Shown here: in pieces, positions 1 to 64,000 of the stretch
Layout: each line of letters starts with the position of its first letter
Position numbering within the stretch: the stretch's first letter is position 1
Source: Microthyrium microscopicum
Lineage: Eukaryota
DNA length: 64,000 bases
NCBI GenBank assembly: GCA_010405405.1
Contig: MU004242.1
Location: 407,751-471,750, forward strand
Direction of reading: 5' to 3'
The notes under the pieces: model-generated
The model's input: only the letters and a program-made list of their open reading frames with translations
Database searches by the model: none
What the model was told of the DNA's origin: nothing
Made by a program: the position numbers and the translations under genes

Positions 1-474
1 TCGCAGACCGCGAACGCTCGCTGGACTTCGACCCGGATTCTTTCTACAGCAAAGATCGTAGGTAAGTTTAGTCTCGGATGACAGTGTACGGACGACGCAT
101 ACATACCCTTCTGCTGCCGTAGACGATCACAGCGGTCTGTAGGATGAAAACTCAGCTAATTATTTTCAGTGGACAGTCACCAAGTCTTCATAGCATTCCA
201 GTGATTGAAGATCCTGAGAACCCTGGTCATTTTGTTCCGGACAACTTCACTAGGCACCGAGAGGAAGCCAAAGTACTGTGGGATCTTCAAGAACCACAAC
301 GTTTTTCAAGGAGACGACAACTGCTGGGAATGGCGGTTTCAGACCCGCACATCCTTCGAGCGAGATCCGGAGATGGACGTTCGAGCGGTGTTCAAGGGAA
401 AGGCTATGATGCAGATTTTGTGCGAAGTTGCTGGAGACTATGGAAAGTTATCAAGATTTGAAAGCATGGACTGA
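1..474 (+). pseudogene. 3' part of tandem F-box-like family copy 1 (truncated by window edge; apparent 2-nt deletion frameshift near 285)
   Basis: Exon to 61, phase-2 intron 62-169 (GTAAGT...GCTAAT...CAG), then SGQSPSLHSIP...DNFTRHREEAKVLWD in one frame and FKNHNVFQGDDNCWEWRFQ...LCEVAGDYGKLSRFESMD* in another. Joined, they align with copy 5 (DNFLPHRIALKAVRDAFREVGVFQGEEKCWEW). Could be an assembly error. Confidence 0.7.
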
Positions 475-1215
475 GCAGTCAGAGGCCACGGTGCACGTTC
501 TGGGAACTGTGATTGCGGTTTACCGTTCCTTTGCTTTATTCTTTCCGCTTTACAGAACGTCCCATGAAGTCTTCATTCTATCGACAGGATAATTCTCCTT
601 CTTTCCCCACAATATGCGATTTGCCTTCGAAGGAGAATTGATTTGCCCAGAGAAGCCGCGATTATCGAAAGCCTAGACTGAAAAGCGATCGGATGGATTG
701 CGGTATGAAATTCTCAGGTGTATTATAGCTTTTAAAAGTTTTGATTTCTATATTTGATGTTTTCGAGGAAATCACCGTCACTTACTTAACCTAGATTCGA
801 GGCGACTTGATGTCCTTCATGTTTGAGCCTTCCCAACTCTACAAACTCCCTGCTTAAGTTGTTCGACATCGTATTTGTGCTCATGCAAGGAACTTGGAAG
901 AATGTGCGCTCTCCTGAAAGCTGCTGTGGATAGTCTTTGTGACAAGCAGAAGATCAGAGACAACACACTCGAGGAGAGAAGTCACCCTCAAGAAGACACG
1001 ATTTCCTCGATTGAACTTGAAAGTTCGTACAATCTTCGGATTCTTTAGATCTGGTACCTCTGTATGTCTAACTCACACTACTTTGGCTTCGCGACCTACT
1101 CGGTCCCTCAATCTCACACACTCAACCGACAAATTCATCCCTTCTACTCCGCACTGTCCGCATTCCCAGCCCACATCTTCTCCCACGTAGGACTTCTCCT
1201 CCATCAAGCGACGAG

Positions 1216-2298
1216 ATGAAAACGATGGCAACCACCTCCTCCAACAACTCCGATGGTGCCAGGAAAGGTATCAGCGACCCTCAGCCTCCATGCTACCTAC
1301 AGCAGGTCCCAACAGAAATTCGTCTCGAAATTTTCCGCCATCTCCTGACTATTCCATCCGAATATTCTGTGTCCTATCTTCGGACAGTCAAGCAACATCC
1401 TTTTACGGACAATGACGAGCTGGAGCCATATGTCAACGTCTATTACCCTGCGTCTCCCACAGCTCAGAAGGGCGCTAATATGGGACCTTTATATCGCAAA
1501 ATATACAATAGACCCTTCGATACGATTCCTCGTGGGACTTTCCTCTACCCTCAAATTCTTGCAACCTGTCGATTGTTTAGCACCGAAGGCCACGAAATTC
1601 TACTGACTGACAATACGTTCCACCTCAAAAATCCATCTTGGTTCACAGAGTTTGATGTGCCGACGCCATCCGAACTCGAATTACATGAGATGTGTCACAT
1701 CAAGTCAAGCACCATTCGACATTTGCAAGTCGCACTGGCGGACATATTCTTTGGAGACATCTCCTGGACTCATATCTACACTCGCTTTCCTGTTGTGACG
1801 TCCATAACTGGAACTCTTCGTTCAGGGTGGCTCGAACACATGGAAGGCGCCTGGTGGGATCGTTTTCTGCATCATGTAGAGCAGCTTTCTTTCCTTAAGC
1901 GCTTTGAGTGCGCGATCTGCGAGGACTCGGTGCTCGATGAGGACTCGATGCTCAACAACGGAGGCATATCCGAGCAGCTGGTGGAAAATGAGCTTCCTAT
2001 TGTTCCTAACAAGTTCGACGTGCATCGCAAGTATATGAGAGCCATGCACAAACTCTTCCAACGTCGAGGCATCTTTCAAGGAGATGACAATTGCTGGGAA
2101 TGGGAGTTTGAGACAGTAACTTCTTTTAAATATTCTACAAACCCTCAATCTATCGCTAAGATGATCTTCAACAGAAGCAAGATGATCTACAGCGAAGAAA
2201 AGAAGAAGAAAGTGTACATGAATCCCGCTGCAGGCACTGTGTTGTGCAAAACTACGGGAGACTATGGCCATATGTCGCGTGTGGAAAGTCTGGACTAG
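1216..2298 (+). CDS. Tandem F-box-like family copy 2 (intronless, 360 aa)
   Basis: N-terminal CYLQQVPTEIRLEIFRHLL, internal LYPQILATCRLFSTEGHEILLTDNTF, C-terminal FQGDDNCWEWEF...VLCKTTGDYGHMSRVESLD shared with the paralogues. Confidence 0.85.
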   Translation: MKTMATTSSNNSDGARKGISDPQPPCYLQQVPTEIRLEIFRHLLTIPSEYSVSYLRTVKQHPFTDNDELEPYVNVYYPASPTAQKGANMGPLYRKIYNRPFDTIPRGTFLYPQILATCRLFSTEGHEILLTDNTFHLKNPSWFTEFDVPTPSELELHEMCHIKSSTIRHLQVALADIFFGDISWTHIYTRFPVVTSITGTLRSGWLEHMEGAWWDRFLHHVEQLSFLKRFECAICEDSVLDEDSMLNNGGISEQLVENELPIVPNKFDVHRKYMRAMHKLFQRRGIFQGDDNCWEWEFETVTSFKYSTNPQSIAKMIFNRSKMIYSEEKKKKVYMNPAAGTVLCKTTGDYGHMSRVESLD

Positions 2299-2907
2299 AT
2301 GGCTACAGCTCTCATTTGACTGAGAGCGAACAATCAGGAACATGGAACGGTTAGGTAGGACACACATATTTTCATATCTGAGCGCAAGAGGCGAAGCAGA
2401 ATATCTAACTCGGCAACTATTCGTAGTCAGTAGCAGATATACAAGGCCTAATAAGATATTTTGCTGGTATCAGTACAACAGACTTGTTGACCACATCAGT
2501 TCCTAAAGCAGCACCTGCATTCAATGCATCTGGATAAAAATCAAGCAATACACAGTTACACACTTGCGGAATTTTTACCTCGACTCGGGGATGTCAACTT
2601 GTGCGGGCTCCTGAGATGCGAAAAATATAACACGTCCTGAGCCAACAAGAAGTCTGGGTGACGGGTGCGAACCGTGTGATGCATTGGTGAATGGTGATAG
2701 CGGATTTTGGTGTTGAGTTTATCCCTGGGGCTGTCGTTTTCGTGGATGGGGCTACGGTGGAGCCATGAAACGAACTCCTGAGCTTGAGTTCAGAGACAGA
2801 TATCATTGCTTCTAACCTCTCACCGCCATCGTTGACTAACCTTTGACAATCAATTCATTCTGCTTGAGGGAACTCCTTGGCTGTCACTGCGGAGAACAAC
2901 AGAAAGA

Positions 2908-5317
2908 ATGCTGTTGACAGACCTACCTGTTGATACGATACGCGACATCATTGATGCGGTGAGCGTCTTCCAGTTCAAGTGGCCTTTCAATGATTTTGTG
3001 ATTGATCTGACACTCAAATAGCTGCCAACCCGTCAAGATATCAAAAACTTTTCTGAAGTCTCAAAATCTCTCTATTCTTGTGCTATTCCAGTCTTGTACA
3101 AATCCATCGTTGTTTGTATTCCAAATGAATATTTCATTGACCATCCAAGAGTACCAAGACCCCCAAAAGGTACGGATTGTTATGATCCTCCAGAGGCCCC
3201 AAATCTCTCAAACAGTGTGAGCAGCAGCAGACGGCCTTTTCATTACACCGAGGCCCTAGAATTCAGGGCCAACTTTCACACCAGACTCTCGAGAAGATGT
3301 GTCCATGAAATTGAATCACAAGGTCTCGAAGACAAATTTCCCGAGTCACCCGGAAGTAAGGTATCTTTCGAATCCGATAGCCAGATTCAACATTTGAGAA
3401 CTCATGAATTCACCGTTGTATCAAAGCGAATTTTGTATCTGCTAAGACAACTCAAAGACGATAGTCTCAAATCTTTCAGGCAAGTTCATTCGCCAATTCA
3501 GTATCGACCTGTGTTGACACAAGTAGCTGGAACTATGGAATTTGCGTTTCAAAAGAGATACTTGGTCAGTCGGGCTATCTTGGATCCAAGCAATCCCGGA
3601 TTGAGTCGCTACGCTTGATCACAGACACTAACTGCGAATGGCATGAGAGATTTGGAAAGGATGAACGACTGGATCTGACCAATTTTACCAAGCTCAAACG
3701 GTTGTCCTGGCTTGCAATCTCGACAAGGCATGATTTCGAATCTTTGCGTGATGGTCTGCGTGTCTGCGCAAACAACCTCACAGAGCTTGAGCTGGATGGT
3801 ATTGCTTATTTGAACGTAGCCATGGAGTTGGACGATTGGGATGGACGATATGATGCCGGACCCGATGACCACGATGAAGACTCGGATATCGACGATGAAG
3901 GCCGACAGACTCCAGACGAGATTCACGCGCTTGGCGGCCTAGACTCGGCAAATGTCTTTGCTGAAAAGATCCTCGAGCTTCGCCCAAAAGGTACTCACGC
4001 AATGTTTTCATCCCTTAGAGTACTCTCACTGGGCGCCATAACGCTGGGCAAGAGCTTCTCCAAAGAACTAGCATATGCCCTCAACGCTAGTCAACTCCAT
4101 TCGTTGAAGCTTCGATTCTGTCCCGGGTGGGAACATCTCCTTCCTGCTATCTGCGAAATAGTCCCAGAAGACGCCCTGCGACTCAAGTCCTTTGAGCTAC
4201 AATCAGCCTTCGAGGCTCAGCCGCCACCTCGTGGGGAGAAGGCGAAAGGGCTGGCGGCCATCGAGAAGTTTTTGCAACATTTCCAAGGCCTTGAAGAGTT
4301 GTGTATGAGCACTCTCCCACCATTAGCCGGTAAATGGTTGTGGAGCGCCGCAAGTCATCATAAGGACACTTTGAAACGATTTGTCAACCATGTAATCACT
4401 ATTGGACCATTTAACGAGGCGTTTGATGACAGGCACATGGCAATACTCCCCGCGGACTTTTCACAGCTAGGGTCGACGCCAGAATACACTTCCTTGGCCC
4501 CTGCCAAATTGGAATTCATCGGGCTATCCTGTCTGCCTGTACTTTTTGTAAAACCTCCTCCTTTCAGGCCTGGTATACCATAATGCTAACATATTCATAG
4601 AAAAGGCTTCTTGCGCCCATGGCACCCAACTCGAAATTGAAAGTGATTCATGTACGGCAATCCGGTAAAGATCGTGCACACTTCCCTAGCTACGCTGAGG
4701 AGAACCCGGAGCCCTTTATGATTAACGCCCTCCACCAGGAAGACCACCTTTTAGAAGCCAGATTTAGTGAGCCTGAGCCAAGTGATCCCGTCCCAAAGCC
4801 AAATACGAAGGGCAAGAAAAAGAATGAGATGCCTGATCTTGACGATCTCCCACCACTCAACAAGGCGTTTCACAACTTCGCCAGCTGGGCGTTTCGCCAC
4901 TCTGGCTTCCCATCCCTAGAAGCTATACTGTATGGAGACTTGTCGTACAATGAGAGATATGAGGGTAATTTTGTCCTTACCCGACGTGAAGTGGAAGAGT
5001 GTGCTAAAGGAGGGCCCCCGTTCCGCAAAATGAAAGACGTTGCGAAAGATGATCATGTGCGCCATCTGATTGAGAAATATTCGACAGCGATAAATGCTTG
5101 TCCGACTGATCTGCTCCTCAAAGATGAGGAGGAGGATGGAAACGACTTTGCCGACGACGACGATGATGACGACATGGGCTTTGTTAACGATGACCTTGAC
5201 AGGTACGGTTTCGATGATGGAGACAGTTACGAGGGTAATGACGATGACGACGACGATGACGAAGATGATCTTGAATGGATGCGCGCAGCTGTCAGACGGC
5301 AGGGCCTAGCATTTTGA
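2908..5317 (+). CDS. F-box domain protein with LRR-like body and acidic C-terminal tail (4 exons)
   Basis: Exons 2908-2958, 3022-3479, 3527-4547, 4601-5317 splice in frame. Starts MLLTDLPVDTIRDIIDA/LPTRQDIKNFSEVSKSLYSCAIPVLY (F-box-like). Repeated LxxLxL segments; D-rich tail. Intron 2 is GC-AG. Confidence 0.8.
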
Positions 5318-5802
5318 AGATGAATAGAACCTAGCTTTCGGACCAGCTGTCTTTGCAACTGTTGCTCATTCTCCTTCCAAGTGTATGTCTAGATTCCTTC
5401 ACGGAGGACGGATGTTATGTAGTCATTCTGACATTGCTAACTTCTTTGCCTTGAGCCTTCTGAGGTTGTTGTATAGCCCAGTAGATTGGAGATTTCGCTC
5501 GGTAAAGAGAGAAGCAATACCGCCTCAAAGAAGAGACGTTACTGTTGAGAAGAGATATGAACCTCAAGACGAGAAACCACACCCTATTGGAGCCCACCTT
5601 TTAATCTCGGCAGCCATCGTCGCCTAGGACTTCGCACTCGCACTTTTAGGCTCGAACACAATTTGACTCTGCTTTACACACTTTTAGCATCATCGAAGCT
5701 TGAAAAACTTCTTCCATATTCGACACCCTCGCCAAAATATTTCGAGCTATGTCTTCCGCTGATGGCGAGGATTCCGAGCTCTCGTTCGCCGATTGGATAG
5801 AC

Positions 5803-7024
5803 ATGGCGAATTTATCACTTAGCAACAGTCCTGCAAGCGTCAGCAAAGATCTCAGCGTCGATTCAATCGATCCACGGCGTTGCTATCTTCAAAAAGTCCC
5901 CCCAGAAATCCGTCTGGAGATTTTCCGTTATTTGCTGGTTGCACCGCCCGGTTATTACATCCATGAGCTCCTGAGTGAGTCTTCTTGGACAAAACCGGAT
6001 CCCGAAGAACATCACAACACCGATCGAGTTCCAAATCTCATCGTCTACCACCCAACAAACAAAAACTGGATGTATGATAAAGAATACCCAGTTTGTCGCA
6101 AAATTTATGGCCGACCCATCAATGAGGTTGGTCAACCGTTCGAGTTGTATCCTCAAATTCTCGCCACATGCAAATTGTTCAATAGCGAAGCTCAATACAT
6201 GTTGTTCAGTTGCAACACATTCAGCCTAGCAAACCCAGGTATACGTCTCTACAGAACCTGGCGCGTCCCGTTTGATTTGGCAGAGGTGCAATACAACAAA
6301 TCATGGACCATCAAATCCTTACGCTTAGATTTCAAATTCGGAGGTTCGCAATTTGAGCGTCGGGACTTTTGGGCTTATATCGACAAGTTCTTCCCGAACG
6401 TTTCGCAAATAACTGGCATCATCTCCTTAGAAGATGTACATGTACGTTGCATCATGCCGGAATGGCTATACTGCCTCGCACGACATATGCAAACACACGC
6501 ATCTCCAAAACGATTGGAGTGCTTGATCTACGACACGGGACTATTCAGCATGACGACACGAGAAACGGATCGTCATACGTACGAATGCAGCCTTAACAGC
6601 ATGTATGTTATTTCTCCTAAAGAAGCAATCCCACGCATAGAGTTCAATGTCTGCCAGTGGGAACTAGTCTTCAATTTCATTGCTAATAGGCGTTCATAGG
6701 TATGCACAGCCCAGAGTCTCTCAAGGCGATATTGCTGGGCCTTCGGAAAGTGAGCTAAATGCCACCTTGCACCCTCACGTTCCCAGCTTTGTTGGGCATC
6801 GCCTGATCATGAAGCGGATGAAGGATCTCTTTTATGACAACGGGTATTTTCAACGCAATAACAACTGCTGGCAATGGGAGTTTGAGATCATCACTTCGTT
6901 TCGCTATCCTTCATGTCCTCAGATCATCGTCAAGATGATTTACAACCGTAATCCTGGAAATACAGTACTGTGTAGAGTGACGGGCGACTTTGGCAACATG
7001 ACGCGAGCCGAAGTTCTGGACTAG
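5803..7024 (+). CDS. Tandem F-box-like family copy 3 (2 exons; alternative start 5749)
   Basis: CYLQKVPPEIRLEIFRYLL and LYPQILATCKLFNSEA...NTF. Phase-2 intron 6603-6699 (GTATGT...GCTAAT...TAG) joins to exon ending FQRNNNCWQWEF...VLCRVTGDFGNMTRAEVLD*. Confidence 0.82.
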
Positions 7025-7565
7025 ACGGCTTCAGGCCAGGAATGCCGTTTATATATGAGATACCTACCTAGGTACTTGTATAGATACCAATGCAAAAGAC
7101 ATCATGTCATCAGCCGACCGAATGATAGTACATGTCCTGTATGATTCCAAAGATGTTCTTTCTATCCTTGAGGCTTTTCTATTGCATATAACACACAACG
7201 AACGCAGATTCCTGGAACATAGTAGGAGGATGAAGATTCCGGAAAGAGCTCCGGAGGGTATGGAGGGACTCGATATTTGGAAGGAGCGCCGGGAATCTTG
7301 TGCATCAAGAATGTCAGGAGCCTTTGATACATGGAGAAAGCACGACTCACAACTAATTTTCAACCTCACACTTTGAACTCAGATGCTTTCACTTTTATCG
7401 TTTAGCTCGTTCATGCTGTAGCCTAGAGAGACTTAAACCCCTCTCACAGCCTACTCTTTTTATTTGTTCCTCTTCTCGCTCCTTATAACTTCCACCCCTA
7501 CTCGCTATCACAACCCATAACCTTAAACTCTTCACCATTGCGCTATCGTATGACCCAACAAAAAG

Positions 7566-8597
7566 ATGGCATCTTCAACTACTCGAGCCTCTGAAGGCGA
7601 GAACAAAGATAGCAGCGTGTCTCAGAGTCAGCGTCCATGCCATCTACAACAAATCCCTCCTGAACTTCGCCTCGAAATCTACAGTCACCTCTTGATTGCT
7701 CCAGCAGATTACTATATTGATAGTATTGCGACTGAGGAGGGAATTTCACAACTAGCTGACGTCTATCGGCCGCTCACCCTTACAGCCGAGGAGCCAGATT
7801 ATGGCCATAATGTCAGTCGACTAGCAAGCAACTGGACGCGGAAAAGAACGTTTGTCTTGTATCCTCAGATTCTTGCCACTTGCCGGCTCTTCTACGCCGA
7901 AGCTCGCAATGTTCTTCTTACCAGCAATACTTTCCAGCTAAGAACCTTGGTCGAAGTGCTAAATGAGACCGGCCGCTTGACGTTCACTAAAATGCCTCGA
8001 AAACTATTTTCCGAGATCCGATCTTTACAGGTAAAGCTCGGATTTAATCTGATCTCTACGCAAAGTTTCTGGCATCGTATCAACCATTTCTTTCCTGCTG
8101 TCACCACCATTACTGCATTTATGGACGTAATGCGGAGCCCACAACAAGAGGATTTTGAACAGGTACTCGACTTTTTCGCGCAACAGGCGGCAACACATCC
8201 TTCTTTGGCACACTGCGAGTGCGTGATGTATGACGATCACAAGTTTGGTCCTGAATGGGTTTACACAGGCTCTGAAGAGCTCATTTCCTCCACTGAACCT
8301 AGAGTACCCGACCATTTTGAATGGCATCGACATAAAATGAACGCCATGCGAGATGTGTTTCGTGCTGGTAATGTCTTTCAAGGGCATGAGAACTGCTGGG
8401 AATGGCAGTTCGAGATCGTGACCTCTTTCGAAAGTCCACATTATCCTCTGAAACTGGTCAGAATGATCTATGACAAAAAGAAGATGAAGTACGACGAAGA
8501 GCTGAAGAAGAAGGTGTACTGCAAGAATGCTACAAGCACTGTGTTGTGCACAATCAAGGGGGACTACGGCAACATGTCGCGCATCGAGGAGCTGTGA
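7566..8597 (+). CDS. Tandem F-box-like family copy 4 (intronless, 343 aa)
   Basis: CHLQQIPPELRLEIYSHLL, LYPQILATCRLFYAEA...NTF, FQGHENCWEWQF...VLCTIKGDYGNMSRIEEL*. Confidence 0.85.
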   Translation: MASSTTRASEGENKDSSVSQSQRPCHLQQIPPELRLEIYSHLLIAPADYYIDSIATEEGISQLADVYRPLTLTAEEPDYGHNVSRLASNWTRKRTFVLYPQILATCRLFYAEARNVLLTSNTFQLRTLVEVLNETGRLTFTKMPRKLFSEIRSLQVKLGFNLISTQSFWHRINHFFPAVTTITAFMDVMRSPQQEDFEQVLDFFAQQAATHPSLAHCECVMYDDHKFGPEWVYTGSEELISSTEPRVPDHFEWHRHKMNAMRDVFRAGNVFQGHENCWEWQFEIVTSFESPHYPLKLVRMIYDKKKMKYDEELKKKVYCKNATSTVLCTIKGDYGNMSRIEEL

Positions 8598-9407
8598 TAC
8601 GACTGGAATCCCGGCAAATTCATTGGCATCAGTTTCGAAAATCAAGAGCATGGGACTTTCAGGCTGAATGAGCGTTCGGTAACAAAGCTAGGCCAATAGA
8701 ACGCCAACGTGTGGTACTCAGGCTAGCTTTGCGGCGACACATGGCCGCTCAGATTTCAGGTTGAAGGTTGCCTCCCCAAGTGAGAGCGAGATGACATCAA
8801 AAAGGTTTGGAGTAATGAATGAGGACGGGCCCGAATTTTGAAGACTGCTTTTGCTTCACCTGCTGTGTACAAATATTGACGAGGGAAACGATGGGGGGAA
8901 AACCGGCAAACTTGTATTCTCGTTCAGCATAGCCGTGGATCAATCAGTAATAAACGCTTGGCTATATCATCTTTTAGTGAAGGGCGCTTTTCTCCGACAA
9001 GATGCTTGTGAAAGAAGCTGTAGCTGCTCTACACAGTCGAATACGATATATGTCTATGCTGAAAAACAAATCAATGCCTTCATAAGGAGCAGATGGCACA
9101 AAGCTATAGTTCAATGACCTCGGCCGGCATGCAACCTCATCTGCCAATGTCTTGCAAAGAGGTTGTTGATTGAGCCACCTCCATACGCATCTGTAACCAC
9201 CCGCCTAATCGCAACCTTGGTGAATTCGCCTTATCGCTTCACTGCCATGAGAAGCGAGGTCTTCTTGAATGCTCGAGCGCTTTGCGACCAAGTTCTCTTC
9301 TTTGCAACATTTCCATCCCTTTACCCGCCTGTTCATTCCTACATATGCGCACCCGGCTCTCCGATTTCTTGCTTTGTCGTGCCATCGGCTTACAAACAGA
9401 TCGCCAA

Positions 9408-10637
9408 ATGAACAACGCAACTTCTCAAACCTTATTGCAAACAATGGTGCAACAGCAAGACCATCAAACTTCCAACCAGCCAACATGCTATCTGAAGGCA
9501 CTTCCTTACGAGACACGCCATCAGATCTTTCGAAATCTCCTTAAACTTCCCCCAAATTGCTATATAAAGAGTATTGGTTTCTATATAGAGAGCCTCGGTA
9601 TCAAAGTTCATGGTACACCAGATCCATCGTACACCATCGTTCTTCCTACACGATTGAGTGAACGATCTGAAGGAATCTATCAAAAGAACTATGGATCTGG
9701 CCTCAACAACAGCTTTGTCGGTAAATGCAAGCTGAATCTTGGCATTATCCACACCTGCCGCGACTTCTACTTTGAGGGTGTCGAAATCCTTCACGGCATG
9801 AATATTTACGAAATCAAACAATTATATAAAGAACATCCCGGTTCAAAATACCTGCCGACGATGCTCCAGCTGCCTTCCTACACCGCCATCACATCACTTC
9901 ATTGCGAATCAATCTCCTTCATTCGCTCGAAAACTTTTGGATATTGGTGCACAATCAACTCCCGGCTCTCAGGTCGATATATGGCGTAAGTGGCGAAAGC
10001 CACACGTCATTCCACCTAAATCACTCATTCATAGGACCCTTTCAATCCGCAGGATGGTGGAAAGAAATGGTCCTCGGTATTGAGAAACATCCCTCTTTGG
10101 AGATATTTCAATGCTGGACCGAAGATCAAGGGGTATACTATCCTGCTACATGGCCAGAGGACCCTGACTGGCGCTATAGATATAGATCTTGGTAAATTCA
10201 TTGCCTCTTGCATCAGCAATCTTCGTTTACCTGTCTTGCAAAGCGAGACCCCCTTTGAGCCGCCTGAAAATAGAAAACGTTAGACGGCATGTAGCTGATT
10301 GCCTTTTAGGACCGCATCCATGTCGAACAAACCCATCTTCGTCCGCCACGAAAGACAGAAGAAAGGGTATTTACGAGCCATTCCCGTTCCAGACAACTTC
10401 CTTCCGCACAGAATCGCATTGAAAGCTGTGAGAGATGCTTTTCGCGAGGTTGGAGTATTTCAAGGTGAGGAGAAGTGTTGGGAATGGCAGTTTCAGTCGA
10501 TTTCTGTATTTGACCATGACCCTCGTGCTCGCGTTGGGTTCATCTACAAGAAGAATCCCCGCAAAGAGGTATTATGCGAGGTCATTGGCGACTATGGACA
10601 GCTTTCGCGTATGGATAAGTTAGATAGATCGTCCTGA
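9408..10637 (+). pseudogene. Tandem F-box-like family copy 5 (2 exons; apparent 1-nt deletion frameshift near 9902)
   Basis: CYLKALPYETRHQIFRNLL... reads to TAITSLH, then continues as LRINLLHSLENFW in another frame (CATTGCGA where CAT TTG CGA is expected). Phase-2 intron 10192-10309; last exon FQGEEKCWEWQF...VLCEVIGDYGQLSRMDKLDRSS*. Confidence 0.72.
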
Positions 10638-11440
10638 GAGACGCTATATCGAGACTCTCTGTGGACAAACGGCTGCGGTTTAATGTGATGGTGGGCTGTC
10701 TACGTATCATGATAGACGTAGCACAAGGCGAAAAGCCTCAAGTTGTTGAATGACTTGTTTAATCGATCACTTTTCTTGAACCAAGTGCTACCCATTTATC
10801 TGTGCCTCTCAGTCGTATATCTGCCAATTTTCCTCACAGACAGTACAAGAGGACACCCTACTTCCTATAATATGTGATAGCCTGCCGAAAGTTCTGCGTA
10901 ATCGACGGAACATAATTAAATTTCTAGCATAACAAGCCAACTATTCTGTTCATCACTTGAACAGCTCTTGAAAATAACAACTTGAAGATTTGTTCGGCCA
11001 AGTGAGTTCCGTGATCTCTTGCCAGCAAAATGGCCTGCCGCATTTCTCTCGATTTCATATATTTTAAAAACTTGTTTCTGGGATTTCTGGCTGATAGGGG
11101 CAAGCAATTAACGTCATAAGTGGTTGCTTCCCAGTTCTGCGCATGTGCATCCCCTCCAAAACCTTGTCAACCCACGTTTGATGCCATGTGTTTGGAATGA
11201 TCGACAACCACTCCCTTGAATTACGCGCGACTTCATCTCTCTTTGTTTATGAAAGGCTAATCTGTCGGCTGCAATAATCATCAAACCCACTGGAAATCAG
11301 CCATCCTGACTCGATTCAACCGCATTGTGTCCCACGTGTTACGATCTACCAAGAGCTCAAAGCCACCTAAAGCGCCAACCTCAACATCGCTCTGGTCATC
11401 TCCAAATCCTTTGGCCGGCCCCGTGTGGCCAGAGGACAGC

Positions 11441-14400
11441 ATGTCCAAGCCAGAATCCAAACCGCCGGCCAACACGGATGGTCCCACCAATAGTGCAGCC
11501 GGCTATCTGGCATCATTCTCTCCATGGGCCGCCAGCTCACGAAGTACGACACCTCGGCCAGGAACTTCATCTGGTACGCCAAAAGAAGGCGAACCCAAAA
11601 CTGAGGAATCACCGCTATCCGAAGCACGTGGAAAAGACCATAGAGTTAGCAAGATTTACCGGCTTTCCAGGCGTGAATATCCCAGTGATTGTCCCCCACT
11701 AGTCGCACAATGGTACCATGCGGTGGATGTGCCCAAGCGAAAGCCCTTCTCGAATTCTTCCAACCCCAAGGCGGCGGATCCTGCAAAGCCTGAACCGGTA
11801 CCCAAGAAATACGTGCCTTTCTCGTCTAGTGATTCACGGGCAATTGAATCCGGCTATCAGAAATTAGCAACGGAGCGCCAGAAGGACAGGAATCGACTTT
11901 CTGGAGTAGAAAGACCTGTCAGCGCTGGTGGAGATATCGGCGACATTAATCCAGTTAACAAAACACTCAATGAAGATCATCCTGCAACTGCGCAAGATAG
12001 TGTGCGAATACCTGTGAATGAAGATTATCTTTTTGACGTGGACATTGAAAGACGAGAACTAGCTCCAGCGTACTGGCTTGGGCCTGTGTACGATGTAAGA
12101 CGCGGAACTTGGTTCTCTCTAGGTATGTAATATGCTTATTTCATTTGAAAGTAGGTCCAACAACTAACAATCTGAAGAAAGCGGTGCGTTGAAGCCGTTG
12201 GAGGAAAACCTCGCCAATCAACTAGAAGATGGCTACTTGAAAACTCAGCCTTGGAAATTTCCCAGCCAAAGAACACGATCATCATCGCAACCTCGAGGCC
12301 GTGCAGATACTCTGCGAAAAGATGAACCAAGAAGTAGTTCGGTCAAAGCACCCTCCAGGCCTGAGACCCCTGATCCAAAGGAGTCTATAGATATCACCCT
12401 TCAAAGAGCGCCGGAAGACAAGCCTGCGGACGCTCAAGCGCAATCAGCCCTTCAACATAATCTTCGAAATTTTCGCCTCTTTGGCACGTATATGAATTCC
12501 GTTGTCACATACGAGGATTCCAGTACTGCATACATAGGCTCAGATGATCTCATTACCCGAATGAGCAGTACAATGTACGAGCGATTTGCTGGTGGAGCCC
12601 ACTTTGCCGGCGTCAAAGTCGTTAGGGGTTTTCAAGATCTTTCCAGCAAGACTGCTTCTACCACTGAGGACAAGACTGAAAGTACCGCTTCAACAGCGGA
12701 AGTGGAAAAGGACATAACCGAGTCCGATGCAGCGAAGAAGTCTGAAGATGAGAAAGATGAGGACGATATCACGGAGATGGCAGGTGGTAATCCTCGTCGC
12801 TCCAAGCGCGAGACACCTCGTCAAGCACTTGAGCGTCAAATGTCCAGTCTGGTAACTGGGCTTGCTCCAGCAGAAGAAGCAGAAGAAGTGCGCAAAAGAG
12901 ATGAACAAGAAATCCGAGATGACTATAACGAGCAAGACGGAAATGAGCAAGGCCGTGAGATCGAACACTTGATCTTGATTACTCATGGCATTGGACAACG
13001 ACTTGGATTGCGACTCGAAAGCATCAACTTTATTCACGATGTCAACACGCTGCGAAAAACCATGAAATCGGTCTACAACGACTCAGCAGATTTACAAGCT
13101 CTCAATGGAGAACGCGACCAAGAAACCAAGAACTGCAGAATCCAATTACTACCGATTTGTTGGAGACATCTCCTCGACTTTCCTAAGCAAAGTTTGAAAC
13201 ACAATCGAGAAGAGCAAGATCTCGGAGACGCCATTGGCGTTCAAGACGATGAGTATCCTACTCTTGACGATATCACAGTCGAAGGTGTACCAGCAATCCG
13301 AAATCTGATCACAGATCTCGGGCTTGATATTCTGCTCTACCAAAGTCCTGTCTACAAGGCTCATATCTCCAAGATCGTACTTGGAGAATGTAATCGCATA
13401 TTCAAATTATTCAAAGAGCGAAATCCGACATTCCATGGCAAAGTCAGTCTACTCGGACACTCTTTGGGATCCGCCATTCTGTTCGACCTTCTTTGTAACC
13501 AAAAGATTGATGTTCCACAATCACCTTTCTTCCCACGCTCACGTACACCGGCTGATAAGGAAGAATTGAATCTCCAATTTGAGTTCGACGTAGAAGACTT
13601 TTACGCTTTCGGCTCACCTATTGGGCTATTTCAAATGCTTAAGGGGCGTACGATAGCCGCACGACAGACCCCAAATGTCAAGCCTGCTCAAACCCCATAT
13701 GGAGGACCGCAATTCGATCCTTTTGCCAATTACATCGAAATCACCACGTCTTCACCAAAGTGTCGTCAAATCTTCAATGTATTCCACCCCGCTGATCCTA
13801 TTGCGTATCGTATGGAACCGTTGATTTCTCCTGCCATGGCATCAATGAAGCCACAGGCTCTTCCATACACAAAGAAGGGATTGTTTGGAGCTCCAGTTGG
13901 CCAAGGATTCTCCAGCATTGGCGCAAGAGTCAACCAAAGCATTTCAAGTTATTGGGGCAGCTTTAGCACAAGCATCGCAAACAATCTACTCAACCGCAGT
14001 CTGGGCATATCGAATGAAGAAGCAAGTCTACTAGGCAATCCCATGTCTCACAAAGCAATGAAGCCTTCACTACCACCACCAGCTCAGCCCGCCATGCAAT
14101 CGGAGAGCGCACTTACACAGCCTTCAATTGCAACCACTGCCTCTGCTCCCCTGACCGTTGATGACGCTAAGCGAATGGTGGCTCAGGGATCAGAAGCACT
14201 AGAGACAAGTGAAGAGGGTCAGAATCCTCCCACTTTGCTCAATACAAACCTGGAGACACTCTTCACTGGCTTTCAGAAACAGCAGGCTACACCAGAGAGC
14301 ACACCGATTGAGAAAATGGGGGATGAAGAGAAGGAGGAAGCGCTGAAGAAGGAGCAGAAGCTTCAGCGGGAAGAGATCAAGGTCCGCGCTCTCAACAAGA

Positions 14401-14643
14401 ATGGTAGGGTGGACTATAACATTCAAGAGTACGTTCAATTTCGCTTCCGATGATACACATAAGACTTGCAGCTAACAAAATCACAGGGGCGCCTTTGACA
14501 TTTCACTGCTGGCTTCAATTGCCAGTCACCTATCATATTGGGGTGATGAAGACGTTAGCCATTTCATGGTTTCGCAGCTTCTTTCTCGCCAACGTGTTGT
14601 TAAAGGCTCATCTAAGGCTGCTTCGCCAATGGATCCTCGATGA
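11441..14643 (+). CDS. DDHD-domain intracellular phospholipase A1 (yeast Ddl1-like), 3 exons
   Basis: Exons 11441-12122, 12178-14428, 14487-14643. THGIGQ, lipase GHSLG motif, NVFHPADPIAYRMEP, terminal ASHLSYWGDEDVSHF. Confidence 0.92.
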
Positions 14644-17600
14644 GGTGTGCGAGTCAAGTTGGGTAGCTGGGAACGCTTCAAAAGCTACGAGAGGTTGGTC
14701 ACTGTCACGCAATTATGCAATAAACGACGAACTCAAGCTGTTATCGGCATGCAATCATAATGTAGCGTTGTAATCTAGTATTCCTCACTCGTCAAAAACC
14801 ACGGATAAGATAGATAGATACAACAGGTATTAGATTCAAGGATTTCCAACTGGCAGTAATCGTTAGACATGCTTGCTAGCATGTCAGGCTTGCTAGTCTA
14901 CTCAGAACCACTGCACATTGCAACTCCATATCGTCAACAACGGTACTTGAACGGTGTACCGGGCATCAATACCCCGAGATCCAGGTATGAGTCCAGAAGC
15001 AGCAGTCACAGGTTCAACCTGCTATGCCAACTCATCAAACAAGGCTCACAAGCGCAACCACGCGAGCAAGATATAATTATCCACAAGACCCAACCTCACG
15101 GGTCGCCATCCCTCTACGATCCTCGCCTAAACACTGGAGCCACTAACGATACCAACTCGAATGCAAGTCTCCAACTCGTGACCTGTATTCATGCCAGTCA
15201 CTGCCCTGCCAATGTTCCAAACCATCACCAACCACAGTCCGCTTACGCGCCTACAACTAACAGACGAAGCAAATGATAGATGAAGGTCCACCAAAACCTT
15301 TAAGCAACCAGGTGGCACCAATGCGCAGTCTACCTTCGCTGTTGGATCTGGCAGATGATCGTGCAGCTTGCATCAGAACGAACTCTAGGTATGTATGTAG
15401 GCAGGCAGTGTACCTGGCCGCATCCTCTAAAGTCCGCCTAGCAGAACTGCATCGTGGTGTTCACACCCCTTTTCCAGTACTGATGGGCAAAGGAAGCGAT
15501 GCATCATGTACGGCGCGGATGGCTAGAGTATGCTTATGCTTGGAGTGCTTACAGAAAAAAATCTCCGGGTGCTTACCTGCCTTGCACTTGCAGAGAAAGG
15601 TGGCGAGATGTACAGCATATCGTTTTCTTCTACATAAATCGAGCTACATAAACTACTAACTGGGCGGCGCGGTTGGGCACGAGGGCTGTAGTCTTGCGCT
15701 GCGCTTCGCTGCATCGCTTGAACTTGCATTGTTGGCGCCAAATGTTCTGTTGGTCTTGGTTGCCGGGACCGAGCCGCGTTGGTACGGCGCAAGGCTGGGT
15801 TGCTTGTGGGCAGGGACTTAAGGTGGCAGGACAAATATATCGCGATTCGCTAACATCACGACATGTCAAGATGGTCACGAAGTAGCTAATGAGAATGATA
15901 CGTGGGGAGATGCTGGCCCCCAATGATTCGACATCCCAAGGACGATCTTAACTGACGTTTTGTTCTTTGGATGGATCTTCTGCCTACGTTTTCTGACAGC
16001 TCTCACTCCAGTACGCAAGGAGAGCCAGTCAGACATTTGGAGCAGCCGCGTTGGGATTTGATTTGCGCCAGGAGGTTGGAAAGGGTTGTTGGAGGAGGCT
16101 GGATGAGGAAGGTGGTGGTAGCCTTGGCCAAAAGCCCACTTTGATATCGCACTTCTTTTTCGTTAGAGAGTCTTGAAAGAGCTTGAATTAAGGGATATCA
16201 TCATATCACGACAAATGAAGACATGTCGCGAAACGCTGGTTTCTCCTGTGAATGCAGTACTCCGCACGACCACATGGATTTGTATCTCTCCCCTTCCTTC
16301 GGCCTTATTATTTTCATCCACCGCTGGACCTGTCTACGTTTGCCTAAAAAAAATCTAGATAGCAATACGATAGGAAGATACGGCTAAGCATCCCCAAGTG
16401 GCAAGGAAAAACGGATGCATGCAGGAAAAGCCCTAAAGACGCAGCTTCCTGGGTCTGCGCGGCCATGCTCATGAGCCGCCCGCCACTGCATCTGCTGGGG
16501 TGAAAAAGAAAGGCCTGGAAAGAAGTTGAACCAGACATGGACAGATACAGAATGGCGGTGAAGGACAGCCAGAAGGGGAAGAATTCGCGAGTTTGTCTGC
16601 TGGCGGAGCGGAAGAGTGGAGTGCGGGCGGAAGAGCGTTTCGAGTTAGTAACCGACTTGCAACCCATAGGATTGGACAAGTGTGGTACGCGGTAACTCAC
16701 AAAACGTGTAATTTTTAACGCGAGAGCAGGGCCTTGGTGTTGATGCGTGCGAAAAAAGAAGATATCCTGGGATCAAAGGCCTTGCGGGGACGCACAACGG
16801 ATGCGCTTTCAAGGCCGGCTGGCATCGATAACCAACCATGTCGGCAGCCTGTCTCGCTCGTCTTCCCACACGATGCATGGCAATGCAGGCGATGCAGGCA
16901 GTCTTTTGCAAGGTGGATCATCGTGGATGCAGTGCTGGGACGGTTGGTCCACTACGTGGCCGTTGCCAACTGGCCCGATGCTCTGCTCCTCGACTCCTAG
17001 TGATGCTTAGTCGACCATACACCTTGCGGCCTAGAGACGAAGTGATCCAGTTACAATTCTCCGGCTTTGAAGCTCGTGAGCTCTAGAGGACCTGATTGTT
17101 TCGTATTTTGGTCCACTATCCGCATCTGGTCAAGTGGTTGTGTAATCGTCTATAACTTTTGTACAAGTTTCCCTCGGCTGTGGACATCCACTGCTTGCCA
17201 ACCTCTAACTTCTAGTTACAGAGCTTTTGGAAATGTGATCAGAACATAGTCCACTTTGTCATTACTGCGTTATGGTCTTAGCAACGCAAATGAGTAGTGT
17301 ACTAGCTGCCAGTGATATGATGTGGTAAAGTTATTCGAATATGGCTTGAGTCGTCTGACAAACAACCACCACTCAATTGAATATCAAATGTCATATCTTG
17401 ACGACGAAATTCAGCCCTCAAGCCATGGCAGCGACTTGATGCGAACGATTGCTAAACTGTCATGGATATTTACGCACCCAAGGCGATCATGGCTGAGTCG
17501 TATCCGTCTCAGACGCGATCCCGCTGCACCGCGGCTTGGTGCTCGAATCGCATCTTGTTGTACGACAGCCGAGCTCCCTCGCAGCCAACAATTGCCGCTT

Positions 17601-19284
17601 TTCCACTGTGGAAATTCGACGACCGTTACTTACACTGGGACAAGGTATCAAATGATATGGTATTGACTGGCTCAAAATGAACGACAAAAGAACCTTAAAT
17701 GAAAGCACGGGCTCGTGGTCAGGATCAGAAGGGAGATCAGCAACGAGTTCTGATCATCAAGCTGACCGGTTGGGTCTGGACTGGCTGGTTGTGAGCTTTT
17801 CTCTTTCTCGTCGAGAACAATTCACAGTTGAACACCACCACCAGCCCCTCATCATTAGACGAGCCAACCAACCCAATCCACCCTCTTCTCAGGGTCCTTG
17901 TTCAAGAATTTATGAGGCTACGAGGCTTTTCTTCCCCACCGCGCTGATTCTTCAAGTTTCATGAGCTGGCGCGATTCCCGCACGGTGGCGCTCTTGCGAA
18001 AGCCCATGCCTCGCATATGCAACGTTCCGCACTTGCATGACCCAGCCATCCAATTACCGCCCCAAGCCATACTTTCCCATCCATGTCCTCAGCGGCGCCC
18101 GCTGCTGACTGGGTGCCACATGTCTGGGGGGCCGCGAGACGCAGGAACGCCACCCCAGCCCTAGACATTTTTGGCCTTGAGCAAGGGCGGTGGAAGGAAA
18201 AAAGTTGGCAAAGGCGTCTTGTCGTCGCCTTGCTTGTCTGCTGCTGCATGGCGGGTGAGGGCAGCGGGAAGATCTCGCAGTACTGCGGGCACTTGCGGAG
18301 GTGAGATATATGTAGATTTTTAGAGGCCTGTTCGTGAGAAACATGGTCGTTTTTGATATACGCAACTTGACAGCTGTCAAAGGAGTATCCCTTGCATGAT
18401 GAGGCTATTTGCTGTGAATATCAGCTCTCCCTTGCTTCAGCTTTTCATGTTTCCTACCACGTATTACTGGATGGCAAGTGCCGCGCTTCAGACCTGTTTT
18501 CTCGAGCTTTCATAGACTCTGTCTCTTTTCGCACCACCAAGCTTTACAAGGATGGGAAATGATCATTCATCTTAGTTTTGCGATGTGTACCCTCAGTGCG
18601 ACCACTTCTTCCGTGGATTCGATTTCCAGTGGCTCGGTTTTGCCCGATATTAGCTCTTCCGCTCGAGTACAAACCACTGGTTCGATGGCCAGTTTGTTCA
18701 ATGTTTCATTTCTTTAGTGTATTCCAAGCTTTCACTAAAGGCCAATCAATACGAAAATACTTGTAAACCGCAAGAACTTGAACTATCAGATGCTCAACGA
18801 TAGTTGATTCATGGATTGAGAAACCTGCTTTGAGTGTTCGGCCTGGTTTTCACAACTAAAAGTTGCGTTCGAAAGTTGCGTTGGTATTCATTCATAACAA
18901 TATCCAGCTATCAGTTATGGTTATGTACAGGTGAAGTCAAATCAGTCCCTTGCGTTGCTCTGGAGTCTGGACGTACTCGCGACGCTTAACTCTTACACAG
19001 TGATGAACATGAACTCCGCCACCTCAAATCCTATCTAATAACCAAGATACTAGTTGTATACCTCATGACATAATACTGTGTTATCAGGCAAAGATATCTC
19101 CGGAAGATTCCCTGCTTTAGTAGTCTAACGACTTACCGGTGTCCTTGCTTACCTTTGTCAAGGTAGATCATGTCTTGGATTGGCTAATTATATCTTGAGC
19201 TTCAAAGCCCTTGCGAACCATGTAACGTCTATATCAACTTTGAACCTGGCATATAACATGAACTCGACATGGATGACCAGTCAA

Positions 19285-19503
19285 TCACCAATACCATGGA
19301 TTCTTCGGGCCTTGTTCCGAATATTGGCGATCATGTAGCATGATCGACCGGTAATTGAGTGATTTACGTTCTTTCAAGGTGGAATGAAGCAGCTTTGAGG
19401 CATTGATTATGGCATGTAGTAAAGACAAGCTTGACAGCATTTCCGTCATCTGTAAAGGAATCACAAGAACATCGGATAACGTAGCTTCCGAAATACATAT
19501 CAC
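19285..19503 (-). pseudogene. Possible decayed F-box-like N-terminal fragment
   Basis: TLSDVLVIPLQMTEMLSSLSLLHAIINASKLLHSTLKERKSLNYRSI resembles fungal F-box-like N-termini. No ATG in the expected place and no open continuation. Confidence 0.3.
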
Positions 19504-22500
19504 TAATTATGTGTTTGTGTGAGCTGATTCTATCTTTAACTTAAAGTGACGAAACGCAGCACTCTTTCCGTTCAGCTTGTTATTTCGTTTGATACAAAAA
19601 TAGTACCTTATTAAACAAACAGAACATTCTAAATGCACAGGATTATATGAACAATGCAAAGCTATATTTTAGAGTTATGCACTAAGCCTGTAGTAACACG
19701 ATTGAAATTATATTAGTGATCTGCTTCGCAGCCGTTCTTCGCATCACTAAGTTCAATACTGGTAGATGTAGATAATTCCTGGGCAAATTAAAGCATAACC
19801 AAGGGTCAATATATGTATCTACTAAGCCCTGCGATGCGATGCGCGGTTAATCGCCTGCCCAAGCAGATGTACGCATCTAGGCTGGCTACAGAGTACATAA
19901 AGCACGAGGCGGCCTCGCTGCGGCGATGCTGCTGTGAACCGCACTCTATGCTGTGCTTGCTCTGTAACCATACCATGACGATGGAATCTGTACATCTCTA
20001 CACAAAGGCAAAACTCGAGATCAAGAGGAAAATTTCCTCTCGCCTGGGTCGTGCGACTTTACAATTGACCCTACACAAAGTTGTCTCTGTACGGGCCGAG
20101 ATTGCTGAGGCGTTTAAGAATAAAACTCCGGGGCTGGGTCAGTTTACGATCGGAAATCACATTGTTTGAGAGTGTTTGGCGGAATGGAAGCTTGTTCTCG
20201 AAGATCCACTCCGCAAGTCTTGTGCGAGGTCTCATCTCGCTCACATGTTTGAGAATCCATGCAGTGTGCAACGACTTGCTTGCTGCTAGGAAAACATCCC
20301 TTCCTTGATTTCCGTCGAATGTATCACTTTAGCCTGGGCGGAGGATTTTTGACTTCGGACCGAGTAGAGCAAAGTTGTCGCAAATACTGCAAGGTCATGA
20401 GTAAGGTGCTGTTTGTGGGGGAGGGCGCGGGTGCGTGGTTGCCAGATTTTTGCATCCTTCTTGGTTTCGAAACCTCTGCCCAAACTGCAACTCCATGACT
20501 CTCCTTACTTCGTACCTACATTGGCGCCGCATAGAGGTGCATTCTGGACTGATGATATTTCTGCGGGAGATGTTCGCCCAGGAGTTACTGCGTATCCGTT
20601 GATGCGCGCGCTCCTTCGGCGTACATGCGACCAGAGGCGAGATGCGCCAGACTAAGACAAGAGTTGCGTTTGGATTCTGCAAGATGTCGGCAGGGAATTG
20701 AGAGCGACAATCGCACGAATTAGAGGAAACTAAACAATGTGATGATTTTTGATTCGCTGCAGGTCCAAAAAGCGGTGTTCTATGGCTGATTGTGGATTCA
20801 ATGGTCATATTTTGACATGTTGTTTCGAGGAGAAGAAGTTGACAGATGAGACAGGATGTCAACTGAAAAACTTCAAAGCGTCTTTGACCGCCAAATCACT
20901 GACCAGGCTCGCCGAGATCGGCAAGCCGCAAAAGATAGCTATGTTTTGACCGTGAGCCTGGGTTGGCCTTTAAGTGAAAAAGCCTATTGCTTATGCATAT
21001 GCATGTCTCATATTCACACCTTACGCTTGGATTTCGAGGTTCCACACAAGTCACAGCAAACCGGGCAATTCAACGTCAATCTCAACTCCTCCAAATCATC
21101 GAAGAGATATTCCACAATATTGGCATACGAGATTGTCTAGCGAACGAAATGACCATTGGTAGAGCGATATAACAATTGTCTCTCATGGAGGCGCACCGAA
21201 ATCCTGATCGCGGTCTCGCTGCCATGAAAATGGTCCGGAAATGGTTTAGCTCGGCCAACACATCGTAGCACACCGCAAAACGCATCCAACCATTTCTTTT
21301 GCACCAGAATTTTGAGGAGACTATCTGTGCCACTCAAGGGACACATTGGCAGGGCGAACCGTCGGCTTCTAACTTCCTCCTTCCGACGTCCGCTTAATGG
21401 TGGAATATCAATCAACAACCTCAAGATAGCAGCACGTTCGAAGGTTCCAGGACTTCCACCTACAATGAATTGGAGCTAACCACTTACGCCCCATTGTGGT
21501 GAGCTGATATCGAAATGCTTTTTCCATGGATTGATATCGATCTTTACAATCATCTTGATGAACCAACCACGGTATCTGGAGAAGCGTGGGCTAAGGCGAG
21601 GGTGGTTGATGAACGAATCAACCGGTGCGGACCTTGATCAGATGTTGGTACTATCGTGTACAAGGCGTTCCATCGAGGCTTGCCAACGAAGATCCATCGT
21701 ATAGCTGGCCTTAGATGTTTTACGCAACAACCTTACTCCAATTTTAGAGAACTCTTTGTGCTTCTTTCATACATCGTAGATCAAAACTGCATTGCGGGAG
21801 GGTTCACTAAGAACGAGTGTACCAGTCACAATTCATGATAAGCCGAATATCCCGAGTAATTGGAAAGTGTGTTTTGGCGCCTCGCTTCTCTACCAGTATT
21901 GCTTTGTTATGTTATCGATATCTGACCGCTGCTAAACAGGTATCAATACCACATGACGAATAGACAAGCGCTACTCAAGCCAACCTATCATTATTACTTT
22001 TGCTAGGCGAAGCTTGAACTTTGTCAGTGGTGGCAGGCTTGGCCCTGACACAGCGATTGGCAGGGAAGAAGGTTTGGTTGAACTGCGTCACGACTTGCGC
22101 CGACCTCAGTCAAGATCTGAGAAAGCCAAAATCAAATCTATATTCGTTACTTCACACCATCATTTTCTCACAGCCCAGCGTCGTTCACTATCAAAAGATT
22201 CATGTGAATATTGAAGCATTGAACAATCAAGCGTCACGGACCAGGCTTGATTTCGGTCGACCCGGGTCCATGACCAAGTCCGTCCCCAGAAACGACTATG
22301 GCCCAATTCGGAATTGATGGCAAGTTACGAACGTCTCAGCAGGTTTTACAGTGACCAACGAGGGAGCGGAAGCTGGTCTGCACGGTTGAGCCTCTTCTCA
22401 TTCTTAATTAACAATGTTGCCAATTCGCCGGACCCAGCTCCGTGGGAGCGATGGCTTGATCATCCTGGTGACCAGCTATACCAGGCTTATCCTCGAGATT

Positions 22501-25500
22501 GAATCTCATGTCGGAGCAACGCAAGGCTAGGCAGTGGTTGGATGAGGTTGTAAAGCGGTTGAATTTGCTTGCTCCAGATCGTACAGTTTGATGAACAGAA
22601 AACGTGGCCCGAACACGGCTCCGCCACCAGCTCCGTCGTCGGTGGCGCTGGGTAATGTTGAACTTCATTCCCTTCAACCTTGTAGTCTTGGCTTGTACGG
22701 GTTCTCGCTTGTGTGCGTTTCGCAACTTGCCCTGTCCATGAGCACATCCATGCCAGTTGCGGAAGTTTGCGCCTACGCTTCAAACAATGTAAAGCCAGTG
22801 TTTAATGATCTATCTGTGGATAAGATGAGTTCGCATCATGCGGCAGTGTCCAGCCGTTCTAATTCGACATCAGTTCTACAGCTATAGTCTGTATAAACAA
22901 TTACTCCGCCCCAATACCAGCGCGTGCGATAGATGATAGCGGTCTATCAAATGGCCGGAATTCTGGTTTTGAACAAGTCTACAACCAGGACCCCCATGGC
23001 CACGGAGATGGATACGGTTCATGGCCCATCCTTGTTTCGTTGATCAAGCCCTGTCCATGTTCAATCGCGGGCTCTGCGGCAGTCTAGTCAGCCCAAAGGC
23101 AAGCAAGCATCGCGCCGACGCCTATTTTCTGACAACCAATCCAGTCTCTGAATCGACTGCTCTCCGCCACCCATCATCCCACCGCACACCCCGATTTGCC
23201 CGTCCCCTCTGGGCGCTGATGGCCTGGTGAGGGGGACTACGGAAAGAAGCGAGCAAAACTTCATTTCAAAATGTCATAGCGGGAGAGGTTCTGAGCATTC
23301 TACACGCTGGAATTACGGCAGATGTTTCTTGAGTGAAGGTGTGTAAAGTTGAAAACGCTCAAGCCTCAGTGGGGATCGTTCTTGAAGAGTCCAATTGAGT
23401 TGTGTAGAGCCACATTCGTCCTGATAATCTAATATTCTTATATCTCCCAATCCCAATTGTTAAACCAGCCTCTTTCTCTTTTTAGTAAGAGTCGTAGCTG
23501 CATCCTGTGGAGCCAACGGATCATCCGCCCTTTGCTTTCCACCTCGCGTTTTGCATATTCCACCTGCAGCAACCAACATGCTCCTCTGCCTTTAATCCTG
23601 AGACCTTGACAATACCAAGACAGTACCACTATCGAATTGATATTCGGACCATTTACATCTCTTCAAGCCCCAGTTCTGCTCATCTTCCAGCCTCAGCACC
23701 CATCCGTCCCGTGCCGCTGCAGTCATAGTTGATCCGGCTCCAACGGGTCTGCCCCAAGGAATATTAACCATTTCTTCATTGTGCCAGCAACTGCATCTAC
23801 TGCACCTCTACTGCATACCAAGCGATCGGAAGCACAGCAACAACAAGTACTACCAGTGACTACTGCGTTTCCAACCAACAGAAACTGCAGCAAAAGAGTG
23901 TTCACTTTGCGGCTTGTGCTGTCTTGAAGGTTTCGTTGGAAACACATTTTACAGCATTCTCTTGAATCTCTGTTCCTACACCCAACCCCTGGTCAGTTTT
24001 GCCTGCCTGCATCGCGGCACCCACTGCACCTCCAAACTGCCCATCTGCAACATTACCAGTCCCTGGCTAGTCGCGGGGCCTGTTACGCATCTCTGCTACT
24101 CAGGACCACATTCCCTCAGATCAGTTGTTACAGCTTCTTAGTCAGTCAGTTACCCCATCCTCTTACTCCCCGCGATAGCCATTGTGGAGAAGTGTCTTCG
24201 TATCGCAGACGTCACACCATCCCAGAGTCTATCCTGAAAAGAATCTGACACTGACAACTCTGCGGCAAAAAAGAGCCACGTTCAGCATCCGCGACGTAGA
24301 TTGTCCTGACTTGATCTCGGGAAAGAGTACGCAAAGTTGCAAGAGAACTGATCAAAAGGTCTGTGTGTTTTGCGGCAAGCATACTTGCGCTTCACATCTG
24401 CGCTGCCGGCTGCACACCTATCTCGCACGCACGCACGACGAGGCTTGCTGCAGAAGCAGTTCCGAACGCATTTATTTTGTTCTTCAGAGACGGACATCCT
24501 CTGTCGATCTTCCCTGGTACGTTGAACTCCTAGTCTACAAACGAGAAACAGTAGTCTTTTTATTTTGTTTCTTTATCCTTCCTCTTTTCGTGTAGACTTT
24601 CCTCTCTTTCACTCATCTCCTCCCACTCGAAATTGTCTAGAAGACAAGAAGAGAATTCAATCGATCGAACAGCACGCAAGCCCGTTGCTAACTATCCCTC
24701 GTTTCGCAGAGGTCTCCAAAGAACGAATTTCAGCCGATTGCATTACAGTGTTCTGTGAAGCAAACCACCAATCCAGTCTCAACATTCTTCTTGCCACTTG
24801 ACAAGTATAGAAACAATATCGTTTGGTATGTATAACAGTTTCTTTTATTGCATTAGCACCTTTCTCTCTATTCAATGCGAACCTGTCAATGCTATCAGCA
24901 ATTGTTGGCATTGACGTTGAATTCGATGTTGGCTTGTGCGGTGACACCAGCACACACCAAAGTCAATATCAATTTCTTTTCTTGCACACACAGACTCGAG
25001 TTGCGCGCACAGAGGCAGTTCCCTTGAAAAAACAAACAAAATGTAAACAAGCGGATGATGATCCCTTGATATATTCTATTCTTGTTCTTCAACGGGACCA
25101 GCCGAGACACATTTGTCCAGCCGCATATATTTTCTATTTTTCTGCCACCCCGCCACATATATACGAGAAACACCAAGCAAGCCAACCGTTCGCATCACGC
25201 ACTGTCAAGCCAGGAGTTTTTGCAAAGAAAAAGCGATGACCCAGTTGGTCAGCCTCTTTTTTTTTTAACTCCTTGCGCATCAGCATCGCAACGGCAGTGC
25301 AGTGGTTGCGGGCGGCTTGCTGTCTACAGGTGATGGTTCTCCCAGACCCTGCGTGGTTCTTTCTCTGGATCCAGCGATCAGAGATGAATGTGCAGCTCGC
25401 GTATCGGCTTGCATACTATCAAGCAAGCAGCAAAGCAAGCCAAACAAGGCAAACTATGTAACCAGTGATGTGGGAATATCAGAAAGAACTATCATTTATA

Positions 25501-28192
25501 CGATAGTTCGGAGATTTTTCTTGCTTTACCTGGTATGCGGATACCTTTGGAGGCTACTTCTGGCTTTTTGATATGCTACTTGTTCTGCGAACTGTGGTCA
25601 AGTGGGATGTACGAGGAGCGGGTACGCAAGACCAAAAAGCTTGCGATTTTCTCCGCCGCCACAATTGTGCTAGCCGAACCGGCTCTTCAATGGATCTATC
25701 AAGCGATAATTTTCCAGCGAAATGTCGGTGGGAGCATGGTGACCATGGGATCAGTATCCAGTGGGTCGGATGATGGGGAAACGGTGTTCTTTGGGTCCCA
25801 GTTTGGATCTCAATGCTCTGGATAACCGAATATTCCCAAGCGATCCAGTTGTTGATGTTGACGTTGTTGGATTTGAGCGGAGAATGGATGCCAATGAACA
25901 GGTTCATTGGAATCAAGGTCTCAACTACGGACATGGCCCCCCACAAGGCTCGCGCTCTCTCTCTCGCTTTTGCTGGGAGTTGAAGTTCAGGCCTGGATGG
26001 TTGGTGCGAGGCAAGGCGAGGCAGGGTGCTGGGAGGTGCAAGGTCCAGTTGGTGGGCATGGCGGGGTTTGTCCTGGCTTCCTGGCCACTGGCCCCACTGG
26101 GAGTTGCATGTGTGGTCTACTAGGTCTAGTGCCCACCAAACGCTTGGACCAGGTCCTTCCCATCCACGCAAGAGCGTCTGAGCCCACGAGCCTACAAGCG
26201 TGAGCTTTGAGCAGGAGCCACCCAGGTTTTGGAGAGCGGAGAGCCAGAGGCAGGCAAAGCACGGACCGAACAGTTGGCAAGAGCCACCAGTCCCAAGGCA
26301 AGAGCGAGCCGCCGCAAGGTCCCATGGGCCATCATACATTGAACTTTTTGAGGCAAGAGAGATATCTATCCGACAGCGACAGCGACAGCGCCTGAGTTCC
26401 CCAATCGCTGCACAAGTTGAGTTGCAAAAATTGCGGAAGCGACGACCAGAATTCTGGACTCCTGGAGAACCTGGACAGACATACATTGCACACTGAACAC
26501 ATTGAGCACACAAATACTACCAACCAGAAACAAAAATATCACCGACAAAATCCAGAACAACTCGAAAACATCCATCAAACAAAACCCGCTGTCATATACA
26601 GAAGCTAGCGTGTATTAGCCACCAGCCGGGCCAAGTTACGAATTCTGCGACCATCGGTATTTTTTTTCTTCGACTACGGAGGACACGGACAAAGTAGCGT
26701 GTTACTACTACGTTTTATCCTCCTAGAACCAAGAAGAAAGCCTTTGAGCCTCTCTGTATCATTTGTCTTGGTTCCTACATTGCCGCACGTTATTCTCACA
26801 CGCTTCTTCAACTTCAACCCTCAATCGCCGCTCAGTTCTTTTCCTGCATTTGTTGCATTTTGCGCATTTCTGCACTCTTTGCCTGTTGCATCCGGTTCTC
26901 GCCAAAAACAATTGCTAAAACTCCAAATAATCCCAAAATATCTCCCCGCGACTTTTGAGGTGTGCTGGCAAAGCCACCTTTTTACGCAAAGACCGCGGCC
27001 GGCTCAGTGTTGTCTACTGCTGTCTGCTCTCCAACTGTTCTCTACCACTCAACTGTCAGTATCTCAACTACTCGCGCAACTACTCGCGCAACTCGCCTCT
27101 CTTGAGCCAAGCTCCCCAACCTCCTCTTCTCCAAAAACCTCACCTTTCCTTCACTTTTCCTCTCTACTACCACTCCTCCACTCTCCACTCTCCCACCCAG
27201 ACTATCCCGTACTCTCCACTGGCCTGGCGATTACCTGCCTACCAGTTCCCCTCCCTCCTCCACCATCAACTGGTCTCCCTCCCCCCGTTTATTCTGTTAG
27301 TATCCTCGCCCACCACTCACTTTGCTCCCGCATTCCCGTTTCCCATTTTTTGCAGTCCAAGCTTCTTTCTCCAGGCTTTTTGCATTTGCAGGCTTAGGCT
27401 TTGACCTGACTCCTCCCTTTCTCTCCCTCCCCAAAAAAGCTCAAAACACCAACCGCCCTGTTTTCCTCTACTCTTGTCGTTCCCGGTGGTCTGTGTCGTA
27501 ACTCCATTCTGGCTTGCCGCGCAAATCCACCCCAGTCTTCTTGTTTTCTTTAAGCCACTTCTCTACCTTTCCCCCCCTCCCCCGTTGTCCATTTTTCTCC
27601 CCTCTTAGCCTGCTTGTCCCGCCTCATCTTGCATCTTGCACTCTCCAATCCCTCCCTCCCTTCGTCCTCTCTACCTGTACCACTCTCATGCAGCTGCATG
27701 CCCGACTCCATGTTCGTCCTCTCCTTTGCTGCTTTCCATGCATAAGGCTATAATCTGCCCTCCCCGCTGCCATTACCTTGCTGACTTAGACTTGTTCTTT
27801 AGGCTGGGTAAGATTTCCCTTTGAAAATATACCTTTTCTGGTTACATCGACGGAATGACAATCTGCAACATGTCGCAATCGAATACCAGTGCATTCTTTT
27901 GTAGCTATCGAGTACTCTCGGTAACTCGTAGATGCTGAAGCATTCTTTGCGAAATGTCAGATATCGAAAGTTCGGCCAACATTGGGATTCACTTGACAAT
28001 ACCATGGCGGGTTATGGTGCTCATAGCATTCTATGGCTATCAAAGCTCGTCGTGGCCCTATGTCGCGAGAACTCAAGGCGAACTTTCAGTCATTCCGATG
28101 ACAGGCAACTTGGCTGCCATGACACCAGTACATTGATAACTCTATACTAACAGTACTTCAGCCAGAACGACACGATTAATTACGACAACAGC

Positions 28193-30035
28193 ATGAACCA
28201 GATTGGATCCTACCACCCAGCTGACGTTCACAACATGGCTACCACGCACGCACATCCCCCCACCAGCGGTCCGGGACTGACTGGCCACTACCAAACATAT
28301 CAACCTCCGATTATGCCCAGTCACGGCTATGGCGGTTACTCGAATCACGGTTATACTCCATACCCAGCGTACGCCGGCGCCCCAGTTTCGCAACCAATGT
28401 CTAATGGACTCGTTGCTCAACCGCCTCCACTAACGAGTAAGTCGAGTCAAAGAGTCAAGTAGGATGCCACTGACAGTACTAGCTATGCAATCCGCCCCCG
28501 CAAGTACATTACCCGGTACTCAAAACTATATTGGTCATCAAATGGATACATCTGGACAGGTTGCGCCACCAGGCGTCAAGCCAAGAGTGACAGCCACACT
28601 CTGGGAGGACGAAGGTACATTGTGCTTCCAGGTCGAAGCCAAAGGTGTTTGTGTTGCGCGTCGCGAAGGTATGAACTCCGCTTTCTTTCTATATTTGACT
28701 CGGTGTTAATTTTCATTAGATAATCACATGATCAACGGCACAAAATTACTCAACGTTGCGGGAATGACTCGAGGACGCCGTGACGGCATTCTCAAGAGCG
28801 AAAAAATGCGCCATGTTGTCAAGATTGGACCCATGCATCTCAAGGGTGTTTGGTATGTTTACTGAAACCATAATATGCGAGTCATGTGAGCTAACTCTTC
28901 TAGGATTCCTTTCGAACGCGCACTCGACTTTGCCAATAAGGAAAAGATCACTGAGCACTTGTATCCTCTCTTTGTTCATGATATTGGTGCACTACTCTAT
29001 CATCCACAAAATCCTACCCAGCCTCGCGCTGGTGCAGGTATTGGGAATACTCAGAGCGCCCTCGCTGCTTATGAGCAAAAGAGGAGGCAAGATCAGCGCA
29101 TGATTCCTGGAGCTCCTCAAACACCAGGCCAAGCAGCCCCGATGCATAGCATGGTTGGCTCCGTGCCAACACCTCACAACCAGGCTGCTCCACGTCCTGG
29201 CATGGATCGCGCTAATACATTCCCAACTCCCCCCACGAGTGCCTCCAGTGTTGTTGGTGTCAACTCACATGGAAGCCCATACGAGTACCACCAGATGCCA
29301 AGCCAGCAGCAATTGTCAATCGACACAAGCCTGAGCCGTGGATCCGTTCCTAATACGCCCGCCTCTACTCCCCCAGGCAAAGCTACTCACGGATCAACGC
29401 CTTACTCGGCTACTCAATCATATGATGCACGACCCGTCTATTCCCAGCAGCCAGCTTCCGGCCAATACCAGACACAACGCGTTCAGTTTGGAGGTCCTTT
29501 GCAACACCCGCCTGTCTACAAGGGTAAGTTTTCACTTCTCGAGACAGAACATAGACATTGAAACTGACTTTCTCTAGATGAAGGTGAACATGACCAAGAC
29601 CAGAAGCACACATACCCAAATCCAGCCTACGCCAGCCAAAACTCCTATTCTTATAATCCAAACAACGGAGTTGGCCAACCTGCTGGCAGTCCTCAGCAAA
29701 ATGGCTCTGGTCGCCACACTCCCCGCACGTCCGCTTCACAAATCATGTACCAGCAACCAGGCTATCCTCCACCTCAAAGAAGCAACACTGCTCCTGCCAG
29801 CAATGTCTACAACATCATCGATTCTCGTGATTCTGCTCCCGAACCACAAGCTTACTACTCTGCTGCTCCAAATGGCGCTGCAGGTCAAAAGCGTGGTCGT
29901 GATGATGATGACCAAGCTGATGAAGGTGCCAAGAGACGCAAGAATGAAGTTGAAGAAGGCGGTCCAGTAGGAGGCGGAAGCCCCTACAATGCCATCAACC
30001 CTCAGCGGCCAATTGCTACTCCACGGGAAAGATAG
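28193..30035 (+). CDS. stuA: APSES transcription factor StuA/Asm-1 orthologue (5 coding exons from first ATG)
   Basis: Exons 28193-28436, 28483-28668, 28720-28852, 28904-29523, 29578-30035 give [59 protein letters not shown]...[21 protein letters not shown], plus [15 protein letters not shown] and KRGRDDDD. Confidence 0.96.
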
Positions 30036-30239
30036 TCGCTTTAGTATTCTTGCGACTTCTCACCCTTTACATCCCACTCTCAAGCCTGGACTTCCTGGAC
30101 ACTAATTTTTATCTTTTATTCCTTTATGTTTACCAGAGCAGGCGGTGCGAACTGATTTTGCTTTTCAACTCGACCAGCTCTTCCAGTGCCCTCGGGGAAT
30201 TACGGCGCTGAAAAGATGCTCGACATGTTTTTAACGACC

Positions 30240-30320
30240 TCATTGAAGCCACGCAACCACGCAACCTCATTGAAGCTACGCCACGAAATCACCGAAGCTA
30301 CGCATGTCATTGAAGCTACG
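30240..30320 (+). repeat. Four imperfect copies of TCATTGAAGCYACG downstream of stuA
   Basis: Copies at about 30240, 30267, 30289 (TCACCGAAGCTACG) and 30307. Confidence 0.7.
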
Positions 30321-31376
30321 TACGACTCGTGTTTTATTCCAATCCCTTTTCACGCACATAGAACAAGCACCAACCACTTGAACGGCCAAAAACTCAACTG
30401 AAATTCCCTTCACGACTTTAACGACTTTCTGAGATGCCACGCCATGCCTATTTGACAAAACGTCTTTTCAACGTCAACAGATTATTATTCCTCGCCTTCC
30501 CTTTTTTCCCCTTTTTTCTCCAATAACGACTTTGTTTTGTACTGGAGGGTGTAACTATGAATAATCAGGCGAAAAAACTGATGATTGTCTTTTTGATCTT
30601 GCAGAACCAACCAATGGAAATTTTTATTACCTTTAGCATAGGAGGGGATGATGAATGCGAAACGAAGCAGCAAGCAGTAGTAGTAGCAGCGACTGGGACT
30701 TGTCTTTTTCATGTTTAGCGTTAGCGCCGCGGCCTGTTTGTTTCTGCATTGGGAACAACGGGTGGACAAAAATAACTAGCATGCTCCCATAGAATAATAC
30801 GTCTCCCATTACCTACCGTTCCTTCTATGGTGGTGATACCTTTTTCATGATCAATAAGATACTTGCCCACTCTTCAGTGTCTAGATAATAGTATTGAAAT
30901 TGGGCATTCCACCATCTTTAGCTTACTAGCTAACCATCCTACCATCCTCAACTACTCTTATAGTCAAGCAGCAAGCTTTCAAAGTACTTCTCGCTCTGTT
31001 CCTTCATGCCATGTATGGCTAGTTTCTCTGATCTGCCAACCATCAGGCAGACAAGCAAATAATAGCAGGAGTGTTAGATCTAAATTCAACTCAGGCCGGC
31101 GATTTTCTTATAAGCCTTCATCACTCAGGGGTTGCATTTCTCTATGATAACCAACTTCCAGAAAATAATCCCTCAAAAATCCATTACTTCTACATCCACA
31201 CGCAGCTGAATCAATAAGGCTGAAGGTGAGGTGAAGTTGAGGAGATAAGATCATCGCGATAAAACCACGTGACGCTCCTCGAAAAAAAGTTGGACGCCAA
31301 TCCATCTCCGCAAGACCTGGATGCTTCAACAGCTGCATTCACGACCATCTACTCCTCCAATACACATCTCATCATT

Positions 31377-32124
31377 ATGGATCACACGCGAGACCCTTGC
31401 CCATGGGTAGTCCTGAACGACTTTGGCGGAGCTTTCTGTATGGGGGTACGTGAAACTATTCTGCCTTGGCTTATACAGCTCCCGTTGGTCGCGAGGTCCG
31501 ATTCTAACCATCAATCTAGGCTGTCGGCGGTGCGATATGGCATGGAGTTAAAGGATTCAGGTATGCCTCTAACCACTGGAGATGTATATGACTATACTAA
31601 CAATCTTCTAGAAATAGGTACTGTCTTCGAATCATCGATCCTCTGCGACGAAGCTGACCCTTGAAGCCCGTACGGCGAACGGAGAATAGGAATGATCACA
31701 GCGATGAAGGCGCGAGCACCGGTCCTTGGAGGAAACTTTGGAGTCTGGGGCGGTCTATTCTCGACATATGACTGCGCAGTAAAAGGGTATGTCCGCAAGA
31801 CTCGAAGATGCCAGGGCGGATGAACTGACGGAAGTAGTGTCCGAAAAAAGGAGGATCCATGGAACGCCATCATCGCAGGTTTCTTTACCGTTCGTACATA
31901 CCTACACAATCCTTTGGTATACCCAATAACATTTTCAATAGGGCGGATCGTTAGCAGTTCGTGGTGGCGCCAAAGCCATGCGCAACAGTGCGATCGGGTG
32001 TGCAATTCTCCTCGCCGTCATCGAAGGAGTTGGCATTGGCTTCTCGCGCATGATGGCAGATAACCAAGCACTTGCACCTCCTCCACCTCCACCAACCACA
32101 GACGGCGGCAAACAATACATATAA
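31377..32124 (+). CDS. TIM17: Mitochondrial import inner membrane translocase subunit Tim17 (6 exons incl. 6-nt microexon)
   Basis: Exons 31377-31445, 31520-31560, 31612-31617, 31667-31786, 31838-31889, 31942-32124 give [47 protein letters not shown]...[51 protein letters not shown]. Confidence 0.95.
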
Positions 32125-32936
32125 TACACCCAGGATTTTTTTGGAAAAGCTTGTAACTGATGGTCGAATGTGTTATAGAACCACGATCGCGATTTTGGTC
32201 ATCACCTCGGTTATCCACGCTGAGAACAAACTCAACTCTTGGCGGGCAGCGAGGGCGGCGCGTGTGTGCGATGTATGATTATATCCAGATGGCTAGTTTC
32301 GCTTGCATAGATATGGAATGCGGTGTTTGGCGCTTTGGAACATTAGCGTTGCAGGTTGATGGGGCCTGTTTGTATTATTGAAGACTGGAGGATGGATTAG
32401 AAGAGACTTCTCGACTCATAATTGACTCAGTTTGAAAGACTGAATTGAAATGCATGAAGCTTCTCATGATATGTCTGATGTTGTTTGCGCCTCCAAAAGT
32501 ATGACAGCACGAGTTCCGTTAGTACATGTCTTAAGGCCTGAACCGAGTATAGACTGGACCAAGTATTCTTATGTCTTAACGAGATATCAAACAACATTGC
32601 ATTTCCAGTGGCCTTGCCAGCAAGCTCTGGAAAATATAGAGCGTTAAGGCTGGCGCTATTGCCTAATTGGGCAGGATGTTGAATCAGGCTAGTCCCGAGA
32701 AATAGCCGGCCCAGCCTTTTCGCTCTTGCCCTGAGCGCGCCCTCCTTGCCCTCTAAGCTTCACGTCGCCAATGTTGCAGTCGCGATTCATAATTCTCAAC
32801 TCATCTCCCACATTTTCATCACCACGCGCCCAATTTCCAGTTGGGAGCTGATCAAGGCTCTCCATTCAGTCTCCCACCTACCCGCCGCCCGCCCCTCGCA
32901 GTCCACTTATCCCTTCCTTCTGTGAACAACAACAAG

Positions 32937-35033
32937 ATGAACGGTCTATCAAATCCAAGTGACAATGTTGATCCTCCATTGGTGAGTTACAATACTTCGC
33001 ATCGCGCGTCTCAATACTAACTTACTCCAAGCTCCGCCATCTTCATCTTATCGTGATTCCGCACATGCCACGAAATGTACACCCTCCGGATAACTACGTG
33101 ATTGATGTACTCGCCAAAGCTCCAAATATAGTCAAAGAGCGCCCAGTCACCTGGCAATTCGTATCACCTCAAGAACCGGGAACTATGTTTATCGAATGGA
33201 TACCTCTACAACAGTCTGGTAATTTCCCATCTGATGGATTTGGCTGGTATGATCCCGAACGCTCTTACGAACATGAACTTCCGGGTGGTGAATATGTAAG
33301 TTGGCACTACCAAAATGTTTGCGCCATCGCTGACGATACAGGTCATGGACATACTGATTCATTATGGGGGGATTATTCCAGAGTCACCGCAAAACGGCAT
33401 CTTCTCTCGCAAACGCTATCGCATTCGTCATAAGCATAACAGCCCCCATACCAAATTCGACCCGTGTTTCTGGCTGGTGCTGTATGGAACGGCTGAAATG
33501 AAGACGCAACAAGCTATACAACAAAATCGTCCACAATTCTCTCCTCAGACCGTCGCGCTTTTACAAGAACGCCATGCGCTGGCACAATACGGCATGCCTC
33601 AGCGCAAGGAATTCATGTTGGCTGATCAGCGATCTTGGCCAAAGGTTCACTATCCACCCGTACAACCAGGTCAAATGCAGCCAGGGCAAATGCCACCAGG
33701 AGCTATTTCGCAAAATGCCATGTATCAACGACGCCAGCAGGCTCAGATGCAGATGGGTCAGCCAGGACATTATCCTCCTTATGCTGGTTCAGCTTCAGGA
33801 CCACCGGCAAAGCGAGTTAGACAGGCTGGCCCTGCACAGGCTGGTGGGCGTGGTCCACCGGTCAGTTTGAAGCATGAGGCGGATCTCGAGCTTCTGGAGG
33901 ACACATCTGCGGGCGACTATTTGGATCACATCTCACCGGCAACTATCAGCCGGGATCGATTTAAACGCCATCATCTCTGGCTTGAAGATGTCTTTTCCTC
34001 ACTTTACACTATGAACCAAGTCATGCCGGAAGATCTAGGATTTGGTCTGGTGGGAGAGTTGGGAGAACTGACCAAAGACCTACTCGAATCTCCAGCTAAA
34101 AGAATACCTGAACCAGCGGAGGTGAACGATGGCACTTATTTCCAAGATCCGCATTACAATGCCCCGAAAATATACAAGAAACTTGAACCGGAGCAATTTG
34201 CCGAGTTTGAAAAACGGGTAGCAGACTTTGTCGAATCAAAGAACCGTGAAATGGACGAAATGCGCGAAGAGCATGCGAAAACCATGGCAACTATTAATAG
34301 TGGACGCTTCTATCTTGATGTCGAGGACCGTCTACGTGAAGCCGGCACAGACTCTGACAAAATTGACGAAATCATGCGTGAGGTGGAAGCAAAAATGGGC
34401 ATATCGGTGCAAGATCGACAAGATATTGTCTGCGTACAGAAAGGCGCACTGGAAGATGAAGAGAGACCGGTCAATGGCACTGGCGCTTCCAACGGACAGG
34501 CTTCTGCATCTAATGATGTCGGCGCTAGCTTACTGGACGAGTTCACCTCTACGGCCGATTTCTTGGGCGATGAACAATCTGCTGGTGCAGAAGAAGGCAT
34601 TGCCACAGACAACTTGGACCTCATAGACACTATGGACATAGACATCCCCGACGTCCCAGTCATCGAGTCTGAATCCGCTCCCGTGGATACCGCAGACGCA
34701 CCGAAAGCTGATGGCGACTGGGTCGTTGTTGAAAACCAAGCACAAACCACGAATCCAGCAGCCCCCACAACAACTGTCGCAGCACCCGTTTCTACCGAGA
34801 CGACAAAACCAGCAACAGACACTCCTGAGGCTGCGCAGGCCAACACCGAGGGTGATGCTGGCGCCGACACGCTCCCAGAGAGCATGTTTGATGGCGAGGA
34901 GTTCAGTGCTTTCGCAGACAACCTCGATCCAAACGCGAGCTTAGCTACATTTGAGGGCGCAGATGGAGATGGAGATGGGATATTGGATTTCGATAACGCG
35001 TTTGGTACGAATGATACACCGGCAGGCAATTAG
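32937..35033 (+). CDS. ssr4: SWI/SNF-RSC complex subunit Ssr4-like (DUF1750) protein, 3 exons
   Basis: Exons 32937-32981, 33032-33295, 33342-35033. LRHLHLI, KAPNIVKERPVTWQF, FPSDGFGWYDPE, RKRYRI, GDYLDHISP...RFKRHHLWLEDVFSS; acidic tail. Confidence 0.8.
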
Positions 35034-36914
35034 GATGGCTGGCGGTTGCATACACCTCCCTGAACTATCTCCAGAAACTCGGGCTGATGGGCAGTTGTAA
35101 TTTGCTTTGTGTACAATAGAACTATTCCCGAGAGTGCAAAAAATTACGGTATATGCGGGTGTGATTATTGATTACAGAAGTTATCGCGCTATCATCGGAA
35201 GCGGCTACCTGATGCGAAGCGTCTTTTTTCTCTTAGATTTCGATGCAAGGCTGACTCTCTGAAGTTCATATTGATATAAATAACCTGCATGACGACATTT
35301 TCTTTTTCATTTTCAATATCCCTTGCTTCATTCGATACTTTTGTTCCCGATGTCTGTGCGGTTTCCAATGCTGTGTACGCTAATATGTATGGAAGGTTGC
35401 ACGAGCTGGTGGATATTGGGATATGCGACGCGATGGGACGGAGGATTAGCGGTTTGTGCTACGAGTGTTTGTTCACGAGTGCCGCGCTGCCGATTATCAC
35501 TGTTGAGGGTTCATTATTGACGGTGAAAATGGCTCAGATGAAATTGTGAGCTTGGCCATATTTAAAAAGCCTATGCGTTCTTTTACTGTCTGAGCTTTAC
35601 CATGGCATGGAGTTAATGACGACCTTCAAATGATATCGCACTGGATATGTGTAACGATTGAAGGGACTTCTGGAAATAGGGGACTGCCGTTGTTGATCAT
35701 CATTGAAGTTCCCCTGGAACAGGTATTGAAAAGCACTATGATTGGCTCAGGTTCGGCAAATATATTAGCGCAAGGCTGAACCAACGGTAACGGTCATGGA
35801 GCCTTGTTATCTTTTGTATCAGACTCTCTCTTTGTGTCCTTGAAAGTTCATCAATTCTTCAACGAATGTAGTTGATAGATGAGGCTCAGTATGCCAAGTG
35901 TGCTTACCTGCGTCTTGACAGCTCAGAAGGAATGCAGTTTGTACCTTGTTCTAGAACTAATGTACCAAATTAGAAACTGTACGCATGATGTAAGGCTAAA
36001 CTTGTCAATTGACAACATGCCGCTAGGCTGTGGAAGTTTTGACTAGCTTCTGATTCTGGTTGCACGAAAACAATTAGCTCAACATCCTGTACAGCAGCTA
36101 GCCGCGCTCGATGAAATTGAGTCCAATGAAAGCCAATACCATGGACCCCATACTAATTGCAATGCCCATTTTGACCAGAGCACCAGTAATAGCAGACACG
36201 GGTAGCCGGGGCCTTGGAAGAGGTCAATATTTCAAAATACATACCCGTTCAACGCTTTTTCAAGCACGTTGCATTCGTTTCTGCACCGCCTGTTTGATCT
36301 GTCGTCGATTACGTGTCTTATTCAAACAACGTTGGAGGAAAAGGTGAGCTCTCGGGTCACACCCGCCAAAGATTTGAGGATTTGAAGATGGTGTTGAGCT
36401 ACTAATAGTTCAGTCTCTTCATTCCATCCAACCACTCGTTTTTGAACGCCTATTACTTCGCTAACAGAACCACTTTTCAATTTGCTTGTAGATTTGATAT
36501 CCAATTCTGTTCATGGTTTCATCCATACATGTTTGTGCAGGATCGCCATCAATACCGATCGTTGTTTTCATTACACAAACCCGTTACTTCCCTACAAACT
36601 CGAAGTAGGTCAAAACCACACGGGCAGTTGCACCATCTGATGTAACAACCCGAACCATTTCCTTTTGGACCACGCGACAAAACACATGGAAGGACAGCCG
36701 CGAAGCACCTACATATATTCAAATCAACCGCCTTTCGCCTTCCCCGACACATCTTCCTGAGCTCTAGCATCCTCCATTTGTCGATTTTTCTTGTCTTCTC
36801 ATATCTGTTCAGCATCACTCTCGCTAATCGTCGGCTTTTTCTGGCTCTAATTATTGTCCCTTTCTGTTTCTTTCTTCCAGACAGTTGTCACTTTGCAGGA
36901 GCTTGGGTCTCAGG

Positions 36915-39038
36915 ATGTCTGGTGTACTGTCGCTATCTCTCCTCCTTGCTTCATCGCTTGGAATCTTTCAGACCCCCGCTGCCTCGAGGCTACCACACAT
37001 CGTAGAAACTTTCCAAAAGCGCGCTGGCGCAACACCAGTAGCGATCGTTGGCGTGCAGAATGGCGAAGTTCAGACTCGAATGGAGTTCAGTGACTTGCTC
37101 AACCAGCAGCCTGCCCAATTCAATATCATGATGCTTGGCCTTGCGCGCATGATGAAATTAAACCAGACAGATCAGCTATCATACTTTAGAATTGCTGGTG
37201 AATATATCGTGCCAATCATACCAAAGCTTCATTACTGACCTGATCTCAAGGTATTCATGGGGTTCCATTGGACAACTGGAATGGTGTTGTTGGCGCCAAC
37301 GATATCAATCGCCCAGGCTGGTGTACTCATACGTCGAACCTATTTCTTCCCTGGCACCGACCATATCTAGCACTATACGAGCAGACTCTATCTCAAAATG
37401 CTATGGCAGCTGCCTTAGAATGGCCGCCCGGTGCTGAACGGGATGCTTTTGTGACAGCAGCGGATCAACTTCGACTACCATACTGGGATTGGGCCAAATC
37501 GCCGGCATCTGGACAAGATGTCACTCCAGCCATCATGGTATCGCCGCAAGTACAGGTTTTGACTCCTAATGGTACTCAAACAATTGACAATCCGCTTTAC
37601 TCCTATAAATTTGGCTATGCGGATCAAGATCTGCGATTCCAGCCCGTTAGTCTACACCCACTGATTTTTTGTTGTTCGATATTTAGATGCTCATGACTGA
37701 CGGATATCTCGATTAGTACGTTTATTGGAACGAGACGAAGCGATGGCCCACCACAATGGATTCAACTGCTGAAACGCAGATCGGCACTTTGGTCCAACAA
37801 ATGAATCTGAACCAGGCCCAAGTGAAGCAGCGGTTATACAACTTGTTTACAGGCAATTCCAATTTCACAGAAGTCAGCAATGAAGCGTGGGTTGCAAACG
37901 CTGGCCCTGGCTCTTATGATAGCTTTGAAAGTATTCATGATCAGATCCATGGGACAATTGGAGGAGGGAATTATGGCGATATGACGGTCATTCCTTTGAG
38001 TGCATTCGACCCTGCATTCTGGTTTCATCATGCGTAAGTACCAAGAAGAAATTTCATGTGTGATTCTGACAGTCTTAGTATGATTGATCGTTCTTTTGCA
38101 ATGTGGCAGGTGCTGTATCCGGACAGTTACGTGGAACCAATGCCGCAAGCCCTAAGTAACCAGTGGTATGTGAAAGGAGAGGTATTGGATGCTACCACTG
38201 GTAAGCAACCGACTATAAGTATCATTTCTACACTGCTAATGAATCGGCAGGCCTGCAGCCTTTCTTCTCCGATCCCACTCAAAGGATATTCTGGACGTCT
38301 GATACTGTGCGTAACACATCGACATTCGGATACAACTACCCAGAAACTCAGAACCCCGACCCCACCGCCGTTCGAGCAGCCATAAATAAGCTCTACGGAC
38401 CTACCAAGAGAACGAAAACGCGAGGACGACCCACAAAGAGCAAACGTGCAAATGCTTATGGAGCAGACCCAGCACCTGCGCAAACAACCCAAACTCCAAC
38501 TGAAAGGCTCTACCAAATCAGCTACCGAGCACCCAAGAACAGTCTAGGCTCGTCTTTCTACATCGACATGTTCATGGGAAATCCCGCCTCCGAAGACCCA
38601 CACTCATGGCGAAATGATCCTAATCTTCTAGGCTCGCAGGCCGTGGTATCCATGTCATTGCCTGGTGCTGCACCAGTGACAGTCACCGGCGTTCTTCCGC
38701 TAAACAAACATTTACAAGACATGGTTACAGCAGGCCAACTGGCTGATCTAAGCGAAGCCAGTGTCGTGCCTCTGTTACAGGATAACATATCCTGGAGAAT
38801 TAGAATGGCAAGTCCAACCTACCACTCCCCACTCCAGATAGCATACTAACGTCATTAGGGCGACTACTCTGATATTCCAGCAGCCAACGTCCCGAATCTG
38901 CTAGTCTCCCTAGCCAGCATTGAAGTCGAGCCTGCAACGAGCCCAGACGCATTCCCAACTCATGTCGGCGACTGGACGGTGTATACTAGTGTGACAGCGG
39001 ACAAGGTTGGCGGCCTGAAGGTTGAGCAGCAGATATAG
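36915..39038 (+). CDS. Secreted tyrosinase (type-3 copper oxidase) with C-terminal shielding domain, 6 exons
   Basis: Exons 36915-37197, 37251-37645, 37717-38033, 38079-38200, 38251-38807, 38859-39038. Signal peptide and KR site; IAGIHG, CTHTSNLFLPWHRPYL, LRLPYWDWA, HDQIHG, FDPAFWFHHAMIDR. Last intron is GC-AG. Confidence 0.92.
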
Positions 39039-39916
39039 TAATCGAGGGGGTGGAGATGTATTTTAGACTCTTAATGCTTCATAGCTCGCACTGTACGTAA
39101 TCGAGTGAATTTTGGAATGAAGGCTGGCGCTTGGAAGAGTTTTGAATATTGAAGGGAGTCGATTCTGTCACAGTAGTTAGACCAATGATACGAATACTCT
39201 GATCCAGCCATGTTGGGTAAACTTGATATATATGTTTATGAGAGCACTGTACGGCGCGCGGAATTGGTCTGGGACTTTATGGGAAGCTTCAAGTGACGAA
39301 AAAGCTCTTCATAGTCGACAGCTAATTACTGCATCATCGTCAATTTTTTATTTTAAGTCACAAGTCACAGCTAGAATACTACCTACGTATACAGCGTGTC
39401 ACGAAGCATGTCATTAGTGAGGAGTGGATGTGCATTGAGATCTCATACTATCATGGCAGGTTTGCACATACAAGCTAATACCACAGTCATATTTCCAGTT
39501 CTCTAGCAAGGACTCCAAGGAAGGTTGATCAGAGTAAAAGAAAAGTCAGCTATCAAATTGAAGAGAACACCTTAACTGCCTAAGTACCTATATGCATAAT
39601 CGGGCCCTGTAACCATCCCATACCCAGTGGTGTTCAACTCCTAATCTTCCGATGCTTGGGCCGATGATGTCGAATTGAGCCGCTTTGCTCACAGTTGCTT
39701 GCAAAATCCTACTAAAACACAGTACACACGAGCAAAAATGGTTAGGATAACATGATGGTGCAAGTAACCAGACATAACGCCATACATAAAGGGGCCTTTC
39801 GTGTATGCTTATAGCCCCTGCGAATCACCATAGCCTGCACAAGAAGCATTGATGAACATTCCGAGCGGCAAGAATGTCGCCATCCTGAGTATTGATGTGA
39901 TCATCGAAGCAGTTGA

Positions 39917-41619
39917 TCACGACTTCTTTGAAGATTTCAGATGAAGTTTCTATTTGAAATGTCGATGGGTTAAGCACCCAGATCGTTGGACCAAAAGGCA
40001 TGTCTACTCTTTCTAAGATTGTCCGCCGTGTCGTTCAAGAGAATGATTCGGCGTTTGTTGCAGTAGGCTGTTTTGTCCATCATTTCGACTTTCATCTTTT
40101 CAAGTTGATCCGTAGGCTTCTCGAATAATTCACTCAGGTTCTCAACCGCCATCTCGAGATCTTTTTGATTGTCCTCGAAGATTTCCGTAAGGTTGTTGCG
40201 CTCGAGATAGAAGGCAAAAGCATAGGTCCACTTGAGTGTTTGTCGGCATCGTTGCAAGGCCTTACTGGCACTATCCAGGAATTGAACTTCAATCCAGCTC
40301 AACTGGGCATGATTCTGTAATTGCGTCATCTTTTTCTCGGTCTTGACATAGATATCCTTGTCCAATTTAGCACTTTGCTCGTGGTTTGCGTAGCGGTTGT
40401 AGTAATGTAGATATCGTTCCAAAGATTGGCGGGATTTTGCTTGCGCATCCCGTGCCTCCGTTCCGCTCTTCTCTTCAAATCTGTTGCAGTTGTACCAGCT
40501 AGTGCCGTGTTCAGACCAGACGCCCATACACATCCAGCAAAACTCGTGTTTACACTTTCGACACGTCATGTGGTTACAACCTCCGTTCTTTTCGATTGTA
40601 GAGGCGCATTTGGGGCATTCTTTAGTGTTGGCCGATATCCAATTCGCAGTTTCCGAGTCGTCTTCACACTTCTTGACCCATTTTTTCACCAAGTCACAAG
40701 GGGCCGGGAGATGATCGTTGTAGGCGCATCCAAAGCAAAAATCATGTCCACAGTCGCAATGAACTGTTGGCACAACTTTTTTCAACTCCTTGGCTTTGAC
40801 TTTGCATTGTATGGCAAATTCGCAGTTTGGGGCGGGGCACCATTTGAGGTTTTCGAGATCATCGACGTACGTTCGGACAAGCAGTTCGTGGTATCTAATC
40901 TATTAGCAAGGCAGTGGGACGACATCATGATTGTCAACGTACCGATCAGTTAAATTGTCAGGAACCAAGAGTTCCATAGACTTGTTGTCCACGATACGAT
41001 TGCATTGATCAGCTGGGCACTTGATTCGCGCAGCCTCAGCCTCGTCCGTAACCTTGGCATTAACATAGGTCTTGTAACAGTCAATGCAAAATCGGTGACC
41101 ACATTTGATGGCAAAAGTCGTCATTGGTGAAGTATCGTCACAGCAGATGTCACACGTGAACCCTGTGAGGGTTTGAACCCGGGCTTCTGTTGAGTTTGAT
41201 TCTCCTAAACCAGCTCCTTCTAAAACTGCGGCCTGATTGTCCATGTATTGTTCGATCAGCTTTTCGCGATTCCATCGAGAATAGCGCAGCAGGATTGCCG
41301 TTGCCTCTGGCGATTGACCAAGCACATCTTTGACTTCATTGATGAGGCGTAACTGGGCTTCGTCAATATCTTTTGGGGTCCAGACTTTGAACTCGACTTC
41401 GTAAGATTGTTTCTGTGTGGCGGTAATCTTATCGTGGGCGTCAAAGCCTTCCTCTTCTCCTATTTCCAGGTCGTCAAAGTCTAGGGCCAGTTAGTCAAGG
41501 GAACAAAGAAAAGGAACAATGAGAGGCAACGCACCATCATCGCTGTATCCGCTCTCGACATCATCCATCATCTCATCATCGGTAGATCGGGCGCTGTTGA
41601 AGTCATCTTCGGACTCCAT
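39917..41619 (-). CDS. Ariadne-type RBR E3 ubiquitin ligase (ARIH1/Hel1-like); 3' end uncertain
   Basis: Introns 41534-41481 and 40942-40895. RING1 CDICC..CGHRFCIDC, IBR WCPAPNC..CDCGHDFCFGC..HLPAPC, RING2 CPKC..IEKNGGCNHMTCRKCKHEFCWMC, Ariadne domain RYLHYYNRY..LKWTYAFAFY. A final intron with weak GTAGAC donor is assumed; otherwise the stop is at 39970. Confidence 0.92.
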
Positions 41620-44600
41620 GGGTGTAGCGGTGGTGGGGGTGAGTATAGTGGCGGGATTCTTGGAGGAATTCTTGACGTCTGCAGCGTTAGATTTGGGAGA
41701 CTGGATAGAAGCCTTTTTAGAAGGCGGTTCGTCAGCAGTTTTGGTATCTTGTGCAGACTTCCGCTTTCTCGTTAGCGGAGGCGTCGTGAAGGTTAAGGTG
41801 CCAGGTCTCGTCAGGCGGGGACGAGACCGGGCAGCGCCGAGAGAGTAGGGGGAGGGATTGGCGGGCTGTGAGACTGAGTCACAAGCAGCAATAGGCACAG
41901 AGGTGGCTAATCAGGCAAATGCGGTATGTGAGTAGTTTGTGGAGGAGAAGAGGGAGTTGGATAGGCGAGGTATGTAGAAGATTAGCGTCAAAGTGCCTGG
42001 TAGAGTTGACCGGAAGGTGCTGGTGATGCTTCAGTAATCCAGAACGGTGCAGGTGTTCCAAAGAGAAAGAGCCAACCACATTCAGCCAGTGGTGCCTGCC
42101 AATCTGAGACCTGTGGCACAGTATGAGGCGCAGCTGGCTGATCACGTGCGAAGTTCTGCTGCGCCATCGTGACTACCTAATTGGGGCTAGTACCTCAAAG
42201 CGATTAATCGCACACCACACTGCCATAAGGCTGAAAATCGAAATCGAAACAATCGCGTCTCTACCTACAGTGGATTTAGGTAAAGCACGAGTTTTGAGTG
42301 GGGTCTACTAGACTCCATACGGTCTAATGTATCGCCTGCATAATGAGACCTGACTGAAGGTTGCGGATTCTCATTTCGTACCGAACGCAATCTCTTTTGC
42401 GCAAGATCCTCAATCATTATTTAGCCGGGCAGTCTCTTTGAATCTAGGAGAGATAATAATGAGGTGTGCGGTAGTTTTCTTGAACTAACTTGATAGGTTT
42501 CAGCGCCTCTGGTTGTTCAAAGGACAAATCAACAGGCATGCTACCGACCAGTGCGATGTTCACCATCACGCCCTTCAATTAAAGATGCGTTGGTTTTCAC
42601 CATATCCGTTGAGATTTACTCCTATGAAGATAGGGTCGGTGTCCAAACAAAAAGAAGCCATGAGCCTAGTGTAGTCGTGAGCGAATTTGAGCCATCTGTC
42701 ATAAGGCTGGAGCTCTTGCTCAGTGATTTAATTGGTTGAATCCTTGACTCGCAGCCTCATCTTGTCAGGAGACTTTAAAGACTGCTCCAGAGGCATCGGA
42801 GACTCAGAGGCATCTCGACGCTCAAAGCTCTACGTCTGCTTCTATTTGCCGGGGTAACGCTGACCCGGTTTCCCTTCTCTCACTGCTGAAGGGCGTTGGC
42901 AACCTTGGCACTCGAACTTTGAAATAGTCATAGTCAGCGAATACTTCCTCTTCTACAAGCTCTCATCCTCCCTGTTGACGTCGAATCCAATGGGATATAA
43001 CGCATACTCAAGTAGTGATGGCAGCTATCGTCTTTCGATGAGAGGATGCCAATTTTATTCCTATCCTTTTGACGAGTAACCTCGTCATCAATAAGTTTTC
43101 CATCGCTGCCGAAAGCGCCCTGAGACTAATTTGTTTTGCAAACATTGCAATGCAGGATCTCTCACAGTACCGTCTCACTGAGTACACCATTGGAGGCGTG
43201 ACTGCGACTTGGATCCAAGCAAAGTTCTCAGTCCTTGAATCTGGGGCCATGATGATCAAGACTTTGCAGGAGATGCTTGTAAATCTTAGCTGCAATCATG
43301 AGAAAGGGCATTTATAAAACCTAGAGCGTGGTGCAGACACTCCAGCCATTCGCTGTGAATATACCAGCTGCGACAAATTCTTTGTCGCTACGGCGGAATT
43401 CGGCGAGCACGAAGATCTCAAAGGCCTTTACTGACCTATTCATCAGTATATCTGCAACTATAACTGTAGTCATTTATTTCGGGAAGTTAAGTGACATGAC
43501 CAACATTTACACATCTGTCCAGAGAACCTATTGGTTGCAAAAGGGTAGCCCTCTATGCCATCGATGGGAAATTGATGCTCAGTGACGGGTCAAGGCAGAC
43601 GAGGGCCATCGAAGTTGAGAGGGCCATACTACTTTACTTCGCCCATGCGGTTTTTGTAGGTTGTGATTGGAAAGATTTTGCAGTCTCCGACATGACAAGA
43701 AATTTCTGTTCGCCTGCAAACGGTAATGATTTTTTCCATCCTTAACGAATGCGAAAGAGTCAATCCTGTGTGGATAAATCCATTCCGGACCAAGGTTGGA
43801 GCAGAGGTCACATATAAGGTCATATTATATGGCGGAGAAAAGCTAAGTAGGAAGCACCGAAAATAGCAAGGCATGTGTTATGAACGCTCTGAAGAAACCA
43901 GTCGAGTTCCACCAACAGCCCTCTACCAGGTCGAAGGAAATCAACTCGTGTCTTGACTGTACAGGTCAGATCGCAAACATCACCGGTTTTTCATCCACTA
44001 CTAAAGCGGCTTTAATTGCCATTGGAGCAATTATACTTGTGTTTCCCAGTTACTGGTATTAGGTACGCGAGGATACCAAACTAAAAATTGAAATGTATCT
44101 AGCTTAGAGCAATGCTGTTTTGTTTCTCCGTAGTCCGTGGTCACTTTGAGCAAATTCTTGACAGACACTCGTACTCAATCAAAGACTAGCTTCGTAGACA
44201 TCCCTGACTTCAACTTCATTCTTGCTCGTTAGTATTGCTTCTTTCATACCGTCTGTAATTAGGAAATAACAACATTCAATGGCATAATTCTGGTTCTATC
44301 TTTTCATACTTTCGCCAAGTATATATAGCAAATGAAATAGTTATGGTGCCCGAAAAAGATATCTCCTACCCGGATCAAGTGCAGTACAAGAGAAGAGGCA
44401 TAAATCAAGGAGACTTGAACTTCGTTACAGGCCGCGTAACGTTCCAGCAAGTCCTTACGTAGCATAAATCATGAGATGTAGTCAAATTCGAGGGTTCAAA
44501 TGCCCTACATCAGCGCACAAGCATTTGAAGCCTCTCGGATATGAAATATATGCGTAACTGAATTTAACCACGCCATTTAGATTAATTGATCCTCGGCCAA

Positions 44601-46395
44601 GTCGACTTAAAATTGATTTGGCACTGCTAAGCTTCACTGCCGTTCGATCCGTAGTCGTCACGGAACTCCCCCAGATTATTTTCAGCAGATCATTTCAATA
44701 TATATCGAAGCAAAGTGGACTTTAACTGAACTTGGCTTTCTCTTGGCTGTTTTAAGGTTTATTTCCGGGCATCCGAGGTGCATGGGATCATTTTATTTTG
44801 ACGTCGTTGGTCTTTTTCCTGCTGTGGAATCATCTGAATTGGAGGTGTTTTAGGACAGTAAAGTCGCAAATTGAAGACAAATCTTGTCGGACAAGCCAAT
44901 GTTCTTACTTGGAAATATAGTAAATGTCAACTTTTGGTTGAAAAGCCACGTTAGCATGCTCGAATGTAGGAAAGATCGTACCGCACGGATGCTTGAAGAC
45001 AAGCATAACGTAAGAATTGCTTGCGAATACACATGGAGGAATGACGTTTCTGTAGACCTAATGTCAAACTCACGGTTTCAAAGAAACAACCTCATTGGCA
45101 CAGCTAGTAGTGTATATTCCTAACTAACAGAATTGACCCTTCGTGAACACAGTCTTGGGAAGTGTCTACCGAACCATTGTTCTAAATCCGTAGATAGGTT
45201 TGCTCTTACCAGGTACGAGGCAAAAATCAAAGCTCCAAAAACGTGAAGAGTCTACATAAGTGTGCTAAGCGAAGTATGTTGTCTTCTGGCCGCTACCACT
45301 CTGGCACTCCCAGTGACTGATTGCTATGATGTCCATTGAAAGTCTATACACTAAATGAAATTATCCAATGCGACAAGATTGCTAGAATTTCTCTGCTCGG
45401 CAAGGACAATAGCGGATATTTTCCTCGATGGGAACTTTCCATATTATTTGCCACCTATTACACGCTGCTCCGCCAGAAATTTGCAGCGGCTGATACTTCA
45501 TACTATATTATTGTTAAGAGACCGGGAAAATCAAACAGTCGTTTTCATATCTTGCGATTGACAAGTTGTCCCAAAATAGCCAATCCATAAGGGCCAATGA
45601 TTAATGCTGCTCGCTCCCAGTCATAATGATATATTCGGATCAATGTGAATGTCATGTCAGTGCCCCGAACCAGTGACGGGTACGAAATATAGAGCAGTTG
45701 GGATATTTCCTCAAATCACAAAGAACATTGCAGTATTCTAGTGAAACGATTTCTCCAGTCCAATACTTCTTTCAGGGGTTGTTCCCTTCACAGGGCTATC
45801 AATAGTTACGAAGTCTCCGGCCATTGCCCCGGTAAACGGAGTTCTGGTACCTTTCCTCTGGTAATTTTAGTGAAGATCACGGACAATAACCGACTATCGA
45901 TATTGAAGTATATTGGACTATGAAAACGTGGTGTTCGTGGTCCTCGCGATCGTTACTTTTTCGGTATCAGCTCAAATTGTACGCAGCATTGTACACAAGT
46001 AAATCGTAAAGATTGCGAATTTGAAGAGATGTTATGCTAGTCTATAACGCAGTGATTTTGGGAGAAAGAGCAGAAGATCAACAGTATGAAAGCCAGGTGT
46101 TTATCGAATTTCGTCTCACGCATATTGAGATTGTAGTTTGATAGTGAGCCGGGGGGACCATTACCCTCCCCCGTCTAGCCTGTCCTAATAAAAATTAGAC
46201 AACGGAGAAACTATATTGATCTTGAAAGCTTCATTCTGCTATTCTGTGGATCCAGACTCCTGTTCTGTAGACTCAATTCTGTATAAGAAGAACCATCTCC
46301 TCGACGTAAGTTCTCGTTCTTCATCCAGCTCAATTCAATCTTCTCTACAGTCACTACTACAGTTTCAATAACTTCCATTCTTTTCAAAATTCAAA

Positions 46396-47154
46396 ATGTT
46401 GTTCACCCAGACCATCCTCGCTGTTCTCAGCTTCGGCGCTCTCGCCATGGCCGCTCCTCAACGCGGTGAAATCCGCCAGGGACACCAGGTTAGTTCTTCT
46501 CCATTCCGTTAGTCTGGTGGGCTTTGATGATCGCAAATCACCACTCAGTGGTGCTTTGACAGAATCTGGCCGCTATAACGTACGACTTTACGAACTTATA
46601 CTAACATGCAACAGGACATCCGATCGTAATTATAGTTTCATTCCGAACATGAACTGAACACTAACAAAGCTTAGCGGACGTCAAGAAGTGCGCCAGGGAC
46701 ACCAGGGTAATTCCTTTCCAATCCAATCGATTACTTAGACACTAACATTTGCCAGATATCCGTCAGGGACACCAGTAAATTTCTCCTCTCTTCCTCATAA
46801 TACAAGACTCTAACACCTTCAAGGGATATCAACAACGGTCAATACCGACAAGGACACCAAGATTTGCGCCAGGGACACCAGGACGTCCGCAGCGGACGTC
46901 AAGGTAATTCAACCCCTTCCCTTAGTGGTTGGGTGATATGTTGAATCAGCTGGGAAGGTGCCCAGTCTTCTGGGTGATCTTACCAGTAGAACATTTTTCA
47001 CTCATCACCACTCTACTTTATCAGAACATCGCACTAACAAACGGCTCAGAAATCCGACAGGGACACCAGGAGGTCCGACAGTGAGCAAAACGATCACCTT
47101 TCCATTGAACATACACTAACGAAAATCAGGGGCCGCAACAACCGCGGATACTAG
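46396..47154 (+). CDS. Small secreted heptad-repeat protein, 96 aa, 7 exons (absent from the ORF track)
   Basis: Exons 46396-46488, 46615-46625, 46675-46706, 46756-46774, 46824-46903, 47050-47080, 47130-47154; all six introns GT...CTAAC...AG; total 291 nt in frame. Product: MLFTQTILAVLSFGALAMAAPQRG-EIRQGHQ-DIRSGRQ-EVRQGHQ-DIRQGHQ-DINNGQ-YRQGHQ-DLRQGHQ-DVRSGRQ-EIRQGHQ-EVRQGRN-NRGY*. Start context CAAAATG. Confidence 0.88.
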
Positions 47155-49314
47155 AGACTTCTCTAGATATGCCCAATATCTTGCTCCGGAGAGGGAGGAG
47201 AGCTTCACTTCATAAAACACCGTGTTACGGCTTTGTCATATAACTTTTGAAATATAAAACTTTGGTCTAAAACTATTTTTTCTTTTGCAGTGTTTGTGAT
47301 TGGATGATACATTTGCAACAGCGACGAAGCCTTTTCTGAGGATATAGTCCTTAGTATTACATTGCATGTCTTTCTTCGTGTACTCATCTAAAGAAACCAA
47401 CGAGGCGAGCGATTTGCAAAGATTGGAGACCCAAAAGCAAGTAAGAGGAGTCAACCAGGTGACAATATAGATAGCGCGCTCTGCATCAACTTTGATGTTT
47501 CCACTCGCACTTCTTAAGCAAAAAATACTTTGGTTCCCGCCACAATCGATGTGTAATCAAATGTTGTATGCATCGAGTGGGAAATGGATTATCTATTATT
47601 GAAACGTAGCAGATGGTAGAAGTCATATATGATACCTGACGGGAGCGTGCCACATACTCTGCGATGGAAGCTTTTTGCTTTGATAATTCAAGGGGTTAGA
47701 ACGCAATAAATATCTGATGGCCTTCACACAGTGCGGAGGAGGTAGGGTGCTAGGCCAAAACGAGCAGTTCACTAGCCGCTTTTAGAGTTAGCCTGATCTC
47801 TGAGCCAATCAAATCTCCTCGCAAAAGCTCCAGCCTAATGGCAAACAACCATGACAAAATAAATGGCGCGCTCCCATCAACTGCGGTGCCTCCCACCGCA
47901 CTCTACAACGAAAATGCTTTTAGAATGCTTTGAAAATCAGTCAGGATCATTCGATAAAAAATCGGTTCCATGTATTTAGGGGGAAATAAGTACTTGATTC
48001 CAACCAGTAAAGCGTAGCAGATGGTAGCCACCTCACTTACGGGGAGCGCGCCGTATGTTTCTCGATTGGTACGCGGAGTAATTGCGCTTCCAAATTTCCT
48101 TATGCCTATATCCCGTCTATTCTCCATTCTGAAGTCTGCGGCTACTGTCCATTAGCTGATCTATCAAATTTCATCCCCAAAGTAACCAAAATTACACAAA
48201 TAAAGGCGAGTGCGCAAGGTGACTGCAACTCAAAACCATCTTTAAAAGTAGATAAATAGCGAGACCTTAGGGAATGGGCATTTTTTCCGAAGACAATCGT
48301 TTATCATATGCGTAAATTGTTTCTAAATGTGATGGGACAACTTTTATAAGAAAGCAATGATCCCTATTCTCTATTGTAGCAACAGGTTCTCCCAACCTGC
48401 AGGTTCGATAAACAGGTTCGATAAACATTGATCTTTTCAATAACTCTGTGAGATAGAATAATACTCAAAACCAGAACGTTCGGGGCAGTGGATAGAAGCG
48501 CACAATTGAACAATTCCAACATTTGTGGTCAGTCGAACGTCCCAGAAGTTGATGCTGGATGAAACGCGTGGAAACTTTGAACTTCAGATTTCCAGACATT
48601 AGATTTTTATGCCATAGAACCACGATGCCCAGAAGATTCTGGAATCCGATCCAGAGAGACACTGAGCATGTTTTCATGCACGTTTTCTCGACCGCTTCTC
48701 TTTCCGCATATTTGGTCTAGCCTTTACCACTTACCAGGTGTTCGACACAACCGTCCGATCCAGCAAGATGATCGCATGGTGCTGGCGCATATGCGTTGAA
48801 ACACGCGAGATTTTTTGGTAATGGAAACCACTCCAGTGGTCAAAATGTCATGGTTTCGCCATGCACACTCCACGTTCCGAGCCGCCTCCCCATCTTTTTC
48901 TTTACTTTCCTATGAGGGGAAATTGGTGGGATTTGGACCCTTGCTGGTGGTTTGGGTTCAAGGTGAGCGGAATTGAGGGAGTTTTTGACTAAAGTGTGCA
49001 ACATCTGCATGCCAACCCACAACCCCTGTGCATATCGCGTGCCAGTCGACCCAGTCGTTGGGAGACGATCCAATGATAAAAACTCTTTTCATCAGTCGAA
49101 TGTAGCGATGTCAACAAAAGTTCTTGGCTGTGGTCTAGAAAACGCCATGGACGCAGTATGCTTAAGCGGACTTTGCGTCTACTGGCCTGACTTTGAGCAG
49201 CATGGAGAAGGTTTTGAATCTGACTGGAAATGGGATGAGGGACTCTCGTTTGCTATTTGTATATAGACTGGAGACATGAGAACATCTCTGCTCTTTTTCT
49301 TTTCAACCATCAAA

Positions 49315-51442
49315 ATGAAGTTTCAAATTTCCGTCCTCTTGGCGCAAGCCTTCATTGTGCCCTCACTGGGCATGACTTCTGCTGGTCGCCGCGGTCATGG
49401 CCTCGTTGGATACGGAATATCAATGTACAGACCAGTCTGTGCCTTTGCTTGTCGCGATATTCTTAGTTCCGCAACACTCAATTGTACCATGGCAGCAGAG
49501 AGTATGCCGGGAATGAGTATGGATATGGGCGAGGCGACAACGGACCCATCGTGCTATGCCACTGATGATTCATTCCTACAAACTCTGGCATATTGCATAT
49601 CCACTCGGTGCCAAAAGGAAAGTGTACCCATCTGGAAGATCGAGAAATGGTGGCAGTTGAATGTCGCTGGAATAGCAGCTCAGCAACCAGATCCGAAGGA
49701 ATCATATCAACAAGCTCTTGAAAAGGTTTCCACACCACCGACTGAAGTCCATATGCAAGGCGATCCGCTTAACAAGACTAGCTTGACAGACGATACGGAC
49801 TACCTAACCTCCTGGAATGCAGACTGGGCCTTTCCTATTCTTGACAAAAGATCAGAGACTTTCGGGTAAGTTTGTTGATAGGCATTGTGTGTGCTGTACT
49901 GACAGTTATAGACTGGTTATCATGCTCTCAGGAGTTGCCTTTCCGATCGGATTCTCCCTTCTTCGTTTCCTGCCTTTCCCTGCGCTATGGTGGTCCAAGT
50001 TAAACTCCTGGGTCATTGATCCTCCTCTCATCGGCAACAAGCACAGCACTCCAGTACTCTGGAATCTGTTCTTGATGCCTACTCGAGGTCAGGCACTTCT
50101 CATCGGCTATTTCACACTCATCAACATCGTCTTCGCCAGCGCTGGTATCTTTGCAATCCAGCCCAACTCATGGAATCCAGGTGACAATTATGGATGGCTA
50201 CTTACCATCATTTCTGATCGCATGGGGGTTCTGAGCTTCGCCAACCTTCCTCTAGTCTTCCTATATGCTGGAAGAAACAACTTCCTGCTGTGGATAACCA
50301 ACTGGTCTCACTCGACCTTTATGCTTCTTCATAGATACCTTGCAGTTCTCGCCATGCTCCAAGCCGTCCTCCACTCGATTCTCTGGCTTCGACTCGACTC
50401 ACACAGCGGTGGTCTCCTGGCTGAGCAACGAGAGCCGTACTGGTATTGGGGCGCAATAGGCACACTCGGCCTTGCAATTCTCATTCCCACCTCCATCCTA
50501 CCTCTTCGCCGCAAATTCTACGAGCTCTTCTTAGCATGGCACGTAGCCATCTCCATTCTCGTCGTCGCTGGTTCCTACTGGCACATCGTCTTCCGCTTCG
50601 AGCATCAATGGGGCTATGAAGTCTGGATGTTCATAGTCATGGCAATCTGGGCCTTTGACCGGATCCTACGCTTCCTCCGTCTAGCACGCAACGGCATCAA
50701 GTATGCCCACATTACCATCATTGACGACGACTATGTACGCGTGACTGTCGATGGTGTAGCTGGCAATGGACACGCATACTTGTACTTCCCCACGTTGACA
50801 TGGCGCGTATGGGAAAACCATCCATTCTCCGTGGCCTCAACCACGCTACCCGTCGCATCACATGCACGCGTGAAAAGCGTAGAGCAGGACATTGAAAAAC
50901 ACCCAGATGTCAACACTACGCGCCTTTCCGACTCGATCGAATCGTCTTCAACACATAGCGCACATGGCTCACACAAGACAGCGCTCACCTTCCTACTGCG
51001 CACCCAATCTGGGCTGACGCGCCATCTGCGCGCCAAAGGCGGCTCCATCCCTGTTCTCGTCGAAAGCGGCTATGGCTCCCATCCAGATCTCAGCGAATAT
51101 GCCACACTCATCGCAATTGCAGGAGGCGTTGGCATCACCGCAATCTTGCCTCTCGTACGTGCTCACACAGGCCGGACAAAGCTATACTGGGGCGCGCGCA
51201 CACAAGCACTTATTGATGACTTTGCTGGCCCATTGGCACATGTGTCGAAGGAGACATTTGTAGGCAAGCGGATGGTGATTGCGGATGTTTTGGAGCAGGA
51301 ATTACGCGGTGAGACGGAGCGCGTTGTGGTTGTTGTTTCTGGACCTCATGGTATGGCAGATGAAGTGCGAGATGTGGTGTGTAAATTGGGAAGGACAGAA
51401 CGGGTTGCTGTACAGTTGCTTGAAGAGTCTTTCAGCTGGTAA
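49315..51442 (+). CDS. Ferric/cupric-chelate reductase (FRE family), 2 exons
   Basis: Intron 49866-49911. Signal peptide, Cys-rich extracellular domain with ESMPGMSMDMG, heme-ligand His in LLHRY/VLHS/AWHV/YWHI, FAD motif ENHPFS, NADPH motif IAGGVGIT, terminal EESFSW. Confidence 0.93.
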
Positions 51443-51808
51443 GAGTAATGGCTTTGCAATCAAGGAAATGTTTGAAGATGGAAGGATGAACAGACAATTC
51501 AGCGTGAATACTAAAGTAATAAGCAATAATAAGCCAGGATCGCCACTAAACGCCTCTTCATTCTTGTTAATGGTCGAATGCTTCAACAGCCTTTGACATC
51601 TTCACCAGTGCTTTCCTCTTATTAAAGAAGATTTAGATGTCACAATATCGCAAATGTCACAAGTCATCAGAAAAGATTTGTCAAGTTGTGACGAGAGAAT
51701 ATTTGTATTGTTTGATTGATTAGGTTTTTATTGTCGTTGTATCGTGTGAAGTTGAAAGACCATGTCAATCTGATTCCTCCTCAAGTGGTGATAATTGTCG
51801 ACCCCAAT

Positions 51809-51892
51809 CTATTTTCCGCAGTTATCGCAAGAGCATGATCCAGAAGCGCAGTTGCAGCTTCCCTTGTTTCCTGAGCATCCGCAGTCTGCCAT
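51809..51892 (-). CDS. Copper metallothionein, 27 aa (Neurospora CMT-type)
   Basis: Reverse strand reads MADCGCSGNKGSCNCASGSCSCDNCGK* (7 Cys: CxC, CxC, CxCxxC). Start context CACAATGG; TATA-like CTATATAAG at 52026-52018. Below the ORF-track length cutoff. Confidence 0.93.
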   Translation of the reverse strand: MADCGCSGNKGSCNCASGSCSCDNCGK

Positions 51893-52094
51893 TGTGATTT
51901 GGTTGGTTGGTAAAGAAGTTTTGGTTTTGTGGTAAAGAGAAATGTTGGTAAAGTAGATTTGAGTTTGATGTGTTTGTTGGGTTGATGAGGAAAGAATTAA
52001 GAGGGACTCAAGCTACTCTTATATAGACATTTATGTCCCTTATAGCTTCACTGATAAACGCTACTATGGATAGTATGGAAGATTCTAGGCAAGC

Positions 52095-52152
52095 GCACAA
52101 ATATCGCAGGATGGAAGCACAAGTATCGCAAGTACGGAGCACAAATATCGCA
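52095..52152. promoter_or_regulatory. Three GCACAARTATCGCA boxes at exact 22-bp periodicity upstream of the metallothionein TATA box
   Basis: Copies at 52095-52108, 52117-52130 and 52139-52152 with non-identical 8-nt spacers. Regulatory role inferred from position. Confidence 0.55.
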
Positions 52153-52757
52153 CGGCTGGGGTTTTACATCATAGCGCGGATCCTGTCAGTTGGTGGCGAG
52201 GGTTTTGGCGTATCACGCGTCTCCTGTCCCTGACTTTGCCTTAAAATTTTGATGTTTGAGGCCAGCACTAAGCGCTACCAGGTCACTACCTTCCCGTCCC
52301 ATGATAAGTGCTTGATACCAGTTGAGTCAGGACGGGCTGTGATTGGCAAAGGGTTACAATTCCATGCTTGTGAGTGGGCGCGAAAAACTCGCAGCCAGCC
52401 TCGCCTGAACCGGGGCATTTCTAAGAAAGCAGCTAACATTTGCTTGGGAATGCGGCTCGGAATGTAGGGCTCGAATCTTCCTGGTAACCATGAACGAACC
52501 AGACCCTTCCAGTGAAGTCCTTAAGTGAATATCATAAGGATTTGTGACATCAGGTATGATGAGTAAATGACGTTCAGCTTACGCAGCATTCCTTTGAGCA
52601 CGATCTTTCATCATCAAGCAAGACTCCAGATACCCCGTTTTTCTGGCCTGGCAGGAAAAAGCAATACATTCGTTGCGGGGGATTGAGGGGTACATAGATC
52701 AAGAGATCAAGGTTAGCTGCTTGAATTAGTCGGAGGTAATTCCGGGGTAAGTTGGTA

Positions 52758-55700
52758 CAGTGCTGCAAGAGTTGAGTCCTCCCCCCCCCTGAAATTGTGA
52801 AATGGCGCTTCAGGCCGTAATTGGGTGGATCCGCGGGAGGAACTAGGCGTTATAGTGCAAATTTGTAGGGCGCCTCCTAGTCGCGGCCTATTAGTAGCCC
52901 CTAAAAACTATTCTTCCTAAATATTATATCTTAGGTCGCTTTTAAAGCTGTATTAACGACGTAGATAGTGGAATAGTGGTGTTTAATTACTACTCGTTCC
53001 TTACTTTAAGATATCTTAAACAAGTAGTATTCCTACTAATTAATAGCGTTTAAAGCTCTTTAATAGTAATTATATCTTAACGGAGCTAATTAGGCTATAA
53101 TCTTAAGTTAGGTTCCTAAAAATATTAAAGCTAAAGTAGATAAAAGGGTAGTATTTCTACTAGTAGAGTTAAAGATCTAGAGTCTAAAATATTAAATAGT
53201 ATAGAATTATTAGCGTTAAGGGCTATTTTATTAGTAATTAGATCTAATAGTAATAAAGAAGCTAAAGATCTAGTACTAACGATGCTAATAGAGTGCTATT
53301 TTAAAGTTAATAAAGAAGTAAGAGTAATAACTATAAAATATCCTATTAATCTAGTCTAAAATTATTAAAATATACCTATTTAACGTTATCTTACTTTTAA
53401 TAATTCCTTAATATCTTCTATATAACTTCCTACTACTATTTTAGTACTAAAATACTTCTTAATACTATAGTTTATACTTATTAGGTTCTTAGTCCTATCT
53501 AATCTCTAAACCGCTATATCTTAACGCGCGTTATAAGTAAATACTACGCGCTAGTACCTAAAAAGGCTACTAGATAGTTATTTAAGATTTATATAGATAT
53601 AGATAAAAATTTTTTACTAAAAATGCTTACGCTAGCCCTAAAGGCTTTAGCTATATCTTCTTATCTTAAGGATCTAATTCCTATATCTTATACTAAGCCT
53701 ATACTATTACCTATTCTTTATAGTAGAGTTAATATAAATACTATTATTCCTAATTATTTACTAATACTACTAGCTTCTTAGGTTTAACTAGATAAGTATT
53801 CTTTATAATAAGATAGTAAGACTTAAGATATCTTAAAGTATACTACTAATAGATTATATCTTTAAGATATTAATATTACTTAACCTCTTCTAATTAAAGT
53901 AACCTAAAATATTTCTAACGCTACTTAGGATATTATTTATAAGTATTAATATAGCCTAAACTATATCTAAGAGACGTATTTGCCTAGAACTAGTATCTAA
54001 AACGCTATAATAAATAGTACTTAGTATCCTAAGATATTTTTACCTAATTCTAGCGCTCTAGTTCTCTAGATTAATTCTACGCCTTTAGCTCTACTAGCGC
54101 CTAAATTCCCTCTTAAAATTATTGTTATTACTAAGATCTAAAAGCGAGAAATAGCTGCTGTTAAGAATAAATTTAATTATCTTTGCTAGAGTCTAGTTAT
54201 AGCCTTTAAAAAGGCTTAAGAATAGCTTAATTTATGCTTAAAAGAGCGAGGAATGATATATAGTTTAACTATCTTAATATAGATATTTTTAAAGTAATAG
54301 ATAAAGAGAGGAACTAAAGATCTTTAATATAGCTTTAGTATTAATATAGACTTAGTTAATAGAAAGCTTAATAGTATTCTTACTCTAATTTAGCGCTAAA
54401 TTACTTACTAGTACTAGTCTAATTTCCGTAATAACTCTTAACGTGTTAGTAATTCTAAATAGAAGATTCTGTTTACTATTACTAAGCTAGAACGTTCTTC
54501 TCTAGTATTAGCAATAGTAATAGAGATATTAGAGTAAGTAGATCTACGCTATGAAGAATATTAATGGCGTATTAATTTTGCTTCTTAATTTATGCTATTA
54601 GTAGATAAGTATCTTTATATAAAGAAAGAATATCTAAATAACCTTAATAGAGGATATTATTATAAGGATCCTTGTAATAAATATATCTTCCTTAACGCTA
54701 AAGATATAAATAATTAGGCTTAAGTACTAGCGAAAGGTAAATATACTATTAAAATACTACCTAATGTTATAATAATAAACCTATTAGAAAGCACTACTAT
54801 TTAAAGAGCTTATTATTAATATTAAATAATAATGGTATTAAATTCTACTCTATAACTTATTTATATTAATATTTACTATAATTAAGAGAGCTTAAACTTA
54901 CTTAGTAGGGCCTTTAGTAAGGTCTAGAGTAGCTAAAACTAGCGTACGCGCTCTAGCTCTCTACTGCGTTATAGTAGATTAGCGGTAGCTTTAGGTTTAA
55001 TCTCTAAGCTATTATTAGTCTAAAAATACTATCTAGAAGATAAATTTAATACATTTAATAGCTAGTATAATATTAATTTAGGTTTCTAATGGCGTTTAGT
55101 ATTTAAAGCTATTATTAAGGCTCTTTAAGAAAAAGGATATTGTTTAGGCCATATAGTAAGTAAAGATTATACTTAGTTTGAGAGCTTTTTAGTAGGGGCT
55201 ACAATTTGGGATTTTAACGATATAATTAAACTTTATAAGGAATTTATTACTAATTTCTATTAGTACTATTTATATTAGATTTCTCTTATTAATGATACTA
55301 GTTCTAAGTTAAGTAGGTAAGATTTATAGTAGTAGTAGTTTAATATTAAATTCTTATTATAATGTAAAGAAGTTAGGATTAGAAGTAATAATTAAAGCTA
55401 TTTTCTAGATATTTCTATATAACCCTAGGCCTTAAGGGATTTTAGCGTTCTTTATAATATAACCGCTATATTAAATATACCCTTTAGCTTGCTTCCTACT
55501 AGGTACTCTTTTACCTAAAACTTTGATTCTAATACCTAAAAACTGCCTAAAAGATAGAGAATTCTTATAGCTATACTACTAGTAGTTATTTGTCTTTAAC
55601 TAGGCCTTTAAATTACTAAAAAACTCTTTAATAAGATTAAAATCTAGGTAATATGGCGGTAGGAATTCTAATTATACCTTTATAGTCCTAAATATTTTGT

Positions 55701-56751
55701 AGACCTCTTTACTATAATAAAAGGATATATTATCTATAATAATAATACTTTAAGGAAGAGGATAAGGCTAATAAACGTCTAGAAGCTTATTCTTATATTA
55801 CTAGGCAAAGCCTTTACTATTGCTATTAGTTTTATAGATATCTGCTAATAAGATACTATTAATGCTATATACTAGTAGGATATTATACTATTTAGTAATG
55901 TTACTAATATTCTTTAATTTCTACTTATTAAACGCTAAGAAGCTTTTAATATTAGGCTTAATACCTAATTTATTCTACTCTCTTATTCTTAAGACGCTAG
56001 TAATCCTATACTCTACTTTATTAACGAAGATAAGCTATTTAGAAGTATATTTTAATATATAGATATAGTATTTGTAATAGGCTTTAGTAAAGCGCTAGGT
56101 AATAATAACCTTTAACTATAAGATATAAGAATGTATCTACTAGTGTTGCTTTATTACTAACCTTCTTTTTAGTATAATTATGCTTATTTAGGACTTAAGA
56201 TATAATCTGTTAACTTACTACTAATCTAAATGTATTAATAATAAACTTATGTATCTTAAATTGTATTAAATTAGGTTAATAAAGTAGATATTTAAATAAT
56301 GCGACTTATATATTATAATTTAATACTAGAAGAAGGCCTAGATGCGATTTTATAAGATTAAATAAGCTCCTAATCTTTAGTACTTAACGCTAGTATTTTA
56401 TAATATTCTTATAGTATCTAATAGCTCTAGTAATAGTAGTCTTAGTATAGCTAAGATTAATTATATCTTATACTTATTTTTACTTTAAATTATTAAGATA
56501 GGGCGGCATATTAAAGAGTTATTTGTTATAGTATTAGAATACTAAAAATTAGGATATTTAATAAAGATTTAGCTTTAGGATAACTAATATTGTAATTTAG
56601 AAAGAGGATAGAGTTAGTAAGATTGATCTAAGGGGCTATGCTACTAAATTTGTATACTAACGCACTCTTTAGATCTTCTCGCCCTTTAATTACAGCCTGA
56701 AGCGCCATTTCATAATCTAGGGGGGGGGAGGACTCAACTCTTGCAGCACTG
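52758..56751. mobile_element. RIP-inactivated Tc1/mariner (DD34E) DNA transposon, about 4.0 kb
   Basis: TA on both flanks (52756-57, 56752-53). TIRs of about 65 bp beginning CAGTGCTGCAAGAGTTGAGTCCTCCCCC; interior extremely AT/TpA-rich with stops in all frames. Confidence 0.92.
55430..56570 (-). pseudogene. RIP-degenerated Tc1-type transposase (boundaries approximate)
   Basis: Minus strand 55740-55621 reads IIDNISFYYSKEVYKIFRTIKV*LEFLPPYYLDFNLIKEF, a RIP-altered version of the Tc1/IS630 motif MDNxxxH...LEFLPPYSPDFNPIE, with 34 residues between D and the inferred E. Confidence 0.8.
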
Positions 56752-56757
56752 TACTTA

Positions 56758-57111
56758 CCGTAGAAAAACGACAAGATGTCCGCAAACAAATGGGCGTTAG
56801 AGAGGCGTTTTTAGGGCGTTTTCAAGGCTTACTTCTGTTCTCTATATTTTCTATATTTCTTCGCTTTTGCTTTAAAAGAATGCTTCGAATTCTAAGAGTA
56901 GGTTGAGTATATTAAGCCTTTATTCGTTTTTCTACCTCTAACTTAATATAGCTTGAAGATACCTAGATTCTATATACTAAAAGTCAGCTTTAGAAAGTTA
57001 AGCTACTTGATGGCTTATTAACCTTGCTATTTTGAACGCCCCGTCAGCCAAAAAGGCTGTTTTGGCTGAATCGATTGGCTGGTTTGCGGACATCTTGTGG
57101 GAATTCTACGG
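56758..57111. mobile_element. 354-bp MITE-like element with imperfect TIRs of about 30 bp and TA flanks
   Basis: Left CCGTAGAAAAACGACAAGATGTCCGCAAAC versus reverse complement of right end CCGTAGAATTCCCACAAGATGTCCGCAAAC; TA at 56756-57 and 57112-13. Confidence 0.8.
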
Positions 57112-57119
57112 TAGAAGTA

Positions 57120-57265
57120 CCGAAAACTTCTGTTGAAAAGTGACATGCTAGCGTGGTTTTCTAGCGACGTTTTGTCCCTAAGCAATAGCGGGAATCCCCT
57201 AAATAAGCAGCGCCCCCTGCAAGAAAAACCACGCTAGCATGTCACTTTTCAACAGAAGTTTTCGG
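57120..57265. mobile_element. 146-bp MITE with perfect 41-bp TIRs and TA flanks
   Basis: CCGAAAACTTCTGTTGAAAAGTGACATGCTAGCGTGGTTTT and its exact reverse complement ending at 57265; TA at 57118-19 and 57266-67. Confidence 0.88.
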
Positions 57266-57754
57266 TAAGTGGTTGGAACTGCCCGATCCGAGATCTTGTG
57301 AAGGTTTTAGGTAACTGCTTAATTTTAGTCTTGTTGCAAAGTCCCATTTACGGTTGAGCTAAACTGGCTGGCCTTCATTCAGACTTGATCAGAACGCAAC
57401 TTTATTTATGTTGAAACTTGAAAAGCCCGTCGTTCCTCCATTCGTTGTCCGACAAATCTATCTGGGCGTTACTAGATCGTTCATATCATCGGATTCTTGG
57501 ACAGCGAGATCGCAGTGAGCATGTTTTTATCGCTAAGCAATCTCTACTCAGACTTCCAGTTATCTATCGTGCAAAATACCCCTCCATACATGTGATATCG
57601 GACCAATGGCAGCTACAGTTTCTCTGTGCTCTCGGTCGTTGATAAGCATCAAAAGTGATTTCAATGTCACGATGTAGACCGTCACTTCATTTGCTCTTAT
57701 ACACGATTCCAAACTTGTATCCTCCAGTTTTCCGATCACTCTCCGTGCTGAAGG

Positions 57755-59204
57755 ATGGTGGAACCTTTCCAGGACGACCAGCGACGCTCGTTATTGTCGA
57801 CTTTCATGAAAAAGGCTGATGTTTACCATGGAAAGGTTCCAGGATTGAACAAGATTCCATTCAGATCTGTAGCGATAATTGTTTTTATTGCCATTATCAA
57901 TTTGATAGTCTGGGCGGGCTGTGGCGTTGTACTGGTATGCATATCATGAAGGGCATAGCCTAGAGTATACCATATTACTGACGAAATGGCCTACGTATAG
58001 AGCTTTCACAGGTATATACATCTTATTTTCGACAGCTGAACTCTTTCTAAGTTGGAGAGACTCCTAGTGCCTACGGCTGTACTGGCATACACACTGGGAC
58101 TTAGACATGCACTGGACGCAGACCACATATCCGCGATTGACTTAATGACCCGACGTCTGGTTGCTGATGGAAAAGAACCTGTGACAGTTGGAACATGGTT
58201 TTCACTTGGTCATTCGACGTAAGCTCAACTGAATTTCAGCAAAAGAGGCTGGACCTGGTGCTAACAGGAGTCAGAATTGTAATCATCACATCAATTGTTG
58301 TTGCTGCAACAGCTCAAGCAGTATCAAAGAAATTTGATGGCTTTTCGCGCGTGGGAGGCATTGTTGGAACTTCCGTGTCTGCTACTTTTCTCATTGTTCT
58401 TGGTATGATGAATATATACATCTTGTATAAACTCGTTCAGGAGATGCGACGCCAGCTTCGAGCACCACTCACTGGCGCTTTCAACCTACAGTTTCAAGGA
58501 ACTGGCTTCTTATTTGGGTTGTTGCAAAAGCTTTTCAAGCTGGTCGATAGGTGAGACTGAGCGCTGAAAATTGAACCACGAAATTAACACTAATAGACTT
58601 TGTTTGCAGGCCATGGAAAATGTATCCCATAGGCGTCCTATTCGGACTTGGATTCGACACGTCTTCAGAAATCGCACTACTTGGAATTGCTTCCATCCAA
58701 GCTGCTCAAGGAACTTCCGTCTGGGTCATTTTGATATTCCCCATCCTATTTACTGCAGCAATGTGTCTTCTAGATACCACTGATGGAGCTCTGATGATGG
58801 CAGTATATACACGGACTTCTGCAGCGCGAGATCCGATCGTTGTTTTGTATTACAGTATCGTTTTAACGGTCGTCACTGTCCTGGCTGCACTAGTCATCGG
58901 CGTGGTACAAGTCTTGTCTCTAATCATGAACATTGCTCAGCCATCAGGCCCATTCTGGGATGGCGTTGGCTTTGCAGGAGATCACTACGACATAATCGGT
59001 AAGTCGGTAAGCCCTTTCAGCATCTCAGAGAGACTAACACTCTTTGCGACAGGTGGCAGTATATGTGGTTCGTTTGTTGTTTTTGGAGGTCTTAGTACTC
59101 TGTTGTACAAACCTTGGAGGAGATGGATTGAAACTAGGAGACGACATGCTACTCCTGAACTTGGACCAATTTGGAACGATGAAGACGCGATTGTAATCGA
59201 TTGA
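57755..59204 (+). CDS. High-affinity nickel/cobalt transporter (NiCoT, Nic1-like), 6 exons
   Basis: Exons 57755-57934, 58001-58011, 58060-58218, 58275-58550, 58610-58998, 59053-59204. Signature [50 protein letters not shown]. Confidence 0.92.
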
Positions 59205-59337
59205 ACAGCTTCGCAGCACCACGAGTTGGCCAAGAGGCTTGGGTTGTGCGACGAAATAGAGCATTGAAACTGCAAACCTATTGTACATCCGATCTACTGA
59301 TATCCAGCACAGGATAAACATCAAGGTCAAGCGAACT

Positions 59338-59704
59338 TGAGCAAACAGAAATTATTTCAAATGTGCGCGTTGAAAACAAACTGCTGGTCTGATGTTTCTT
59401 CGCTTGGGTCGAATAACCTCACTGAGCTCATTTCATGGAAACAGCTTCTGACGATGAGCAAGATTCTCGATTCTCGATTCTGACAACCATACATCACTGA
59501 GCAATATCTTTGACATTCATCGAGACATTCTGTGGGAAAAAATTCCAGATTATTTTAGAACATATCAAATCTTTCGAGCCATCAGTAATTAATTTGTTGA
59601 ACGGGACCCAACTTTCCCAATACCCACTCAATGGTTGGCTGGCTTCTCAGGCTAAGCCGACAACGCCTTCCACTGCAGCAATGAGCATAATAATAACATG
59701 CTCA
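59338..59704. promoter_or_regulatory. Cluster of Mac1/Cuf1-type copper-response elements (TGCTCA core) upstream of the Ctr gene
   Basis: TGAGCAAA 59338 (reverse complement TTTGCTCA), TGAGCAAG 59455, TGAGCAAT 59498, and an inverted pair TGAGCAT-N9-ATGCTCA at 59682-59704. Confidence 0.65.
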
Positions 59705-59832
59705 CATGCATATCCCGACTTCATCCCAACTTTCTACAACTCCTCACCTCCAAATCTTATTCATGAAATACACCTGCCTCTCGTCCTTTAATCACCATCC
59801 AATACATCAAAAATCACAGATCACAACTCACG

Positions 59833-60712
59833 ATGGACATGCCCATGCCCATGACAGCCACATCTGGCGCGATATCTGGCACAATGTCTAGAGTAATATC
59901 CATAGCCACACCTAGCAGCACACCCGCAAGCAATTCCAGTCCCATGATGGGAATGATGGGAATGTCCAACACCTTCTCCACATCAACAAAAGTCACCCTC
60001 TTCGTCACAGACTGGACCACCGACACGCCCGAAAAGTACTTTGGCACTCTCGTTGCGCTCTTCGTCATCACACTACTTAACCGCTTCCTCGGCGCCTGGC
60101 GCAGCCAGTTGGGCAGGGTATGGGCTGACAAGGCTGCGATTGCACGTCAAGAGCAACTCCATAGACGGAGGGCAAAACGACGCGCCAAGAGAGCGAAGCA
60201 AAGACACTTCAGGAGAGAGGACAAACCGAAGCTGGATATCACTACGGATTCTTGTCATTCTAGTAGAAGCGAGGAGTGGCAGGCGGAATCGGAGCCTCTT
60301 TCTCCACGCGATATAGAGAAGATTGAGGAGTATGATTCAGATTCTGGTATGTCAGATGCGGAGTTGGCGATGGAGAAGCATGTTGTAGTGCCTCTCGCAC
60401 CGGCGTGGATGTCGGTTTTCGGTGGGCGGTGGAGAGCGGGAAATCCATGGCGGTTTAGCATTGACGTTCCACGAGCATGTTTAGAAGGGTTAAGAGGGTT
60501 CATTGGGTATCTACTGTAAGTCTCTCCACGTTATATGGAAATGCATTTCCTGTTTAAAGTTGCAGTGACTGACATGAACCAGAATGCTAGCGGTAATGAC
60601 TTTCAATGTTGGTTTCTTGGGAGCAGTGTTGTTTGGTATCGTTGTAGGAGAGCTTATTCTCGGCAGATTTATTAGTGGTACTGGATGGGAAGAAGGGGGA
60701 TGTCATGACTGA
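59833..60712 (+). CDS. Ctr-family copper transporter, 2 exons
   Basis: Met-rich N-terminus (MDMPMPM, MMGMMGMSNTF), LFVTDW. Intron 60516-60582, then MxxxM motif LMLAVMTFNVG, GxxxG (GIVVG), C-terminal GCHD*. Confidence 0.92.
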
Positions 60713-61337
60713 AGAGCCAGAGATCTGAGACCATTTGCGATATAATGCGGCTACATTTGGCCATACAAGGCGACCTATTTATACCATGCATCAAGCGAGT
60801 CCTTGGTATCCTTTTATCCAGAATGGAAAAACCACACGTCAAACAGAACTTGGGGATGAGTATGTTGTTGACAATATGCACCTCTGCCATGTGCTCAATG
60901 AAACTTCAGGGACGAGTGTTCTCTTTGACTAGTTACTGGACAACGAGAGTGACATACATTTACCTCGCACTCTAAGACGTCAATCATAGGCTTTCGAATA
61001 AGAAGATCAGATGCTCTTGCGCTAAACCTTGTGATCCAGGCAATACATTTGTCATGTGCGATCATACTGCTCTAGTAACAATATACACAATGACGGAATA
61101 GTTGCTCGTTTAGGAATGGATTCCCTCAGGACTAGGCAGTTCTTTTAATGCTTGAAGACTCTTTGCCCATAAGTCTACTGTGGTTAGGCAAAGTCAATTC
61201 TCGGCACGTTGCATTCAGGAACCAAGTTGACAAAAATGAAGGAATAATTTGATTATTCCTAGTTCTTTATCTTGGCTATCGTTTCGATGAAGAATTGGTG
61301 CAATGCACTAGCACACCAGTTGCACGGTCATGTCATT

Positions 61338-63116
61338 CTAGGGATTAGAGTAAGTTTCATCATCACAACAAGCACTATATAACGGGCCATCCAAGATTCC
61401 AATGCATATCTTTTTTTGCACCTCTGCTAGCTTTGCTAGCAAAGCCTTCCTTTCAGGACTCGGCTCATAGTACACCTCGTCATCCACGCAATAGTCTCGG
61501 AAAGAAAGCCGTATATCTTTCAAGTTTGGTAGTGCATCGCTATTAGTGGGTAGCTCATGCAGCAGTGCAAGTAAGATATCCTCCTCGGGCAACTCTGACC
61601 TTATTTCGACCCTTTCGATTGAAGGAGGAAGAATCTGAGTCAGGGGATATGGCAGCTCAGTCTCAGTGGAATTCCCCGGGGTCGAAATCTTTCGCATGCG
61701 AAGGACACGGGTATCTACTTTCAGGTACTTCAATGTCGCGAAGTGCCTGAAATGAGTGATTTGGTAGTTTCCGTAGATTGGTGCGTGGCCATACGTGTCG
61801 TCATCGAAGGATGTCGTAAGAACAAGGTATTGCAATGTGTTTTTGAAGCGTAGTAGGCTACCCAGGACTCTTCTTGGATTCCAGTACAGATGTTCTTCGC
61901 CGTCGACTGGCTCGTTGTTGACTTGAGTCTCATCTTCGGATTCAATGTCTTCAAAGACAGCTGTGCCATGGCTGGGTTGTGTGGTGGTCTTAATTGGTTT
62001 ATTCATGGGCAAGAGCTTTACGCAATCCTCGGTCAGAGTTTCGTGTTCAGCCTCATTGCCGCTCTCGGGCAGATCTTCATTCGCTTCGCCTTGACTACTA
62101 GAACGCAGTGCTCGTATTGAAGTACAATCCTCCCAAACGAAGGTATGCAGGCCTTCAATTTGCCCAAGAAAGAGTTCCAGACTGCGAATTTGAGTGTAAC
62201 AGTCAAAAAATGCGAGTTTCCTCAATCTCAAAATTGGTTTATCGCAAAATCGGTCAAGGTGTCTTTCTGACTCAGTGTATAAGAAACTGTCATACATATG
62301 ATGCACATACAAAGTCTCCAGCCGCGGTAGCAGAAGAAATGAAGTCAGGTTCATTATTGACGACTTGTAGCCGTACACGCAAAGTCTTTCAAGCTCTTGA
62401 AAATAGAATCTTCCACGAGTTGCATGAATGATTGCAGATAGAATGGGAGGTTCAGGACATGAAGCGAAGCCGTAGTTGCAGAGAACAAAGTCGAGCGTCT
62501 TAAGATTGGGCAGCAAGAGTAGAAATGCTGCTTGACAGAACTCACAGCAGATTTCCTTGCCATATTCCTGGACGTTATCTGCCTCGCACAAGCAATGGCA
62601 TCTTTTCAGATCCGAGCCTATGCCAATGGTATCATGGGTAATGTCGAGGTGTGAAATTTCAGAGTTCTTGCGGAGAAGTGATTGATGTAGCTCAGGAGAT
62701 TGGGAGCTGTCTTTCCAAAGAGCCCAGCGGAAATCTTTGGTCTGCGTGCAGTCCCATCTTGCGTGAGTCAAGTATCGTAGGAGCAAAAGCTGGTATTTGG
62801 CTGGGGCTTGAAGCAGAGGACGGAAGAATGGGAAGGGCATCGATGGTGCACGGTGACTGAAACCAGGTGCTGGTGGTTGTGATATGAGCCTCGTGCACCA
62901 GAGACCTGATCCCGGAAGAACCCAATTCTTGCAGAAGTTATGAGATTCAATGAGGGGAATACCGACCGAATACATTCGCTTGCAAGTCAGAATCAATGAT
63001 TGGAAACCCGATGGCTGGCTGAATTGAAGAATGATGAATAGCAGTTCGGTTGGTAGTCGGAGGATGAAATCCTTCATGCTGATAGGCAAGCCTGGCTCCA
63101 CTGGATCCTGCTGCAT
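61338..63116 (-). CDS. F-box domain protein with LRR-like repeats (intronless; start may be 63077)
   Basis: 592-aa ORF; ILRLPTELLFIILQFSQPSGFQSLILTCKRMY F-box; LPNLKTL, LPRLETL, FATLKYL, LPPSIERV, LPNLKDI segments. Confidence 0.82.
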   Translation of the reverse strand: MQQDPVEPGLPISMKDFILRLPTELLFIILQFSQPSGFQSLILTCKRMYSVGIPLIESHNFCKNWVLPGSGLWCTRLISQPPAPGFSHRAPSMPFPFFRPLLQAPAKYQLLLLRYLTHARWDCTQTKDFRWALWKDSSQSPELHQSLLRKNSEISHLDITHDTIGIGSDLKRCHCLCEADNVQEYGKEICCEFCQAAFLLLLPNLKTLDFVLCNYGFASCPEPPILSAIIHATRGRFYFQELERLCVYGYKSSIMNLTSFLLLPRLETLYVHHMYDSFLYTESERHLDRFCDKPILRLRKLAFFDCYTQIRSLELFLGQIEGLHTFVWEDCTSIRALRSSSQGEANEDLPESGNEAEHETLTEDCVKLLPMNKPIKTTTQPSHGTAVFEDIESEDETQVNNEPVDGEEHLYWNPRRVLGSLLRFKNTLQYLVLTTSFDDDTYGHAPIYGNYQITHFRHFATLKYLKVDTRVLRMRKISTPGNSTETELPYPLTQILPPSIERVEIRSELPEEDILLALLHELPTNSDALPNLKDIRLSFRDYCVDDEVYYEPSPERKALLAKLAEVQKKICIGILDGPLYSACCDDETYSNP

Positions 63117-64000
63117 CTTGTTTGGTTATTGCTCGTTGTCTTCGTAAATGGAACGGTGATGCTACCTCCAGGCGTTCTCGGAATTTGCAGATGCAGCAGA
63201 GAATTTTTATGTTCGGCAGCTGGAGCCGCGTTGGGAGCCTTGGATGATACGACTACCCCACTGTAAGGGAAAGAGCTTTTCAATGGAAGGAGCGACTGTC
63301 GATGGCCAACCTTCCAGCCAATCAAAAGCTATCAATCTCAGCCTTGCAGCCTCCAACACGGCTAGCCCAATCAGGCTAGGCATCAGTTTCGAAATCCTAC
63401 GTCACCAGCATCTCCAAAAGAAATTCCCACGTTCTCTTGCGCCTCCAGTCTAGACATTTGCATGGAGATGTATAGGAGCTATGCGTAACTAGTTTGAGAT
63501 ATAGGAAAAGGTACGCGAAGTAGGTGGTGGCGAACTAAAGATTCCATTTTGCTTGGCTGCGCCACATTCCGCGTGTTTGGAGATGCAGGTGTCGCGTGCG
63601 CTGATGATGGGAAATGCTCGATGGACTTTGATATCAGATCCCGGATGTTATGGTTTGTGGTGCTCGGAATATCGCCTGGTTCAGGGACCGGTCGGCTGCA
63701 GAATGGGTGTAAGTCCGAAAGACGCACTATTAGGATGGTCTTCACTAATAGGATGTTGGGACGCTGTTTGATATATTCGAAAACGTGTTAATTCTTCTCT
63801 ATGAGAGGCTAGTTCTACGTGCACTTGAAGCCGGGTGATCATATTGATGGGATGTAGAACGTTTCGCGGACTGTTGCATAGCACTTAGCTATGAGAAGAA
63901 TTCTTCCCGCTACAACGAAAAAGCGAGAGTTTTGTAATGTCATCTGGTCTTATAGACCTAGAGTACTTGATATCAATACTGTCAATTCCAAGGAGGTTCT

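Follow-up and report, generated by a model that had tools for sequence, protein, structure and literature searches.

A candidate micro-exon gene for a secreted heptad-repeat protein beside metal-handling genes of Microthyrium microscopicum

A short locus in the genome of the filamentous ascomycete Microthyrium microscopicum appears to encode, across seven very small exons, a secreted protein in which heptad repeats fill nearly the whole mature chain. Judging from its sequence features, we put at roughly 60% the probability that this is a genuine micro-exon protein-coding gene with an intact secreted repeat product. The window, by which we mean the whole stretch of DNA that was analysed, comprises 64,000 nt of assembly GCA_010405405.1 (contig MU004242.1, positions 407,751-471,750 of the forward strand), and the locus occupies positions 46396-47154 within it. 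If the gene is real, exons of 11-32 nt would hide a class of fungal secreted proteins from gene finders and databases, and the locus offers a clean and cheap test of a fungal secreted protein or peptide that handles copper or nickel; even without any link to metal, it would be a compact example, found in nature, of how repeats evolve when introns lie inside them.

Gene structure and splice signals

The spliced frame runs along the plus strand from an ATG at 46396 to a TAG ending at 47154 and is carried by seven exons of 93, 11, 32, 19, 80, 31 and 25 nt, which sum to 291 nt, or 96 codons and a stop, and which are separated by six introns of 126, 49, 49, 49, 146 and 49 nt. Exon 1 (46396..46488) provides the start codon, a hydrophobic signal-peptide-like segment and the first heptad, and the intron behind it (intron 1, 46489..46614; GTTAGT..CTAAC..AG, phase 0) would bring in four in-frame stops if retained. 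There follows the 11-nt micro-exon 2 (46615..46625), whose D-I-R-S unit is completed across both of its junctions, and then, beyond intron 2 (46626..46674; GTAATT..CTAAC..AG, phase 2), exon 3 (46675..46706), intron 3 (46707..46755; GTAATT..CTAAC..AG, phase 1), the 19-nt micro-exon 4 (46756..46774) and intron 4 (46775..46823; GTAAAT..CTAAC..AG, phase 2). Exon 5 (46824..46903) holds a degenerate unit, a five-residue partial unit and two full heptads; it is divided by intron 5 (46904..47049; GTAATT..CTAAC..AG, phase 1) from exon 6 (47050..47080), and intron 6 (47081..47129; GTGAGC..CTAAC..AG, phase 2) precedes exon 7 (47130..47154), which supplies the C-terminal tail and the stop codon. Intron 6 also carries one TTTGCTCA on the minus strand, at 47082.

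This seven-exon structure had been proposed in an earlier, sequence-only reading of the DNA, and its coordinates proved exact. All six introns begin with GT, end with AG and contain CTAAC, the branch A lying 10 nt from the 3' splice site in five of them and 12 nt from it in the sixth, and each contains at least one in-frame stop when the frame is continued from the upstream exon. CTAAC occurs six times in the 759 nt of the locus, against 0.73 per kb on the plus strand of the window. The exons are richer in GC (0.59) than the introns (0.33-0.45), and codon-position GC in the spliced frame follows the order GC1 > GC3 > GC2, matching the neighbouring coding exons. As none of the five internal exons (11, 32, 19, 80 and 31 nt) is divisible by three, skipping any one of them would break the frame. 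Outside their splice signals the four 49-nt introns are 15-30% alike, the exon units remaining alike, and an introner-like origin for these introns was dropped because of that low identity. Two points weigh against the gene, namely that its support comes from within the sequence itself and that exons of 11 and 19 nt are demanding for any spliceosome.

The gene is preceded by an ATG-free leader and core promoter region (46087..46395, plus strand), which is pyrimidine-rich near the start (66% over the 100 nt directly before the start codon) and has an A at -3. The nearest upstream ATG, at 46086, lies 310 nt before the start, a distance with a probability of about 0.003 given the ATG density of the window. 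A scan for sigma-70 promoters and terminators is meaningless for eukaryotic DNA.

The repeats and their reading frame

After splicing, the signal-peptide-like N-terminus leads into about ten heptads of the form [DE][IVL]R[QS]G[HR]Q, of which eight fit a relaxed heptad pattern and are accompanied by one five-residue partial unit and one degenerate terminal unit. That heptads are completed across the splice junctions, as had been claimed, holds on inspection, the register being kept at all six. Before splicing, the repeat cores are spread over three genomic frames and four 21-nt registers, with the six CARGGACACCAR motifs falling in frames 1, 2, 0, 1, 1 and 0; after splicing, all eight G-[HR]-Q cores lie in frame 0, at spacings of 21, 21, 21, 36, 21, 21 and 21 nt. 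Translating all 64 kb of the window in six frames gave 13 matches to R[QS]G[HR]Q or QGHQ, all of them inside the locus, and a tblastn search of the window with the spliced product gave no paralogue outside it, every outside match having E > 1. Tandem Repeats Finder detected no array at the locus, because the introns interrupt the repeat units.

The differences between units behave as if selected at the protein level. Among the seven canonical units, pN/pS is 0.42 in the proposed frame versus 1.23 and 2.05 in the other two, and the serine of the two SGRQ units is encoded by TCC in one and AGC in the other, codons that no single synonymous change can link. Across ten units (nine full heptads and the partial one), Gly is kept in all ten, Arg-3 in nine and Gln-7 in eight, and the His position is the least conserved, being occupied by Arg in three units and by Gln in one.

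The predicted product

The 96-residue product contains six QGH and six His and has neither Cys nor Lys, counts that agree with those of the sequence-only reading. Its N-terminus has a 9-residue hydropathy mean of 1.4-2.4 over residues 1-13, followed by an A-x-A context (small residues at -3 and -1) before A-P at about residue 19/20, and these features uphold, by a heuristic call, the signal-peptide-like start that had been noted; the protein has no hydrophobic stretch further along. The mature part, of about 77 residues, consists almost entirely of [DE]-[IVL]-R-[QS]-G-[HR]-Q heptads and has no KR, RR or KK site, in keeping with the earlier caveat that KR/RR Kex2 sites are missing. Arg recurs at intervals of 2-12 residues. 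With a pI of 11.2, a GRAVY of -2.09, a positive net charge and a mean normalised hydropathy of 0.273 against a disorder boundary of 0.437, its composition points to disorder.

Such a product would enter the secretory pathway and, because it has no dibasic site, would probably be released intact, as a strongly basic (pI about 11) and extremely hydrophilic repeat array. The array may be disordered, or may form a small 7/14-residue beta-roll with the one aliphatic residue of each unit turned inward and Gly at the turns; against the beta-roll, the composition indicates disorder and the exon translations match neither PF21300 nor any PDB chain. Outside the cell, the protein could act as a multivalent repeat surface.

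Searches for relatives

The homology check that had been suggested was run on protein libraries, Pfam, the PDB and metagenomes but produced no relative, whether in the two large protein libraries, Pfam, the PDB, the ESM Atlas or the metagenome pattern scan. In the representative library (1.84 billion) there were three matches, none of them a relative: P0001 is a convergent heptad protein (D-V-K-T-G-H-N/Y), P0002 aligned solely to the intron-derived tail of the query and P0003 came without any aligned stretch. In the library of 5.8 billion clusters, the exon-5 ORF drew three candidates in the 'longer' class, none of which scored, and none in the 'near' class, and the exon-1 ORF drew 41 candidates in the 'longer' class, again with none scored. 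The ESM Atlas gave no match, and nor did Pfam and the PDB when queried with the exon translations and their alignment profile. A degenerate 36-nt pattern found 46 metagenome loci, all of 56-73% GC and with one match per locus, and none of the 46 is counted as a relative because they look bacterial and several have stops in that frame. A literature search for the motif QGHQ yielded nothing relevant by title among the matches listed. The absence of the gene from protein databases would follow from its being built from micro-exons.

The neighbourhood of metal genes

The assertion that the next genes handle copper and nickel was borne out by domain matches for a ferric/cupric reductase ORF (49808-51442; Ferric_reduct, FAD_binding_8 and NAD_binding_6), a NiCoT (NicO; 58168-59204) and a Ctr (59767-60519). 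The neighbourhood is in fact richer in metal genes than first noted, since it also includes a 27-residue copper metallothionein ORF on the minus strand (51812-51892), whose sole PDB match, 1t2y, aligns every Cys, and a tyrosinase (37244-38849) 7.5 kb upstream of the repeat gene. The repeat gene stands in tandem with the reductase, on the same strand and 2.2 kb upstream of it, with another transcribed stretch between the two. A 3.5-kb block of 24-28% GC separates it from the NiCoT and Ctr genes, and on the tyrosinase side it is set apart by a housekeeping gene for an RBR ligase and by some 4 kb in which no genes are recognisable.

RNA contigs from run X1 (43000-62000) cover the reductase, NiCoT and Ctr as well as the region of the metallothionein, show GT..AG joints, and establish the reductase, NiCoT and Ctr as spliced, transcribed genes of the same strain, with no differing letters. 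The contigs are blank over 45536-47437, and a blank of this kind says nothing on expression. The core of the MacA-type motif, TGCTCA, is found five times in the Ctr promoter (P 6e-5) and not at all in the 1-kb promoter of the repeat gene.

Possible functions and alternative readings

Provided that the gene is real, the most specific mechanism open to the secreted repeat protein would be the reversible binding of Cu(II)/Ni(II) by the six regularly spaced His of the intact chain, in the manner of multi-His peptides, acting beside the products of the flanking reductase, metallothionein, NiCoT and Ctr genes. We regard this mechanism as possible, with the odds clearly against it. His is the least conserved position of the repeat, the net charge is positive, the promoter lacks the TGCTCA cores present at Ctr, NiCoT and Ctr lie beyond the low-GC block, and the gene shares no divergent promoter with a transporter, unlike Pra1/Zrt1. 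Metal-independent roles (surface, cell wall, effector or cationic antimicrobial) are collectively the likelier outcome and, taken together, rather probable, although they do not amount to one mechanism.

The alternative that survives best sees in the locus a metal-independent, lineage-specific small secreted repeat protein, be it an effector, a component of the hyphal or spore wall or a cationic antimicrobial, that sits beside metal genes by chance. A signal peptide followed by imperfect hydrophilic repeats is a known architecture of repeat effectors, and the basic product (pI 11.2), the lack of relatives in the protein libraries searched and the absence from its own promoter of the motif found at Ctr all fit this view, as do the RBR ligase and the roughly 4 kb without recognisable genes that set the locus off from the tyrosinase. 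Set against this, a related neighbour is made likelier beforehand by the presence of four or five metal genes within 14 kb, and the regular spacing of the His is left without explanation. We consider it a serious but minority prospect.

A bolder reading places the micro-exon gene inside a copper island that also contains the reductase, metallothionein, NiCoT and Ctr genes. Its product would serve as an extracellular scavenger or buffer for copper and nickel, a 'chalkophore protein', with His-bearing heptads that would trap Cu(II)/Ni(II) so that the metal can be reduced and taken up, whether the chain stays whole or is cut at monobasic sites. We hold this reading to be improbable. Were it true, the protein would do for copper what the Pra1 zincophore does for zinc, and its gene would be the first of the micro-exon secreted-repeat kind to be described from a filamentous fungus; one preprint states that, before the isocyanides, no copper-binding siderophore analogues had been found in fungi (bioRxiv 10.1101/2020.07.23.217810).

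There is also a slim chance that the locus is not a functional gene at all, and is instead an open frame that arose by chance or is decaying, or a transcript of de novo origin that yields no working protein. The absence of any relative in the libraries searched speaks for this, as do six introns in 291 coding nt, a density very unusual for this kind of fungus. Opposed to it are the full signals at fixed spacing in all six introns, the restoration of the 21-nt register at every junction, a synonymous excess confined to the proposed frame, the ATG-free leader and the GC contrast between exon and intron, which together would hardly arise unless the spliced product were under selection.

The weakest reading is the one originally advanced, in which a ribosomal precursor is cut after each Arg to give QGHQ(D/E)(I/V/L)R-type ATCUN peptides that bind Cu(II)/Ni(II) and serve as a metallophore for the neighbouring uptake genes. 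An ATCUN site is defined by a free N-terminal amine and His-3, and N-terminal Gln tends to cyclise, with loss of the free amine. The arithmetic of the proposal is right, as cutting the spliced product after every Arg yields six fragments beginning Q-G-H, and the signal-peptide-like start, the compact repeats, the flanking metal genes and the standing of ATCUN as an established high-affinity Cu/Ni site (PMC13753722) are in its favour; nevertheless we judge it very improbable, given that cyclisation of the N-terminal Gln would remove the free amine, that dibasic sites are lacking, that every candidate site has an aliphatic P2 and an acidic P3, that the promoter has no MacA-type motif, that His is replaced in four of ten units where Gly, Arg and Gln are kept, which does not match the expectation for an X-X-His chelator, and that the ORFs scanned yielded neither DUF3328 nor another tailoring family. 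The lack of a recognisable DUF3328 (UstYa-like) gene, already conceded in the original reading, refers to Pfam matches in 81 ORFs (17 of 43 in one list, 59 of 83 in another and 5 shorter ones), and unscanned ORFs or short-exon genes could hide one. The alternative offered alongside the precursor, a surface or solenoid protein that stays uncleaved, is at least an equally good fit.

Comparison with known systems

Kex2-processed repeat proteins (KEPs) are defined by KR, RR or KK sites lying between repeats, of which there must be three or more (PMC6339444). Like alpha-pheromone and ustiloxin-type precursors, which are KEPs, the product is small and has short, nearly identical repeats that take up most of the mature chain behind its signal-peptide-like start, its eight full heptads and two partial units making up about 70 of the 96 residues, where a KEP requires at least 15% of the protein; the dibasic sites between repeats are absent here, and the repeat protein thus falls outside the KEP definition. 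It differs further from ustiloxin-type precursors in that the known cross-links use Tyr or Cys and the repeats have neither. Dikaritin (ustiloxin-type) RiPP clusters of fungi have a DUF3328 gene next to the precursor, for which the 81 scanned ORFs gave no match, and combine a tyrosinase-type oxidase with a Tyr in the core peptide; in the window, the tyrosinase is 7.5 kb upstream with the RBR ligase in between, and the canonical units contain no Tyr.

Exons of schistosome micro-exon genes (MEGs) are mostly symmetric, being multiples of three that allow exon skipping, whereas none of the five internal exons here is divisible by three. The likeness to MEGs lies in a product, here predicted to be secreted, drawn from very short exons, which are given as 3-81 bp in MEGs (PMC10526429) and are 11-80 nt among the internal exons here. 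MEG introns, by the same source, reach up to 5 kbp, as against 49-146 nt in the repeat gene, and MEGs belong to another phylum and show no sequence likeness.

Among effectors, for which repeat-containing forms have been reviewed (PMC4617103), the SP7-like proteins are described as carrying 6-11 hydrophilic repeat units behind a signal peptide, and as being Glomeromycotina-specific, often with a nuclear localisation signal, and with one conserved intron (PMC11333574). The order of a signal peptide, putative in the repeat protein, and then imperfect hydrophilic repeats is shared, but the SP7-like units are longer, the single conserved intron contrasts with six, and none of the searches showed a similarity to the repeat protein.

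The likeness to beta-rolls, represented by the ice-recrystallisation-inhibition protein of grasses (PF21300, 3ult) and by the heads of trimeric autotransporter adhesins (7o23), is indirect and runs through P0001, which matches PF21300 (grass antifreeze beta roll) and the PDB entries 7o23 and 3ult, with 7-residue repeats and aliphatic-x-x-Gly spacing. The translations of exon 5 and exon 1 themselves gave no match to PF21300 at E values up to 10, and the outward residues of the repeat protein, unlike those of beta-rolls, would be charged and bulky.

Histatin-5 and the prion octarepeats are multi-His or ATCUN copper peptides. The repeat protein resembles such peptides as a cationic chain of short Gly/His repeats whose imidazoles and backbone amides could coordinate Cu(II), and departs from them in that its His varies among units and that, for ATCUN, a free X-X-His N-terminus would need cleavage, for which there is no site here.

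A possible functional parallel is the zincophore Pra1/Aspf2 with Zrt1/ZrfC. PRA1 and ZRT1 are reported to have a common upstream intergenic region and to be co-regulated (PMC3386192); the repeat gene differs from this arrangement in its tandem position, without a shared promoter, a Ctr-type motif or a Pfam family. It has in common with Pra1 that a secreted protein, here a predicted one, is encoded beside metal-uptake genes, and Pra1 would be the functional model if the repeat protein binds copper or nickel.

The repeat gene and the evidence that it is coding

We consider it probable, at roughly 0.85, that the repeat gene of the Microthyrium microscopicum window is real. The model, rebuilt from coordinates, runs from an ATG at 46396 (read within 45900-47700) to a TAG at 47152-47154 on the forward strand, and comprises seven exons of 93, 11, 32, 19, 80, 31 and 25 nt, a total of 291 nt encoding 96 residues. 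The six introns (126, 49, 49, 49, 146 and 49 nt) are all bounded by GT..AG, and each contains a CTAAC element whose branch A stands 10 nt before the acceptor, or 12 nt in a single case, a density of 6 per 759 nt against 0.73 per kb on the plus strand of the window. Coordinates and exon sizes agree with the sequence-only reading, which had proposed seven exons of 11-93 nt at 46396-47154. As at least one stop is met in every intron when the frame is carried on from the upstream exon, retention of any of them would give a truncated protein. Four introns (46626-46674, 46707-46755, 46775-46823 and 47081-47129) have a length of exactly 49 nt and a spacing of exactly 10 nt between branch A and acceptor; their equal length, in sequences unalike outside the signals, suggests a tight intron-length optimum in the gene or the genome. 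Introns elsewhere in the window, taken from RNA joints, measure 46-67 nt.

In a six-frame translation of the 64-kb window, all 13 matches to R[QS]G[HR]Q or QGHQ fall inside this locus. The six CARGGACACCAR motifs occupy genomic frames 1, 2, 0, 1, 1 and 0, and the eight G-[HR]-Q cores fall into four 21-nt registers in the unspliced DNA; once spliced, all eight stand in frame 0 at spacings of 21, 21, 21, 36, 21, 21 and 21 nt. Frame and repeat register are both regained by splicing, which bears out the earlier claim that repeats are completed across the junctions. The repeat is a hidden one, since Tandem Repeats Finder reports no tandem array over the locus. Among the seven canonical units pN/pS is 0.42 in the proposed frame, versus 1.23 and 2.05 in the shifted frames, and only in the proposed frame are unit differences concentrated at synonymous sites; the two SGRQ-type units encode their Ser differently, one by TCC and one by AGC. 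GC content is 59% in exons and 33-45% in introns. The four introns of equal length share only 15-30% identity with the splice signals left out, and the exon units are alike; the units have therefore been held alike as the introns drifted. Upstream, the 310 nt 5' of the start hold no ATG (P about 0.003, from the ATG density of the window), the leader is rich in pyrimidines and position -3 is A. GC by codon position follows the same pattern as nearby coding exons; since the repeat dominates the values, this is weak evidence.

The product and the search for relatives

Read heuristically, residues 1 to 19-20 are hydrophobic with small residues at -3/-1 followed by A-P, a signal-like N-terminus that upholds, at this level, the signal peptide proposed earlier. 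The mature protein of about 77 residues consists of 22% Gln, 18% Arg, 16% Gly and 8% His, lacks both Cys and Lys as had been claimed, has a pI of 11.2 and a GRAVY of -2.09, and lies far into the disordered side of the charge-hydropathy plot (0.273 versus a boundary of 0.437). Two unit types, [DE][IVL]RQGHQ and D[IV]RSGRQ, make up two similar blocks, between which are one degenerate unit and one 5-residue partial unit. Over ten units, of which nine are full heptads and one is partial, Gly-5 is invariant; Arg-3 is retained in nine and Gln-7 in eight, and the acidic and the aliphatic residue recur in 9/9 full heptads; the most variable position is His-6, replaced by Arg in three units and by Gln in one. 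The product is probably secreted and uncleaved.

The exon translations had no match in Pfam, the PDB or the ESM Atlas. The 47-aa stop-to-stop ORF around exon 5 shared words with three proteins of 84-2000 aa, none of which scored, and with none of 25-83 aa, while the exon-1 ORF gave 41 candidates and no score. HMMER, run in full against 1.84 billion representatives, returned three matches, all rejected as relatives: P0002 aligned only to the intron-derived tail of the query, P0003 had no aligned stretch, and the protein P0001, which is 534 aa long and carries about 25 D-V-K-T-G-H-N/Y heptads, has no secreted look and a dissimilar remainder. We take the likeness between its heptads and those of the repeat protein to be convergent; its repeat stretch (residues about 118-300) could be a genuine beta-roll or the translation of a minisatellite. 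A degenerate 36-nt pattern, with two matches in exon 5 and none expected in shuffles, led to 46 metagenome loci, none a relative (GC 56-73%, a single match each), several with stops in the matched frame. No paralogue was found elsewhere in the 64-kb window.

The metal-gene neighbourhood

The remark that the next genes handle copper and nickel proved correct and understated. By Pfam match, a ferric/cupric reductase ORF (49808-51442) lies on the same strand as the repeat gene, the reductase starting near 49315, about 2.2 kb downstream; further on are, also by Pfam, a NicO-type transporter (NiCoT; 58168-59204) and Ctr (59767-60519). Contigs of X1, an RNA sequencing run under the same species label, show 0 differing letters from the window over long pieces and have GT..AG joints within all three genes, which are therefore real spliced genes of the strain. 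Just downstream of the reductase, a 27-aa Cys-rich ORF (51812-51892, minus strand) with a CxC...CxC...CxC..C pattern has no Pfam match; its sole PDB match is metallothionein 1t2y, with every Cys aligned at an E of 0.29, a value owed to the shortness of the peptide. The region is covered by X1 contigs, and the ORF is probably a copper metallothionein gene, on the strand opposite to the reductase.

A block at about 53.0-56.5 kb, with a GC content of 24-28% versus 42-52% around it and only low-complexity ORFs, sets the NiCoT and Ctr genes apart from the reductase and the metallothionein, and has the appearance of a repeat relic degraded by RIP. X1 contigs at 47850-48550, in the interval from the repeat gene to the reductase, have non-canonical joints (CT..AG, CA..AG) and several loose ends, over a stretch with no ORF of at least 100 aa and no Pfam match; they could represent non-coding RNA, chimeras, or a stretch of the reductase transcript upstream of its ORF. 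On the other side, Pfam identifies a tyrosinase, a copper enzyme, with central and C-terminal domains (37244-38849, plus strand), 7.5 kb upstream of the repeat gene, and in between an Ariadne-type RBR ubiquitin ligase gene (39970-41490, minus strand). Further away, three adjoining ORFs at 5704-9986 (plus strand), each sub-threshold to DUF7730 (22-27 bits versus a cut-off of 27), suggest a small tandem family of this domain.

In Aspergillus fumigatus, MacA is described as binding 5'-TGTGCTCA-3' in Ctr promoters (review PMC6514546). The TGCTCA core has 45 copies in the window (0.70 per kb, both strands). Five of them, at 59338-59699, fall within the 562 nt preceding Ctr (Poisson P 6e-5), one standing as TTTGCTCA, an arrangement that fits Mac1/MacA-type copper-starvation control of Ctr. 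Two copies lie in the kilobase before the reductase and none in the kilobase before the repeat gene, whose nearest upstream copy is 2.2 kb off; another falls within intron 6. With none at the repeat gene versus five at Ctr, there is thus no sign of Ctr-like regulation. Proximity to four or five metal genes raises the prior of a metal link for the repeat gene and does no more than that.

Possible functions

Metal-independent roles, at the surface or as an effector, are collectively more likely than Cu/Ni binding. The beta-solenoid alternative of the sequence-only reading has a structural lead: heptads of P0001 reach Pfam PF21300 (grass antifreeze beta roll) at an E of 9.4e-8, scoring 32.5 bits where the cut-off is 30, and in the PDB they match the head of the autotransporter adhesin construct 7o23 and, weakly (E 0.13), the ice-recrystallisation-inhibition protein 3ult, in whose alignment the repeat is aliphatic-x-S-G, with the spacing of [IVL]-R-[SQ]-G in the repeat protein. 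These matches and the common spacing make a small beta-roll, with about five turns of 14 residues each, conceivable; against it, the exon translations have no direct match to PF21300, 7o23 or 3ult, and the composition argues for disorder. Given a real gene, Cu/Ni binding by the intact multi-His protein is doubtful, and is the most specific testable guess.

N-terminal Gln is prone to cyclisation. Release of ATCUN peptides from a ribosomal precursor is highly improbable: cleavage after each Arg would, as the arithmetic of the earlier claim had it, give six fragments starting Q-G-H, but known fungal processing signals are absent, with zero KR, RR or KK sites, where the pipeline for Kex2-processed repeat proteins (KEPs) is described as asking for three or more repeats set between such sites (PMC6339444); the caveat that DUF3328 is missing also holds among the 81 ORFs scanned (17/43, 59 of the 83 listed and 5 shorter; the others are mostly shadows of longer ones, and a short-exon gene could escape); and His is the most variable position, where a chelator dependent on His would lead one to expect the reverse.

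Comparison with known systems

KEPs and repeat effectors such as the SP7-like family combine a signal peptide with compact hydrophilic repeats, as does the repeat protein with its putative signal peptide. SP7-like proteins, whose genes have one conserved intron, are described as a signal peptide with 6-11 imperfect, hydrophilic repeats (PMC11333574); the repeat protein has no sequence likeness to either group and, unlike KEPs, no cleavage sites. Whereas PRA1 and ZRT1 are reported to have a common divergent promoter (PMC3386192), the repeat gene shares none with a transporter. Its very short exons recall the schistosome micro-exon genes, described with exons of 3-81 bp and secreted products (PMC10526429), but its introns are short and none of its internal exons is divisible by three, so that skipping a single one breaks the frame; the adjacent pairs 32+19, 19+80 and 80+31 nt do sum to multiples of three. 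A 2024 abstract presents functional microexons as previously undescribed in filamentous fungi (PMC11121469). The repeat gene, with no relatives in the libraries searched, is of the small secreted repeat protein kind, built in an unusual micro-exon architecture.
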